From positions 1 through 64,000 of the forward strand of contig MCFE01000330.1 of the NCBI GenBank assembly GCA_002104905.1: DNA of 64,000 nt. The letters run 5' to 3'. The notes beneath the pieces are model-generated. The model saw only the letters and a program-made list of their open reading frames with translations. It ran no database searches and had not been told where the DNA came from. Below, in pieces: positions 1-64,000 of the stretch. Numbering within the stretch: the stretch's first letter is position 1; every line of letters starts with the position of its first letter. The position numbers were made by a program, and so were the translations under genes. The DNA is from Basidiobolus meristosporus CBS 931.73 (lineage: Eukaryota; Fungi; Basidiobolomycota).

Positions 1-418
1 TCTATGTATTGAATACCTCCACAATTCTGAGGAATTAGCCAAAACATCATCAAACATTAGCTTCAAAGTAAACTGGTCAAGAGCAGGATCAGAGCATATT
101 AATCGTTGGTAGCGACAAAGTTGGTGTATGAGTGGCATGGTTGGACCCACACTAGCTACCAAACAGTGGTGCTAAAAATGTATGAACCCAAGTGGACATG
201 AGATAATATCATGTAGCATCGCCCGTTACTAATCACAGGTATACAAGAATCGGTCCCTCAAATCACATGGATACCCCAATTCTCCAATGTTCTGCGTGAT
301 GACCAATAGGAGGAGTACTGCGATATGGGAAGGTCAGAATGACGATAGGTCGAGGTTAGACCAAAAACCTCTTGACTCTCAGCAGAAACCACTGCACTTC
401 GATTCACTTAGTTTCCAC

Positions 419-652
419 ATGACTTTACTTGCACAAGTGGCCCGCAGAACTGTTACTGGCGCCCCCAGGAGATTTTACGCCTCCTCCGCCCGCCAACAGC
501 AACCGCAGCAACAACAGCAACGCACCAAGTTTCGTGAAAACCTCCGAAAGCTAGGGGAGACCAAGGTTGGCGATTATGTTACCGACACCACCCGCCCATT
601 GTTCATAGTCGCAGGGGTTGCGGTCATTGCGAAGCTCATAATTGGCTCCTGA
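419..652 (+). CDS. Small (77 aa) putative mitochondrial single-pass membrane protein
   Basis: From ATG 419: MTLLAQVARRTVTGAPRRFYASSAR is Arg-rich and acid-free, like a mitochondrial presequence. It is followed by a poly-Q tract and a C-terminal hydrophobic segment (LFIVAGVAVIAKLII). The upstream in-frame extension from 287 does not look protein-like. Confidence 0.6.
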   Translation: MTLLAQVARRTVTGAPRRFYASSARQQQPQQQQQRTKFRENLRKLGETKVGDYVTDTTRPLFIVAGVAVIAKLIIGS

Positions 653-1294
653 AGCCTGCAGCTACAAGCCTATTCGCCTGTAACTGCCCACTCTCCCCTT
701 ATGTGCACTTGCTCTGGTGCCTCCATCCTGGAAGTACCGAGAAAATTACTAAATGCGCTAAGCCTTTCGGAACAGTCTCAATAAAATCCTTTGCTTTTTG
801 TTGACCGTCACCTATGGTACTGCTCTATCTCTACTAGGCTGTTGTGGCGTTAATATGGGGTACATATACGTATATAGACTGTACCTCTTATGTTCTATCT
901 AAATATGCGTGTATCGGTAGACACCAAATACTTTTCCACGCCAACCAGTGAACACGAGTGGCTCGCAGCGACTGAACTCACTCATAATGGGGAACGCACT
1001 CTTTTATCTTCAAAGAGGTGGTTTCTTCACCGTTTATTGTTAATTTTGGCACCAATTAGTTGGATAATTACAAAGATATTCATTCACATTTCAACTCTTT
1101 TGTGGGTGGGATGGCTTGCACCGGCGAGTAGGTTCATCCATCGAGGTGAGACAAAAAATTATTGGAAGTCCGGTAGAGACGGTGTGTTTTCACTTGAGGG
1201 CGAGGCGCATTAAAGAGTACAGCCATGCTTTTCGTATGAGTATGCTAAAGGTTAGCACAAATGTAACCATTCGAGGTATCGACGTCGTTTCGCA

Positions 1295-4200
1295 TTATAG
1301 GCGATTCTGGGCCTTGAACTGGTCCCAGGCTTCGTTCAAGGTACTGAAGATACCACTCGCCAGAAGCTTGTGCTCGACAGTTTCGGTCGTGGCGAGCTGA
1401 AAGAAATGTTAGTGTCGGTGAGATCTGGAGGGTACCAAGTAGATCTTACCTTATCCGGATGGAGCTTGGCAATCGCCCTCATGTACTTGGATTTCACTTG
1501 ATTGGGTTGGATGAGATCCTGCAAGCCGCAAGGCTTCCAATTTAGCTCCGGCCACAAAATGGAATCCAACGAAGCGATCATGGCACGCAGGTTCCCTATT
1601 TTGTTGGATCTCCACTGGTTCAACCGATCTTCCACCATATCATTAATGCGCAACTTCTCCTCCTCTTCCTGCTCTGCGAATTTATCTTGCGCCCTGAGTC
1701 GTGCTACGGCCTCACTCTTATCGAGGTCCTCCTTGGACACCCGAGAGTTGCTAGTTGACGAGGCAGGAATGGTGGCGAAACCAAACTCATCTAATTGAGC
1801 ACCAAATGACGACTGGAAGGCCTGTCCGGTGGATGAACTTGGTTGCCCCAAAGAGAATAGATCTGTACTGACAGAGCTCTGTGGCGACTTGGAAACGTTG
1901 GATATCTTGACCTCCGTCTCACCGTTGATCATTTTAATGGCCTTTCGACAGCGGCGGACCCCCTCCAAGCCGGATCTATTACTAGGATCTATAGATAAAA
2001 GCTTGTTGAAATCTTTCTCAGCTTCCTCGTATTTTTCTTTGGATTCGTTTGCCGAGCCACGTCGTGTCAAGGCCTTCACCAGCTGATCCTTGAAATTGAA
2101 TGGGTCATTTGGGGATGGATACAGATAGTTGTCGCTAACCAACTCCACTACCAGGTTACAGTCAGCAACTGCACCATGGTAATCTCCAACCTTGATTCTG
2201 GCCGCTGCTCGGTTATTATGAAGGAGGATTAAGTTATCGTGCTTCGCTGGTAAAGCACTGATGGCCTGGCTGAACATCTCTTCCGCGCCCCCAAATTGAC
2301 CTAGTTTGAATTTCTCATTACCCGCAGTTTTGTGCTTGTCACTGAGTTGTATCTGCTCGGGTGAGGCAGCGACAACCGTTCTGGGAGGGCGTTGGGGCTT
2401 GGGTGCAACAGGTGGTGGAGATGCTGCCGGCTTTTGGGTCCGTTGGTAGCCAGGTGATACTGGTGGCTTGGGTGCTCGCGAAGTTCTGGTTGCGTTCGCA
2501 GAATGTGGCTGGCTGCGCTGATTCCAGGATTCGTTGTCAACCTTTTCAGACTTTGGAGAGGAGAAGAGGTCAGGGTTCCTGTCATCTGCGAAGCGGCTCT
2601 TTTGTCTTGTGTATCCATTCTGCACCTCGTCGTCTGAGCTATCTTCCTCGGCATAATCCTGCATCCAGCGCGGTCTGCCGGTTCTCTTGAATCGATCATC
2701 CTCGTTTTGGAAGTTCTCAGCCCGCTGCTGAATGTCGTCTATACTTTCCCGAATTTTCTCCGATGCTTGTTTCATAAACAAGTTCGCCTTGCTTAGTACA
2801 GAGGCACCTATAGTGCTAGCATTGGACATGAACTTCTCTTTGTGCATCTGAAAGCTGGCCATATCAAAACCGGCTCCCTCACCATCCTGGCGCGTTCTGT
2901 TCTGTGATCCGGATGGGGACTTTTTGCCGGATCTCCACGCAGGAAGGGGGTGTTGGTAGTCGTCCTCGTCGAAACTGCTTCGGGAAGCTTCTGGTCTTCT
3001 GGGAAGAGATGGAATGTTCTTAAATTTATGATGGCTGATCTCGGCCTCGGCATTTCGGTTTTCAACCAGGATGTCAATGGCAGCCTGAACATCATTGTTC
3101 GCGAATTCAAGAGCTGAACGCGCCTGTTCAGGCTCAAAACCCATCTCCATCACCTGGGCAATAAGGTGGTCCATATTAACGTCTACTGGAGATGGAGACT
3201 TGCCTCTATTATCAAATGGCTGGGTCTACCGGCAGATCAATATACCGTTAATACGTTGTTCAGACACCAAAAAACTATAGCGCACTTGTAATTACCTCTT
3301 CTACATACTCTTCGCTGGATGAAGATTCTCCGCCCTCCTCCACACTAATCTTCGGCAAACTCGGAGAGGCCAGGACACCCAAAGGATTGGAGTCTCTTTT
3401 AGAGGGACGCTGTGGAGCGGCTTTTGCTGAAGGGGAAGCGGGGGATGGTGATAGGCCTGTAAAAGCACCAAGGCCAAATGGATCGTCATCGGCTAAAGAC
3501 TAAAGTACAATCAGTTCCTGGTTTGACGGAAAATCCAATGGAAAAATAGAAGCGTTCTTATTGATAGAGGTATGGAAATACTTACAGTAGATTCGCTCTT
3601 AGCCGTGTTGCTACTTTTTTCAAGGAAGTCAAGGTTCCAGGGATCGTTAGCTGGGGTACTAGCCGCCACAGGTTTAGCTGCGCTACGAATGAAAATAACC
3701 AGATACGTTGAGTATCCTACACCTTGCCTGTTGGTAACGAGGCACTACTTACACTAAAGGAGAACTATTCTTTGCTGCAAAGCCATTGGAATTGTTTGTG
3801 TTTGTACTTGGGCCTAGCAGGTCATCAAAGGGATCTACTGAACCTCCGCTTTGTTGTTTGTTTAAGGTAGGGCTTGTTCCAGAGGGTGAGAAAGAGCGAG
3901 AAGGTGCCAACGGAATGGACTTGGTCACTGGCTTAGGGGATTTATTGCCCAATTGCTCCCAGAATTGTTGGTCAGCGGGGGAAGAGCATCTTGAGCCGAG
4001 GGTTTGGGCCTTCTGTTTCTCGAGTTGAAGTTTACGTTGCTCTTCTAGAGAGAGGTTAGCTGTATTATTTTTTTTTGCAGATCCTCCAAGATTGACCAGA
4101 TTTTCAAACGGATCACTGTTCAGCTTGTTGAGTGAAGTCTTGCGCGGGATAGATTGTCCGGATGACGAGCTTCTGGGTGATGTGGATAAAAACGTGTTCG

Positions 4201-4402
4201 TAGGAGAATTCAGAGAAGTCTTCCCGTAAGAACCGAAGGATTGCCCTGGTTTCTGCATCGGAGAGGAGCCGCTTTGCTGGAAGGCAGAGCCGAGGGGTTT
4301 ATTGTTGAAGTTGTTTGAAGGGGAAATTCTGCCATAACCGTTGGGGTTAGGCTGAGGTTTTGAGTTGGCTGTATTCCAAACCAAATCGTTCAGGTCATCC
4401 AT
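1295..4402 (-). CDS. SWA2: Auxilin-like clathrin uncoating co-chaperone (UBA + TPR + C-terminal DnaJ domain), ~942 aa, 5 exons
   Basis: Exons 4402-3753, 3682-3586, 3499-3296, 3225-1450 and 1396-1295 join in frame across GT..AG introns of 53-86 nt. UBA motif (LIAQVMEMGFEPEQARSALEFANNDVQAAIDIL), TPR helices (KTAGNEKFKLGQFGGAEEMFSQAI...LHNNRAAARIKVGDYHGAVADC), J-domain HPDK then LATTETVEHKLLASGIFSTLNEAWDQF, and DPF motifs in the N-terminal region. Confidence 0.9.
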
Positions 4403-5358
4403 TGTCTCTACTGTTGCTAGAAAATATCTCCTCTATGGTATATGGTGGTCTCTTTGTCAACGCTGGATAGTTGTACGGTTAACCTGTCACACTACCTAAA
4501 AATAATATTGAATTTAAATACATCGGGGAAAATGGATCAAGCAAATTGACCTGCAATGAAATCAATTTGGAATTGATTTCGTGGCAAACGCCTGATTTCT
4601 AAAAATATGATCATGTCATTCGGTAGAGAATAAAAGATTATGGGTTCAAGAATCGCCCTCCCCACATACCCTCTGTTGACGACAGAAGCTGCCTACATAC
4701 ATGTAACCAATACACACGACCGAGCAAATATCTCATCAACAAACGTAAACGCAGGCATTTCTACGTCGGCTATCTAGTTTCACAATGCTAGTGGCGGTCA
4801 GCCATTCGAGGACTGATTTAAAGCACAATAACGTGCAGAGCCTCATTAATTGATGTATGCTCACTGTTACAGGTCTTACCTTTTAATAACTCAGTTGGTT
4901 ACATCTTGTGTTGATATCACTCTTAGGTAATGCTCAATATAGAAATGATAGCTTTGATTCGTCATAAACTCTCCCGAATTGACCATTCACACGAATTTAC
5001 TGAGTGAAGCCCATGGTTTGGTGGGCTGAAATCATTTTTGCCTAAGACGGGGTAGAGCCATGATATTTTGTTGGCGGAGTAGGATATTTCAATCATACAT
5101 GCATGTTTATTGAAGGTTCAACAATGATGAAGCGATTGTACCGAGGAGTAAATCTTCCACAAAAAGAAACATGCACATTGAATGCTCGCGTCGAACCCTC
5201 TTCGTATCCGTCAATAAAAATGGTCAAACAAAGCACCGTGAGCTCTACAGCTTTCAAGCTCAAATTCCAACTAAAACTGGTAATTTCTATGGCGATAAAC
5301 AAAAGTGTGGTAGTGAAACAATATATATCAATAAAGCAAAGGGGCGCACAAGGATTTC

Positions 5359-8300
5359 TCACTTCCGTGACCTAGAGGTGGTTGCCTTACCGCGTCCACG
5401 GCCACGGGTAGAAGTGGCCTTGGCTTTGGATGCGGGTGCTTTCTTTTGTTTGATTAACTTATCATCCTCAATGGTCTCTTCATCGCTAGCGTCTTCCGAC
5501 TCTTTCTCAACCACGTCTTCGGTATCAACCACATCCTCCAAATCAGGGACCGGCTCAGATGCTGCTCCACGGCCTGCCTTGACCCCAGAAGGCTTAAGGA
5601 AGGGCGTTGGATGGGACATCTTGTTGTATCTAAATAGAGCAATGTTAGTCGAAACTCCCAGCCATATTGGTTTATGCAGAGCTTACGTTCTGGTGAAGTT
5701 GGATTTGACGCTGGTAGGTATCTTCGATAGGATCTTCTCTCCACTGAAAGAGCCAACACCCATATCAATCAGGCCGTCCCAGTCCTCCTTGTTGATATAA
5801 TATTCGTCCATCAACTCCATAACAGAGGGAATTGCATCGGCTCCTTGATCAATAAGAGGCTGCGACAAGGCGGTGGCCAAAGTTGGAACATAGCCCATAC
5901 GGACCTCGTTCTTATCTCCGGAGATTTTGGTTCTCATGTGGATTTGAAGCTCCTTGAGCATACGAGAATACTTCCCTGCCTTGGAGTTCTGGCCTAACCA
6001 ACCCGGAAACTGATACATACCCTGAGACGCGCCATGGGTAAAGTAGGCAGGTCGAACACACGAGAACGTCGCGTGAACAGGCATCAGTCCCCATTGCTGA
6101 GAGCCGTGGATCAATGAGTCAACCAGATCACCATCGGAGATGGAGTCTGCTGCTTGACTGATCAAGTCTAATGTCCGAGCCATCACTTGCTTCTCAGTCA
6201 TGCGACCCTCTCTAGCCAAAGATGGGTTCATTTTGATGTAGTTTTCTTGGATCATTAGGGGAGCCAGAGAGAAGTCGTGGAAATAGATCTCAATCTTTTC
6301 ATTGAGATTAGCCGAGTTAAAGTTCTGGCCATTGAGGTATTTCCCGACGATCTCGAATGGTCCGTAGCTGATGTGCTTCTCAGCGGCCTTGGCATACTGT
6401 TTGCCTGCATCATAGCTCATGCTTTTTTCCGACAGAGACCAGGTGGAGATCAGATTGAGGACTTGACGAATATCAGACTGCGCGATCGCGACCAGCTGAT
6501 CTACGACATTAGCTTGGATCGAAAGGCCTTCCTTATACGCAATGGACATGATGCGGGAGCGAATCGAAGCGGCTTCTGGTCTTCTGAAGCGCAGGTCCAG
6601 ACAGTAGTTGGCCAGAGAGCGTACTTTGGGGGATTGCCTATCGTTACAGATACAAATGATCGGCACTTGTGTTTTCTTGATGATTAAAATCAGCTCGGCG
6701 ACACCACCACGATCGCCCGCTGACATTCCGTCCACTTCATCCATCACAATGACCTGGGGTTTGCCCGTGTCGCTGGCTTTGGAAGCAGAGGAAGTGAAAT
6801 ATTCGGTCATCGATCTATTGCCGGTCAGCTCACGAATAGTAGAGTCGATGCTCTTTTTACTTCTGGCATCACTGGCGTTAAATTCGAGCACCTGATAGCC
6901 TTCGGCCTTACTGACCAAGTGGGCAGCAGAGGTTTTACCGATGCCTGGTGGACCTGAAAGCAACACGGCCCTGAAATTGGCTGTGCTGTCTTTGCCCTTG
7001 GCCGAGAACTTGTTTTTGCGAGACTGCTTCCATTCTCGAAGCCATGTGGTGAGCCGTTGAATATTTGTTTTGTTGCCGCATAGATCTTTGAGCTCCTTAG
7101 GGGCATATTTATCAGTCCACAGCTGAGAAACAGGCTTGCTTGCACCATTGGCATCCCTAACTGTTGCAGGAATATCAGGAAGCTTCTCGATTTTGATGGC
7201 GCTCTTTTTCCCTTTGGCAGGGTCACTCATGCTAGGATCCCCTTTGCCGGGCGAATCTCTAACGAGCTCAAACAGCCCGTCCTCGTCGATGGTTTTGATT
7301 TTCAATTGCTTAACTTTCTTCAACTTCGATTCGCCTGGATCGTCGCCTACCACAACATAGGTTGTTTTGGAGCTAGGTGCTCCTGTAACCCTACCACCAT
7401 AACGTTTGACGAGGTCCGTTGCTTCTTCGCGAGAAATAGACGAAAGCTCCCCAGTGAAGACGAAGGTAAGTCCAAGTAAGCAATTTTCAGCTCCTTCAGG
7501 GACTTCTTTTGAGCCTGGGGCTTTGGGGCCTGTTTTGTTTTTGTATGCCCAGAAGTTGGGCTTCTTCTTGGGCTGCTCATCTGCCTCTGCCTCCTTCATT
7601 ACAGTATCCTTAGGTTCTTCCTTAACAGGTTTAGCCCTTTTGCGGGGAGCGGGTGCCTCATCCTTCTTGGGAGAATCAACAACAACTGAAACCTTTCTTT
7701 TTTTACTAGGGGTGACTGCGGGTTTGCTGCGGGCTTTGGGTTGGATCATTACTTCATCTTCCTCATTGGTATCGTCGATGTCTTCGGGTAAATCAGCCTC
7801 ATCAATATCATCCTTTTCTTCAGATACTTGATAATCCCCATCATTGTCATTATCGTCTTCATCAGACTCGATCACAACATTTCTCTTTTTCGCCCTTGGC
7901 TGTGGGTGCATTTAAGTCAGTATTCCGAGGGACGAGGAGGTGTACGGAGTTTTGAGGGAAACGTACCTTAGCTTCAGGAGAGATCTGGCTCTTAGCACTT
8001 CTGGTGGGACGAGAGGTCGTGACTGGTTCAGCAACCTCTTTTTTCGCAGATGCCCTAGTGCTACGAGTGGGCTCGTCAGGGGACGGTTTTTCTGGAGATC
8101 CCTTGCTAGCGGTAGAGCTGGCATGACAAGAACAATAAGCATCTGAATCAAGATAAAGTGCGGCCTTTCAGAAGATACCGTTTTGGGGTTTCAGCGGAGG
8201 CTCCGGCTGGCTTACTGGTTGACGAACGCGTCGCCCTGGTACTTCTGCGAACTGGGCGCGTACTGAATTGTGGCTCTTGGAAATTATCGTCGGTATCGTT

Positions 8301-8493
8301 TTCATCCTTTTTGTCTTCGTTCTTCGTTACTTGTTTCTTGGCTTGGGGCTTCTCGGGAGAGGTTTTCTGGCACAAAGCAAAGGAACATGAGTAAACTGGC
8401 ATACTGGTTGCAAACAACAACTGCAGAAACCTTCGCTTTGGGGGCCTTGGATTTGGAGCCATCCGATTTTCCAAAGAAGTTGCGAATATCCAT
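5359..8493 (-). CDS. RFC1: Replication factor C large subunit, ~961 aa, 5 exons
   Basis: Exons 8493-8431, 8366-8179, 8117-7967, 7899-5687 and 5629-5359 join in frame. Start MDIRNFFG, BRCT domain (GLTFVFTGELSSISREEATDLVKRYGGRVTGAPSSKTTYVVVG), LWTDKYAP box, Walker A GPPGIGKT, EFNASDAR, Walker B VIVMDEVDGM, and C-terminal KSNFTRTYNKMSHP. Confidence 0.97.
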
Positions 8494-10279
8494 GTCGTTA
8501 AGGATACTCCGGTCGCACTCTAGGGGAGGAATAGGGCGAAGAGGTGAACGATTATTTGCTCCTCAGGGCGGTGGGCAAACTTCAAAACAAATATTCGTCA
8601 ATTAACCATTCAAATAAAAATAAATCCCGCAATTTGTTTAGAAAACAAACCCACCTTTTTTCAGTATTGGTGGGCTGATTTCTCAATGATCGATGTATTG
8701 AAAAATCGGCTTACCAAATAGCATGACGTGGTTGCAGCACTGGATCAAGCATCACTCTGCATTGATATGCCAGACTATCTTTCTGAGCCAGGCGGACATG
8801 GAAATGCTTCAGCAGTGGCTGACACCAGAACCAGCAGCCACTTGCGTGCACTCCCCATCGAAAGCCCGTCAAACCTGCACTTTTATCGGTGTATAGCTTT
8901 GATGCCATGGTGTCCCAGCATCCGGCTTACACAGCAGCACAGAAAGATTTGTATCCGCGTCATGCGCTTTTTAATCGTGCACATAAGATCAGTCGCATGC
9001 CCTCCAGATGGTCGATTGATACGAAGCCGGCTGGGTGTTCGCCTGGCTGTGTAGCATGGACTAGTTGGTAAATGAATCATCTGTGCTGCCACCCGACTCT
9101 GCAGATCAGCGGCCAGCCTCAGTGACAATTCGACACTCAGAGTCTGATGAGCCTAGGCCACCTCGATTGGTTGTGGTTTTGGTTCCCCGGTTCCCCAACA
9201 ATACATTTGTGCATGACGATCATCAATGCTAGAATGTATTTCAGTCAAACTATGATTCACCAAACGCTCTTTCGAAATTCCAACGTTTCATTGTGACATG
9301 TGACGTATTACAAAGCTCACAGCTGGTGATTATTACTGCGAAAGTTGCCTAACTCAGTTTCTTATTCCCATATTTTCTACCTTATCTCGAACACATTCGA
9401 CCATTAATCAATAGGATTGTTGCTTAATCTCATCTGTGAATCCAATGGTGATTGATTTATCGAGGAGGTGCCTTGTTATTCGTCAAATGAACGTTGCATC
9501 ATATCGAAATCAATAAGCCTGGGTTAGGTTAACATATACTCTGCTGATATAGAATTGCTCTCGACTATACAAGAGCCTTAATAGTTGGCAGAAGTATTCT
9601 TTGTTGAGCTCATTCACACCCTCAAACGCTTGCTATTTCCAGTTTATCCTAGTTTGCTCATTAAGCATCACAGCGAAACCCAGAAGAACACTTCTAGACG
9701 CCGGTTTATCGACTAGCTCTTAAGGTATTGTATATATTCCTCGATGTGCACTTTCTTCTCAAGAGGCACTTTGAGGGGCCCGGCTCGTTTATCCAACAAA
9801 GGTGTGCTTGCTATTGATTTGTTCTTACATATTCTGCACTTCAGGGAAGAGCTTTAAGTATATAGCGCTTCGGGTAGAGCTATAATTCCGCACTATAGAG
9901 GTATATTTGAGACTGGCGACCATTAGTTTGAATAACTAAAGAGTACGACCGTACCTTTGCTCCGTAATATAAGCCAGCAACGTAGTATATTTACCTACTG
10001 CTGAAAGCACCTCCATCAACCAACTAGCACCTAGGTATTTGTGGCGGGACTTTTTTCCTCGTTCTTTGCTAATGCCTTTACAATTATGCGCCTCTATCTT
10101 TCCCGTCGTTCGCCAACTCCAGCGATATCCTGTAGAGAATATTTAGACACTGAAAGATGGAATCTGAGGTATTCTATTCTATTAAACCAATGCTCCCGCT
10201 CAGCGTTTTCCTCTAAGGGACGTTTGAATATTCTGTAAACCATTAGTCCAATATCCCCCGCACTTCGATCCCTGCGACA

Positions 10280-12223
10280 ATGTTCTCTGAAGCCTCGCTC
10301 GCACTTGACTTCGGAGCACCTGACATGATCAGAAAGCCGAGTGCTACGAGCCCTATTCCCGTCAGATCCAACGTTTCTCCTACCTCTAGCTGGAAGGCTG
10401 TTGGAGGGCCAGCTGCCTTCACTGGGTCCTTCTCCAATTCCTCAAGCGAAAGCCCCGATTTCGGGTTGTTTAGGAGATCCTCTGCCGCCAACGTTGGGGG
10501 GTATATCGGAAGGGAGCTTGACGGTGACGTACGTGGGCCAACGCCCTCAGTTGGATCTGGCTCTGTTCCTGCGAGTGGAAACTGGGGTGGATCGGGGATG
10601 TCCTGGAAGAGCCCGAATATTTGGAACGAACAAAATGTTATCCGAACCTCGCCCAACAAAGCAAACGCATATAGACCCGAGAACCTCTCGGGTATCTTAC
10701 CAATAACCGAAGAGCCTATCGCTCAATATCGTCAACAGCGCAGCTTTTCGATCGCCTATGGGCAGCATGGTGCCGATTTTCTCGAAGATCTTGATGAGAA
10801 AGAGAGACAGCGACAGACGTTGGAGGCCCTAGGAGAGGAGTTGACTGAGGAGGAGTATGAGGATATTTTCAAGTTTCGTCATCGATCCAAGTCCTCGTTC
10901 GGTACTTACCACTTTCCTCCGCAACACACCACGCTGAACGATGTTATTCCAGCTCCTCCTGGTTTTGAGAAAGAACGGAACAACAAAGTCCATGGACTCC
11001 ATTCCATATGGGGTCAGCAGCCTGTTGATGCTATCTCAGTAAATCGTAGACGTTCCATTGCAAATCCCGTGAGCATGTGGGATAAAAATATTGGCGCCGA
11101 CCCGGCCGCTGCTGGGATTGGCGCCTACACCCACGCCCTAAACGCAGAAAGATTGGACAGATTGAATCAACATAGAAGATATTCGCTTGCATTATCATCA
11201 TCCGAAAACCAGTTTCCGGACCCATTGCATGAGGCGCAGGTGAATAATAGGTTCGCACGCCTTTTATTTTCATGGTGCTTTGATAGATGTTAACCGTTTT
11301 CCTTGGCAGAACCAATCTTGATGATGGTACAATGGGCGGTAGACGTCATTCAGTCGCTCTCTCTAATCCGTATATGAATAATGCGCAGGCGGATAAAATG
11401 CTCTCGGAAACCCTAGAGTCTATAGAGATCGACGACACTGCCCCAATGGGGGCAGTTGGAACCTCTGCCAAACAATCCGATGAATATGCCGAAACGCAGA
11501 GCAACCACCAACGATCCTACTCTGACCTTGGGAAAGGGGTTCCTCTCAACACCTTACCTAGGCAGAGACCCTTGTATATCGTTGAATTCAAAGCCGGTCG
11601 AACCGACATATACTACACTGCAGAGAATAGCAGCCTGGTTTGCCGAGTAGGGGATTTGGTTATAGTGGAAGCGGATCGCGGGAAAGACTTGGGCAAAGTG
11701 ATCAACGACTCTGTTACCCCCAAGCAACTAGAGCTCCTTCAACAAAACCAAGCTGGGGACAGCGGTTCTGGGGACTCACGACTCGGTAATAAGGAGATCC
11801 AGCCGAAGCTGATATACCATATTGCACAACCCTCCGAGATTGCGCAACTCGCTGCCAAGAGCCAGGACGAGGCCAAAGCCATGTTGGTTTGCCAAACCAA
11901 AGTACGTCAGAAGAAATTACCGATGGAGGTAATGGATGCCGAATATCAATGGTTAGTATAGTATTCATCTCACAGGACACACCTGCCCAACCTTCAGAGA
12001 GCAGCCACTAACCCAAGGACTCCGCCATCGCAGGGATCGCCGTAAGTTGACCTTCTATTTCATCGCGCAGCGCCGCATCGACTTCAGAGAATTAGTGCGA
12101 GACCTGTTCAAGATCTACAAAACCCGAATCTGGATGTGTGCGATGAATACCAATCCCATCACCTCCCTTCTCCGCTCCGCGGAATCTCCATCCCAAAGCG
12201 TAGCCGACGCTGACAAGGAGTAG
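10280..12223 (+). CDS. PSP1 C-terminal domain protein, ~600 aa, 3 exons
   Basis: Exons 10280-11250, 11310-11951 and 12034-12223. PSP1-type motifs [27 protein letters not shown], and DAEYQW|[34 protein letters not shown] restored across the second intron (CTAAC branch site near 12008). Confidence 0.88.
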
Positions 12224-12549
12224 GGAACGATCTTTAGATGTAATTCCTCATGATACTCTACCATTTTCTATACATGTTATCATTGCATATCCATTTCAAT
12301 ATATGTAAACACTTCTCACCTCAACGACTGCTGCCACCATCAAGCATTCACCTCTCATCACTCATAATTAGATCGGATTTCTCGATGCAAGAGGGAAATA
12401 AAGTAGACCTCGGTTGGCCAGTGCTTTTATTTCACTAAATTTTTTGGCCCAACTCAATTATCTGGTATACGAGTGGCCCAGAGGATAGAACTGGCAAGAA
12501 ATTTTACAATCAAGCGGGTCTCGCCGTGGGCCAAGTCAGCCTAACTACT

Positions 12550-13548
12550 TCAGTTCTGCAACAATGTCCAGGCCCTACCAGGGACATTGTTCTCCCACGT
12601 ATCTACACAACCAGCCCCCTGTCCTCCAGGTGTATTGATGCCGCATCTACCAACTATATGTAGTGTCTTGCCTAGTGGCCCGCCGAACTCCAAGTTGGTA
12701 GGGGCCGTGAAAGTGGTTTTGATGATGGAGAGAAGCTGCCCACTGGGGGAGATTACAACCACCTTCTGTCCACCGTTGCGAGTCACAAATAGGTTTCCGG
12801 CGATATCGGTACGCATACCGTCGATGTCGATGCTTTGGGATTGGTCTTGGGCGAAGTCAAAAAAGAGGGTCTTGTTGGATACATCACCTGTTTGGGGGTT
12901 CACCAGATATCTCCAGATCTTGTTACTCACTGGAGTCCCATTCTGGTTCACCGCCTCAGAAAGGTACAGGTATTTGTCATCTGGGCTAAGTTCTATTCCA
13001 TTGGTGCGTCCCAGGAGATCCAGCCGTCTTGGGGTACCTTCCGCGGAGCATACCCAGAGATCACCATCCCCCGTCACACCGTTGCTCTGCCATTTCATCC
13101 CTGACAAAAATAGGAGACCAGACTTGGAGAGTGCAAGGTCATTTGGCTGCAGAATGTTAGGACTAGAGCAATGGTTTTTTGCCGTGATGGTGCCTCCATT
13201 GACGGTTAATCGCACGATCCTGTGGTTGACATAGTCTGCAGCAAATGCAACCGTTTGATTCCCTTTTTGGAATCTAATGGCGTTAAAGGCAGTACCCTGG
13301 GTAGCTTTGTCCTCATAGAATAGCTTCTGATTAGGGGTGATTTGGCCCAGGGTAGCTAGACTCGTACTAGTACCGAAGTTAACCGCGTAGATGTTACCGT
13401 TTTGGTCGACTCCAGCTCCCTCAATGAGGGGGCCGAATTTCGAGCTATTCTGATTGATCAAAGCTTTCGCATTGTATTGAGAGGCGGCTGCATTGATTCC
13501 TAAAGCCCATAATAAATAAAGCATGGAATGTGGCTTGAACGAAAGCAT
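12550..13548 (-). CDS. Secreted SMP-30/gluconolactonase/LRE family six-bladed beta-propeller, paralog 1 (intronless)
   Basis: Signal peptide, then family motifs with metal-binding residues: IEGAGVD, QPNDL, GRTNGIELSPDDKYLYLSEA, DIDGMRTDIAGNLFV, PTNLEFGG. Confidence 0.9.
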   Translation of the reverse strand: MLSFKPHSMLYLLWALGINAAASQYNAKALINQNSSKFGPLIEGAGVDQNGNIYAVNFGTSTSLATLGQITPNQKLFYEDKATQGTAFNAIRFQKGNQTVAFAADYVNHRIVRLTVNGGTITAKNHCSSPNILQPNDLALSKSGLLFLSGMKWQSNGVTGDGDLWVCSAEGTPRRLDLLGRTNGIELSPDDKYLYLSEAVNQNGTPVSNKIWRYLVNPQTGDVSNKTLFFDFAQDQSQSIDIDGMRTDIAGNLFVTRNGGQKVVVISPSGQLLSIIKTTFTAPTNLEFGGPLGKTLHIVGRCGINTPGGQGAGCVDTWENNVPGRAWTLLQN

Positions 13549-15313
13549 TTTAATGTCAGAAGGGCAACTGCAGAAGCGATGTTTGGGCTGATGAGGAATG
13601 GTACGGATTCGAATAGGTGGGGGTGCAAGGTACTTATACTGCTGAAACCCATCGGCTGTTCAGCTCATGAAACGTCGTAAATAAACCATATAGAATAGGT
13701 ATACTAAGAATAATATACAGCGAGTGTTTATGAATAGATCATCCGAAGGACAATTAATAAAATTATATTGCCCCTTGTGTAAACAAGTGAAGATGTGCTA
13801 ATAATCGGCCTTCTCTGGACACTCGCCTCGTTAGCTTCCACAAGCCAGTGCACAGCCTTCCATTCCCGTTTGCAAAGCTGACAATTAGTCCAAAATCGGG
13901 CGTAGCAACACTTGCTTTTGGATAGAATCTGTTATACACTTGGGCTAGTTGCCCAGCCTTCGCAAGCCAACTTGTTCCTTGTGATTATTGTGAGACATGC
14001 TACTTTGATTTCTCTGTAATCTATCCATCTTGGTACCCGGCTATTTGAATTACTTGACCATTGTGATAACATATTGTATTTGGGCCGCATATAGTCCTGC
14101 AACGGAGTAAAGATGATCGGCTAATCTGGTGGCTAGGGATTGGTCTATACACCATGATATCTGTGCTATTGTTGGTGGTATATAGGGTTAAATAAGATCG
14201 AATCCAGTGGTTGTTTCACAAGTTCCATCCATCACATCAGTGGTGTGATATACATAGAAGGAATGCAGAAGATTGAACCTGGGTTCCTTATGCTCACCCA
14301 CCAAACATGTCATCAAGGAACGGATACCTGGAAACCCATCTGGTCATTTAAACTTATTAAGAAAACACATGACGGTGCAAGCGATAGCAGCCTTCATGGT
14401 GCACGCTTCTTATGGATTCCATTCGGGACTAATTTGGTATTGGAAAAGCACTTGTATAACAGTCTTCAGGAAGGTCACTTGGGTGCCGTCAAGAATATCA
14501 GCCTGTTGTAGTCAAGAGCAGCCCGAATAACTCTTCGGGGCATCGCAGTCGTTTGTATGGTGGGGAGCCTTCGGTGATAGACAACGTACGCCTAATCATA
14601 TTAGTTTTCTCATCATGTGTCATCGAAACCAGATGGTAGCTGAAACAAAGTTGAATAGGAGTGGGTAGGCAGCATCTAAAATACCTCGTAGTGTTTGGCA
14701 CCCCGAGCGAAGTGTGTATGCGGTCTGGAACAAATATCGTAGCATACAGTTGTCAGAGAGGTTGAATGTGTTTAGTCAGAGGTGACTATTAGTGTATCGA
14801 ACAGGGCATTGTTCATGGTGGCAATATGGTCCACAATTACACATGTATATTATCATATCTGGTCCGGGTGATTGTTGATTACTGGGGTTAGCCTGATGCC
14901 TAACTCACAATGGCAATATGTGACTTGGAAATAGTATGGCTACTGTAGATATTGCCATATATATTAGTCGAATCAGACTCTAGCTTTCCAGAATTTTAGC
15001 ATAATACTGGCATGTAAGCAGTGCTGTCGGTTCCAGGGATTCCTATTGGGCAGGACTTCAAAGGGGCAGTCTTGCAGGGAGTGCCAATGGGTTCAGATCA
15101 TCCGGTAGATGTAGTCTCCTGTCTTTGTCGTCATTTGATCAACTACTATTAGGTGACCTATTTCAACCTAAAGTTTAGCATATATCCATTTCTATTCTAA
15201 ATGCGCCTACTCCTTAATTGTGAAAGTACTCTTCCCTTTTTCCTTCCCGTTTCTTTTTCCCGTGTAAGCAGTTTCCTAAGCCTTCTGTCATACCTCTATT
15301 CGACTCAACGAGG

Positions 15314-15670
15314 ATGTCTTTTATCTCTCCACTTTTCGGATCGATTACTTCGTTTGTGCACGATTACTTCAAGGAATTCACAGCGCAGCCACAGACTACC
15401 ATAGAAAAACTAGACCTCGACTACGAATTGATTTCAGCAGTGTTTACCTTGGTAGCGCTAGGAACCGGTTTATTAGTAACCTACAAGCTTATCCAACGTA
15501 CCATCTGGCTAGTACTAGGGGGGTTGAAACTTGGTTTTTACGCATTTTTGACTGCACTCTTTCTTTACTGTTTCATGGAATCAGAATGCAAATACTCTGA
15601 AGGTCCATTCGGTTTCTTTGCAAAAGAAGAGGTGGTAGAGCAGAGCGACTGGTTTCTACCGTGGAATTAG
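15314..15670 (+). CDS. Hypothetical 118 aa membrane protein with two predicted TM helices
   Basis: Clean ORF after a pyrimidine-rich leader, with two hydrophobic stretches (LISAVFTLVALGTGLLVTY; IWLVLGGLKLGFYAFLTALFLYCFM). No family recognised with confidence. Confidence 0.6.
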   Translation: MSFISPLFGSITSFVHDYFKEFTAQPQTTIEKLDLDYELISAVFTLVALGTGLLVTYKLIQRTIWLVLGGLKLGFYAFLTALFLYCFMESECKYSEGPFGFFAKEEVVEQSDWFLPWN

Positions 15671-16160
15671 CCCACCTGGGAGCGCAAACAATCGCCCTGT
15701 TTTGCCTTCACTTTGTCAACTCGTTACATGTATACATTCTGCTTTGTTTCTTTTGCTGGCAAAATCATGTCTATGTCCTAGGATAGGGACTCGTAAACCC
15801 CACAGAGATGGTTCTGCATATATTACGTTGAAGTATAATATAAACATCAATTCCGTGGACTTTGGGGAGCCTACCATCGACATTGACACGGAGGCATTTG
15901 GCGCCAAGTGAATGGGTGAAACTGAGTACTTGCGAATCAGCTGTTAAGTGGCTATCATGGTTTTTGGTGGTCCAAAGCCCCTAATGAATAGAACAGAAGC
16001 CTGAGTTATCAATTGCCAATCGAGCTCGTACTTTTATTGAGTCGCTTTCAATATGGAATTTACATGTATTAGTCTACAAAATTCGTGCCACTAACTCCAT
16101 AGTTGGATGATTCTAATCGTCCAGCTCAGTGCAAGAAGGGCAGTTTTATGGTATGAGAGA

Positions 16161-17165
16161 TCACTCGTTATCCTGAAGGATCCACCAGGCCCTTCCGGGC
16201 GCATCATTCTCCCATGTGTCTACACATCCAACACCGTGACCATGCGGAGTATTGATTCCACATCTGCCAACAATATACAACGTGGTGCCATTCGGTCCAC
16301 CGAATTCGATATTGGACGGGAAGGTGAAAGTGGTCTTGATAGAAGCCAAAATATCGCCGTTGGGGGACATCTTTAAGACTTCGCTTCCACCGTTGCGGGT
16401 CACAAACAAATTCCCTTTAATATCGGTTCGCATTCCGTCTATGTCAATATGTTGGGTCTGGATCTTGAGGAAGTCAAAAAACACTTTCTTATTAGACACA
16501 GCTCCAGTGGCTGGATTTACATCATATCGCCAGATCTTGTTACTAACTGGAGCACCATTTCGATTCGCTGCTTCAGACAGGTAAAGATACTTGTCATCTG
16601 GACTGAGTTCAATCCCATTTGTGCGACCCAAGGTCTCCAGTCTTTGAGGCACTCCGGCAGGAGAGCACACCCACAAGTCGCCATCTCCTGCTTGGTTATT
16701 AGGTTTCCATTTGGTCCCCGACAGAAACAGGAGGCCTGCCCTAGAAAGGGCCAGGTCATTAGGTTGGATCATGTCAGGGCTAGCGCAGAAGTTCTTGGAG
16801 GTTATGTCGTCGTCATTAATCGTTAGCTCGACTACGCGATGGTTAATATAGTCGGCTGCATAGGCAAAGGTTTTATCGTCCTTCACGAAGAACCGTATTC
16901 CGTTAAAGGCTGTACCCTTTGCAGTTTTATCTTCGTAAAACAACTCCTGAGGGGTCACCTGGCCAATGGTTCCCACCCGCGCTGAATTCCCGTGGTTTAC
17001 TGCAAAAATGTTCCCCTCATCATCCACAGCTGTGCCTTCGATGAAAGGGCCAAACTGTGAGTTGATCGCGTCCACCAAAGGTTTTGCCGGGTACTGAGTG
17101 ACAGCCGCATTCACGGTCAGGGCTGTTGCCACCAGAAAAATCGACTTGGACTTTAAAAACAGCAT
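16161..17165 (-). CDS. Secreted SMP-30/gluconolactonase/LRE family protein, paralog 2 (intronless)
   Basis: Colinear with 12550-13548 over its whole length. Same motifs: IEGTAVD, QPNDL, GRTNGIELSPDDKYLYLSEA, DIDGMRTDIKGNLFV. Signal peptide present. Confidence 0.9.
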   Translation of the reverse strand: MLFLKSKSIFLVATALTVNAAVTQYPAKPLVDAINSQFGPFIEGTAVDDEGNIFAVNHGNSARVGTIGQVTPQELFYEDKTAKGTAFNGIRFFVKDDKTFAYAADYINHRVVELTINDDDITSKNFCASPDMIQPNDLALSRAGLLFLSGTKWKPNNQAGDGDLWVCSPAGVPQRLETLGRTNGIELSPDDKYLYLSEAANRNGAPVSNKIWRYDVNPATGAVSNKKVFFDFLKIQTQHIDIDGMRTDIKGNLFVTRNGGSEVLKMSPNGDILASIKTTFTFPSNIEFGGPNGTTLYIVGRCGINTPHGHGVGCVDTWENDAPGRAWWILQDNE

Positions 17166-20100
17166 TGCTATGGATGAGGAAGGAAGGTTAAGGGAACAAA
17201 GGTTAGTCTGGTGAAGGGGGGTTACTTGTTAATGAAGAGGATTCAGAGACTGCGACTCTTATATACGCCCATGGATTGTTTGTTATCCTTTATCCAGGAG
17301 CCGGTAACCGGATTCTGTAGAATGGCATATTAATGGTTAATGGAAGGATTCATCTCAGACTTGTCCATTATGTGAACGGATGTAAGTGCTAGGTGCTGTG
17401 CGTTCACATCTGGATTCTCCATGGATCACCGGACTGAAGCCTAACATGCAATCTAGTTCTATATTCAATCATCCGTGCTAAACAGCAGGGTTGGTAAGTG
17501 CTCATTCACATCAGGCTACATCCTCAGAGCGGAGTATTTCTACTCAATTATCAAGGTGCATGGTGTATTCTGGCCATTCAGCGCACCAATTCAAACTCTA
17601 TTAAGGATAAGCTTATTTCCATCTCAGATGTTACCCCTCTACAGTCCCGCCTTGTCTTAGTTTGCTGGCTGAACCAGATTGGGTGGATTTGCCTCGCCAC
17701 CGTCAAGCTCCTTAAACCGAGTCGACACCCACTTTGCTTGAGTGTTGCCACTCCACCAACAAGGGGTTGATCCGGGGATTACGTCATGCCTTACAATCCA
17801 ACCAAATTGTTTAGAGTCCATTCACCATTGCTGTAGGCTGAGGAAACAATCCGTTGATACATCTCGCAATCGCAAGAACATATTGAGAGCCCCTATGTGG
17901 AAGCCACCCTATATATCCTTCCTAATAATTGTGCACACTCGACCAATTTCCAATCCATACGTAACCATTTTATGAATAGGAGGAATAGACAGATCCAGAT
18001 GCGGGAATCTTCTATTGAAACATAGAATGATAGCGATTTCTCTTTTCAATCCACATTGTATCGGGAACAATATGGGAACTGGCTGTACTATCTTCCGTAA
18101 GTCCTCTACTTCTCCATAGCTAGGTAATGACCGCAATTTCCTATACCCTCCCACTGGATGGATTGGGGTTCTACTTGGACTGACATCCCTTCACAATCAG
18201 GCAATGAGTTGAGTTAACTTCCTGGATAGCCACATACCCAGTTACAATTCAGATGCTCGTTTCTGGGGGCTGCTCAGGAAGCGAAATAGGGCTCTTCCCA
18301 TGGATATGTAGCTGCCTATTTTGGTATTGCTGTAACCACCTGCCTGGTAACTTTCGAGGCAAGTGTAATCAAAGACTTGAAGAGCACTCCACCTATTCTG
18401 GAGACATATTGGGCGGAGCCCTCTTTGAAGGACTGTTCGCCACACCCTCTCGTGCTGAGCCTGGACTAAGATACATCGCCCATCTACAACAATCTTGATC
18501 CCGATTGGAATTTTCGTGGTGACTTGCATGAGAATGTAGCTTTCTGTGCTTGGTAAATTAGTTAATATATAGGCGTTTCATATCTGCTGGATTCATTTCT
18601 TTCTAGATTTGCCACCAGAATAGATCGGTCAGGCTTAGAGAGATGCAGCCACCGGTATGGTGGTCTGGTTCTGCAAAAGCGCATATCCCACTAACATAAT
18701 GCTGGCTTCGTTGCCTGCATGATTCATAAGAGCGCCTCAGTGTGCATAGGGCCAGCTACTTCTATTGATTAGTAATATCCCCCGAAATATGCCGGAGTTT
18801 GAATGCCATCTTTCCCCAAGTATCTTGCAGCTACTTTGGGAGGGTCCGGCCATTAGAATCCAACTTGCATCGATGCCGGTACATGGGCCTTTCTAGGCGT
18901 AAGAATTACAGATGTCCATTTATGTTGTAAGCCCATCGGTTTATCATCTGCTTCTAATGGCAGTGAAGGCATAGACTGGCCAACTCTTCACTCCAATCTA
19001 TATCAGGATGGTGCGCTGCCCATGAGTGTGAGAGAGATGTACCAATAAATAATCAACGAATACGCGTCTTTATATATCTGACTCATGTTTTGTGCGATTA
19101 AATAAGTAGAGCATTGTATATACATTTCCGTACCCATCAAGCCTCATTCCTCAGGGTAAGCAATGACAGAAATACCGGTTTACCAAGATACCGGAGTATT
19201 AGGAGGCGGAAAGTTGGAATACGTGCCAGATGCTTGTCCAAGTTGATGGCAATCTCACGAACGAATTTTACCGCATACGAAACTACTTCAGTGGCGAAGA
19301 TAGCTCATACTTTTGTTCTGTGGGGCTCCTTGATGTATGGCTGCGCAAGCCAGATGCATTGATGTCGTAATTAATCGTGATTACGTCTAGTTATGGAGAA
19401 CTTGCAAACCCTCAACATCCAACTCATCCAAGATATATGTGCGGAGAGTGCATAGATACTATTGCCAATGGTGCATGCTAAAATAGATTGATCAACAACG
19501 TAAAGACCTTCTCAACACTGATGGCGGAAACAGACATGTATGTAGGTATGCAGCAATCGCTGTATCCGCTAATCAAACTACATAAAATGCCTAAATTATA
19601 AAGCATTGGATAGGCGTCCATTTGAAGAATCAGAATCAAACTGCACTGCATTTGCGGGAATTTGTACATGATGGATTCCTACCACAGAGTTGATGCCAAT
19701 CATTAAGTGCAATGTCATCCTTGTAAACAATGGCCAAGTTGGCATCACAGTCATGACATTTCATTGAAGTATTTTTCCATGGTGATTGTACCCGAAAAAT
19801 CCCCCTATCAATTATTGGCACAGTTTTGGCTGATAATTCAATTAGCTGTACCTCGATGGTAGCTGAATGTTCATGGATCTGTCATTTTGTTGATGTTGGG
19901 CAAGGGCTTGCATAGACTATTAGCAGACTTCTGGTATTGGTTCTTCAGATATGCTCCAAAGGAGGCACAAACATCACTATGTGGTACCAACCTTCATCTA
20001 CTGAAACGCATGAATAGGCAACATGAAGGTTAGCTTTGCTAATGGTTGCCCATAGTACATTGGTCCAATATCCACCACATGATCCGCCAAGGCGCAAGTG

Positions 20101-20836
20101 CGATCGAACCGAGATGATGCCATTCCCTCAAATACCAAGAAACATTTCCAACACTTCGTGGGAATCCTCACAACTTACCAACTACCTTTCGTCAGTCGAG
20201 ATATTCCAATCAATTGCTCCTGGTAAGGGTCATGGTCTCAGGGATGGCGGCGCTTGCGCTATAATTCGGCGAACATCTCACCGAAGCAGTAGGCAATGGC
20301 TTTCATTTCATGAGACCACCCCGAGAATTAGCGTAGGTGATTCTCGTCTCCGGCAAAATATACGCGAGTTCAAACCACCGTTATTAAAATGAATGCGTCT
20401 GTAAAAAGCGCTTGCACCAAACGCAGAAAACATCATCAAGTGGCGACTTGGCGAGATCTATGATCGGTTTGTTTGCGATCGCTCTCCATGGTCCCGATTT
20501 TCACATCACAAATCTCCCTCAATGTATGGCCATCAACAATATGCCGCAAGACGGATCCAGGATCCTAAGTATGTCGATCGTAAGGCGTCCAGATATGCGA
20601 TTGGAGGTCCAAGAATGGTAGCATTGATGAAATCCATCGTTGCAGAAAACATGGCGAAGATCCTGCGTTCGACATGGCAATTCGTAAACAGGATGTCCCC
20701 CTGGTTTGAGTCATCATAACATCAGTGGCCATCCGAAATCCACATGAACAACCCACTCTTGTCTCAGGCCTATATAAACGAGAGGCCCGATTCACAGAAC
20801 AGACAGTAGATTTCCTTAGATTCCTAGACATCGTAA

Positions 20837-22040
20837 ATGCTTCGCAATTCTGCAATTGCCCTCTTGGCTGCCGCAACCCTCTTGTCAGCGGCCGTGGTAT
20901 CCTCTTCGGCCGAAGGCACGAACTCCACATCTCTTCCTCCACCTTATGTCGAAAAGGAGGAGGCTGAGTTGCAACGGTTGTACCAAGCGGCTCTCAAGGA
21001 GGGTGGGCTCGTCAACGTCTTTGCTGGAGGGGACAGGAAAAATGCCATGGCGCATATGGTCACCGCATTCGAGACGAAATTTCCGGGGACAAAATTGAAC
21101 ATCACTGTGGATCTCAGTAAGTACCACGATGCGCTGATCGACAAACAACTCGCCCGAGGAGGTGATGCTCTTGAACCCGATGTTGCCCACCTCCAGACGT
21201 TACATGATTTCCCGAAGTGGAAGGCCCAAGGCGCTTTGCTCCAGTATGTATTGTCTAACGTCCTGTCCCTGTCCCTGTCCCTGCCGCAGCCCACTCACTA
21301 CGCTGTGTCCCTTTAGGTACAAACCTGTAGGCTTCGATCACATCCATGACCCTTTCAAGGATCCGGAGGGCTACTACTGGGCCACGAGTATTTACTTTTT
21401 CACCAACATGATCAGTAAATCGGTGCCTGAGGACCAGAGACCGATCGAGGCCGCGGACTACCTGGCATCCGGGCTACAAAATGGCAAGATCATGTACACC
21501 TATCCGAACGACGACGACGCCGTTCTCTACCAATTCATGCGCCTCATCCAACAAAACGGCCTGGAATGGTTCAAAGGCTTCCTCGCCCAAAAGCCCTGGG
21601 TGGTTCGGGGAACCAACACCCCTGGTTTCTACGTCAGGAACGCGACCGTACTGAGCAGTTTCACCACCATGGGCAACCTGAGACCGAGTGCGAACTGGAC
21701 CGCCATCACCGTCGTGCCCAAAACCACCTTCTTCCAATCATGGTCCCAGTTCGGGGCTATCTTCACCCATGCCAAACATCCTGCCGCTGCGAAGCTCTAC
21801 GTCAGCTGGCTGACCTCCTATAACGTGCAGAAAAACCTCATGACTGCCTCGTGGTCCCAGCGAACGGACGTTCCCTTACCACCGGGTATGAGGCCCATCT
21901 GGGAGACCCCAAACACCGACCCTATTGGCTTCCGGGATTACATGATGAACCGCACCAAGGTTGCGGAAGACAAGGCGTTCATCGAGAAATGGGTGGGTCC
22001 GGTGCAAGGAGTATCCCCGTTGGACTTGACCTACAGTTGA
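20837..22040 (+). CDS. Secreted ABC-transporter-type substrate-binding protein (Fe3+/thiamine/polyamine periplasmic-binding class), 376 aa, 2 exons
   Basis: Exons 20837-21243 and 21317-22040 join in frame (73-nt GTATGT..TTTAG intron, ...LLQ|YKPVGFD). Signal peptide. Class II SBP-like motifs LYQAALKEGGLVNVFAGGD, VDLSKYHD, DVAHLQTLHDFPKW, YPNDDDAVLYQF, AIFTHAKHPAAAKLYVSWLTS. Confidence 0.85.
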
Positions 22041-22510
22041 GCTGTTCAGCTATGCCACCAAAAAAAGTATTAGTAATAAATCGGAGTTCAGTCATGATTA
22101 AGAGGGTCCATTGCCATCCTGATGTCAGCAGTCAAGAAATAGTGCGATGCATATCGAGTCGTCGGTAAGCCCTGGTAACCAGCTGATTGGTAAAGAGGGT
22201 TGTTAGTTGAGCCTACGGAACAATTGTCGCTAGATTTCGGCTCTCTACACTCCACCAATCGGTTACCACCGGGATGATTGTTTCTTCCATGTGCCGGTGG
22301 GAGCGAGTGGATTCGCGTTGTGCGTGGTGGAGTGTGCTTAGGGGTCCGCGCAAGTGGCCAGGGGTGCGGCGTTCGGGAATTCTTAATACGCCCGGGAGGG
22401 GATTGATCAGGTTGGGGAGCGGATCGCCCATAAATGTCATCAATCTGGCATATGCACATTGACATGGATGGTGTCATTATTTGATCGGATTCCTTGGCGG
22501 GTTGTGTGCA

Positions 22511-23225
22511 CCCTATGAGAAATCGCCAACTTGGAACTCATCTGATAAGCTGCTTGTGTTGTAAAGGTATTTTGCTGGCATTTTGCTGGTGTTTTTCCTT
22601 CAAATTTTTCGTTGAACTACTTTGTGGAAGCAGTAGGTAGCTGATTACCAAATTTTGTGTGAGTACTGGTGGACCTAGTCTCCTCCTAGAAAATACATCT
22701 GCTTGTCTGCCAAATAGCTAGTACCTGAGATGTTGAGAGTTGTAAGTTTAGAGGAACTTGACATTTGCTGATATTATGATGTCATTCCAATGGCCTTTTA
22801 TTGAAGTTTTTTGCTTAGGGGCAGTGTGATTATATCCTTTGGAGTATACCATGAAAAACCTGGTAATACACCTTGCATCCACCTCTGCTTTCACTTCCAC
22901 CCTTGCTTCCTTCCTTAATTGATCTGGACCCTAAGTTGGGTATACAATGAGCAACCTGGTAGTGGGAAATCCAGTAATTCTGGTTTGGAAATGGTGCAGC
23001 CTCTGAAGAGAGGCTATTCATATTTGTACTCATTGCTACTACAAGTAGTAATTCCAGACGTACTATGTTGCTCCACAAGCCTCTGAACACTTAACACAGC
23101 AAAAAGTGCACAGCATCTAATACTCTACTGGTGTTTTTCTTTCAAGCTTTTAGATGCAATTCTTGATGGTAATGGTGAATTGATAATTACCAAAATATGG
23201 TATCAATGCCAGCTGGCCTAGTCTT
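22511..23225. mobile_element. Degenerate CMC-EnSpm/CACTA-like terminal sequence (begins CCCTATGAGAAATC), with a partial second copy at ~23128-23225
   Basis: Aligns by eye with 30391-30660. It is a CpG-poor island inside the genic half and carries a GCATTTTG(A/C)TGG subterminal motif also seen in the relics at 31 kb and 34 kb. The superfamily call rests on the C(A/C)CTA terminus only. Confidence 0.5.
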
Positions 23226-23530
23226 GGAAACCAAGAGGAATCTGACAAGTTCCATCTTGGAGACCATTCAGAGGAACCACGGACATACGTTTCGAAGTGA
23301 AAAAGACTCCCTGATGCGTTTGGTTCACTCAACAGGCGATGCAATACAGTATCATGAGCAGTATCATACATTGAAAGCAACCAAGCCTTATCCGTATCCT
23401 TCTCTACTTGTGACAAGTTTTCCCATTCCTTCATGAGCTCATGCCATTTGTTTATGGTTGATTGCCCAGGTGCACAGATCGCAAAGATTGAGCCGGCACC
23501 AAGTGCAACGGATGTGCGCTTACTACTTCG
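23225..23530 (+). pseudogene. 3' fragment of the F-box-like/ankyrin-like gene family (copy 1)
   Basis: LETKRNL..ILETIQ..FRSEKDSLMRLVHSTGD matches METRRRLVLETLF..YRSEKDYLMDLIHSTGD near the C-terminus of 25817-27541. Confidence 0.7.
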
Positions 23531-23973
23531 ATATGGTAAAGAAAAAAAGAAAATCTCATCATGATTTACCTGAAAAAAACTAACTATGCACCTTTGATAA
23601 AACACGACCAGTCTGTTGAAGATGTGTATACTCAATATGCTTGGAAAATATTATGCGCTACTCTACAAAAACTATCACATAACACCTGTGTTGTTGTTGG
23701 CTCTGGCAGTTTACCATCAAGTTTATTGCTTTTTACAGCTGATTATGATTCCTCGTAGTATCTGCAATCTTATACCCAAGTTTATTTAGTCGACTTCCAT
23801 AACGAAGGTTCAAACACAACATAATTCACCAAGATTGCAATATGGATGAGGCATAGTCGTTGTTGTGGAATACATTCTAGAAATCCTATTGGTGCACCGA
23901 AAATCAACATATATGTACTCCCTCCCGGATTCATTGATCCATTCAAACAAAAAGAAACCGAACACATCTAAGC

Positions 23974-24720
23974 ATGTCCAGTCTTCAGGATTTAACAAAG
24001 TCTTTGAAACATTCACTATCTATGGAGATACAAGAAATCATACTTTTCTATGTTGGAGATACAGTTTTATATTTCAACTTCGAAAAATCAGATTGTTGCT
24101 TCGAAGAACTGATCATTTCCCAGGGCGGGCCAGGGTTCGTTATGAAAAAGGCAATCAGAAGGGCCCACGAGTCGCTCCTCGGTTGCCCTAGGTTAAACGG
24201 AGAAGAACTTATCGCAGCGCATTTTCAGAGCAATATTATTGCTGAATCCACCGCTCCTTTCGGTAATAAGCTACTTTCGCCGCCAGTAAAGGCCTTAATA
24301 AAGATCCCCTCGTATCGGAGGAAACATATCGGAATTTAGCCCTCAAATATGCTGAAGAAGCATGTCTTGTCATTGATCACCAGAGCATGTGCAATCTTGA
24401 TATTCTGCTCAATGATCTACATAATGTACATGCTGAATATGATTTCTTTGCAGGCATCGCGGTCTTGTAAAAGTAAGGATATCAACGGAACAGTATTTTT
24501 TGCTTGTTGAGAAATGGTTACATTCGGAATGAAAGGGGCTACCTACTAGGCTTGTTGCGGCTAAAATTGGAAGTGCCATATTATTGAGATTTGTACTGTA
24601 CCTTTGAGCGCGATCATACTGGATTGGCTTCTTTCTCTACTTGCAGTGATTTTTCTCGTTCCTTTATGTCAACTGGCATTCACTATCGCACCATTTTCCC
24701 AGACGGATAGATCCCAAACC
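23974..24720 (+). pseudogene. Internally deleted, frameshifted copy of the F-box-like/ankyrin-like family (copy 2)
   Basis: MSSLQDLTKSLKHSLSMEIQEIILFYVGD..QGGPGF matches the N-termini of the intact copies. It then jumps to CPRLNGEELI (~100 codons deleted), frameshifts at SEETYR, and ends with CTFERDH..SDFSRSF. Confidence 0.8.
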
Positions 24721-25816
24721 TAAAGCTTGAGTTATGGACAAGAAACATGCCCTTACCCTTTCCTTCACATAACCCAGAATGATATGCCAAGAGGAATACG
24801 GGTCATCCATTCCGTAATAGATTGAAGTCAGTTGTATGTGGGGCTATATATCATTGTACTGTGAATTCAGTTTTCCAGAAAGATCAAAATCACTGAAATC
24901 AATGCATAATGTTTATCTATTTATGCTTCAGTTTCAGTGATTTTTTTCCACTCATTAACTCGTAGAGTTGTTTTCGAAGAGATTCGGAGGAAAGGTGTAG
25001 CAAGTGATGGTGCGAATCCAACATCTGGCTCGGCAAAAATTGAGTGCTGTGTATTTAAGTGGACTTCATATAGATGTTACCAGTAGCGATGGAAAATGCT
25101 GAAAGTAAAAGGATCTGGAGAATAAAAATCCCTTATTTAACTGCTTGCGTATATTCACACATCAACCTTTGAACAATATTACTTTGTAGTAAACCTCAAG
25201 ACTATAGCGGCAATTTGGTCTAAAACTTCCGTAAGAAATCTGCTCAGGATGCTGGTATTCATTCTCCAGTAGTAACATGAGCTTCAATAAAAAACCAGGT
25301 TGCATGCAACTGATCATGCAGGCATATTCTACAACTTGGAGATGCCCTATTGACCAAGTCCAGTCAACAGTTCATTCACTTGAGGTTTCCATGCTCCACT
25401 ACAGAAATGAAAGAAAGATCGCTATGGATTGCCGTACTACATTGTGCTTCACTGGCGAGCACCATAATGGTGAAACACGATACATCTAAATAAGCCTGAT
25501 GCTTAGCCAGGGTTTTAATCGCTAGACACGCAATCGAAGTATCTTAGACTTTCTTTGAATTCACCGCTTATAATCAAGGCAAGTCTTTTTCACTACATTC
25601 GTCCCACCAATAAAAGTTAATCATTCCAACAATGAGAGTTGATCATGCCACCAATAAGAGTCTATCATGCCAAACGGCTAGCTGGTGTGCATGATTGATG
25701 GCCAAGACCTCTTATGTATTTAAATGGCAAATACCCGAGGCAGAACACAGACTAAGGGCTCCTTTCGAAACTCCTAAATCTAGGCAGCACTTACTCAAGG
25801 AAGAGGCGCGTAGAGA

Positions 25817-27541
25817 ATGACGTTCGACCTTCAGGAGATCGTGAATATTATACGAAGCTCTCTATCAGCGGAGTTACAAGAAATGATCCTTTTCTATGTT
25901 GGCGATGTGATCCTTTATTTCGACTTCTTCGAAAAACCTGGACGTCACTTTGAGGCCTTGATAATTGACCAGGGTGGGCCGGGGTTTATTTTGGAGGAGT
26001 CTATCAGAGTGAGCCACAAGCCTCTCTTGCGGTGGCTTCTAAATGCCGTAAGCTACCCAATAGACTACCTACTCACGAGTGCAGTCTGTTACGGTGATCT
26101 ATGTATTCTATCCCACCTAGCTACTTTGATCGGGGAATCCTACAAGGAATACGACACACCAGCAAAGCTTTTTTGTGTCCTCAAAGGAAAGGTGCGATTG
26201 TTGGAGTACTTGTTTCACCGAAATCCATCTTTCCGAAGCGAGCGAAGTTGGGCTGAATGCATTCATAGCTGCTTACTCATTGGAATCACTGAATCAAGAG
26301 AGGTGTACTCCTGGTACCTAAGGAATCAAAACAGGTGCCCACGAGTAAGCAAAGAAGACCGCATCAAAGCATGTCTCCAGAATAACAACATTGATGGAGT
26401 TATGGAAAATGTAGACCAAAAAAGACTTGGCACATTAATAAGAGCCTTATCGAATATCCCCATAGCGTCAGAGAAAACATATCGAAAGTTGATGCGCATA
26501 TACGCTAGTGAAGCCGATATCTTGACATTCATTGCTAGAGCGTGTGCAAGGCTAGGATACGTTGACACTCTTGAGATTCTGTTCAACGAGCCATACAACG
26601 TCCATGTGGAGCACGATTTCTTTGCAAATATTCCTACTCTTGCAGTAGTGAAGGTTCTGCATAAGTATGCATCTCAACGCAATATTATCTCCTGCATGTT
26701 GGGCAATGGCCGTATCCGGAAAGTCAAGTCCCCTTTGGGCATCTATCAGACTCCCACAATCTATCGCAAGCTGCTAAGAACATTCACTGACTCAACCATA
26801 AGCGACATGGACACAATATCTGACCGAAAAGAGCATCAGTTAGACGATGTGTTGTTTTTTCTGGTGGATCTGGCTGAAGTGACCTCCAGTGCTGACCTGC
26901 TAAAGAAGTACACCCTATATGCCATTGAATTTGGTCACCTTAAGCTACTGCAGAGACTATTCCCATATTTGAAAGAAGGGCATTTGCAAAGTATCGCTCA
27001 AGAAATCGAAGCCGGGAATCCAGATGTATATGAAAGCAGACAGCCACAGGTGGTGGAGTTTCTCTTTGCAGCTGGAATTACTCAACAAACATCATTCTCT
27101 TTGTTAACGGATGGATTTGAGCTGGAATTTATCCAGAATCTCGTTGAGAAAGGATTGGTGAAGGATAATACCAGTGGAGCCGTGGTAGAATGGAGCATGG
27201 AGACCAGGAGGAGACTGGTACTGGAGACTCTGTTCGATATTAGCATGAAGCCCTACCAATTTTACCGGAGTGAAAAGGACTACCTGATGGATTTGATCCA
27301 CTCAACTGGGGACGTGGTTGATTATGGTTCGCACTACTGCACTTTTGAGAGAAACCATGCCCGACCGATTACCTTTTCCACTCGTGAAGACTTTTCTCGC
27401 TCCTTTAGAGCATCATGCCGTTCACATTGGGTCATGTACCCCAGCATGGTGATCTCAGATGTAGAATCAACAGTAAGAGTAACAAACATGTGGTTGCTAC
27501 TTCCCCGATATTGCAAAGATATTGAGCATATTCCATTGTGA
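25817..27541 (+). CDS. Intronless 574 aa protein with an F-box-like N-terminal motif and degenerate ankyrin-like repeats (copy 3)
   Basis: SLSAELQEMILFYVG resembles the F-box LPxELxxxIxxY motif. Repeated A-x-x-G-x-L-x-x-L units: LTSAVCYGDLCILSHL, ACARLGYVDTLEIL, YAIEFGHLKLLQRL. The ORF is certain; the domain labels are motif-level inference. Confidence 0.75.
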   Translation: MTFDLQEIVNIIRSSLSAELQEMILFYVGDVILYFDFFEKPGRHFEALIIDQGGPGFILEESIRVSHKPLLRWLLNAVSYPIDYLLTSAVCYGDLCILSHLATLIGESYKEYDTPAKLFCVLKGKVRLLEYLFHRNPSFRSERSWAECIHSCLLIGITESREVYSWYLRNQNRCPRVSKEDRIKACLQNNNIDGVMENVDQKRLGTLIRALSNIPIASEKTYRKLMRIYASEADILTFIARACARLGYVDTLEILFNEPYNVHVEHDFFANIPTLAVVKVLHKYASQRNIISCMLGNGRIRKVKSPLGIYQTPTIYRKLLRTFTDSTISDMDTISDRKEHQLDDVLFFLVDLAEVTSSADLLKKYTLYAIEFGHLKLLQRLFPYLKEGHLQSIAQEIEAGNPDVYESRQPQVVEFLFAAGITQQTSFSLLTDGFELEFIQNLVEKGLVKDNTSGAVVEWSMETRRRLVLETLFDISMKPYQFYRSEKDYLMDLIHSTGDVVDYGSHYCTFERNHARPITFSTREDFSRSFRASCRSHWVMYPSMVISDVESTVRVTNMWLLLPRYCKDIEHIPL

Positions 27542-28684
27542 TGTATTTTACAGCAAACTCCTCAATAAAACATATTTAGCATTTAATGGGGACTGTGGTG
27601 TCTTCGCTATTAATGGAACACTGAGAGCTCAATCTATATACTTGCGAGTTCTTACTTCTCACCACTGTCTGCAATTATTCTAAGTTGGCTGGTGGTAAAT
27701 AAGTATTCGTGAGGTTAAGGTAGGAATTGACGTAGTAGTGAAAACGTAGACGCAGCATTGGATGGAAAAGGCAACTTGATCAATCCTTTATCCCGGGAAG
27801 TTTTCGGAAAGTGTTCCTTCGCTTGATTTCGAGACCGCTTCTACAACAGAATGTTCTGCAAGTGAACATCACCAGGTTGCGGTAACATGGAAGCAATAAC
27901 CTCTGAACGTGCGTACTTCGTTTCATTTCTTGGCTGAAACTGTAATGACTAGGCACTCAATGTAAGTTCCAACTGCAAAACTCACCGCCCCGAGTATCGC
28001 TGTGCAGGAAACGTTGATAGTCAACGTCTTGCTCTTGCTAGCCCCTTTGTCTTGCCAATAACTTTTGCGCAATGCCAGTTGTGAATAGGAAAACAGTGGA
28101 CTTTGAAGTGGAGAACTCCAGGTAAACGACAGTTGTCTAACAAAGTTTCCAGGGCTTCCCACCTCCACTAAAAACCTAATCAGCTGTGCGCATTCCTCCA
28201 CCCATTTTAGAATAGCGCATTCTGCGGGCCCTGTTGCTAACGAAAAGGGCACCTACACGGCAAAACAAGCCACTATCCCTATACTCTACTACTTTCTATT
28301 GGAAGCTAATAAGAATAAAGACGAATTCGCACTCAGCTATTGAAAACGTGTAACCGATTTTAAGGCTACGTAAGGGTGTTGACGGCTGGTTGTGTTGAGT
28401 CCTACTAGCGCTTTTATCCCTCAATATCTGAGTAATCAAGAGACTCTGGCACTGATTAGGTGAAGAGTAAAAATTTAAACAACAGATTCCATGGTATGCC
28501 TATTTAATCAAGACATAGCCTCGTTTTGATTATACTCAACATGAAAGAATCAGATGGCCAGTTGGCAATTAAAGCCGCGTGACATATCATCAGAACACAA
28601 AGAGGAATTTTTAAACTCAGCTTAACCCGCTCTTGTATTTCAACTTTAATAATACCTCACTTTATCGAATAACTAGGACCCGTA

Positions 28685-30355
28685 ATGACGTTTGACCTTC
28701 AGGCAATAGTGAGTGCATTGAAAAGCTCACTATCTACGGAGATACAGGAAATCATCCTTTTTTATGTTGGTGATGCGGTTCTATATTTCAACTACTTCCA
28801 AAGGCCAGGCCGTCTTTTCGAAACCCTGGTGATTGCACGGGGTGGACCAGGGGTTGTTTTGGAGGAAGCCATTAGAAGGGGCAACAAGCCACTTCTTCGG
28901 TGGCTTCTAACTGCCGTAAACTTTCCAATGGATTACTTGCTCACCAGTGCCTCCTATTATGGAGACCTAGGCGTACTATCCTACTTTATTAGCTTGATGG
29001 GAGATGACTACCAGATTTACGACACACCAGCCAAGCTCGTTTGTATATCACAAGGGAAGCTACACTTGCTGGAATACTTGATCGAAAAAAACCCGACTTT
29101 TAAACAAGGACCAGGTTGGGCCAGGTGTATTCACCAATGTATAATATATGGAATATCGAAATCTAGCAAAATTTACTCTTGGTACTTGAGAAAGCAAAGG
29201 ATTTGTCCCCGAGTAAGCAAAGAGGATCTCATCAAAGCATGTCTTCAGCATGACAATCTTCTTGGGGCTATAGAACTTGTTGGGAAACGAAGACCTACAG
29301 CATTAATGAAAGCTTTGAGAATGATCCCTTCAACATCGGAAGAAACATACCGAAGACTGGTTCTCAAATATGCCGGCGAAGAAAATATATTGACATCTAT
29401 TGCCAGAGCATGTGCAAGGCTGGGGTACATCGAAACCCTTGAGTCCCTGTTTAACGAGCCATACAACGTACATGTGGAGTCCGATTTCTTTTATGGCAAT
29501 CCCAATCTTGCTGTAGTGGAGGTCCTCCACAAGTATGCATCTCAACGGGATAGTATTTCTTGGCTGTGGTACAATGGCCACATCCGCAAAATCAAGTCTC
29601 GTTTCACAACCTACCAGACTCCCAAATGCTATCTAAAGCTCTTGAGAACATACACTGAATTCGATGTATGCTGTAACCGAAGTAATTGTTCACATAGCAC
29701 TGAACAGCAACGGGAGAATGTATTGATGTTTCTGGTTGATTTAGCTAAAATAACCTCGAAAACTCAGCTGCTCATCAAATATATCAAGTATGGGATCGCA
29801 TATGGAAGCTTACAACTGCTAAAAAAGATGGTCCCGTTATTGGGGGAAAGAGATTTGCAGAGTCTCCGACTCGAAATTACAGAAGGTCGGCTAAATATCT
29901 ATCGAAGTGCAAGGCCGCAGATTGTGGAGTATTTGTCGGATTTAGGAATAACTCAAGACACGAGGCTTGCTTCTCTGTGCGGTTGTTTTGACTTGGTATT
30001 TATCAAGAGCATTGCGGAAAAGGACCTGGTAACAGAGCTCAAAAACAATCGCTTGCTAGCCCCAAACTACCTGCAGCATTCTATTGTACGGGATGTTTGC
30101 TACGGAAATGGCCAATATTGGAAAGAAAGTGACTACTTGATGGGTTTTTTGCGCTTGACCCGCAATTTTGTTCCCAATCACAAATACTATTGGACAATTG
30201 GAAGCAATTGCGACAACTCTATTACTTTTTTGCCTGATCTTTGTTTTACTCTTTCATTTGTACAGCAAGTTTATTCATACCAGTTGGACTTGAGCCTTCA
30301 GATAGAGTCAGTTTTGTGGAAAAAAGCAATGTCATTTCTATTTCTTCATTATTAG
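28685..30355 (+). CDS. Intronless 556 aa paralog of 25817-27541 (copy 4)
   Basis: Colinear with copy 3 (MTFDLQ, LFYVGD, GGPG, KPLLRWLL, CPRVSKED, ARACARLGY, FNEPYNVHVE, VLHKYASQR). Its stop may lie slightly early relative to copy 3. Confidence 0.78.
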   Translation: MTFDLQAIVSALKSSLSTEIQEIILFYVGDAVLYFNYFQRPGRLFETLVIARGGPGVVLEEAIRRGNKPLLRWLLTAVNFPMDYLLTSASYYGDLGVLSYFISLMGDDYQIYDTPAKLVCISQGKLHLLEYLIEKNPTFKQGPGWARCIHQCIIYGISKSSKIYSWYLRKQRICPRVSKEDLIKACLQHDNLLGAIELVGKRRPTALMKALRMIPSTSEETYRRLVLKYAGEENILTSIARACARLGYIETLESLFNEPYNVHVESDFFYGNPNLAVVEVLHKYASQRDSISWLWYNGHIRKIKSRFTTYQTPKCYLKLLRTYTEFDVCCNRSNCSHSTEQQRENVLMFLVDLAKITSKTQLLIKYIKYGIAYGSLQLLKKMVPLLGERDLQSLRLEITEGRLNIYRSARPQIVEYLSDLGITQDTRLASLCGCFDLVFIKSIAEKDLVTELKNNRLLAPNYLQHSIVRDVCYGNGQYWKESDYLMGFLRLTRNFVPNHKYYWTIGSNCDNSITFLPDLCFTLSFVQQVYSYQLDLSLQIESVLWKKAMSFLFLHY

Positions 30356-30390
30356 GCAAAGCTTGTATACCTTCAACAATGGTGCATGTG

Positions 30391-31150
30391 CCCTATGAGA
30401 AATCTCTACTTAGGGCTCATCTGATAATCTGCTGGTATTATGCTGGTGTTTTTCCTACACATCTTTGATTTTGATTTGTGGCAGAAGCTGTGAGTAGCTT
30501 ATGACCAAATTTGGGTATGAATGCCAGTGGGCCTAGTCTCCTCCAGGAAGATATGTCTGCTTGTCTGCCTAATAGCTACATCCTGAGATAATCAGAGTAG
30601 TAAGTTTTGAATACTTGGAATTCAGCTGATTTTACTTTAGTATTCTGCAGGCCATTTCCTATTATTATCTTAGTGGCAAAATGCAATAGGATTAGATGGA
30701 TACCCTATAGGTGCCTCAGTCTTAATTTCCTTCATTCATTTCTGCTGTAGGAGCCCTTGATTGTATTGACCTATACAAGTCCCCATGACCAATGAAAAAT
30801 AATTTGGCCCTGCAAGTGGATTCAGTATGCATCAACCATCAGGATTATGCAATGAGGCTGTCATGAGACCAGCAGCTGGAACTATTGACCCTCTACACAA
30901 TCTTATGGTGGAATTGTGATGGCATTTTGCTGTTTTTACAGCTGAACAAAGTAAAAAACCTGACAGTGTTTGAATAGTCTTTTAACAAGACTTGCATGGC
31001 ATTTTGATGGTCTTTAAGCAGTCTACATTTTTTAGAGTAGACCTAACCAGCCAATACATGCAAATGCCTTATGTCACAGAAAACTTGATGGCATTTTTAA
31101 TGCCTTGTTGCAGACCACTGTTGGCATGATTACAGCAGTACAATGACATA
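30391..31150. mobile_element. Degenerate CMC-EnSpm/CACTA-like terminal relic marking the start of the repeat block
   Basis: Begins CCCTATGAGAAATC and is homologous to 22511-22800. GGCATTTTGATGG motifs near 30920-31100. CpG nearly absent from here onward. Confidence 0.5.
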
Positions 31151-31294
31151 CAACAAGTCCTGTATAGTGCAACCATACCATTTACCAAATGGTATTTCCC
31201 TTTTCTACCTCCCCTTGTGCCACTTGTATATTCCACAATACAATCACCTTACTTTATTAGCTTACCCATTACCTCCATGAGTATACTGCATAAA

Positions 31295-32026
31295 TGACTT
31301 GTTCTGTTGGATAGAGCCAGATTGAGCCATAAGTGCCAAACAGTGCCATAGTGTTCCAGAGTGGCAGAGCAGATCTAAACTTAGCCATACAATGTGATGT
31401 ATAATTCTACAACTTCACACAAAATAGCCACTGTGTTTCACCTCTTGTGCTGGAGAAATTCCATTTTTTGATCTTTTTTGGAGATCAATTTTGTGCATGG
31501 TGTGCAAGAGAACAGAAGGACTAAAGCATGCACTTGGTACTTAACACCCATGGCAGTCTGAAACCAGCTCCAGAGGTCTGTAACTTGTCACAAAAATGCA
31601 TGGCACTATCTTGGTCTGCTGATACTTTCAGGCATTATATCTAAATATTGGCCCTAGAGTAAAACATATACAAAGCACTTAAAGTGCCAGATAGTACCAG
31701 TAAACCAAGATAGTGCCATGCATTTATGCCAAGCGCTAAAGACCTATGAAGCTGGACTCTGAATGCAATGGGTGCAGAGTACTAGGTGCATGTCTTCAGT
31801 CCTTCTGTGCATCTATATATCAGGCACAAATTTGATCCCAAAAAAAAGGTCAATAAATGGATTCTCTCCAGCACAGTAGGTGAAACATAGGGGCTGCTTT
31901 GCATGAAGACAAATAATTATGTTTTACACTCTGTGACCAGGTGTAGGTCCACTTGGCCTCTATGGTACACCATGGCACTATTTGACACTCACAGCTCCAT
32001 ATGGCACTATCAAACTGAACAAGCCC
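31295..32026. mobile_element. Fold-back MITE of the PHIS (Pangu-like) family, degenerate copy
   Basis: 732 bp. Termini (T)GACTTGTTCTGTTGGATAG...CAAACTGAACAAGCCC. Long internal inverted arms homologous to 33152-33885. TSD eroded. Confidence 0.8.
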
Positions 32027-32234
32027 AAATTTGAACCAAAAATCTATGGCCTCCTGCTTACCAACCTCTATACATATGAACACCCACTAGAATTGACATA
32101 CTATTATCACCTCTACTTTATAGCCTTTGACTCCCAACACTTCCAATGTACACTTAGTGGAAATGGCTTCAGAAGCCTATTTGAATCAATACATATTCAG
32201 TTTGTCCAGTCCTTGCATTTATATTGGTGCAAAT

Positions 32235-34020
32235 AGATTTGTTCCATTGTACTGTGCCAGGGTATGCAGCACAATCTGTGGTCTTGAAGAGCAATCAGGT
32301 GCAATGCTATAGCTACCAATAGGCATGATAGCACTTAGCCAGTTTCAAACTATGTGGGACAATCTTGCGTACTATGGCACAAACTGTCAAAATGAATGCT
32401 TTGCATCAACATTCAAAACTTAGCCAATTTTACTTGCTTAAAAAATAGTGTACCCTAACAGATTTTCTCTAACCAAAACATAACTAATCCCAGTTATGGT
32501 TTACTTTATCACTTCTCAGAATCTATTCTGGCTGTCACACCTGATCAATTTTTATGTGACCTTTATGTTATCAACTTATCTGCAAAGCCTTCACAGGTGA
32601 TAAATCATCTGAGATCTCTCCAACCACTAAGCAATTGCCAAGACATCAGCTAATTAATGATGTAATTCTCATGCATCTTATGCACCTATCAACACCCAAA
32701 CTGTGCTCAATTAATGCAGTCTCTTGGTGCTGACTAGTTTAACTTGATCAGAAAAGTATCCATAGAGTTTACTGAACCTTTTGGTTCAGTGTGTCTCTCA
32801 ACAAAATTAAGATTGTGTCTCAACAAAATTGAGAATTCCACAATTCCAATCTAGTTTTTACACAAGACTAGCATATCTAGCACTTCCAAGAACACCAAGC
32901 CTAACCTTCATAGTAAGTTAACTCTGTAGCCTTTATAGCCAAATCCAGCTATTTACTAGACCAATATTAGACCAAAATATTCTCTGCTACTACTTCAGCC
33001 ACTCTCTGACAATCCTAAGATTCTGCACTTCATTGTCCCTTAGGTGCATTTAAACCATTCAAGAGTTTTGTTACACTTTTCTCCTGGATACAACAATGAG
33101 GTTGGCAGAGATGATTGCACCAACTTGCAATGTTTGCATCACATGCACAATAGACTTGTTCCGTTGGATAGTGCCACATTGAGCCATGAGTGCCAAATGA
33201 TGCCATAGTGTGCCAGGGAGGCTAAGTGAGCCTATACTTGGCCACAGAGTGTGAAACATGTATCTGCATCTTCATGCAAAGCAGCCCCTGTGTTTCACCT
33301 GTGATGCAGGAGAAAATCCATTTTTTGACGTTTTTTTGTGGATCAATGTTATGCAGGATGTGTAAGAGCATAGAAGAACTGAAGACATGCATCAGGTACC
33401 CAATACCCATGGCACTCTGAATCTAGCTCCTGTGGCTTGTAACAAGTCACAACAATGCATGGCACTATCTTGGTCCACTGGTACTATCTGGCACTATATT
33501 TAATTATTAGCCCTAAAGTAAGATCTATACAAAGCACTTATAGTGCCAGATAGTACCAGTGGACTAAGATAGTGCCATGCATTGTTGTGACTTGTTACAA
33601 GCCACAGGAGCTAGATTCAGAGTGCCATGGGTATTGAGTACCAAATGCATATTTTCAATCCTTTTGTGCTCTTACATATCCTGCACAACATTGACCTAAA
33701 AAAAAAGGTCAAAAAATGGATTTTCTCCAACACAATGGGTGAAACACAGGGGCTGCTTTGCATGAAGATGCAGATCTATGTTTCATACACTGTGGCCAAG
33801 TATAGGCTCACTTAGCCTCCCTGGCACACTATGGCATCATTTGGCACTCATGGCTCAATGTGGCACTATCCAACGGAACAAGTCTAATCATATATCACTA
33901 TTATCATAGGTAAGATCTGGTACTCAGATATGTTTCTTCAACGTAAATGAAAATAAGTTCATATCACATTATAAACTACATTGATACTTGCCATTTTGGT
34001 TATCACCACCCCAATTCAGC
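32235..34020. mobile_element. Relic right end of a PHIS (Pangu-like) element (copy C), interrupted by a ~700 bp insert and a MITE
   Basis: Starts aat|AGATTTGTTCCATTGTACTGTGCC. Sequence at 32235-32390, 33095-33151 and 33889-34020 aligns with 58952-59290. Confidence 0.75.
33152..33885. mobile_element. Fold-back MITE (734 bp), TSD AAT
   Basis: aat|AGACTTGTTCCGTTGGATAGTGCC...GGCACTATCCAACGGAACAAGTCT|aat. Arms of 347 bp (33152-33498, 33539-33885) with a 40 bp spacer. Removing it restores the sequence seen at ~59155-59190. Confidence 0.95.
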
Positions 34021-34024
34021 TGTA

Positions 34025-34690
34025 CACTATGAAAAATAACTGTAATGATCCATCAAAAGGCGGTCACAAAATAAAAGTCTGGTTACTGAGAGGTATTGAT
34101 TCCATCAGGACACTGTGCAAAGACTGTTGAAAAATAACTGCACCCCAGATTTCACAAAAACCTTGTCAGTGTTTTTCACCACAACAATATATAAGTGGCT
34201 TTTGATTGGTTCTCTGACAATTCTCTCACTTTCTGATCATGAACACTCAATCACCTCCTATGTTTGGGCTCATTGATTGACTATTGCCTCTGTTTCACAC
34301 TCCTTACTTTTTGACTTAACCAATTCTCCTACTTTTCATGCATACAAGTTGATTAATACCCTATGAAAAATTATTGTGATGATCCCATCAAAAGGCCGTC
34401 ACAAAATCTAAGTCCTGTAACTAAGAGGAATTGGTCCCATCAGGACATCATGCAAAGACCGTCAAAATAATTGCACCCCAGATTTCACAAAAACTTAGTG
34501 AAAATGATTCTTCACATCACTACAACAGTAGCTTTTGATTGGTTTGCTGCCGGTTTTCTCACTCTCTGATTCTGGTCACTCTATCACCTCCTACATTTGT
34601 GTGCATTGATTGAATATTGCCTCTTTTCACACTCCTTACTTCCTGACTCAAGCATTTCTGTTACTTTTCATATTTACAAATTGATTTATT
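34025..34690. repeat. Tandem duplication (~335 bp unit) of a CACTA/CCCTA terminal sequence
   Basis: Unit 1 starts CACTATGAAAAATAAC (34025) and unit 2 starts CCCTATGAAAAATTAT (34359). Both continue CCATCAAAAGGC..TCACAAAAT..GCACCCCAGATTTCACAAAAAC. An inverted homolog lies at ~48850-49230. Confidence 0.8.
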
Positions 34691-36161
34691 TCTGTTGAAA
34701 CTTCAGTTGTACCTCAATTGCCAATTGTTTTGACCTATACAAGTCCCAATACCCAATACTAACATTAAGCCTATCCCCATATCCAACAAGTAACTCCATT
34801 AAAATACGCCACTCAATAAGTATTTCTGCTGTAACATTCTATTTCCATGACTTTGATAGGAACCCTACAGCTTTATGCCACTGTTCATTCACTGATTCCC
34901 ATATGTCCAGGTCTTCAGCCAGCACTACAAGGTCTAGCACCTCATCTGCAAGTCTTTGCAATAAATCCTTGCAATATTCAAGTGCATTTTCTTGAGCACT
35001 GTGCTTGGAGAAGTGCTGCAACCTCTTGGTGTGCCTAGTAATGCTCTAAAATTCCACTGAATGCATTGTGATAGCCATTTGAGTTCTTGACATTGCTACT
35101 TTGTCTGCCAGTGGTATCTTCCCTCCATCTACAATTGACAATGTGGAGGCTGTGATAGACAAATTGCCTTTCTCTGCAAACTCATGAACCTCACTGGAGT
35201 GTAGCTCAACTGGCTGTGCTTCCAACCCTTGTGAAAGCAGCTGTTTTCTTGTTGTTAATTCTTCTTGGCTAGGATGGGATTTAGTCTGTCCCAGGCCTAC
35301 TGCATTAATTGGCAAGAACTGCAGTTTTTTTCTCATGCTTCCCTGTCTCTGTCTTAGGTAGACTTTTTCCCTTTACCTTTTCCTCAATCATTGCCAAGTC
35401 TCTCACTGCTACTTTGTCTGAGTGCTTCTTGTATTGAAAACATTTTCTCCTTGATAAATGCAGCTCTGATCTATCAGTTTTGGCCTGATTGTCCCTTGCG
35501 GCATGCTGCAGTCAACCTGATGCTTGCCAGCCTTTAGGTGCTGGCATACTAGACCTCTAACAGCCTCTTGAATATTAGCCAACTCTTCATCATTGCACTC
35601 AGTAATGCCACAGAACTTCAATGTTTTCTGATTTTTTGCATTGGTACAAACACTACATTTCCTCCCTCCCAGGCTGTGATAGGTTTTTCTGTGGGCAAAA
35701 ACTTTGGGCACTGTTGTTGTGCTTCAAAGACTGTACAGTGTTCCTCTGCTGTTAAATTAGGGAAAAGCTCAATTCTTGGCTGTGATACTGAGCTACTTGA
35801 GTTGCTTTCTTGCAGCAAAGACACTGCTTTTCCTACCTGCAATATTGCCTGCTCTACACCTTTTATCCGCTTATCCTGTTTTGGACTATTTCCAATTTCT
35901 TTGGGCCATTGCATCTATCCAATCAGCCATTGCACCTAATTGCCTAATTTCTGCTTTGGTATGAGCTGTCAACAAACTTGACAATATGGGTGGTAGTGAT
36001 TCTATGATGGGCACTTGATGGTACTCAACTGAAGGTACTGCTTTTGCTATGCTCTCATCTGCCTCAGCAATATGGTCAACTTGTGGCTCTGCATAGATTC
36101 CCAATTGCCTACTTGACTAAGAACCTGAGGAATCTGCATTGTTACCTTCAGTGGGCATACT

Positions 36162-36889
36162 AAACCTGTATTGTAAGATAGTCCCACACTGAGCTATGAG
36201 TGCCAAATGATACCCTAGTGTACCAACAAGGCCAAGTGGACCTATACTTGGCCACAGAGTGTGGAATATAGTTCTTCATCTTCATACCAAGCAGCCCCTG
36301 TGTTTCACCCATTGTGCTGGAGAGAATCCACTTTTTGACCATTTTTTTGGGATTAATGTTATGCAGGATGTGTAAGAGCTCCAAGAAACTGAAGGCATGC
36401 ATCTGGCACTCAATACCCATGGCACTCTGAATATAGCTCCTGCAGCTTGTAACATGTCACAAAATACATGGCCCTATCTTGGTCCACTGGCACTATATGT
36501 CACTATAAGTGCTTTGTATAAGCTTTTGTTTAAGACTAATATTTAAGTATAGTACCTGAAAGTGCCAGTGGACCCAGATAGTGCTATGTATTTTGTGACA
36601 TGTTACAAGCTGCACAAGCTAGATTCAGAGTGCCATGGGTATTGGGTACCAGATACATATCTTCAGTCACTCTGCGCTCTTACACATCATGCATAGAATT
36701 GTTCCCAAAAAAAAAGGTCAAATAATGGTGTTTCCACAATGGGCAATACACAGGGGCTGCTTTGTATGAAGATGAAGAACTATATTTTGCACTCTGTGGT
36801 CAAGTTTAGGTCTGCTATGTTTCCCTGGCACACAATGGTACTATTTGGCTCTCATGGCTCAATATGGCACTATCCAACAGAATAGGTCT
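36162..36889. mobile_element. Fold-back MITE (728 bp), TSD ACT, degenerate
   Basis: act|AAACCTGTATTGTAAGATAG...CCAACAGAATAGGTCT|act. Internal inverted arms homologous to the other MITEs. Confidence 0.85.
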
Positions 36890-37029
36890 ACTGTTCACAG
36901 GGCCTTTTTTGATTGTAGCCCTGCTTGTTGCACTGAAATTCAATGCAGGCTGTAGTCTAAATGTTCATCTGCTGCTGTCAGTAGTGGGGTTTGGTTTGGA
37001 ACCAGACAACTTTTTGTTGTTTTTTGGCA

Positions 37030-39354
37030 GCATATATATGGAGGTGAGTCAAACCAAAGGGGAAATGGTGTTACACTAACATGGGTATATGGTGCCATAA
37101 CTTTATTTATAACACTTACTATGGTGGGTTAACATTAAATCTTACAATCATGTAGGTGCAATGTGTCAAATACAAGACTGTCTTAAATTCACACAAGTAT
37201 TGACAAAAAAGTGATATATCAGCATTACATTGTTGAATGTCAAACTGTTAGCCCTATGTACAAGGCTACTTTGATTCAATGCCATTAGAGAAGAGAAAAA
37301 AGACCATGTGGCTGTTGTAGAAAACCTCTTAGCCATGAAGCACACAGACAGCATAGGATAAATCACAAGGATCACAGCAAGTGTTTTGCCACACAAGTCA
37401 TATTTGACTAGTCACCTGTCACTACTGTACCAACAATAATTTGCCAGCCACTTAATACTCCTACAACAGCACCTAACCATACTTGTCACCTGGCACAAGC
37501 TGAGTCAGGTGAGTCTGAGATTCATTTAGGCTCACCTGAACCTTCTGAATATGGCATGCAGAGTGATAGCTCTGACAAAGAAGGCTCACTGATGGATTTT
37601 GAGCCTATCTTCCCAAACAACAGTACCCTCCATGAGCCTGGAAAAATCCCATTATGCAATCAGACAACAACCATTAAGAATGGCAAGGATACCTTATGGA
37701 GTCAAGTCAGCCCTGTAATTCATATACTGGAAAATGATGTGATCTTGTTGCTAGAGAAGTAGCACATTTCCACTAATATTAGTGATGAGAGCTCTGAGGA
37801 TTTACCACTAGTTCTTGCCAAGATCATCCCAGGATGTAACCTGCTGTGTATATGGTATAAGTGGACAACTGTCATTTGGCTGGCAACATAGGACACAGAG
37901 ACCATTCTGATACCAGCATGTGTTAACAGTTGCATGGCATTCACAGCAGAGAGTGCCACCATTGCAAGGTATCCAACTTGTCAGAAATCCACTGCCATTG
38001 GGGAAAACATTGTTTATACTTAGGATCTACTCCAGTAATACCCCATATAAAGAAGCTCATGGGGTCCAGCAAATATTGTCAAGCTATAAAGTATTGCACT
38101 CAGTAGCAATCAAGCATAAACATATCCAATATATTTGATGGCAAACATTGCAAACAGCTTAGAAACAAGGGCTACCATGAAGATATGTATGACCATACCA
38201 TTGCCTTGGCACTTGATGTATTCTCATTAGATAAGTACTCTACCAGCAAATCCTTCTGGCCACTGATTCTCATCAACCAGAATATGCTGCCTAATTTATG
38301 GTATCAGCAGGAATCTCATGGTAGTCTTACTGGTATCTGGGCTTAAATACTGTCCAGCCTGGATAGCTACCGGTATCCATTGCTAGATGAACTTCTATGC
38401 TTTCCAGCAGGATAACAGTAAATGGCGGTAATAGACTTGTTCTGTTGGATAGTGCCACATTGAGCCATGAGTGCCAAATGATGCCATAGTGTGCCAGAGA
38501 GGTAAAGTGAGCCTATACTTGGCCACAGAGTGAGAAACATAGCTCTGCATCTTCATGTAAAGCAGCCCCTGTGTTTCACCCATTGTGTTGGAGAAAATCC
38601 ATTTTTGACCTTTTTTTGTGGATCAATGTAGCTCAGGATGTGTAAGAGCACAGGAGACTGAAGATATGCGTCTGGTACTCAATACCCATGGCACTCTGAA
38701 TCTAGCTCCTGTAGCTTGTATCATGTCACAAAAATGAATGGCACTATCTTGGTCCACTGGTACTATCTGGCACTATATTTAAATATTAGACCTAATGTAA
38801 GATCTATACAAAGCACTTATAGTGCCAGACAGTACCAGTAGACCAAGATAGTGCCATTCATTTTTGTGACATGATACAAGCTACAGGAGCTAGATTTAGA
38901 GTGCCATGGGTATTGAGTACCAGATGCATATCTTCAATCTGCTTGTGCTCTAACACATCCTGCACAACATTGATCCAAAAAAAAAGGTCAAAAAATGGAT
39001 TTTCTCCAACACAATGGGTGAAACACAGGGGCTGCTTTGCATGAAGATGCAGAGCTATGTTTCACACTCTGTGGCCAGGTAGAGGCTCACTTGGCCTCTC
39101 TGGCACACTATGGCATCATTTGGCACTCATGGCTCAATGTGGCACTATCCAACGGAACAAGTCTAATGTCAAAGCACCTATTATTATCTGCATTGAGGAT
39201 ACCTCATCCATGAGCAAGATAGCTGGCTTTTCAGGTTACAATGGATGGTATTGATGTCAAATGTGTGAGATCCAGAGGATATATTCTATAATTCACACAC
39301 ATTATTATTACCCAAATACCAACACTAAGAGTATCATGCTCCCATAGATGGAAT
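37030..39354 (+). pseudogene. Degenerate CACTA/EnSpm (Transposase_21-like) transposase, interrupted by a MITE and by PHIS copy B
   Basis: Remnant motifs in order across stops and frameshifts: ACVNSCMAFT..PTCQK, IALSSNQA, PLILINQNMLPNLWY, LDSY.YPLLDEL, ICIEDTSSMSKIAGFSGYNGWY*CQMCEI, HYYYP. Confidence 0.7.
38433..39164. mobile_element. Fold-back MITE (732 bp), TSD AAT
   Basis: aat|AGACTTGTTCTGTTGGATAGTGCC...GGCACTATCCAACGGAACAAGTCT|aat. Near-palindromic and highly similar to 33152-33885. Confidence 0.95.
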
Positions 39355-41877
39355 AGACTTGTTCCATTAGATAGTGCCACATAGTTCAAGCTGTTGATAG
39401 TGCTGGATCAATCTGGCACTCTATGGCACTATCTGACACTCTGATTTCTAAGATTATGCCAGTGGTAGGATACAATTACTGGCATTTTGACACAATCTTA
39501 CTTATACTGCTCAGAACAGTGCTTTTCTTGCTGTATTTACTCATCATAATGCTCTAGACACATTTCTCTCAGTGGATGTCCTCTTGTATGAGTATATTGC
39601 ATATTAATAAGTATCTTAACTATTTTACCTATACTGCTGTTTTCTCCTACATATGACTTTCCTCCATATTTACCTGCTAATATGCAGAATCTCTGTAGAT
39701 ATCCAAATGCATGCTCTACTCTCAATCTGAAATGATGAAATATATCATTGTTGGGCTTCTGCTTCCTGCTGAGCACTCCATTCCTTGGCTTCCAATGGGC
39801 TGTAATACATTCTGGTCTCTGGCAATCCTCTCCTATATAAGCCTAGTCTATCTTAAATCTGTTCCCTCTACCATGTCCTGGATGATTCTCTACCCAGAGT
39901 GCTTTGTCATGCCTACTTCCAGCAAATGGCCCACTAAGCCAGATGATGTTACCCTCAATGTCAGACAGTGCTTGAAACTTCACACAGTGTGCCTTGTACT
40001 TGCCAGAATAAAAGTGCCTCTGCCCTCTAGAAGGTCTGTTAATCCTCATATTTCATAAAAGACCAGGACAATGCCAATACACTACTGTATAAGTATCCAA
40101 ATCCATCACTATGGCCCCTATACCAAGTCTCTACTCATCTCAAGTACAACCCAGACAAAACCCACCCCCCAGCTCACAAGCATGGTCTGGGTTGGAGAAG
40201 TTAATGTTGGATTCATTTGAGTTCTTGCCAAATGATTTAAGTATGGCCCAAGTGTCTATGATGTGCCTTCATACAGATATTTGGGCACTACTCATTAATC
40301 TAGCAGAACTAGATATCTCAGAGAGTCAACAGAGATGGAAGAACCTCAGTAGAAAGCTGTGGCATGAGTTCTTCATCAAGATGCCAGCAGATATAGCTAA
40401 GTGGCTTCCAAGTGCAATATACATAAGACTCATCCAGGCAACAGTTCCAAAGTATCAAACAGAGGGTAAGTAAATACTTTGAGGAATCAGAAGGTGAGCT
40501 TCAAGATGAAGAATACAGACCGCAAGCAACAGCATCTAGATCATACCAACATGCCTTGCTGGTTTTCTTACCATCCTTTGCAACTTCAGCATGCTTGTGC
40601 ACATCAGTCCAAACTATGCCAACACCCTTCACAAGAGTGCCCTGCATCAATTCTATGTGTGTTGGGTCAACATGCACACCTCAGAGGAAAACCACCAGAA
40701 CTTGCCAAATTGCTCATTTAGACACAAGTCCATTGGAATGGGCCAAGCTGTGTCAACAAGCAGCTTCACATTGAACTCAGTCAAGGGCCATGGCAGCTCA
40801 TCAAGTTGTGCCTGCACATGCCATTACACCTGACCATCAGTAAGTTTCTTCTGGTGCACTGACTAATGATAACCCACATGAAGTTCCACCACTACCAGAG
40901 CCTTTGGCAAGTAAAAGAAAGCGTCAGCACATAGCACTGCTAGCCAGTTCAGTAGCATCCTCTGGAGCAATTGAGCACAGTCAAGCTGCAGCAGTGCACT
41001 CATCCACTAGGAGGCAGAACACTAACTACAAATACACAGGTAGCCAAGATGATAGGCAACAAGGAAGTAGTTTAGGTGTGCAAAGTGAATCACTACCAAA
41101 GGCTTCAGTAGTAGTCCCTGTGAGAAAAAAACCTAGGAGAAGATGAAGCAATTGCATTGCATTGCTATTATTTGTTGTGATCCAAACCATATACTTTTTT
41201 TTGCAATCTAATCAAGCCATTGCAAATCAGTGTCCACTCAATTTTTGATAAAAGCAATACTAAGGTTGCTTCACAATTGACACAGAATCCCTATAAATAA
41301 ATACCCTGCATATATATACATCATCTGTAACACCAGTGCAGCCATTTGATCTGTTTTGCACCTATATGGTTGGTTGAATGCTAGCTGTAACACCTTGCCC
41401 AATCACTAGGTTCAGGGACTTACTTGCTCAATTGATAAAATGGGCTATTTGATGGCTACTCAGGTAGCTTGGGTATTGGTCAAGCTGCCAATTAGGGGCT
41501 GACAGCTTCAGGATACTTTTGGACCAGTTAATCACTGAGATACCATTCAATTGGAGTGATGGTAGCCAAAATGGTAAGTACCAGTGCAGTGTATAGTATG
41601 AGACACATTCATTTCTATTTGCATTCAAGAAACATATCCAAATACCAGACTTTACCAACCATTATAGCGGTATCTAATGGTGCATGTGCTGCAAATACTA
41701 TGAGTTGGTGCAATCAGCATTGTGCCAGATTGTGCCATTGCATGCAAGATTGTCCCACGTGGTGTGAAATTGTCCAAGAGCAATCCGGCCAACTGGTAGC
41801 TACATTTTTGCAATGGATTGTTCTTTGAGACCGTAGATTGCACTGTGCACCCTGGCATGGTACAATGGAACAAGTCT
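39355..41877. mobile_element. PHIS (Pangu-like) element copy B, internally deleted and non-autonomous, TSD AAT
   Basis: aat|AGACTTGTTCCATTAGATAG...TACAATGGAACAAGTCT|aat. Broken transposase 3' half on the minus strand (39537-40049) and broken ORF2 on the plus strand (40111-41146). CpG almost entirely lost. Confidence 0.9.
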
Positions 41878-41889
41878 AATTTACCCAAT

Positions 41890-42900
41890 TTACTCTTTTC
41901 TTCTATTTATGACTTTCCTCTGTATTTACATGCCAATATGCTGAATCTCTTCAGATATCCAAATATAAGCTCTACTCTCACTCTGAAATGCTTAGATATC
42001 TCATTGTAGGGCTTCTGATTCCTGCAAAGCACACCATTCCTGTGCTTCCTATATGTTCTAATACATCCTAATCTCTAAGTATCCTGTTCTGTATAAACTC
42101 AATCTGTCATATATTTCCCTCCTCTACTAAATTCTGGATAATTCTCCACTAGTATGCTTTGTGATGCATACTTCTGGCAAATGGCCGTCTATACTAGATG
42201 ATGTTTTTTGTAATGTTGGGCAGTGCTAGAAACTTCACCCAGTGTGTCTTGTAGTTTCCAGCATCAAAGGGCCTCTGCCCCCTAAAAGTTATGTAAACCC
42301 TGACTGGGAAGGTGTCCAAAATACTCCTGATATGGAATCTATTGCTGAACACTCTGGGATATGCAAGTCTATTGAAGCTTCTGAACCTAGTATCCTAAGA
42401 TTGAGACAGAAGGTCCACAGAACTTAGTATAGATCTGCTCTAATATGTCAAAAGGAATTCCTGTGGTAGTGATAGGATTAGTGTGAAAAGACCATTCAGA
42501 TGAGTTTGTCTTATGAGGCCTGGTAGGTGATTGAATAGATGGGGTTTGATTGATTCTGTGCAATCTATTTGATTTGTCTGATTTTGTATGCACTATGATT
42601 AAGTCTCCATGAATTACCATGTTTCCCATGATTATGTTGTTAAATCATCCACAGTCAGTGGCTTAAAGATTCTATTGATGATTTACTCACAGGTCTGTAG
42701 TCAAATAGGAAATCTGCAACAGATGTGATCCAATCAATGCCAATGCCACTCAAGAGGCATCATTCAAATATAGAGATAATTCATCAATCACATAATTGTT
42801 CAATATATTTCATATAAGATCAGGCTGATGTCAATATGCAGCTATATGAATATCTAAATCTGTCACTCTGACCCCTATTTCAAGTTTCTATTCACTTTTA
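41890..42900 (-). pseudogene. Older PHIS transposase and promoter relic (copy F), no intact termini seen
   Basis: Aligns with 44210-45350 with deletions and many stops. Confidence 0.75.
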
Positions 42901-44105
42901 GTACTGTTGTAAGAGTTTTGGAGATATTGGAAGTGTTTGGGGGAACAAGTATATTATGTGATTTTCAATTGGTGATTTATTGAATGCACAAGTAGTATTT
43001 ATATTTTTACATGGTTTTGGCATAACAAACACATAGAATAGGCTCATGATGATCCAAAGAACATGTGAGCAAGATTTGGGGCTGCTTGGACAACTTTGAG
43101 GATTCTCATTTTCTGGGTACCTGATAGTTTGGTGAAAAATTTTTTAAGTAAATCCCAACAAGGAATTTGGTCAGAATTCTCTAGGATTTGAAGGTAATAA
43201 TTTATGTGACTAAGTTAGTGAATATTTAGGTCAAGTCAATACTTTTACAACATACTATATGGTTACATATATATGGAAGTGAGCCAAACCAAACAGGAAA
43301 TAGTGACACATACATCTGCTTATGTCACATCTTTATTTGTAATGCCTACCATGGTGGGGCACCGTAGAATCCTACAATCATGGAGGTGTCATGTCATAAA
43401 GTCAAGACTGTTTTAAAAATACATCAGTATTCACAAAAAAGTGATAAAATAGTGTTATGTTGTTTAGTGTCAAACTGTTTGTCACATTGACAGGACCACT
43501 TTGATTTAGTACCATATAAGAAGAGCAAAGCAACTGTGGGGCTATTGTGGCAAGCCTCTAAGCCATGAAGCTCACAGTTGGAACAGCAAGTACTTCAAGG
43601 ATTGTGGTCAGTGTTTTGCTACAGAAGTCATAGTGGAGCAATCATCAGACACTACTGGACCAACAATGTCTTGCCAGCTAATTGATAATTCTCAAACACT
43701 ACCTAGTCATAACTGGTTCCTTGCATAAGCTGATTCAGGTCAGTTTGTGATGTCTTTTAGCCCACCTCAGCCTTTTAAATATGGCTACTGAGTGACAGTA
43801 ACATCCCAACATTCAATGGGACTACACCTGTAGAAAAAGAGCCAAGAACACTTTGTGGAGACAAGGGAGCCAAGTAACTCATTTAATGGAGAAAGATATG
43901 TTGTTGAGCATACAGAAGTAGTAGACTTGTTCCGTTGGATAGTGCCACATAGTGCCAGCCGGTTTATAGTGCCGGATCGATCTGGCACTCTACGGCACTA
44001 TCTGGCACTATAATTTCTACCATGATGTCAGTGGTATGATACAGTTACTGGTAATTTTACTCAATCTTACTTATGTTGCTCAGAATAGTGCTTTCCTTGC
44101 TTTAT

Positions 44106-44990
44106 TTACTCTTCATAATGCTCCAGACACATATCTCTCAGTGGATGTCTTCTTGTATGAACATACTGTGCATTGATAAGTATCTTAACTATTTTACCTA
44201 TTCTGCTGTTTTCTCCTATATATGACTTTCCTCTGTATTTACCTGCCAATATGCTGAATCTCTTCAGATATCCAAATGTGTGCTCTACCCTTACTCTGAA
44301 ATGATTAAATATCTCATTGTAGAGCTTCTGCTTCCTGCTAAGCACACCATTCCTTGGCTTCCTATAAGCTGTAATACATCCTAATCTCTGACAATCCTCT
44401 CCTATATAGGCCAAGTCTGCCATACATTTCTCCCCTCTACTGAATTCAGGATGATTCTCTACCCAGAGTGCTTTGTCATGCCTACTTCCAGCAAATGGCC
44501 CACTAAACCAGATGATGTTACCCTCAATGTCAGACAGTGCTTGAAACTTCACACAGTGTGCCTTGTACTTGCCAGAATAAAAGTGCCTCTGCCCTCTAGA
44601 AGGTCTGTTAATCCTCACTGGGAAGGTATCCAAAATACTCCTGATATGGAACCTGTTGCTGAACACTCTGGGATATGGAAGTCTATTGGAGCTTCTGAAC
44701 CTAGTATTCCAAGCTTGCTCTAAGTCATTCATACCCTCTGCAAGGTGGTTCTCCATTGCTGTCAGCTGGGAATGAAAGCTTCTAGGACTTTTGTTGCCAT
44801 GGATAGTGGGATGAAACCTTGTAGGGCAATAGTTCTTGTAATAGCAGAGAAGCTTAACAAGGGATCTCCTTGAGTAGATTGGGGTTGATGGTCCACAGTA
44901 CTTGGAATAGATCTCCTCCAGTGTGTCAAAAGGAAATCCAGTGGTAGTGATGGGATTGATGAGAAAAGACCATTCAGATGAGTAAGTCAT
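44106..44990 (-). CDS. DDE transposase (DDE_Tnp_4 / PIF-Harbinger-like), 294 aa, intact
   Basis: HTH-like N-terminus (RSLVKLLCYYKNY). Catalytic motifs ILDTFPVRINRP, FYSGKYKAHCVKFQ, GPFAGSRHD, MADLAYIG, RVRVEHTFGYLKRFSIL. Confidence 0.92.
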   Translation of the reverse strand: MTYSSEWSFLINPITTTGFPFDTLEEIYSKYCGPSTPIYSRRSLVKLLCYYKNYCPTRFHPTIHGNKSPRSFHSQLTAMENHLAEGMNDLEQAWNTRFRSSNRLPYPRVFSNRFHIRSILDTFPVRINRPSRGQRHFYSGKYKAHCVKFQALSDIEGNIIWFSGPFAGSRHDKALWVENHPEFSRGEKCMADLAYIGEDCQRLGCITAYRKPRNGVLSRKQKLYNEIFNHFRVRVEHTFGYLKRFSILAGKYRGKSYIGENSRIGKIVKILINAQYVHTRRHPLRDMCLEHYEE

Positions 44991-45349
44991 ATTAAAATTG
45001 ATGGATGATCGTATGGAGGCGCTTTGAATTGATTTGGCGCGATCTGCGTTATTTATCTGATTTTTAACACATTATGGTTAAATCTCCATCAATTGCCATG
45101 TATCCCATCATTATGTCGCAAAAATCATCCGCAAACAATGCCTTGGTACTTTTATTGATGCTTTAATCATAGGTCTATAATCAAATAGGAAATCTGCAAT
45201 TGATGTGATCTGATCCGTGTCAACACAATCCAAGATGCATCATGCATAATATATGGAAAATTCAACAATCACTTTAGTTTTCATATATATTTCATATAAG
45301 ACCAGGTTGATGCCAATATACTGCTGTATAAGTATCCAAATCCGTTGCT

Positions 45350-46621
45350 ATGGTCCCCATACCAAGCCTCAACTCATCTTTAGTACAACCCAGACAAAAC
45401 CCATCCCCCAGCTCACTAGCGCGGTCCGGACCGGAGAAGTCGATGTCGGATCCGTTTGAGTTCTTGCCAAATGATTTTAGTATGGCCCAAGTGTCTATGA
45501 TGAGCCTTCATACAGATATTTGGGCACTACTGATTAATCTAGCAGAACTAGATACCTCAGAGAGTCAACAAAGATGGAAGAATTTGAGTAGAAAGCTGTG
45601 GCATGAGTTCTACATCAAGATGCCAGCCGATGTATGTAAAAAGATATATAACAAGACAAGTATTGAAATCAAGAATGAGCTGAGAGTAAGGGGATTTGAC
45701 GAGGAAGCCGCGCGGGAACAATTTTGCGCGCAATTTGCACAGTACGGGCCGGACGCGTCCGTTTGTGCCTCAACTTTGGGAACCAAAGAGATTTTGAATG
45801 AGTTTTTGCCTCAAATGACTAATGTACTATGTGATATATTAGTAGAGCTAAGTGGCTTCCGAGAGCAATATACACAGGACTCATCCAGGCAACAGCTCCA
45901 AAGTATCAGACAGAGGGTAAGTGAATACCTTGAGGAATCAGATGGTGAGCTTCAGGAGGAAGAATACAGACCGCAAGCAACATCGTCCAGATTGCGCCAG
46001 CACGCCTTGCTGGATTCCCTACCATCTCTTGCAACCACAGCGCGCTGGCGCACGTCAGTCCAGACCACGCCAACACCCTTTACCAGAATGCCCCGCGTTG
46101 AGTCAACGCGCATTGAGTCAACGCGCATCGGGTCAACATGCGCGCTTCAGAGCAAAACTACCAGAACTCGCTAAACTGCTCATTTAGACACAAGTCCATT
46201 GGAGCGGACCGAGTCGCGTCAACATGCGGCATCACATCAAACTCAGCCAAGGGCCATCTCAACGCGTCAAGGCGCGCCTGCGCGTGCCGTTTTGCCTGAC
46301 CATCAGCGAGTTACTTCTGGTGAACTGACTGATAATGACCAACATGAAGTGACTCAACCACCAGAGCCCTTGGCAAGTAAAAGAACGTGTCAGCGCGTGG
46401 CACTACAGGCCGGTTCAGTTGGTTCAGTTGGTTCAGTTGGAGCGATTCAGTGCGGCCAAGCTTCAGCATTGCACTCATCAACTAGGAGGCAAAATACTGA
46501 CTACGAATACACAAGTAGCCAAGATGATAGTCAGCCAGGAAGTAGTATAGGTGTGCAAAGTGAGTCACTACCAAATGCTTCAGTAGTAATCCCTGTGAGA
46601 AACAAACCCAGGAGAAGATGA
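45350..46621 (+). pseudogene. PHIS ORF2 (putative DNA-binding partner, 423 codons) with one premature TAA at 46172-46174
   Basis: Track ORFs 45350-46174 and 46199-46621 are in the same frame. Copy E has CAA (Gln) at the stop codon (GAACTCGCCAAACTG). SQQRWKNLSRKLWHEFY resembles the third helix of Myb/SANT/trihelix domains (motif-level inference). Confidence 0.75.
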
Positions 46622-47633
46622 TGCGATCGCTTTGAATCGCTCACATTTGTAATGATCCCGACAACCCTTTTTTTTTGCGATCCAAATTGAGCCATTGCAA
46701 ATCAGTGATCATCATATTTTTGATATAAGTAATATCAAGGTCGTCTCACATTTGAGACAGAACCCCTATAAATAAACACCCTGCATATATATACGTCATC
46801 TGTAATACCAGTGCAGCTATTGGATCTGTTTTGCACCTACACAATCGCTTGCGTGCTAGCTATGACACCTTGCCCAATCACTAGGATCAGGGATTTACTT
46901 GCTCAATGGGCAAAATGAGATATTTGATGGCAAATCAGGTAGCTTTTTCAGTAGTCAATGAGCCAATTGGGGGCTGCCAGCTTCAGGATACTTTTGGACC
47001 AATTAACCACTGAGATACCGTCCAATTGGAGTGAGGGTAACCAAAATGGTAAGTATCAGTGTAGTTTATAGTGCGATACACATTTATTTCCATTGACATT
47101 AAAGAAACATATCCAAATACCGGATTTTACCTGCCATTATAGCGGTATCCAATCGCGCACGTGATGCAAGCATTACGAGTTGGCGCGATCATTTGCGCCA
47201 ACCTCATCGTGTCAGATTGTGCCATAGTGTGCAAGATCGTCCCGCATAGTGCGAAATTGTCCAAGAACAATCCTGCCTTCTGGTAGCTATGATATCACGC
47301 CCGATTGCTCTTTGCAACCGCGGATTGCGCCGCGCACCCTGGCACGGTACGATGGAACAAGTCTAGTGTACTGCTACTAACATCAGTAATGGTTGCTTTG
47401 AAGTTTTACTGCTACTTCTTGCCAAAATTATTGTAATATTGTCCTGGACTCAGACAAGCAAGCAGATTTTGGGTCAATATTGGTATGCTGAGAAAGTATC
47501 TCAAGAACAGCATACCAAAGGCAGAAAAAAAAGGTTGCACCAGCTAAGAACCAGTAACTTTCTCAGGATCCTATTAGAAGCAGTGCCAAAAGTTCCAAAC
47601 AAGTGTCAAAGAGACATCAGGTAGCTGGAAAAG

Positions 47634-48161
47634 TGTCATGATCACATGACAACCATGAACACCCATGCCAAGTTTCAGCTTCCTAGCTCAATTTCTAAGA
47701 GATTCTTTCTGGAACCTTCTACAACCTTCCAGAAAGTTCCTGACCATTCCAAACCCTTGTTACACAATGGAACATTCCATGGAAGCTTCCCATCTTATTT
47801 TTCATAGTCCAGTACCATATATGGAAATACCAAGTAACATGACTTAGTCACATGATCAGGTGACCCAATCCATTTCCCCATCCTGTCTCAGTGCCTTGCT
47901 TTCTATATTATCATCCCCAGCACATTGCTGTGCCTCACCCCACAACCCTATTAGTATTAGCCAATATCTCTCAGCATCAGTATAAGCAAAAAGTATATAG
48001 AGTCCTATCCCCCCTTAAGTATTCCTCAGTCTGATAAACACAGGTCTTGAATAAACAGCCTTGCCTTGGAAACCCGCCTTGCCTTGATGATCCACACCTC
48101 AGTCCTTTCCTGGTCCTGCCTTGCCTAGCTCTACTCTCCTGCCTTGTGTCTATTCATAACA
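47634..48161. mobile_element. Solo LTR, 528 bp, 5-bp TSD AAAAG
   Basis: aaaag|TGTCATGA...TCATAACA|aaaag, with inverted termini TGT(C/T)ATGA. Confidence 0.8.
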
Positions 48162-49597
48162 AAAAGTTCCAATAAGAGACAGGCAGACAAACATATATTC
48201 ACCAGCACAGCCTTTGTGATGGAAAGGGAGTAGTTCCACTCAAGAAGCACTCTGTCAACATAGCAGTGAAGGACCTGGCAGTGATAAAAACCAGTCTCTA
48301 TCTTAGGAGCCCATCCCATCATACCAAAGAAGAATTATCAACAAGAAAAAGCTGTTTTCACAAGAATTGAAGGCACAACCAGGCAAGCAACACTCAAGTG
48401 AGCTCAACAAGTTTGCAGAGAACAGCAATTAGTTTAACACAGCCTCCATGTCCTTCAGTGCTGACAAAGTAGATATCCCACTGACAGACAATGCAGCTAC
48501 ATCAAGAACTCAAAAGGCTATCACAATGCCTTCAGCAGAACTTTGGAACTTCAATAGGCACATCAAGAGGTTGCAGCACTTCTTCAAGAGCAGTGCTAAA
48601 GAAAATGCACTTGAATATTGCAAGATTTTACTGCAATGACTAGCAGACAAGGTGCTAAACCTTGCAGTGCTGGCTGAAGATCAGGACATATGGGAACCAG
48701 TGAACAGATATTGGCATGAAGCTCTAATGTTCCTGCTAAAGTCATAGAAACAGAGTGTTACAGCAGAAATACTGATTGAGTGGTGAGTTTTAATGCAGTT
48801 ATTTGTTGAGTTTGGGGTTGGACTTAATGCTAGTGTAGGGCATAGGGACTTGCATAGGTCAGTACGATTGGCAATTGATATAGAACTGATGCTTCAACAG
48901 AAATAAATCAATTTGTATGAATGAAAAGTAAGAGGAACAGTTGAGTCAGGAAGCAAGGAGTGTGAAAAAGAGGCAATAGCCAATCAATGCACACAAACTT
49001 AGTAAGTGATAGAGTTTCTGGGGTCAGAGAGTAAAAAAAATGCTAGAGAACCAATCAGAAGTCACTGATGTAATGTTGTGATGAAAAATCTTGACTAAGT
49101 GTTTTGCAAAATCTGGGGTGCATTTACTTTCTGATGGTCTTTGCACTGTGTCCAGACAGGTTCAATACCTCTGAGTCACAGGATTCAGAGTTTGTGATGG
49201 CCTTTTGATGGTATCATCTGTTGTGTTGTATTATGATAAGCTTGGGGACTGCTCTACAATGATGAGGCCAATCAACTATATACAACAACTTCCAGTATGT
49301 AAATACTGAAATAGTCAATTGGGAGTTTGATATACCAACAGAAGATATAACTTTGACTAATATCTTCAGTTTTGGGCTCAATTTATTCTATAGGCAGTGT
49401 TTTCCACTTCAACAGCAGAGTTCTGACCTTCAGTTGACTAATAGGCTAATTACTCATGTAATATATTTTCCTCATTTGGAGTTCACTTTCCTTTCTGACA
49501 AAATCTTTCTAATAAGGAAGTTCTGAGCTCCCCTTTAACCTAAAGGGACGTGGTATAAGGGCTGCTAAAGGGGTCTTTAGACCTAAATGGGTGTTTT

Positions 49598-52500
49598 TGT
49601 AGCTATTTAGGAAGTGATTTGGAAATAAGAAACTTATTAAGAAATAGTGACAATATTAAATTGTTCTTTATTCATGAAGAAGCTCAGTACTTATACCATT
49701 GCAAAAGTAATACAACTGCAGCACCAAGTAAGGAGGGTTTCTCAACATTCAGGAGCATCATGTAACAGTCTTATGGTTATTATGTAATGTTTTGTAAAAG
49801 TGCTAATTTGATCTTGACTTTAGGGGAATAATCAAAGAATTATAGATATGGAGAAAGTGGCAAAGCTAGGGCTGTATGTTAGTCTTATATTGACCACAAC
49901 TTGTCCAAAACTGTTAAGTAAGTTCTTAGCTGCTGAATGAAACCAAATACTCCAATATATCAACACTCCCCCTCAACTAGATAATTTCTTAATCCTAGTA
50001 ACTCACTTTGATTCTCAACTGTGGCCTAGCCAGTGGCTTTGTTGATATATTGGCCACCATTTTGTCAGTTGGGCAGTCAGCTAACTCTACTAAGTTATTT
50101 TTACAGCTTCCCTAACAAAGTAGTGTTGTATATCTATGTACTTAGTTCTGGCATGATTAACAGAATTCCTAGATAATGAATTATAAATTTGATGATTTTT
50201 GTAATTACATGTTGGTTCCTCTGAGTTAAAATCTAATTCTTAGAATAATTTTTGTAGCCATATAGCCTCCTTAGTTGCTTGACAAGCAGCCATATATTTA
50301 GATTCAGTTGCAGATAGGGTCACAGTTGGTTGTTTCTTGCAAATCCTAGTAACAGCTGCACCAGCATAAAGAAATGCATACCTAGTGGTAGAGCATCTGG
50401 CAATCAGCTCTCCCTACACAAATATCAATCAATATAACCATCAACTATTTTCCTATTGGCTGCTCCATAGTATTCCAGTACCATACTTATGGTACCTTAT
50501 AGATAACTGAAAATCCATATAACTGCTGTAGTTTAATCTGATCCATAATTTGCATGAGTTAACTGACTATTCCAACTGCCACTGCAATATTGGGACATGT
50601 TGACACCATCTGATACATCAGGCTACCAACCATTGATTGATAGGGAACGTTCTGGTCCATATTTGAACCTTTTTTACCCAAAACTGGCAGAGATTTCAGC
50701 TTATGGGTGCCTTTTGGATTTGCAGAATCTTGTGGTTGCTCTACATATATAGTTTCTTGCAGATCACCACTTAGAAAGGCTGCTTTGACATCCATTTGGT
50801 GTAGGTCTATACTGTGTACAGCTGCTGAGCATAGAACTGTTGTAATGGAGCTAAACCTGGCAACCAGAGCAAACACTTCCTCAAAGTCTAGTCCTTGGAT
50901 CTTGGAATAGCCTTTAGGTACCAATCTAGCCAAGTACCTATCAATGGTACCATTTGAGATATCTTGATATTATAGACCCATGTACATCCTATTGGCTCTA
51001 TCCCATTTGGTGTATCTACCAGCTCCCACATTTTGCCCTGATCAGAGATTAGTACTCCTCCTACATGGCTTGTTGCCACATAGTAGCATCTGGACTTTGC
51101 ATTACCTGTTCCTAATTCTGAGGTTTGGCACATAAGGCAAGATAAGCTTTCTCATAATTTTTGCATGTCTGCCTCCATGATCCAGGGGCATTTCTTAAAC
51201 TGGTAGATCTCCTAATTGGGATAATCTACTCTGATCTAGAAGTGGTAGAGTTATCTTCTGTGTCTGGCTGAGTTAGGTGCTTATCTTCTTCATTAGAATT
51301 GATTGCATTATCAGGCAGCTGGCTACTAATTTCTGGGGCTTTCTGATATAAATTTGTCTCAAATACAATGTCCCTGATTTAGATCAGCTTCTAGGTTTTG
51401 CCGTCACACACTCTACAACCATTGGTATCCTCACAATACCCAAGAAAGTTATCTTTTCCACTCTTGAGTGCCAACTTTGAGCATTTTTTCAGGGATATGA
51501 TGAAAAACAACACTGCTAAAGATCCTGAGGTGTTGGAAGTTGGATTTTTTGTCTGTATATGCTTCAAAGGGTGTAAGGTTGCATAGTAGTGTAGTTGGGC
51601 ATCCAATCTTAATGATTACTGTGGTAGCAAAAAGTTCAGTGTAAAACTTGCAGTCCATTCCCTTATCATGTGGCATAGATCTTCCCATCTCTACTATTGC
51701 TATATTTGAACATTCTGCTACTCAATTTTGCTGTGGAGTATGTGGAATAGTGGTCTGTTGAAGTATACCTATATATGAGCAGTATTTTTCAAACTCCTTT
51801 TTTATTATTCTCCTCTATTGTTGCTTTGAAGCGCCTTCAGTTTACACCCAATTGGTATTTCTGTCATGTTCTTTAAGTGCTTAAATGTCTTAAATGACTC
51901 ATCCTTAATCTGGTGGAAGTACATCCATGTACACCTTGTCTTGTCATCAATAAACATCATAAAGTATCTCTTGGCTCCAAAGGACAGCATTAGCATGGGC
52001 CCACATATGTCTGAGTGTACAATAGCCAATATTTCAGGGGTGATGATATCTCCTGAGCTCCTGAAATATTGTCTCATTTTTGGTTTGCAATGTGTCCTAG
52101 CCTCCTATGCCACCTCTCTAGTTAGTGTTATTGGTTTCAGCCATGTTGACATACTCAGGCACAATGATCTTGCATTGTAACTTATATATATTGTGATCTC
52201 TGATTTTCAATGATAAATTTTGTCCATTTTCACAAAATAGTGAGCTGCTCAACTTAGTAGAAAAAAATTTCAGTCCCTGATTGGTTGCTTTACTTAATGA
52301 GAGTAGGTTCTTAGCTATTGCAGGCATATAGAGTACATCAGTCAGTTTTGCTGTTATTGCCCCTGAGATATCACTCAAATTTAGCTGTATAGATCCACTG
52401 GTGGTAGCTCCCAGCGCTGTGGTGGTGTATAAGTCCAAGGGAGAGATACGTCCAACACTTCTCAAGTATTTTGTGTGTGGGGTGTTCACTGGGTGCAATA

Positions 52501-54824
52501 ACCTCTGGCAAAAGCTTGCTAGGAATACTTGGGTTCTGTCTCTAATCTAATGTGAAGGGGAATAAAGCCACAAGCTTGTCAAGGGAAAACTATTGAGCTA
52601 CAATCCCCAACTTAGTTGGCGTCTTAACAAAAGTATGTGCTGGGTTCAGCGTCCTTTGAGATGACAATGTTCTAAAGCTTCCAAAGTCAACACAACTGTA
52701 AACTCCACCAGCAGGGACTTGATAAGAATGCAGCTGTGGTCAATAGTTACAAAGACAGAAAAGTATCTTTGCCTGTACAAGAACAAACTTGGGAAAGAAT
52801 CAAATATAATAAAAGATACCTACTCTGAGTATTCCTCACAAGTAGTGCCTCCAAGGTCAGTTGGCTGTCAGCGTGGTTTCCTGGGAGTGTCCTGTGGTCT
52901 AGGGTTGGAAGTTCAGGTAGCAGCAGGTAGCAGTGATCACACTAATCAACAAGTCGGTATATTGATAAAAGGGATGATGATTTATTGTTGAGGGAGAGCC
53001 TCCCTTATATACTTTTCTTACTGGCTAAGTGATTACTAATCATGGTGTTCCAGAAGGTTCTGGATATCAATAGAAATCTTAATGACATCAGAATGACCTA
53101 AGAATGTTCTAAGTAGGTGCTGGAAGGTTCCAAGAGGCACAGCACATCCAACCAATCAGGAATCAGTATTCTGAAACCTGTGTAACATGGGGATACCATA
53201 TATGGTATGGAAATGGTAGGGATGGTGACACGGGTTGATCATGTGTCTTGGGTACTGGCGCGGGTACTTGCCTAATATAGAAGCACTTGTAGCTAGTAAT
53301 CTTACATAAAGTGAGGGGTAACTTATGCAATAAGGTAAGCAGGTGTGATAGTCAACCAGCTTATGGGATAGTACTGATTGGGTAAGACAAATGGGATAAA
53401 ACTAAAATAAGTGTAGTAGAGATATAGGGAAGTGGAAAATAAGGGAATAAGCACATCTGTCAGTGGGTGTCACTGTCACCCCACTACAGCGCAGAGCTCT
53501 CTGCCAGATGAACCTTTCTTATGGGAATAGACTTTAAGTTACTAAGCCGCTTCTTTATACCTAAATATGCTGTGATGCTCCAGAATCATAAACCATTTAT
53601 TACTTTGGTTATTGGCACTCTCTTGTTGAGTTACAAATAACTGCTCATCAGCAGTAATATGGTTTGCCTGCTCTAGTTTCTCTTTTTTGTCTGCGTATTA
53701 CTTTTGGCATTCTTTTGCCCAGTATCCTGGCTCCTTACAGCAGTTACATCAATCAGGTCTTTTTTGGTTCTATTGCTTTCCCTTGTTTTCTGTTTGCCTT
53801 TTGAAGCTGCATTATCTTTAATTTTCTCTGCTTGATTGTTAAGTCTGAGTTCTTCATGAAGAAGTCTTCTTTTCACATAGTCCAAAGTAAGTTGTTTTTA
53901 TGCTTCCAAATGATTGTATGAGTGGCACATACTTGTCTGGTAAGCTGCACAGCAGACAGAGTATCTTTTCTTCATCATCCACACCAGCACTAATGCTGTA
54001 AAGTTCTTCTGCAAGCAGCTCGATTCTGCAAATGAGTTTCAGCATTTCATCATCTAGCTTCTTCCTCATTTTGAAGAACTTTTGTTGTACATAAAGCTTG
54101 CTTGATACTGACCTTGCTCTAACAACTTTCTCCAAGTATTTCCATGCTACTTTGGCAGTACTTGAATCATGAGTCTGTCCAATGAAGGAATCTTGCACAT
54201 TGATACATATGGCATTAAAGGCCTTTCTCTCCTTCTCTTAAAACTTCTCCACTTCTTCTGCTGTTCCTTTGGGCTCAACTACTTTTGCTGTCACTTTATA
54301 TCAAGGCTTTCTTTCCTGAAGGTGGATCTGCATCTCAATTCTTCAAGCTTGATAGTTCATCCCATCAAACCTCTCCTTTATAGGGAAGATGATTGCATTG
54401 TTCTGTTTGCTGGTAGACGTCATTTTAGAATAGATTAAGGCAATTGGGGCTTGTAACCTGTTGCAATTTAAGAAGTGAATTGGATATAATTAACTTATCA
54501 AGAAATAGTGATCACAGCTGAACTGTTGTTGACTGATAAAGAAGCTCAGTATTATATCTCTGTAGGAGTCAATCAACTGTAACACTAAGTAAGGGGGGAT
54601 TCTCAACATTTGGGAGCATTCTGTTACAGTCTCAGGATTAGTAAATAATGCTTGGTAAAAGTGCTAATTTAATCTTGACTATGGGGAATACTCATAGGAT
54701 CATAGATCCAAAGAAAGTGGCAAGATTAGCACTGTAAGCTAGTCTAACAGTGACCAAGACTAGTCCAGAAGTGTTAAGCAAATTTTTGCTGCTGAATGAT
54801 ACCAAATTGTACAATAGTTCAGCA
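49598..54824 (-). mobile_element. Degenerate Ty1/copia LTR retrotransposon, TSD GTTTT, with an internal solo-LTR insertion
   Basis: Diverged ~366-bp LTRs at 49598-49965 and 54459-54824, both flanked by GTTTT. PBS-like GGTTACAAGCCCC and PPT GAGGGGGAG. In order: gag (AKVAWKYLEKV..SKLYVQQKFF), zinc-knuckle remnant, protease DSGASQHI, integrase IVHSDICGPM..FIDDKTR, RT ARLVPKGYSKIQGLDFEEVFA..HQMDVKAAFL, RNase H remnant. Many stops and a deletion in RT. Confidence 0.93.
52418..53488 (-). mobile_element. Solo LTR (1071 bp) inserted in the copia protease region, 4-bp TSD GCGC
   Basis: gcgc|TGTGGTGG...CCACTACA|gcgc. Removing it with one GCGC restores KVHLAESSALGATTSGSIQL in the copia frame. TATA-like TATATAAGGG on the minus strand. 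Confidence 0.85.
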
Positions 54825-54941
54825 GTTTTAGCAAATAGGGGCTTCTTACAGTGCTCTGAAGTGAACTTTTTCCTAAAGGGGTGCCTGAAAAGCTTCCTTG
54901 GAGCAAAGGGGTCTATAGAGGGGTCCTTGGACAGAAAGCAC

Positions 54942-55745
54942 TGTGGTAGGGTAAACATACCTCCCACAGACAAGTTTATTCATATAGTCATTATGATATA
55001 CTTATCCAGATTTTATCTTATCAGTATTATCCCAATCTTCTTTTGCCCATATTATCAGTATTATCCCCATATGATGTTTACCCTGATTAGTTATTAGCAT
55101 TAGTTATCCCAGATGGTATTCAGCTTTGTGATTGTCATATGTACCTACATAAGGCAAGTACCCGCGTCAGTACCCGTGACACATGACCTAAGTCTGTGTT
55201 ACCATCCCTACCATTTCAATACCATATATGGTATTTCTATGTTGCACAGGTTTTGGACCACTGATTCCTGATTGGTTGAATGTGCTGTGCCTTTTAGAAC
55301 CTTCCAGGACATTCTTGGCATATTTTTGGCTCATAGTGATGTCATCAAGAATTCCACTGATACCTAGAATCTTCTAGAACATTGTCATTAGTAATCACTT
55401 GGCAATCAGGAAAAGTATTTAAGGGAAAGCAATCCCTCATCAACAAATCATCCCTTCTATTAGTAACACTTTTACCTTATTAATTAGCAGTTGATAACTG
55501 CACCTGCCTTCAACAGTACATCTCAGACCTGCCATCAAGGAGCTTTTCAGGGTAGTGCACAAGACACACAGAGGCCTTTGGAGACACTTGGGGCACCTAG
55601 GAAGCTAGAGAAGCAGGAGCTTTTACCATAGTGACATATTGACAAGGACACCAGCAGCTTAGACACAGAGGTTATTGCACCCATCAGTCACCTCACACAC
55701 CTTGAGTTGTGTAGCTTCTCCCAGGAGTACCTCTACACCACCACA
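54942..55745 (+). mobile_element. Solo LTR (804 bp), same family as 52418-53488 in the opposite orientation, TSD GCAC/GCGC
   Basis: gcac|TGTGGTAG...CCACCACA|gcgc. 55150-55500 is the reverse complement homolog of 52930-53280. The left TSD differs from GCGC by a CG->CA change. Confidence 0.8.
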
Positions 55746-58700
55746 GCGCATCCAGAGGGGTGTCTAAAGAGTAAAGTGGTCTCTTAGAGAGGACTTTTCC
55801 AACTGGAAGGTGGAGGTTTTCTTGCAGACTTAAATTGGATTCTAATGAGCTTGACAGTGTCTGTACTGATGTAGTACCAATCAATGTCAGAATAACCAGC
55901 AGTGCAGGTTATGTTTGGGAAATCTTATAGCCTTTAGACTAGTAATTATAGTGTGGATATTTTAGAAAGTGCAGCACCTGTGAGAAGCTCATGTGACCTG
56001 ACTGTCTTGTTCAAAAGACTCATACAATCAAAGTCTCCATAGTAATGCTTGCAATAGAGGCCTAAAATATATGCAATTGGACTCTTTGGATCATAATTCC
56101 TTAAGTACTGCTTCAAATGAGTTGTACCTTAAAACATGCATGACTACTGGGCATTCTACTGGTCTTAATATACTTAGGTGGGCTGCTTTTCAGGATCTTG
56201 GGCAACTGCCCTTCAAAGTTGGAAATTCTTGATCTTTCACTTATGTGTTTTAATGATAAAAAGCAAGATAAAGAAATCAATGCACATTGGTTTTGAGATA
56301 TTGTTGTAATCAAATACTTTCTATTACCAGATACAACAATTATCTCTCATAGCATTGGTACCATTTATATTTTTGCTGAGCAAGTACTCTGCCAGCCAAT
56401 CCTGCTGGCCACTTATTCTCATCACTGTGAATCTGCCCCAATCTTACCAAAGTAGAGTAGAAAGCTGATGGTGGTCTCATTGATACCGGGACCATAATCA
56501 CTGTCCAACCTGCACTACAACCAGTATCTCTTTCTAGACAGGTTCTGTATGCAATTTAGCAGGATACTGGTAATTGACAGTGATGTCAAAGTACATATTA
56601 TTATTGGAATTGAAGATATACTAGCCATCAGCAAGATAACTGGCTCTTCTGGGAAATGGATAGTACTGCTCTCAGATGTCTGAGATCCAGGGGCCTTACT
56701 CCACAACTCAAAGACACTATTATTATGAAAGCACCCATACTCAAGACAGCATCTTCCCACAGAGAGAACATACTAAAGTCAGCATGCAATTACAGCAAAG
56801 TTAGTATTTGACTTGTTGCATTGTACTGTGCCAGGGTGTGCAGCGCAATCTGCAGTCTTTAAGAACTATTGGGTGCAATATTGAAGCTACCAGTAGACAG
56901 GATTGCTCTTGGACAATTTTGTACCATGTGGGACAATCTTGCACACTATGGCAAAATCCGACACAATGAGGTTGGCATGAATGATTGCACCCACTTGTAA
57001 TGTTTGCATCACATGCGCAATTGGATACTGCTATTATGGTAGGTAAAATCTGGTATTTGGATATGTTTCTTCAATGCAAATGGAAATAAGTGCATATCAC
57101 ACTATAAACTACACTAATACCTACCATTTTGGTTACCATCACTCCAATTGGATGGTATCTCAGTGGTTAATTGGTCCAAAAGTATCCTGAAGCTTTCAGC
57201 CCCCAATTGGCTCTTTGACCAATACACAAGCTACCTGATCTGCCATCAAATATTCCATTTTGCCCATTAAGCAAGTAAATCCCTGATCCTAGTGATTGGA
57301 CAAGGTGTCATAGCCAGCACACAATCAATTGTATGGGTGCAAATCAGATCAGATGGCTGCACTGGTGCCACAGAGGATGTATACATATGCAGGGTGTTTA
57401 TTCATAGGGGTCCTGTCTTGAATGTGTGACAGCCTTGATATTGTTTATATCTGAAATTTAGTGATCACTGATTTGAGATGGCCCAATGCGGATTGCAAAA
57501 AAAAGTGTTGTTTGGATCGATACGGATAATAGCAATTCAATGCAATTGCATCATCTCCTAGGCTTTTTTCTCACAGGGATTACTACTGAAGCATTTGGTA
57601 GTGATTAACTTTGCACACCTAAACTACTTTCTTGTTGACTGTCCTCTTGGCTACTTGTGTATTTATAGTCAGTATTTTGCCTCCTAGTTGATGAGTGCAA
57701 TGCTGCAGCTTGGCCATGCTGAGTTGCACCAGATGATGCAACTGAGCTGGCCTGCAGTGCTATGCGCTGACAAATTCTTTTCTTGCCAAAGGCTCTGGTG
57801 GTGGAGGCAATCATGTGGGTCATCATCCGTCAGTTCACCAGAAGTAACTTGTTGATGGTCAGGTGTAATGGCACACACAGACACAACTTGATGCACTGGC
57901 ATGGCCCTTGGCTGAGTTCAATGTGATACTGCTTGTTGACGCAACTTGGCCCGCTCCAATGGTCTTGTGTCTTTTTGAGCAGTCTGGCGGGTTCTGGTGG
58001 TTTTGCTCTGAAGCACACACGTTGACCCAATATGCATTGAGTCAATGTGAAGCACTCTTGTGAAGGGTGATGGCATAGTTTGGACTGATGGGTGCCGGCA
58101 CACTGAAGTTGTAAGGGATGGTAAGGAATCCAGCAAGGTGTGCTGGCGCAATCTAGACAATGTTGTTTGCGGTTTGTATTCCTCCTCTTGGAGCTCACAT
58201 TCTGATTCCTCAGGGTGTTCACTTACCCTCTGTCTAATACTTTGAAACTGTTGCCTGGATGAGTCTTGTGTATATTGCTCTTGGAAGCCACTTAGCTCTA
58301 CAAATATATAATGTAATACATCAGTCATTTGAGGTAAAAACTCATTCAAAATCCCTTTGGTTCCCTAATTCAGTGTCCAAAGGGCGCATCCAGCCTGTAC
58401 TGAGCAAATTGCATGCAAAATCATTCCCCTGTGGCTTCCTCATCAAATCCCCTCACTCTCAGCTCATTCTTGATTTTAATACTTCTCTTGTTATATATCT
58501 TCTTATATACATCCGCTGGCATCTTGATGTAGAACTCATGCCACAGCTTTCTACTCAGGCTCTTCCATCTCTGTTGACTCTCCAAGGTATCTAGTTCTGC
58601 AAGATTAATGAGTAGTGCCCAAATATCTGTATGAAGGCTCATCATAGATACTAGGGCCATACTGAAATCATTTGGCAAGAACTCAAACAGATCCAACATT

Positions 58701-59693
58701 GCCTTTTCCAGTCTGGACCGTGCTTGTGAGCTGGGGGATGGGTTTTATCTGGGTTAAGCTAAAGGTGAGTTGAGACTTGGTATAGGGACCATAGTGACGG
58801 ATTTGGATACTTATACAGTAGTGTATTGGCATCAACCTGGTCTTATATGAGAAATATATGACACCTAATGTGATTGTTGAATTTTCCATACATTATGCAT
58901 AATGCATCTTGGATTGCATTGACATGGATCAAATGACATCAATTACAGATTAGACTTGTTCCATTGTACCGTGCCAGGGCGTGCAGCGCAATCCGCAGTT
59001 GTAAAGAACAATTGGGCGCAATATTATAGCTACCAGAAGGAAGGATTGTTCCTGGACAATTTTGCACTATGCGGGCCAATCTTGCACACTATGGCACAAT
59101 CTGACATGATAAGGTCGGAACGGATGATTGCACCAACTTGTAATGTTTGCATCACGTGCGCAATTGGATACCGCCATTATGGCAGGTAAAATCCAGTATT
59201 TGGATATGTTTCTTTAATGTAAATGGAAATAAATGTGTATCACACTATAAACTACAGTAATACTTACCATTTTGGTTACCCTCACTCCAGTTGGACAGTA
59301 TCTCAGTGGTTAATTGGTCCAAAAGTATCCTGAAGCTGGCAGCCCCCAATTGGCTCTTTGACCAATACACAAGCTACCTGATTTGCCATCAAATATCCCA
59401 TTTTGCTCATTGAGCAAGTAAATCCCTGATCCTAGTGATTGGACAAGGTGTCATAGCCAGCACGCAAGCAATTGTGTAGGTGCAAAACAGATCCAATAGC
59501 TGCACTGGTATTACAGATGACATATATATATGCAGGGTGTTTATTTATAGGGGTTCTGTCTCAAATATGAGATGACCTTGATATTACTTATATCAAAAAT
59601 TTGATGGTCACTGATTTGCAATGGCTTGATTTGGATTGCAAAAAAAAAGGGTTGTTGGGATCATTACAAATGTGAGCAATTCAAAGCAATTGC

Positions 59694-60941
59694 ATCATCT
59701 TCTCCTGGGTTTTTTTCTCACAGGGATTACTACTGAAGCATTTGGTAGTGACTCACTTTGCACACCTATACTACTTCCTGGCTGACTATCATCTTGGCTA
59801 CTTGTGTATTTGTAGTCAGTATTTTGCCTCCTAGTTGATGAGTGCAATGCTACAGCTTGGCCACGCTAAATTGCTCCGACTGAACCAACTGAACCGGCCT
59901 GTAGTGCCACGTGCTGACACGTTCTTTTACTTGCCAAGGGCACCGGTGCTTGAGGCACTTCATGTTGGTCATCATCAGTCAGTTCACCAGAAGTAACTTG
60001 CTGATGGTCAGGCAAAATGGCACGCGCAGGTGTGCCTTGACACGTTGAGATGGCCCTTGGCTGAGTTTGATGTGATGCTGCAAGTTGACGCAACTTGGTC
60101 CGCTCCAATGGACTTGTGTCTAAATGAGCAGTTTGGCGAGTTCTTGTATTTTTGCTCTGAAGTGCGCGCGTTGACCCGACGCACGTTGACTCAATGCGGG
60201 GTGTTCTAGTAAAGGGTGTTGGCGTACTCTGGACTGACATGCGCAGGCGCGCTGTGGTTGCAAGAGATGGTAGGGAATCCAGCAAGGCATGCTGGCACAA
60301 TCTGGATGATGTTGCTTGTGGTCTGTATTCTTCCTCCTGAAGCTCACCATCTGATTCCTCAAGGTATTCACTTACCCTCTGTCTGATGCTTTGGAGCTGT
60401 TGCCTGTATGAGCCCTGTGTATATTGCTCTTAGAAGCCACTTAGCTCTACTAATATATCACGTAGTACATTAGTCATTTGAGGCAAAAACTCATTCAAAA
60501 TCTCTCAGGTTCCCAAAGTTGAGGCATGAACGGACGCGTCCAGCCCATACTGTGCAAATTGCGTGCAAAATTGCTCCCGCGCGGCTTCTTTGTCAAATCC
60601 CCTCACTCTCAGCTCATTCTTGATTTCAATACTTGTCTTGTATATATCTTTTTACTTACATTGGCCGGCATCTTGATGTAGAACTCATGCCACAGCTTTC
60701 TACTCAAATTCTTCCATCTTTGTCGGCTCTCTGAGGTATCTAGTTCTGCTAGATTAATCAGTAGTGCCCAAATATCTGTATGAAGGCTCATCATAGACAC
60801 TTGGGCCATACTAAAATCATTTGGCAAGAACTTGAACGGATCCAACACCAACTTTTCCGGTCCGGACCGTGCTTGTGAGCTGGGGGATGGGTTTTGTCTG
60901 GGTTGTACTGAAGATGAGTTGAGGCTTGGTATGGGGACCAT
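59694..60941 (-). pseudogene. PHIS ORF2 of copy E, frameshifted
   Basis: Fragments 60609-60941 and 59866-60300 match ORF2 of copy A. The frame breaks after KKIY. Confidence 0.75.
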
Positions 60942-61300
60942 AGCAACAGATTTGGATATTTATACAGCAGTATATTGGCATCAACCTGGTCTTATATGAA
61001 ATACATATGAAAACTAATGTGATTGTTGTATTTTCCATATATTATGCATGATGCATCTTGGATTGTGTTGACACAGATCAGATCACATCAATTGCAGATT
61101 TCCTATATGATTATAGACCTATGATTAAAGCATCAATAAAAGTACCAAGGCATTGTTTGCGGATGACTTTTGCAACATAATGATGGGATACATGGCAATT
61201 GATGGAGATTTAACCATAATGTATTAAAAATCAGATAAATAAGGTGGATTGTGCCAAATCAATTCAAACCACCTTAATACAATCATCCACCAATTTCAAT

Positions 61301-62185
61301 ATGACTTACTCATCTGAATGGTCTTTTCTCATCAATCCCATCACTACCATTGGATTTCCTTTTGACACACTAGAGGAGATCTATTCCAAGTACTGTGGAC
61401 CATCAACCCCAATCTACTCAAGGAGATCCCTTGTCAAGCTTCTCTGCTATTACAAGAACTATTGCCCTACAAGGTTTCATCCCACCATCCATGGCAACAA
61501 AAGTCCTAGAAGCTTTCATTCCCAGCTGACAGCAATGGAGAACCACCTTGCAGAGGGTATGAATGACTTAGAGCAAGCTTGGAATATTAGGTTCAGAAGC
61601 TCCAATAGACTTCCATATCCCAGAGTGTTCAGCAACAGGTTCCATATCAGGAGTATTTTGGATACCTTCCCAGTGAGGATTAACAGACCTTCTAGAGGGC
61701 AGAGGCACTTTTATTCTGGCAAGTACAAGGCACACTGTGTGAAGTTTCAAGCACTGTCTGACATTGAGGGTAGCATCATCTGGTTTAGTGGGCCATTTGC
61801 TGGAAGTAGGCATGACAAAGCAATCTGGGTAGAGAATCATCCTGAATTCAGTAGAGGGGAGAAATGTATGGCAGACTTAGCTTTTATAGGAGAGGATTAT
61901 CAGAGATTAGGATGTATTACAGCCCATTGGAAGCCAAGGAATGGTGTACTTAGCAGGAGGCAGAAGCTCTACAATGAGATATTTAATCATTTCAGAGTAA
62001 GGGTAGAGCACACATTTGGATATCTGAAGAGATTCAGCATATTGGCCGGTAAATACAGAGGAAAGTCGTATATAGGAGAAAACAGCAGAATAGGTAAAAT
62101 AGTTAAGATACTTATCAATGCACAGTATGTTCATACAAGGAGACATCCACTGAGAGAAATGTGTCTGGAGCATTATGAAGAGTAA
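61301..62185 (+). CDS. DDE transposase of copy E, 294 aa, intact
   Basis: Near-identical to 44106-44990 with the D-D-E motifs retained. ATG at 61301 matches the start in copy A. Confidence 0.9.
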   Translation: MTYSSEWSFLINPITTIGFPFDTLEEIYSKYCGPSTPIYSRRSLVKLLCYYKNYCPTRFHPTIHGNKSPRSFHSQLTAMENHLAEGMNDLEQAWNIRFRSSNRLPYPRVFSNRFHIRSILDTFPVRINRPSRGQRHFYSGKYKAHCVKFQALSDIEGSIIWFSGPFAGSRHDKAIWVENHPEFSRGEKCMADLAFIGEDYQRLGCITAHWKPRNGVLSRRQKLYNEIFNHFRVRVEHTFGYLKRFSILAGKYRGKSYIGENSRIGKIVKILINAQYVHTRRHPLREMCLEHYEE

Positions 62186-62569
62186 ATAAAGCAAGGAAAG
62201 CACTATTCTGAGCAGCATAAGTAAGATTGAGTAAAATTACCAGTAACTGTATCATACCACAGGCATCATGGTAGAAATTATAGTGCCAGATAGTGCCGTA
62301 GAGTGCCAGATTGATCCGGCACCATAAACAGGCTGGCACTATGTGGCACTATCCAACAGAACAAGTCTATTTCCTATTTGATTATAGACTTGTGAGTAGA
62401 ACATCAATAAAAAACCCAGTCATTGTTTGAGGATGATTTTTGCAACATAATGATGGGATACATGGCAATTGATGGAGATTTAATCATAATGCATGGAAAA
62501 TCAGATAAATAAGGCTGATTGTGCCAAATCAAATCAAAGCATCTCAGCCTGATCCTTTCCAATTTTAAT

Positions 62570-63454
62570 ATGACTTACTCATCTGAATGGACTTTTCTCA
62601 TCAATCCCATCACTACCACTGGATTTCCTTTTGACACACCAGTGGAGAACTATACCAAGTATTGTGGTCCATCTACCCCAATCTACTCCAGCAGATCCCT
62701 TGTTAAGCTTCTCTGCTATTACAAGAGCTATTGCCCTACCAGGCTTCATCCCACCATCCATGGCAACAAAAGTCCTAGAAGCTTTCATTCACAGCTGACA
62801 GCAATGGAGAACCACCTTTCAGAAGACATGAATGACTTAGAGCAAGCTTGGAGTACTATGTTTTGAAGCTCCACTAGACTTTCATATCCCAGAGTGTTCA
62901 GCAACAGGTTCCATAAAGGGAGTATTTTGGATACCTTCCCAGTCAGGATTAACAGGCCTTCCATAGGGCAGAGGCACTTTTATTCTGGCAAGCACAAGGC
63001 ACACTGTGTGAAGTTTCAAGCACTATCTGACATTGAGGGTAACATCATCTGGTTTAGTGGGCCATTTGCTGGAAGTAGGCATGACAAAGCACTCTGGGTA
63101 GAGAATCATCCTGAATTCAGTAGAGGGGAGAAATGTATGGCAGACTTAGCATATATAGGAGATGATTATCAGAGATTAGGATGTATTACAGCTTATAGGA
63201 AGCCAAGGAATGGTGTGCTTAGCAGGAAGCAGAAGCTCTACAATGAGATATTTAATCCTTTCAGAGTGAGGGTAGAGCATATATTTGAATATCTGAAGAG
63301 ATTCAGCATATTGGCAGGTAAATACAGAGGAAAGTCATATATAGGAGAAAACAGTAGAATAGGTAAAATAGTTAAGACACTTATCAATGCGCAGTATATT
63401 CATACAAGAAGACATCCTCCAAGAGAAATGTGTCTGGAGCATTATGAAGCGTAA
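62570..63454 (+). pseudogene. DDE transposase of copy D with one nonsense codon (TGA at 62864-62866)
   Basis: Both track ORFs (62519-62866, 62894-63454) are in one frame. The TGA replaces the AGA found in copies A and E. Confidence 0.88.
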
Positions 63455-64000
63455 ATATAGCAAGGAATGCACTACTCTGAGCAACATAAGTAAGATTGAG
63501 TAAAGTTACCAGTATCTATAACCTACCACTGGCATGATGGTAGAAATTATAGTGCCAGATAGTGCCAGATTAATGCAGCACTATAAACAAGCTGGCACTA
63601 TGTGGCACTATGCCACAGAACAAGTCTATTCTGTAAGCCATTGGTCCTAACTTAACATTTTGGTGCTACCTATGGCGCTGATATGTTGGAAGATAGGAAG
63701 ACAAGTCAAGTTGCAGGTACTAACACATCCCAATCTCATCATGAATATTACCTTCAGGTCCATCATAATATGTTGAGTTGGCACATGGAGGACAGCCAAG
63801 AGGAGTAGGTAATTATTGAGGAAAGATGTGCATATGGAGACACATATGCCTTTGGCATCAAAATGCCAAGTAGCTCAAATGTATGTGTAATCAGCTAAGG
63901 ATTGCAATGTAGCATTGGATAATAGAGCAAAACAGTGAAAACTTTTTCACTCTAGAGGACTGTACAACTGCAGTTCAGCCCTGCTCCTTGTCTAATAATG

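Follow-up and report, generated by a model that had tools for sequence, protein, structure and literature searches.

A PIF/Harbinger element and its copies

Within the 64,000-nucleotide stretch of Basidiobolus meristosporus CBS 931.73 DNA analysed here (the window), positions 43923-47364 of the forward strand are occupied by a PIF/Harbinger DNA transposon, referred to below as element or copy A. Its inverted ends measure 11 bp (AGACTTGTTCC at one end, GGAACAAGTCT at the other), and 3-bp target duplications are found for copy A (AGT) and for a second copy, B (ATT). The transposase of copy A matches DDE_Tnp_4 (PF13359) with E = 8.7e-24 across profile positions 1-153 of 158, and the same match is obtained for copy B. 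The species assignment agrees with an RFC1 ORF that is 100% identical to the protein of B. meristosporus CBS 931.73. The remaining features of element A and its relatives in the window are collected in Table 1.

Table 1. Coordinates of element A, its segments and the other copies in the window
Feature	Position	Strand	Description
Copy A, terminal/subterminal region	43923..44000	+	adjoins transposase 3' end; 5 CpG
Transposase 3' UTR	43994..44105	-	non-coding; CpG-free
Transposase ORF	44106..44990	-	294 aa; DDE_Tnp_4; 0 CpG
Divergent intergenic region (promoter/leader)	44991..45442	.	between transposase and ORF2
ORF2	45443..46621	+	single 393-codon reading frame; N-terminal part predicted helical
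ORF2 CpG-poor zone 1	45443..45699	+	GC 0.39; 3 CpG; Arg 4/4 AGR
ORF2 CpG-dense linker	45700..45762	+	11 CpG in 63 nt; GC 0.63; o/e 1.75
ORF2 CpG-poor zone 2	45763..45969	+	1 CpG (45860), private to copy A
ORF2 CpG-island-like zone	45970..46455	+	486 nt; GC 0.56; o/e 1.03; 38 CpG
ORF2 C-terminal tail	46456..46621	+	CpG-poor; 1 CpG, private to copy A
3' non-coding part and terminus	46622..47364	+	33 CpG; o/e 0.93
Copy B	58952..62368	-	94% identity to A; ATT target duplication; nested in copy C; 54 CpG
Copy C	56810..63627	-	pieces 56810-58951 and 62369-63627, split by insertion of B; 21 CpG
Copy D	39355..41877	+	oldest copy; internal deletions; 6 CpG

Of the copies in the window, A has decayed least. 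It is nonetheless non-autonomous, with a nonsense codon in its own ORF2: a private TAA at 46172-46174, where copies B and C have CAA. In copy B the transposase ORF is still open (61244-62185) and ORF2 is frameshifted and carries a stop; the ORFs of copy C are broken. Copy D already has the C-terminal part of ORF2 and the 3' part of the element, with TG or CA at positions where A has CG. Sequences were compared in register using these four copies and one 1250-bp contig from a sister lineage (L001).

Short motifs recur in the non-coding parts of element A. TAGTGCC/GGCACTA is repeated in the terminal region next to the transposase 3' end, and the same motif and its adjoining CpG are present in the sister contig. 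In addition, GGCGCGATC is located at 45036-45044, some 50 nt upstream of the start codon of the transposase, and again at 47182-47190; the sister lineage has conserved this motif at an equal distance from its ATG.

The DDE_Tnp_4 domain, two divergent ORFs, short inverted ends, 3-bp target duplications and subterminal repeated motifs are all shared with the PIF/Harbinger superfamily, whose members usually have TWA target duplications and a second ORF that is Myb/SANT-like. The present element differs in its target duplications (AGT in copy A, ATT in copy B) and in an ORF2 that has neither a Myb/SANT Pfam match nor a database homologue. Specifically, a Pfam search of ORF2 at E ≤ 0.1 yielded only a single hit of chance level, and no homologue was found in databases. 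Feature-based comparison gave weak hints toward Myb/MADF clusters (scores 0.63-0.67), and an AlphaFold2 model from the single sequence was poor (pLDDT 52).

Absence of CpG from the transposase gene

An earlier note on this DNA had claimed that the 885-nt transposase ORF contains no CG, that its 28 Arg codons are all AGA or AGG, and that no NCG codon is used; on recounting, all of this holds (AGA 16, AGG 12). The dinucleotide is also missing across codon boundaries, as not one of the 64 codons ending in C precedes a codon that starts with G, although 65 G-starting codons have another codon before them. Both control comparisons bear out the deficit: host codon usage predicts 41.2±5.0 CpGs (minimum 21 in 5000 simulations), and permuting the transposase's own synonymous codons gives 12.2±2.6, with none of 5000 permutations yielding zero. 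Because GpC is normal (o/e 0.91), GC3 is about 45% and the codon junctions are included, this is CpG-specific avoidance and not AT bias.

The CpG-free tract is wider than the reading frame. It runs from 43993 to 45010, or 1017 nt, compared with 449 nt for the longest such gap in the gene-rich half (30 kb) of the window. The distance from the first base of the stop codon to the nearest CpG is 113 nt in copy A and 105 nt over the corresponding stretch of the sister lineage; the probability of finding both 3' UTRs CpG-free by chance is about 1e-4. The effect is therefore regional and not one of codons only, since about 110 nt of 3' UTR falls within the CpG-free zone in both lineages. Copy A has 106 CpGs outside the transposase ORF, including island-like zones with GC of 56-63% and o/e of 1.0-1.75. 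The TE-rich DNA flanking the element over 34 kb is, however, nearly CpG-free too (o/e 0.02-0.15). Against these surroundings, it is the CpG-rich segments of the young copies that stand out, not the CpG-free ORF.

The sister transposase shares 62% protein identity with that of copy A and 44% identity at fourfold sites. Its gene contains a single CpG, with no C|G junctions against 12.2 expected, and when its Arg codons are aligned with those of copy A, AGA and AGG are swapped in 13 of 21 pairs and only one CGN is seen. The sister contig also repeats the layout of element A, with CpG-bearing flanks around a CpG-free gene. Since this comparison spans a divergence at which synonymous sites approach saturation, the transposase has been CpG-free for a long time; the state is maintained and no accident of copy A. 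More distant relatives (37-43% identity) have CpG o/e values of 0.83-1.5 and do use CGN codons; CpG absence is hence not intrinsic to the protein family.

CpG mosaic of ORF2 and decay among the copies

The roughly 50 CGs that had been counted by hand between 45690 and 46460 of ORF2 number exactly 50 in 771 nt (o/e 0.95), and the segments described as CG-poor, 45460-45690 and 45780-45960, contain one each. Arg codon choice switches with the zones of this one reading frame, with AGR 12 and CGN 1 in CpG-poor parts versus AGR 5 and CGN 14 in CpG-rich parts (Fisher p = 3e-4). The CpG-dense linker contains the palindromes TTGCGCGCAA and GGACGCGTCC. The island-like zone downstream is of low complexity, has short tandem repeats (TCAACGCG x3, GGTTCAGTT x3), and encodes Arg by CGN 13 times and AGR 5 times. 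Its length, GC content and o/e satisfy the CpG island definition of Gardiner-Garden and Frommer (at least 200 bp, GC at least 50%, o/e at least 0.6), a label that is compositional only. The ORF2 C-terminal tail is also found at 85% identity or more in runs from a second Basidiobolus sample. Outside ORF2, the divergent leader contains 9 CpGs within 44991-45349 (359 nt) and about 13 up to 45440, and a dense cluster of 21 lies at 47141-47364.

Across copies A, B, C and D, CpG numbers fall from 106 to 54, 21 and 6, and the retained fraction of inferred ancestral CpGs is 0.66, 0.39, 0.14 and 0.04, respectively. Private non-CpG change, scored in three of the copies, amounts to 1.3% in A, 1.9% in B and 9.1% in C, and CpG loss in B and C is about 20-50-fold above this non-CpG background. 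Nearly all variable CpG sites among the copies are CG→TG/CA changes, divided evenly between TG and CA (29:30 in B, 40:40 in C, 35:32 in D) and free of strand runs. Variants among contigs genome-wide, about 200 in number, are likewise mostly C>T (66) and G>A (67). Copy B has lost about 45-60% of its CpGs, yet its transposase ORF remains open and retains the DDE_Tnp_4 match. As the earlier note had it, two other full transposase copies contain 2 CGs each near the 3' end of the gene; these are the genes of copy B and of copy C (within 62369-63627). On the branch leading to copy A, 17 of 18 CpGs judged ancestral without using A are retained despite the 1.3% of non-CpG change on it, which shows no hypermutation of the islands in the propagating lineage.

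CpG transitions on both strands thus rise with copy age, as in decay by 5-methylcytosine deamination, and strand-symmetric, CpG-specific C→T loss is the footprint expected of that process. We infer 5-methylcytosine here only from the mutation spectrum; a literature search found no methylome of B. meristosporus. Neurospora-type RIP was considered as a candidate and rejected, as the target is CpG, same-strand runs are not in excess and decay is gradual.

Explanations for the CpG mosaic

Our preferred explanation, to which we assign a probability of roughly 55%, is that the parts of the element encoding folded protein have reached, under purifying selection, the equilibrium CpG level of methylated DNA, and that the islands are spared such decay in the lineage that propagates. 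Transposon-dense DNA of the host undergoes CpG-specific, strand-symmetric C→T mutation, probably through deamination of 5-methylcytosine. In the propagating lineage, the transcription unit of the transposase (3' UTR included), both helical zones of ORF2 and its C-terminal tail would have been driven to, and held at, CpG equilibrium. Purifying selection on the proteins would filter the outcome, such that CpGs disappear from synonymous positions and codon junctions and Arg codons move to AGA or AGG. The resulting CpG-free coding sequence is immune to host CpG mutagenesis, whether it arose by a passive route or by lineage selection. GC-rich, island-like DNA makes up the leader, the linker of 63 nt, the low-complexity stretch within ORF2 and the 3' part; it does not decay along the propagating lineage and would do so only once a copy is caught in heterochromatin. 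A likely reason is that descendants come only from lineages in which the islands are unmethylated and their CpG-containing cis motifs intact.

Two features sit awkwardly with methylation that is purely regional. A CpG-dense linker of 63 nt between two CpG-free zones is not easily accommodated by such a model, and the close tracking of protein constraint by zone boundaries is also unaccounted for. Moreover, a propagating lineage that was never methylated would regain CpGs in its transposase; none has been regained, which calls for some heterogeneity, be it of pressure or of selection, within active copies.

The earlier note had held that random decay cannot explain the CpG-free gene, which is too strong, as CpG-specific decay combined with purifying selection, long time and synonymous CGR→AGR change reaches the same state; adaptive 'mutation-proofing' is therefore not required. 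Its proposal that essential domains were recoded under methylation and deamination agrees with CG→TG/CA change far above that at other sites and with the age of the CpG-free state, but did not predict the CpG-free 3' UTR. A fuller adaptive version of the proposal, which we regard as possible though unlikely, is a two-tier design in which lineage-level selection recodes domains for mutational robustness and CG-rich patches are positively maintained functional modules; such modules might be control regions that sense methylation, sites bound by an element-encoded or host protein that wards off silencing, or CpG-island-like DNA dense enough to repel methylation. The match of CpG-free zones to folded or conserved protein parts, and of CpG-rich zones to linker and low-complexity stretches of one and the same gene, is in its favour, as is the switch in Arg codons within ORF2. 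The 'active keeping' of the patches is hinted at by an excess of GCGC (23 versus 5.3 expected from the CpG count) that host DNA does not share (62 versus 61), by the two occurrences of GGCGCGATC in A and its retention in the sister lineage, by three + strand occurrences of TCAACGCG (four over both strands), by islands that exceed the host average in GC and o/e, and by better survival of dense than of sparse CpGs in copy B (15/22 versus 2/9, p = 0.04). However, the density effect comes from one copy and vanishes in copy C, tandem duplication accounts for part of the motif repetition, and private CpG gains (about 12 in A, 7-8 in B, 3-5 in C) lie in the range of neutral TG/CA transitions, with no sign of biased CpG creation. 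Given enough time, AGR codons are reachable without selection for robustness, and the non-coding 3' UTR also lies within the CpG-free zone. With respect to the control protein that the earlier note had envisaged, the searches revealed nothing that resembles an Spm or VANC protein, and no family, known DNA-binding and anti-silencing proteins included, is detectably similar to ORF2. The broader statement that B. meristosporus transposons combine strictly CpG-free essential segments with positively maintained GCGC-type islands as control modules, as a two-tier counter-defence against CpG methylation and deamination, strikes us as more doubtful again. On that view the essential segments would escape both mutation and methylation, and the islands, placed in dispensable coding and terminal DNA, would protect new copies from methylation or act as sensors of epigenetic state.

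Methylation evasion would instead have CpG selected against in the transposase transcription unit because a CpG-free body can neither be methylated nor nucleate or maintain silencing, with robustness as a by-product. The contiguous 1017-nt block spans ORF and 3' UTR, the CpG-free cover is the same in the sister lineage, and avoidance persists through near-saturating synonymous divergence, all of which would suit this idea; the CpG-free segments are also those most similar to old copies (88-94% versus about 80%) and hence the best targets for homology-guided silencing. Nevertheless, the leader beside the gene keeps its CpGs, leaving the gene within methylation's reach, and islands persist within the transcribed body of ORF2 itself, so that we consider evasion improbable. 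Less credible still is a recent chimera of an old CpG-depleted transposase with a new CpG-rich ORF2 and ends, or an AT-leaning TE codon usage. Segment GC does differ (0.39-0.44 versus 0.56-0.63), ORF2 lacks homologues, and it is chiefly the transposase part that the runs of the second Basidiobolus sample cover at 85% identity or more. Against this, the 3' half of the transposase is already linked to the C-terminal part of ORF2 and to the 3' end in D, the oldest copy (10-16% non-CpG divergence), with TG/CA at the CG positions of A, the sister contig shares the CpG-bearing flanks, CpG-poor and CpG-rich zones alternate within the single frame of ORF2, and a compositional origin is at odds with avoidance that is specific to CpG and extends to codon junctions. 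The chimera, which the earlier note had itself raised, and compositional accident appear on this sequence evidence to be largely refuted.

In terms of known systems, LINE-1 and other TEs of CpG-methylated mammalian genomes have a CpG-rich promoter or 5' UTR, a CpG-poor body and CpG decay with age. Element A shares the age-related CG→TG/CA change, the CpG-poor body with a CpG-rich regulatory part, and young copies that form CpG-rich islands in a depleted background. It differs in being a DNA transposon of an early-diverging fungus, in depletion that is total (0 of about 41 expected) and not partial, in islands that lie in the coding region of a second protein and at both ends, and in zone boundaries within one ORF on a scale of 60-500 nt. 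RIP in Neurospora targets CpA, and CpG/TCG-biased hypermutation has been reported in some basidiomycete TEs; common to these and to the present case is C→T change concentrated in repeats, giving domains depleted of the target dinucleotide. Here, unlike RIP, CpG is affected in every flanking context, TG:CA is 1:1 and strand-coherent runs are absent; given the gradual loss with copy age, site-by-site deamination therefore fits better than bursts. The likeness to Spm/En and VANDAL/VANC is conceptual only: element-borne, CG- or motif-rich, non-essential DNA mediating epigenetic state, with short motifs clustered outside conserved coding parts. Those are CACTA and Mutator elements, whereas this is PIF/Harbinger, and no TnpA or VANC homologue is detectable in it. 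To our knowledge, a mosaic of CpG-free coding sequence and CpG islands is not a described feature of the PIF/Harbinger superfamily.

CpG decay of methylated repeats is textbook knowledge, and the host is an early-diverging fungus better known for 6mA. What is extreme here is its degree, in TE-rich DNA with o/e of 0.02-0.15 and in an intact gene lacking every CpG expected. The coexistence of CpG-free and CpG-island segments in one 3.4-kb unit, even in one reading frame, outlasts saturation of synonymous sites and provides a clean natural experiment. It bears on whether transposons can evolve sequences robust to a mutagenic host defence, on whether CpG density protects DNA from methylation outside vertebrates, and on the targeting of methylation in Zoopagomycota. 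Even if passive mutation and purifying selection were all that is involved, the pattern would still be a strong indirect marker of heavy, long-standing CpG methylation of repeats.

A PIF/Harbinger family in a CpG-poor region

Within the first 30,000 nt of the window, where the CpG observed/expected ratio (o/e) is 0.6–0.9, the genes are ordinary ones and include RFC1, two SMP-30-like paralogues and a UBA/TPR protein. Positions 30001–64000 are occupied by transposon debris with an o/e of 0.02–0.15, and the sole CpG exceptions within it, 45001–47400 and 57000–61000, are both copies of the Harbinger element. The compositional boundary is sharp and lies at ~30.4 kb; the 34 kb of debris is broken only by the younger Harbinger copies. 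The LTR pairs in the window, which were checked for young LTR elements to see if CpG-free coding is general, were all found to be old. The host, Basidiobolus meristosporus, is an early-diverging fungus (Zoopagomycota).

The most CpG-rich copy, element A, is bounded by 11-bp inverted ends (AGACTTGTTCC) and flanked by the 3-bp target duplication AGT; its minus-strand transposase of 294 aa matches DDE_Tnp_4 (E = 8.7e-24). Domain, ends and target duplication are all shared with PIF/Harbinger transposons, and element A belongs to this group. The arrangement of two ORFs, with ORF2 divergent from the transposase, is likewise the PIF/Harbinger layout. An exact-protein look-up gave no identical transposase on record, and a word-based homologue search returned three matches only, with more relatives found by an exhaustive HMMER search. 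ORF2 had no Pfam match and no database homologue; atlas leads gave weak Myb/MADF-like hints, and an AlphaFold2 model built from one sequence was poor. ORF2 of element A also carries a private TAA at 46172–46174 (CAA in copies B and C), so that copy A, the least decayed in the window, is not autonomous on its own. Candidate fungal-type 5′ splice sites occur within the ORF2 frame at 45686–45691 (GTAAGG) and 45918–45923 (GTAAGT), both at the borders of CpG-rich zones.

Self-comparison revealed three further copies, along with smaller family fragments and derived MITE-like pieces. The four ~730-bp repeats in the table are probably non-autonomous derivatives (MITEs) of the same family; at least two of them carry the outermost 35 bp of the Harbinger 5′ end both at their start and at their end. 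As 23,197 contig pieces from one same-organism DNA run align to element A, the family is very abundant genome-wide. Two runs (X5/X6) from another Basidiobolus sample, labeled as the same species, yielded only diverged pieces over 43923–47364, mostly below 90% identity; these cluster on the transposase and the tail of ORF2, and the CpG-rich zones receive few or none. This distribution would mean either that the CpG-rich zones evolve much faster or that the second genome has a different subfamily.

Features of the window and of the Harbinger copies
Feature	Position	Strand	Description
RFC1 ORF	5683–7911	−	742 aa; 100% identical to replication factor C large subunit of B. meristosporus CBS 931.73
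SMP-30/gluconolactonase-like pair	12550–13548; 16161–17165		diverged tandem paralogues, 68% nt identity
Long-ORF pair without Pfam match	25817–27541; 28685–30355		diverged tandem pair, 71% nt identity
Four ~730-bp repeats	31287–32023; 33144–33886; 36158–36894; 38429–39169		71–91% mutual identity, matching in both orientations, fold-back-like
Copy D	39355–41877		internal deletions; oldest copy
Element A	43923–47364		transposase ORF at 44106–44990 (−)
ORF2 of A	45443–46621	+	single frame, 393 codons
ORF2 CpG-poor zones (three)	45443–45699; 45763–45969; 46456–46618		GC 0.39–0.44; 5 CpG in total, two private to A; Arg AGR 12, CGN 1
ORF2 CpG-rich zones	45700–45762; 45970–46455		63-nt linker and 486-nt low-complexity zone; GC 0.56–0.63; o/e 1.0–1.75; Arg AGR 5, CGN 14
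Tandem repeats in CpG-rich ORF2 zone	46094–46108; 46412–46420		three 15-nt units (two GAGTCAACGCGCAT, third degenerate); GGTTCAGTT three times
Copy B	62368–58952	−	94% identical to A; target duplication ATT; nested inside C
Copy C	63627–62369; 58951–56810	−	two pieces; older than B, which inserted into it

Absence of CpG from the transposase gene

The counts made in the earlier note proved correct throughout, including that of zero CpG in the 885-nt transposase ORF. For the same protein under host codon usage, 41.2±5.0 CpG are expected (minimum 21 in 5000 simulations), and permuting the gene's own synonymous codons gives 12.2±2.6, with none of 5000 permutations reaching zero. Specifically, AGA and AGG account for all 28 Arg codons, NCG codons are absent, and none of the 64 codons ending in C is followed by one starting with G. 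The bias is specific to CpG, since GpC occurs at a normal level (o/e 0.91) and GC3 stands at ~45%; the remainder of element A has 106 CpG at an o/e of 0.83. Moreover, the CpG-free block takes in non-coding 3′ UTR, 113 nt of it here and 105 nt in the sister lineage, with a joint chance of ~1e-4. The absence of CpG from this gene is real, statistically extreme and evolutionarily maintained.

With respect to age, the closest database relative, P0001, is 62–63% identical in protein and is encoded on a 1250-bp Logan contig of another run. A single CpG is present in the 885 nt of its gene (o/e 0.03), and 9 are present in the 365 nt of flanks. Fourfold sites of the two genes are 44% identical, which is near saturation; AGA and AGG are swapped in 13 of 21 aligned Arg pairs, with only one CGN, and codon-junction CpG in the P0001 gene number 0 against 12.2 expected. 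Together these values indicate that avoidance was kept in both lineages through a long divergence, and on this comparison the CpG-free state is not a mere relic awaiting refilling. Nor is it imposed by the protein family, as relatives from other sources at 37–43% identity have a CpG o/e of 0.83–1.5 and use CGN codons. The earlier note had also allowed for a recent joining of an old, CpG-depleted transposase to a newly acquired ORF2 and ends. This is unlikely, given the sister contig and given that in copy D the 3′ half of the transposase is already joined to the C-terminal part of ORF2 and to the 3′ end, TG or CA standing at the CG sites of A.

CpG decay and the persistence of CpG-rich parts

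The number of CpG declines across the copies (A, 106; B, 54; C, 21; D, 6), and the alternative at almost every variable site is TG or CA. Retention of inferred-ancestral CpG is 0.66, 0.39, 0.14 and 0.04 in A, B, C and D, respectively. Set against private non-CpG change (1.3% in A, 1.9% in B and 9.1% in C), these figures indicate that, in B and C, CpG decays ~20–50 times faster than other sites change. Losses are split evenly between TG and CA (29:30 in B, 40:40 in C and 35:32 in D), and C>T and G>A dominate the genome-wide variant calls made on contigs of the DNA run. This decay is most likely the expected footprint of spontaneous deamination at symmetrically methylated CpG, where the methylation itself is what we infer. 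In the literature searched, we found nothing specific on a published methylome or 5mC data for Basidiobolus, or on CpG-free transposases in fungi. RIP-like bursts were ruled out by a runs test, which found no strand-coherent runs, and the decay does not qualify as RIP of the Neurospora type.

The persistence of the CpG-rich parts is the real puzzle of the element. When ancestral CpG are judged without A, 17 of 18 were kept by A, though non-CpG change on its branch is 1.3%; on the same basis, B kept 17 of 31. Hypermutation therefore did not affect the CpG-rich parts of the lineage that propagated until the birth of A, and decay begins once a copy is trapped. Biased CpG gain in the lineage of A was ruled out, as the three copies A, B and C show comparable numbers of private gains, which fit neutral transitions. 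Because the islands were kept yet the transposase never regains CpG, a fine-scale difference in mutation pressure or selection is needed within propagating copies. A regional cause, for instance methylation of the gene body, is favored by the CpG-free 3′ UTR. In ORF2, zone boundaries track protein constraint at a 60–500 nt scale, which speaks for codon- or motif-level selection, as does the difference of the CpG-rich parts from host DNA. Arg codon choice differs between the CpG-poor and CpG-rich zones of ORF2 (Fisher p = 3e-4), and the 486-nt zone passes formal CpG-island criteria. Tandem unit number varies by copy, B and C each being one unit short of both repeats.

The CpG-rich parts are also enriched in particular motifs. 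GCGC occurs 23 times in the element against 5.3 expected from its CpG count (62 against 61 in the host half). GGCGCGATC is found twice in A (45036–45044 and 47182–47190), and its reverse complement lies at about 139–147 in the 62%-identical sister contig, at an equal distance upstream of the ATG. At 45033 its context reads TTTGGCGCG, which we take to fit the E2F-type consensus TTTSGCGC; the MluI-box-like ACGCGT is present at 45753 and 46262. These sites may point to putative cell-cycle-type promoter elements. TCAACGCG occurs three times on the plus strand and four times over both strands. GGCGCGATC, TCAACGCG, TTGCGCGCAA and TAGTGCCGG are candidate motifs for binding by the ORF2 protein or the transposase. 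In copy B, CpG in dense clusters were kept more often than sparse ones (15/22 versus 2/9, p = 0.04), an effect seen in this one copy and gone in C.

Origin of the mosaic and its meaning

The reading we favor, at a probability of roughly 0.55, is that CpG mutation pressure and purifying selection set the folded-protein-coding parts while the islands persist by lineage survival. Long-standing CpG-specific pressure, most likely 5mC deamination, would act on the family and, combined with purifying selection, would bring these coding parts to the CpG equilibrium of methylated DNA with the proteins intact throughout. Synonymous CGR-to-AGR change, together with steady loss of lineages struck at CGN, would leave Arg codons of the AGA/AGG type only. 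In practice the coding sequence lies beyond the reach of host CpG mutagenesis: copy B has lost about half its CpG, yet its transposase ORF is still open and matches DDE_Tnp_4. The islands would persist if descendants came only from lineages with unmethylated islands and intact CpG-bearing cis motifs.

The stronger proposal of the earlier note, that the element is adaptively mutation-proofed and actively maintains methylation-control patches, is hinted at by the motif evidence and can be entertained only tentatively. Its argument that random decay cannot explain the pattern goes too far for the transposase, where synonymous change and lineage loss already reach the same state; taken as a whole, the mechanism put forward in the earlier note is partly supported. 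Evasion of methylation, taken as a separate explanation, seems improbable, and the data largely rule out a chimeric origin or generic codon bias, leaving it very unlikely.

Mammalian LINE-1 and other transposable elements in CpG-methylated genomes, in which regulatory sequence is CpG-rich, the body is CpG-poor and CpG are lost with age, are the closest parallel to the compositional architecture of element A. Element A differs from them in having an intact ORF wholly depleted of CpG and a mosaic that a sister lineage also retains. It is, moreover, a DNA transposon with island-like segments at each end and within coding sequence, and its host is an early-diverging fungus. Any likeness to maize Spm and Arabidopsis VANDAL would be conceptual only.
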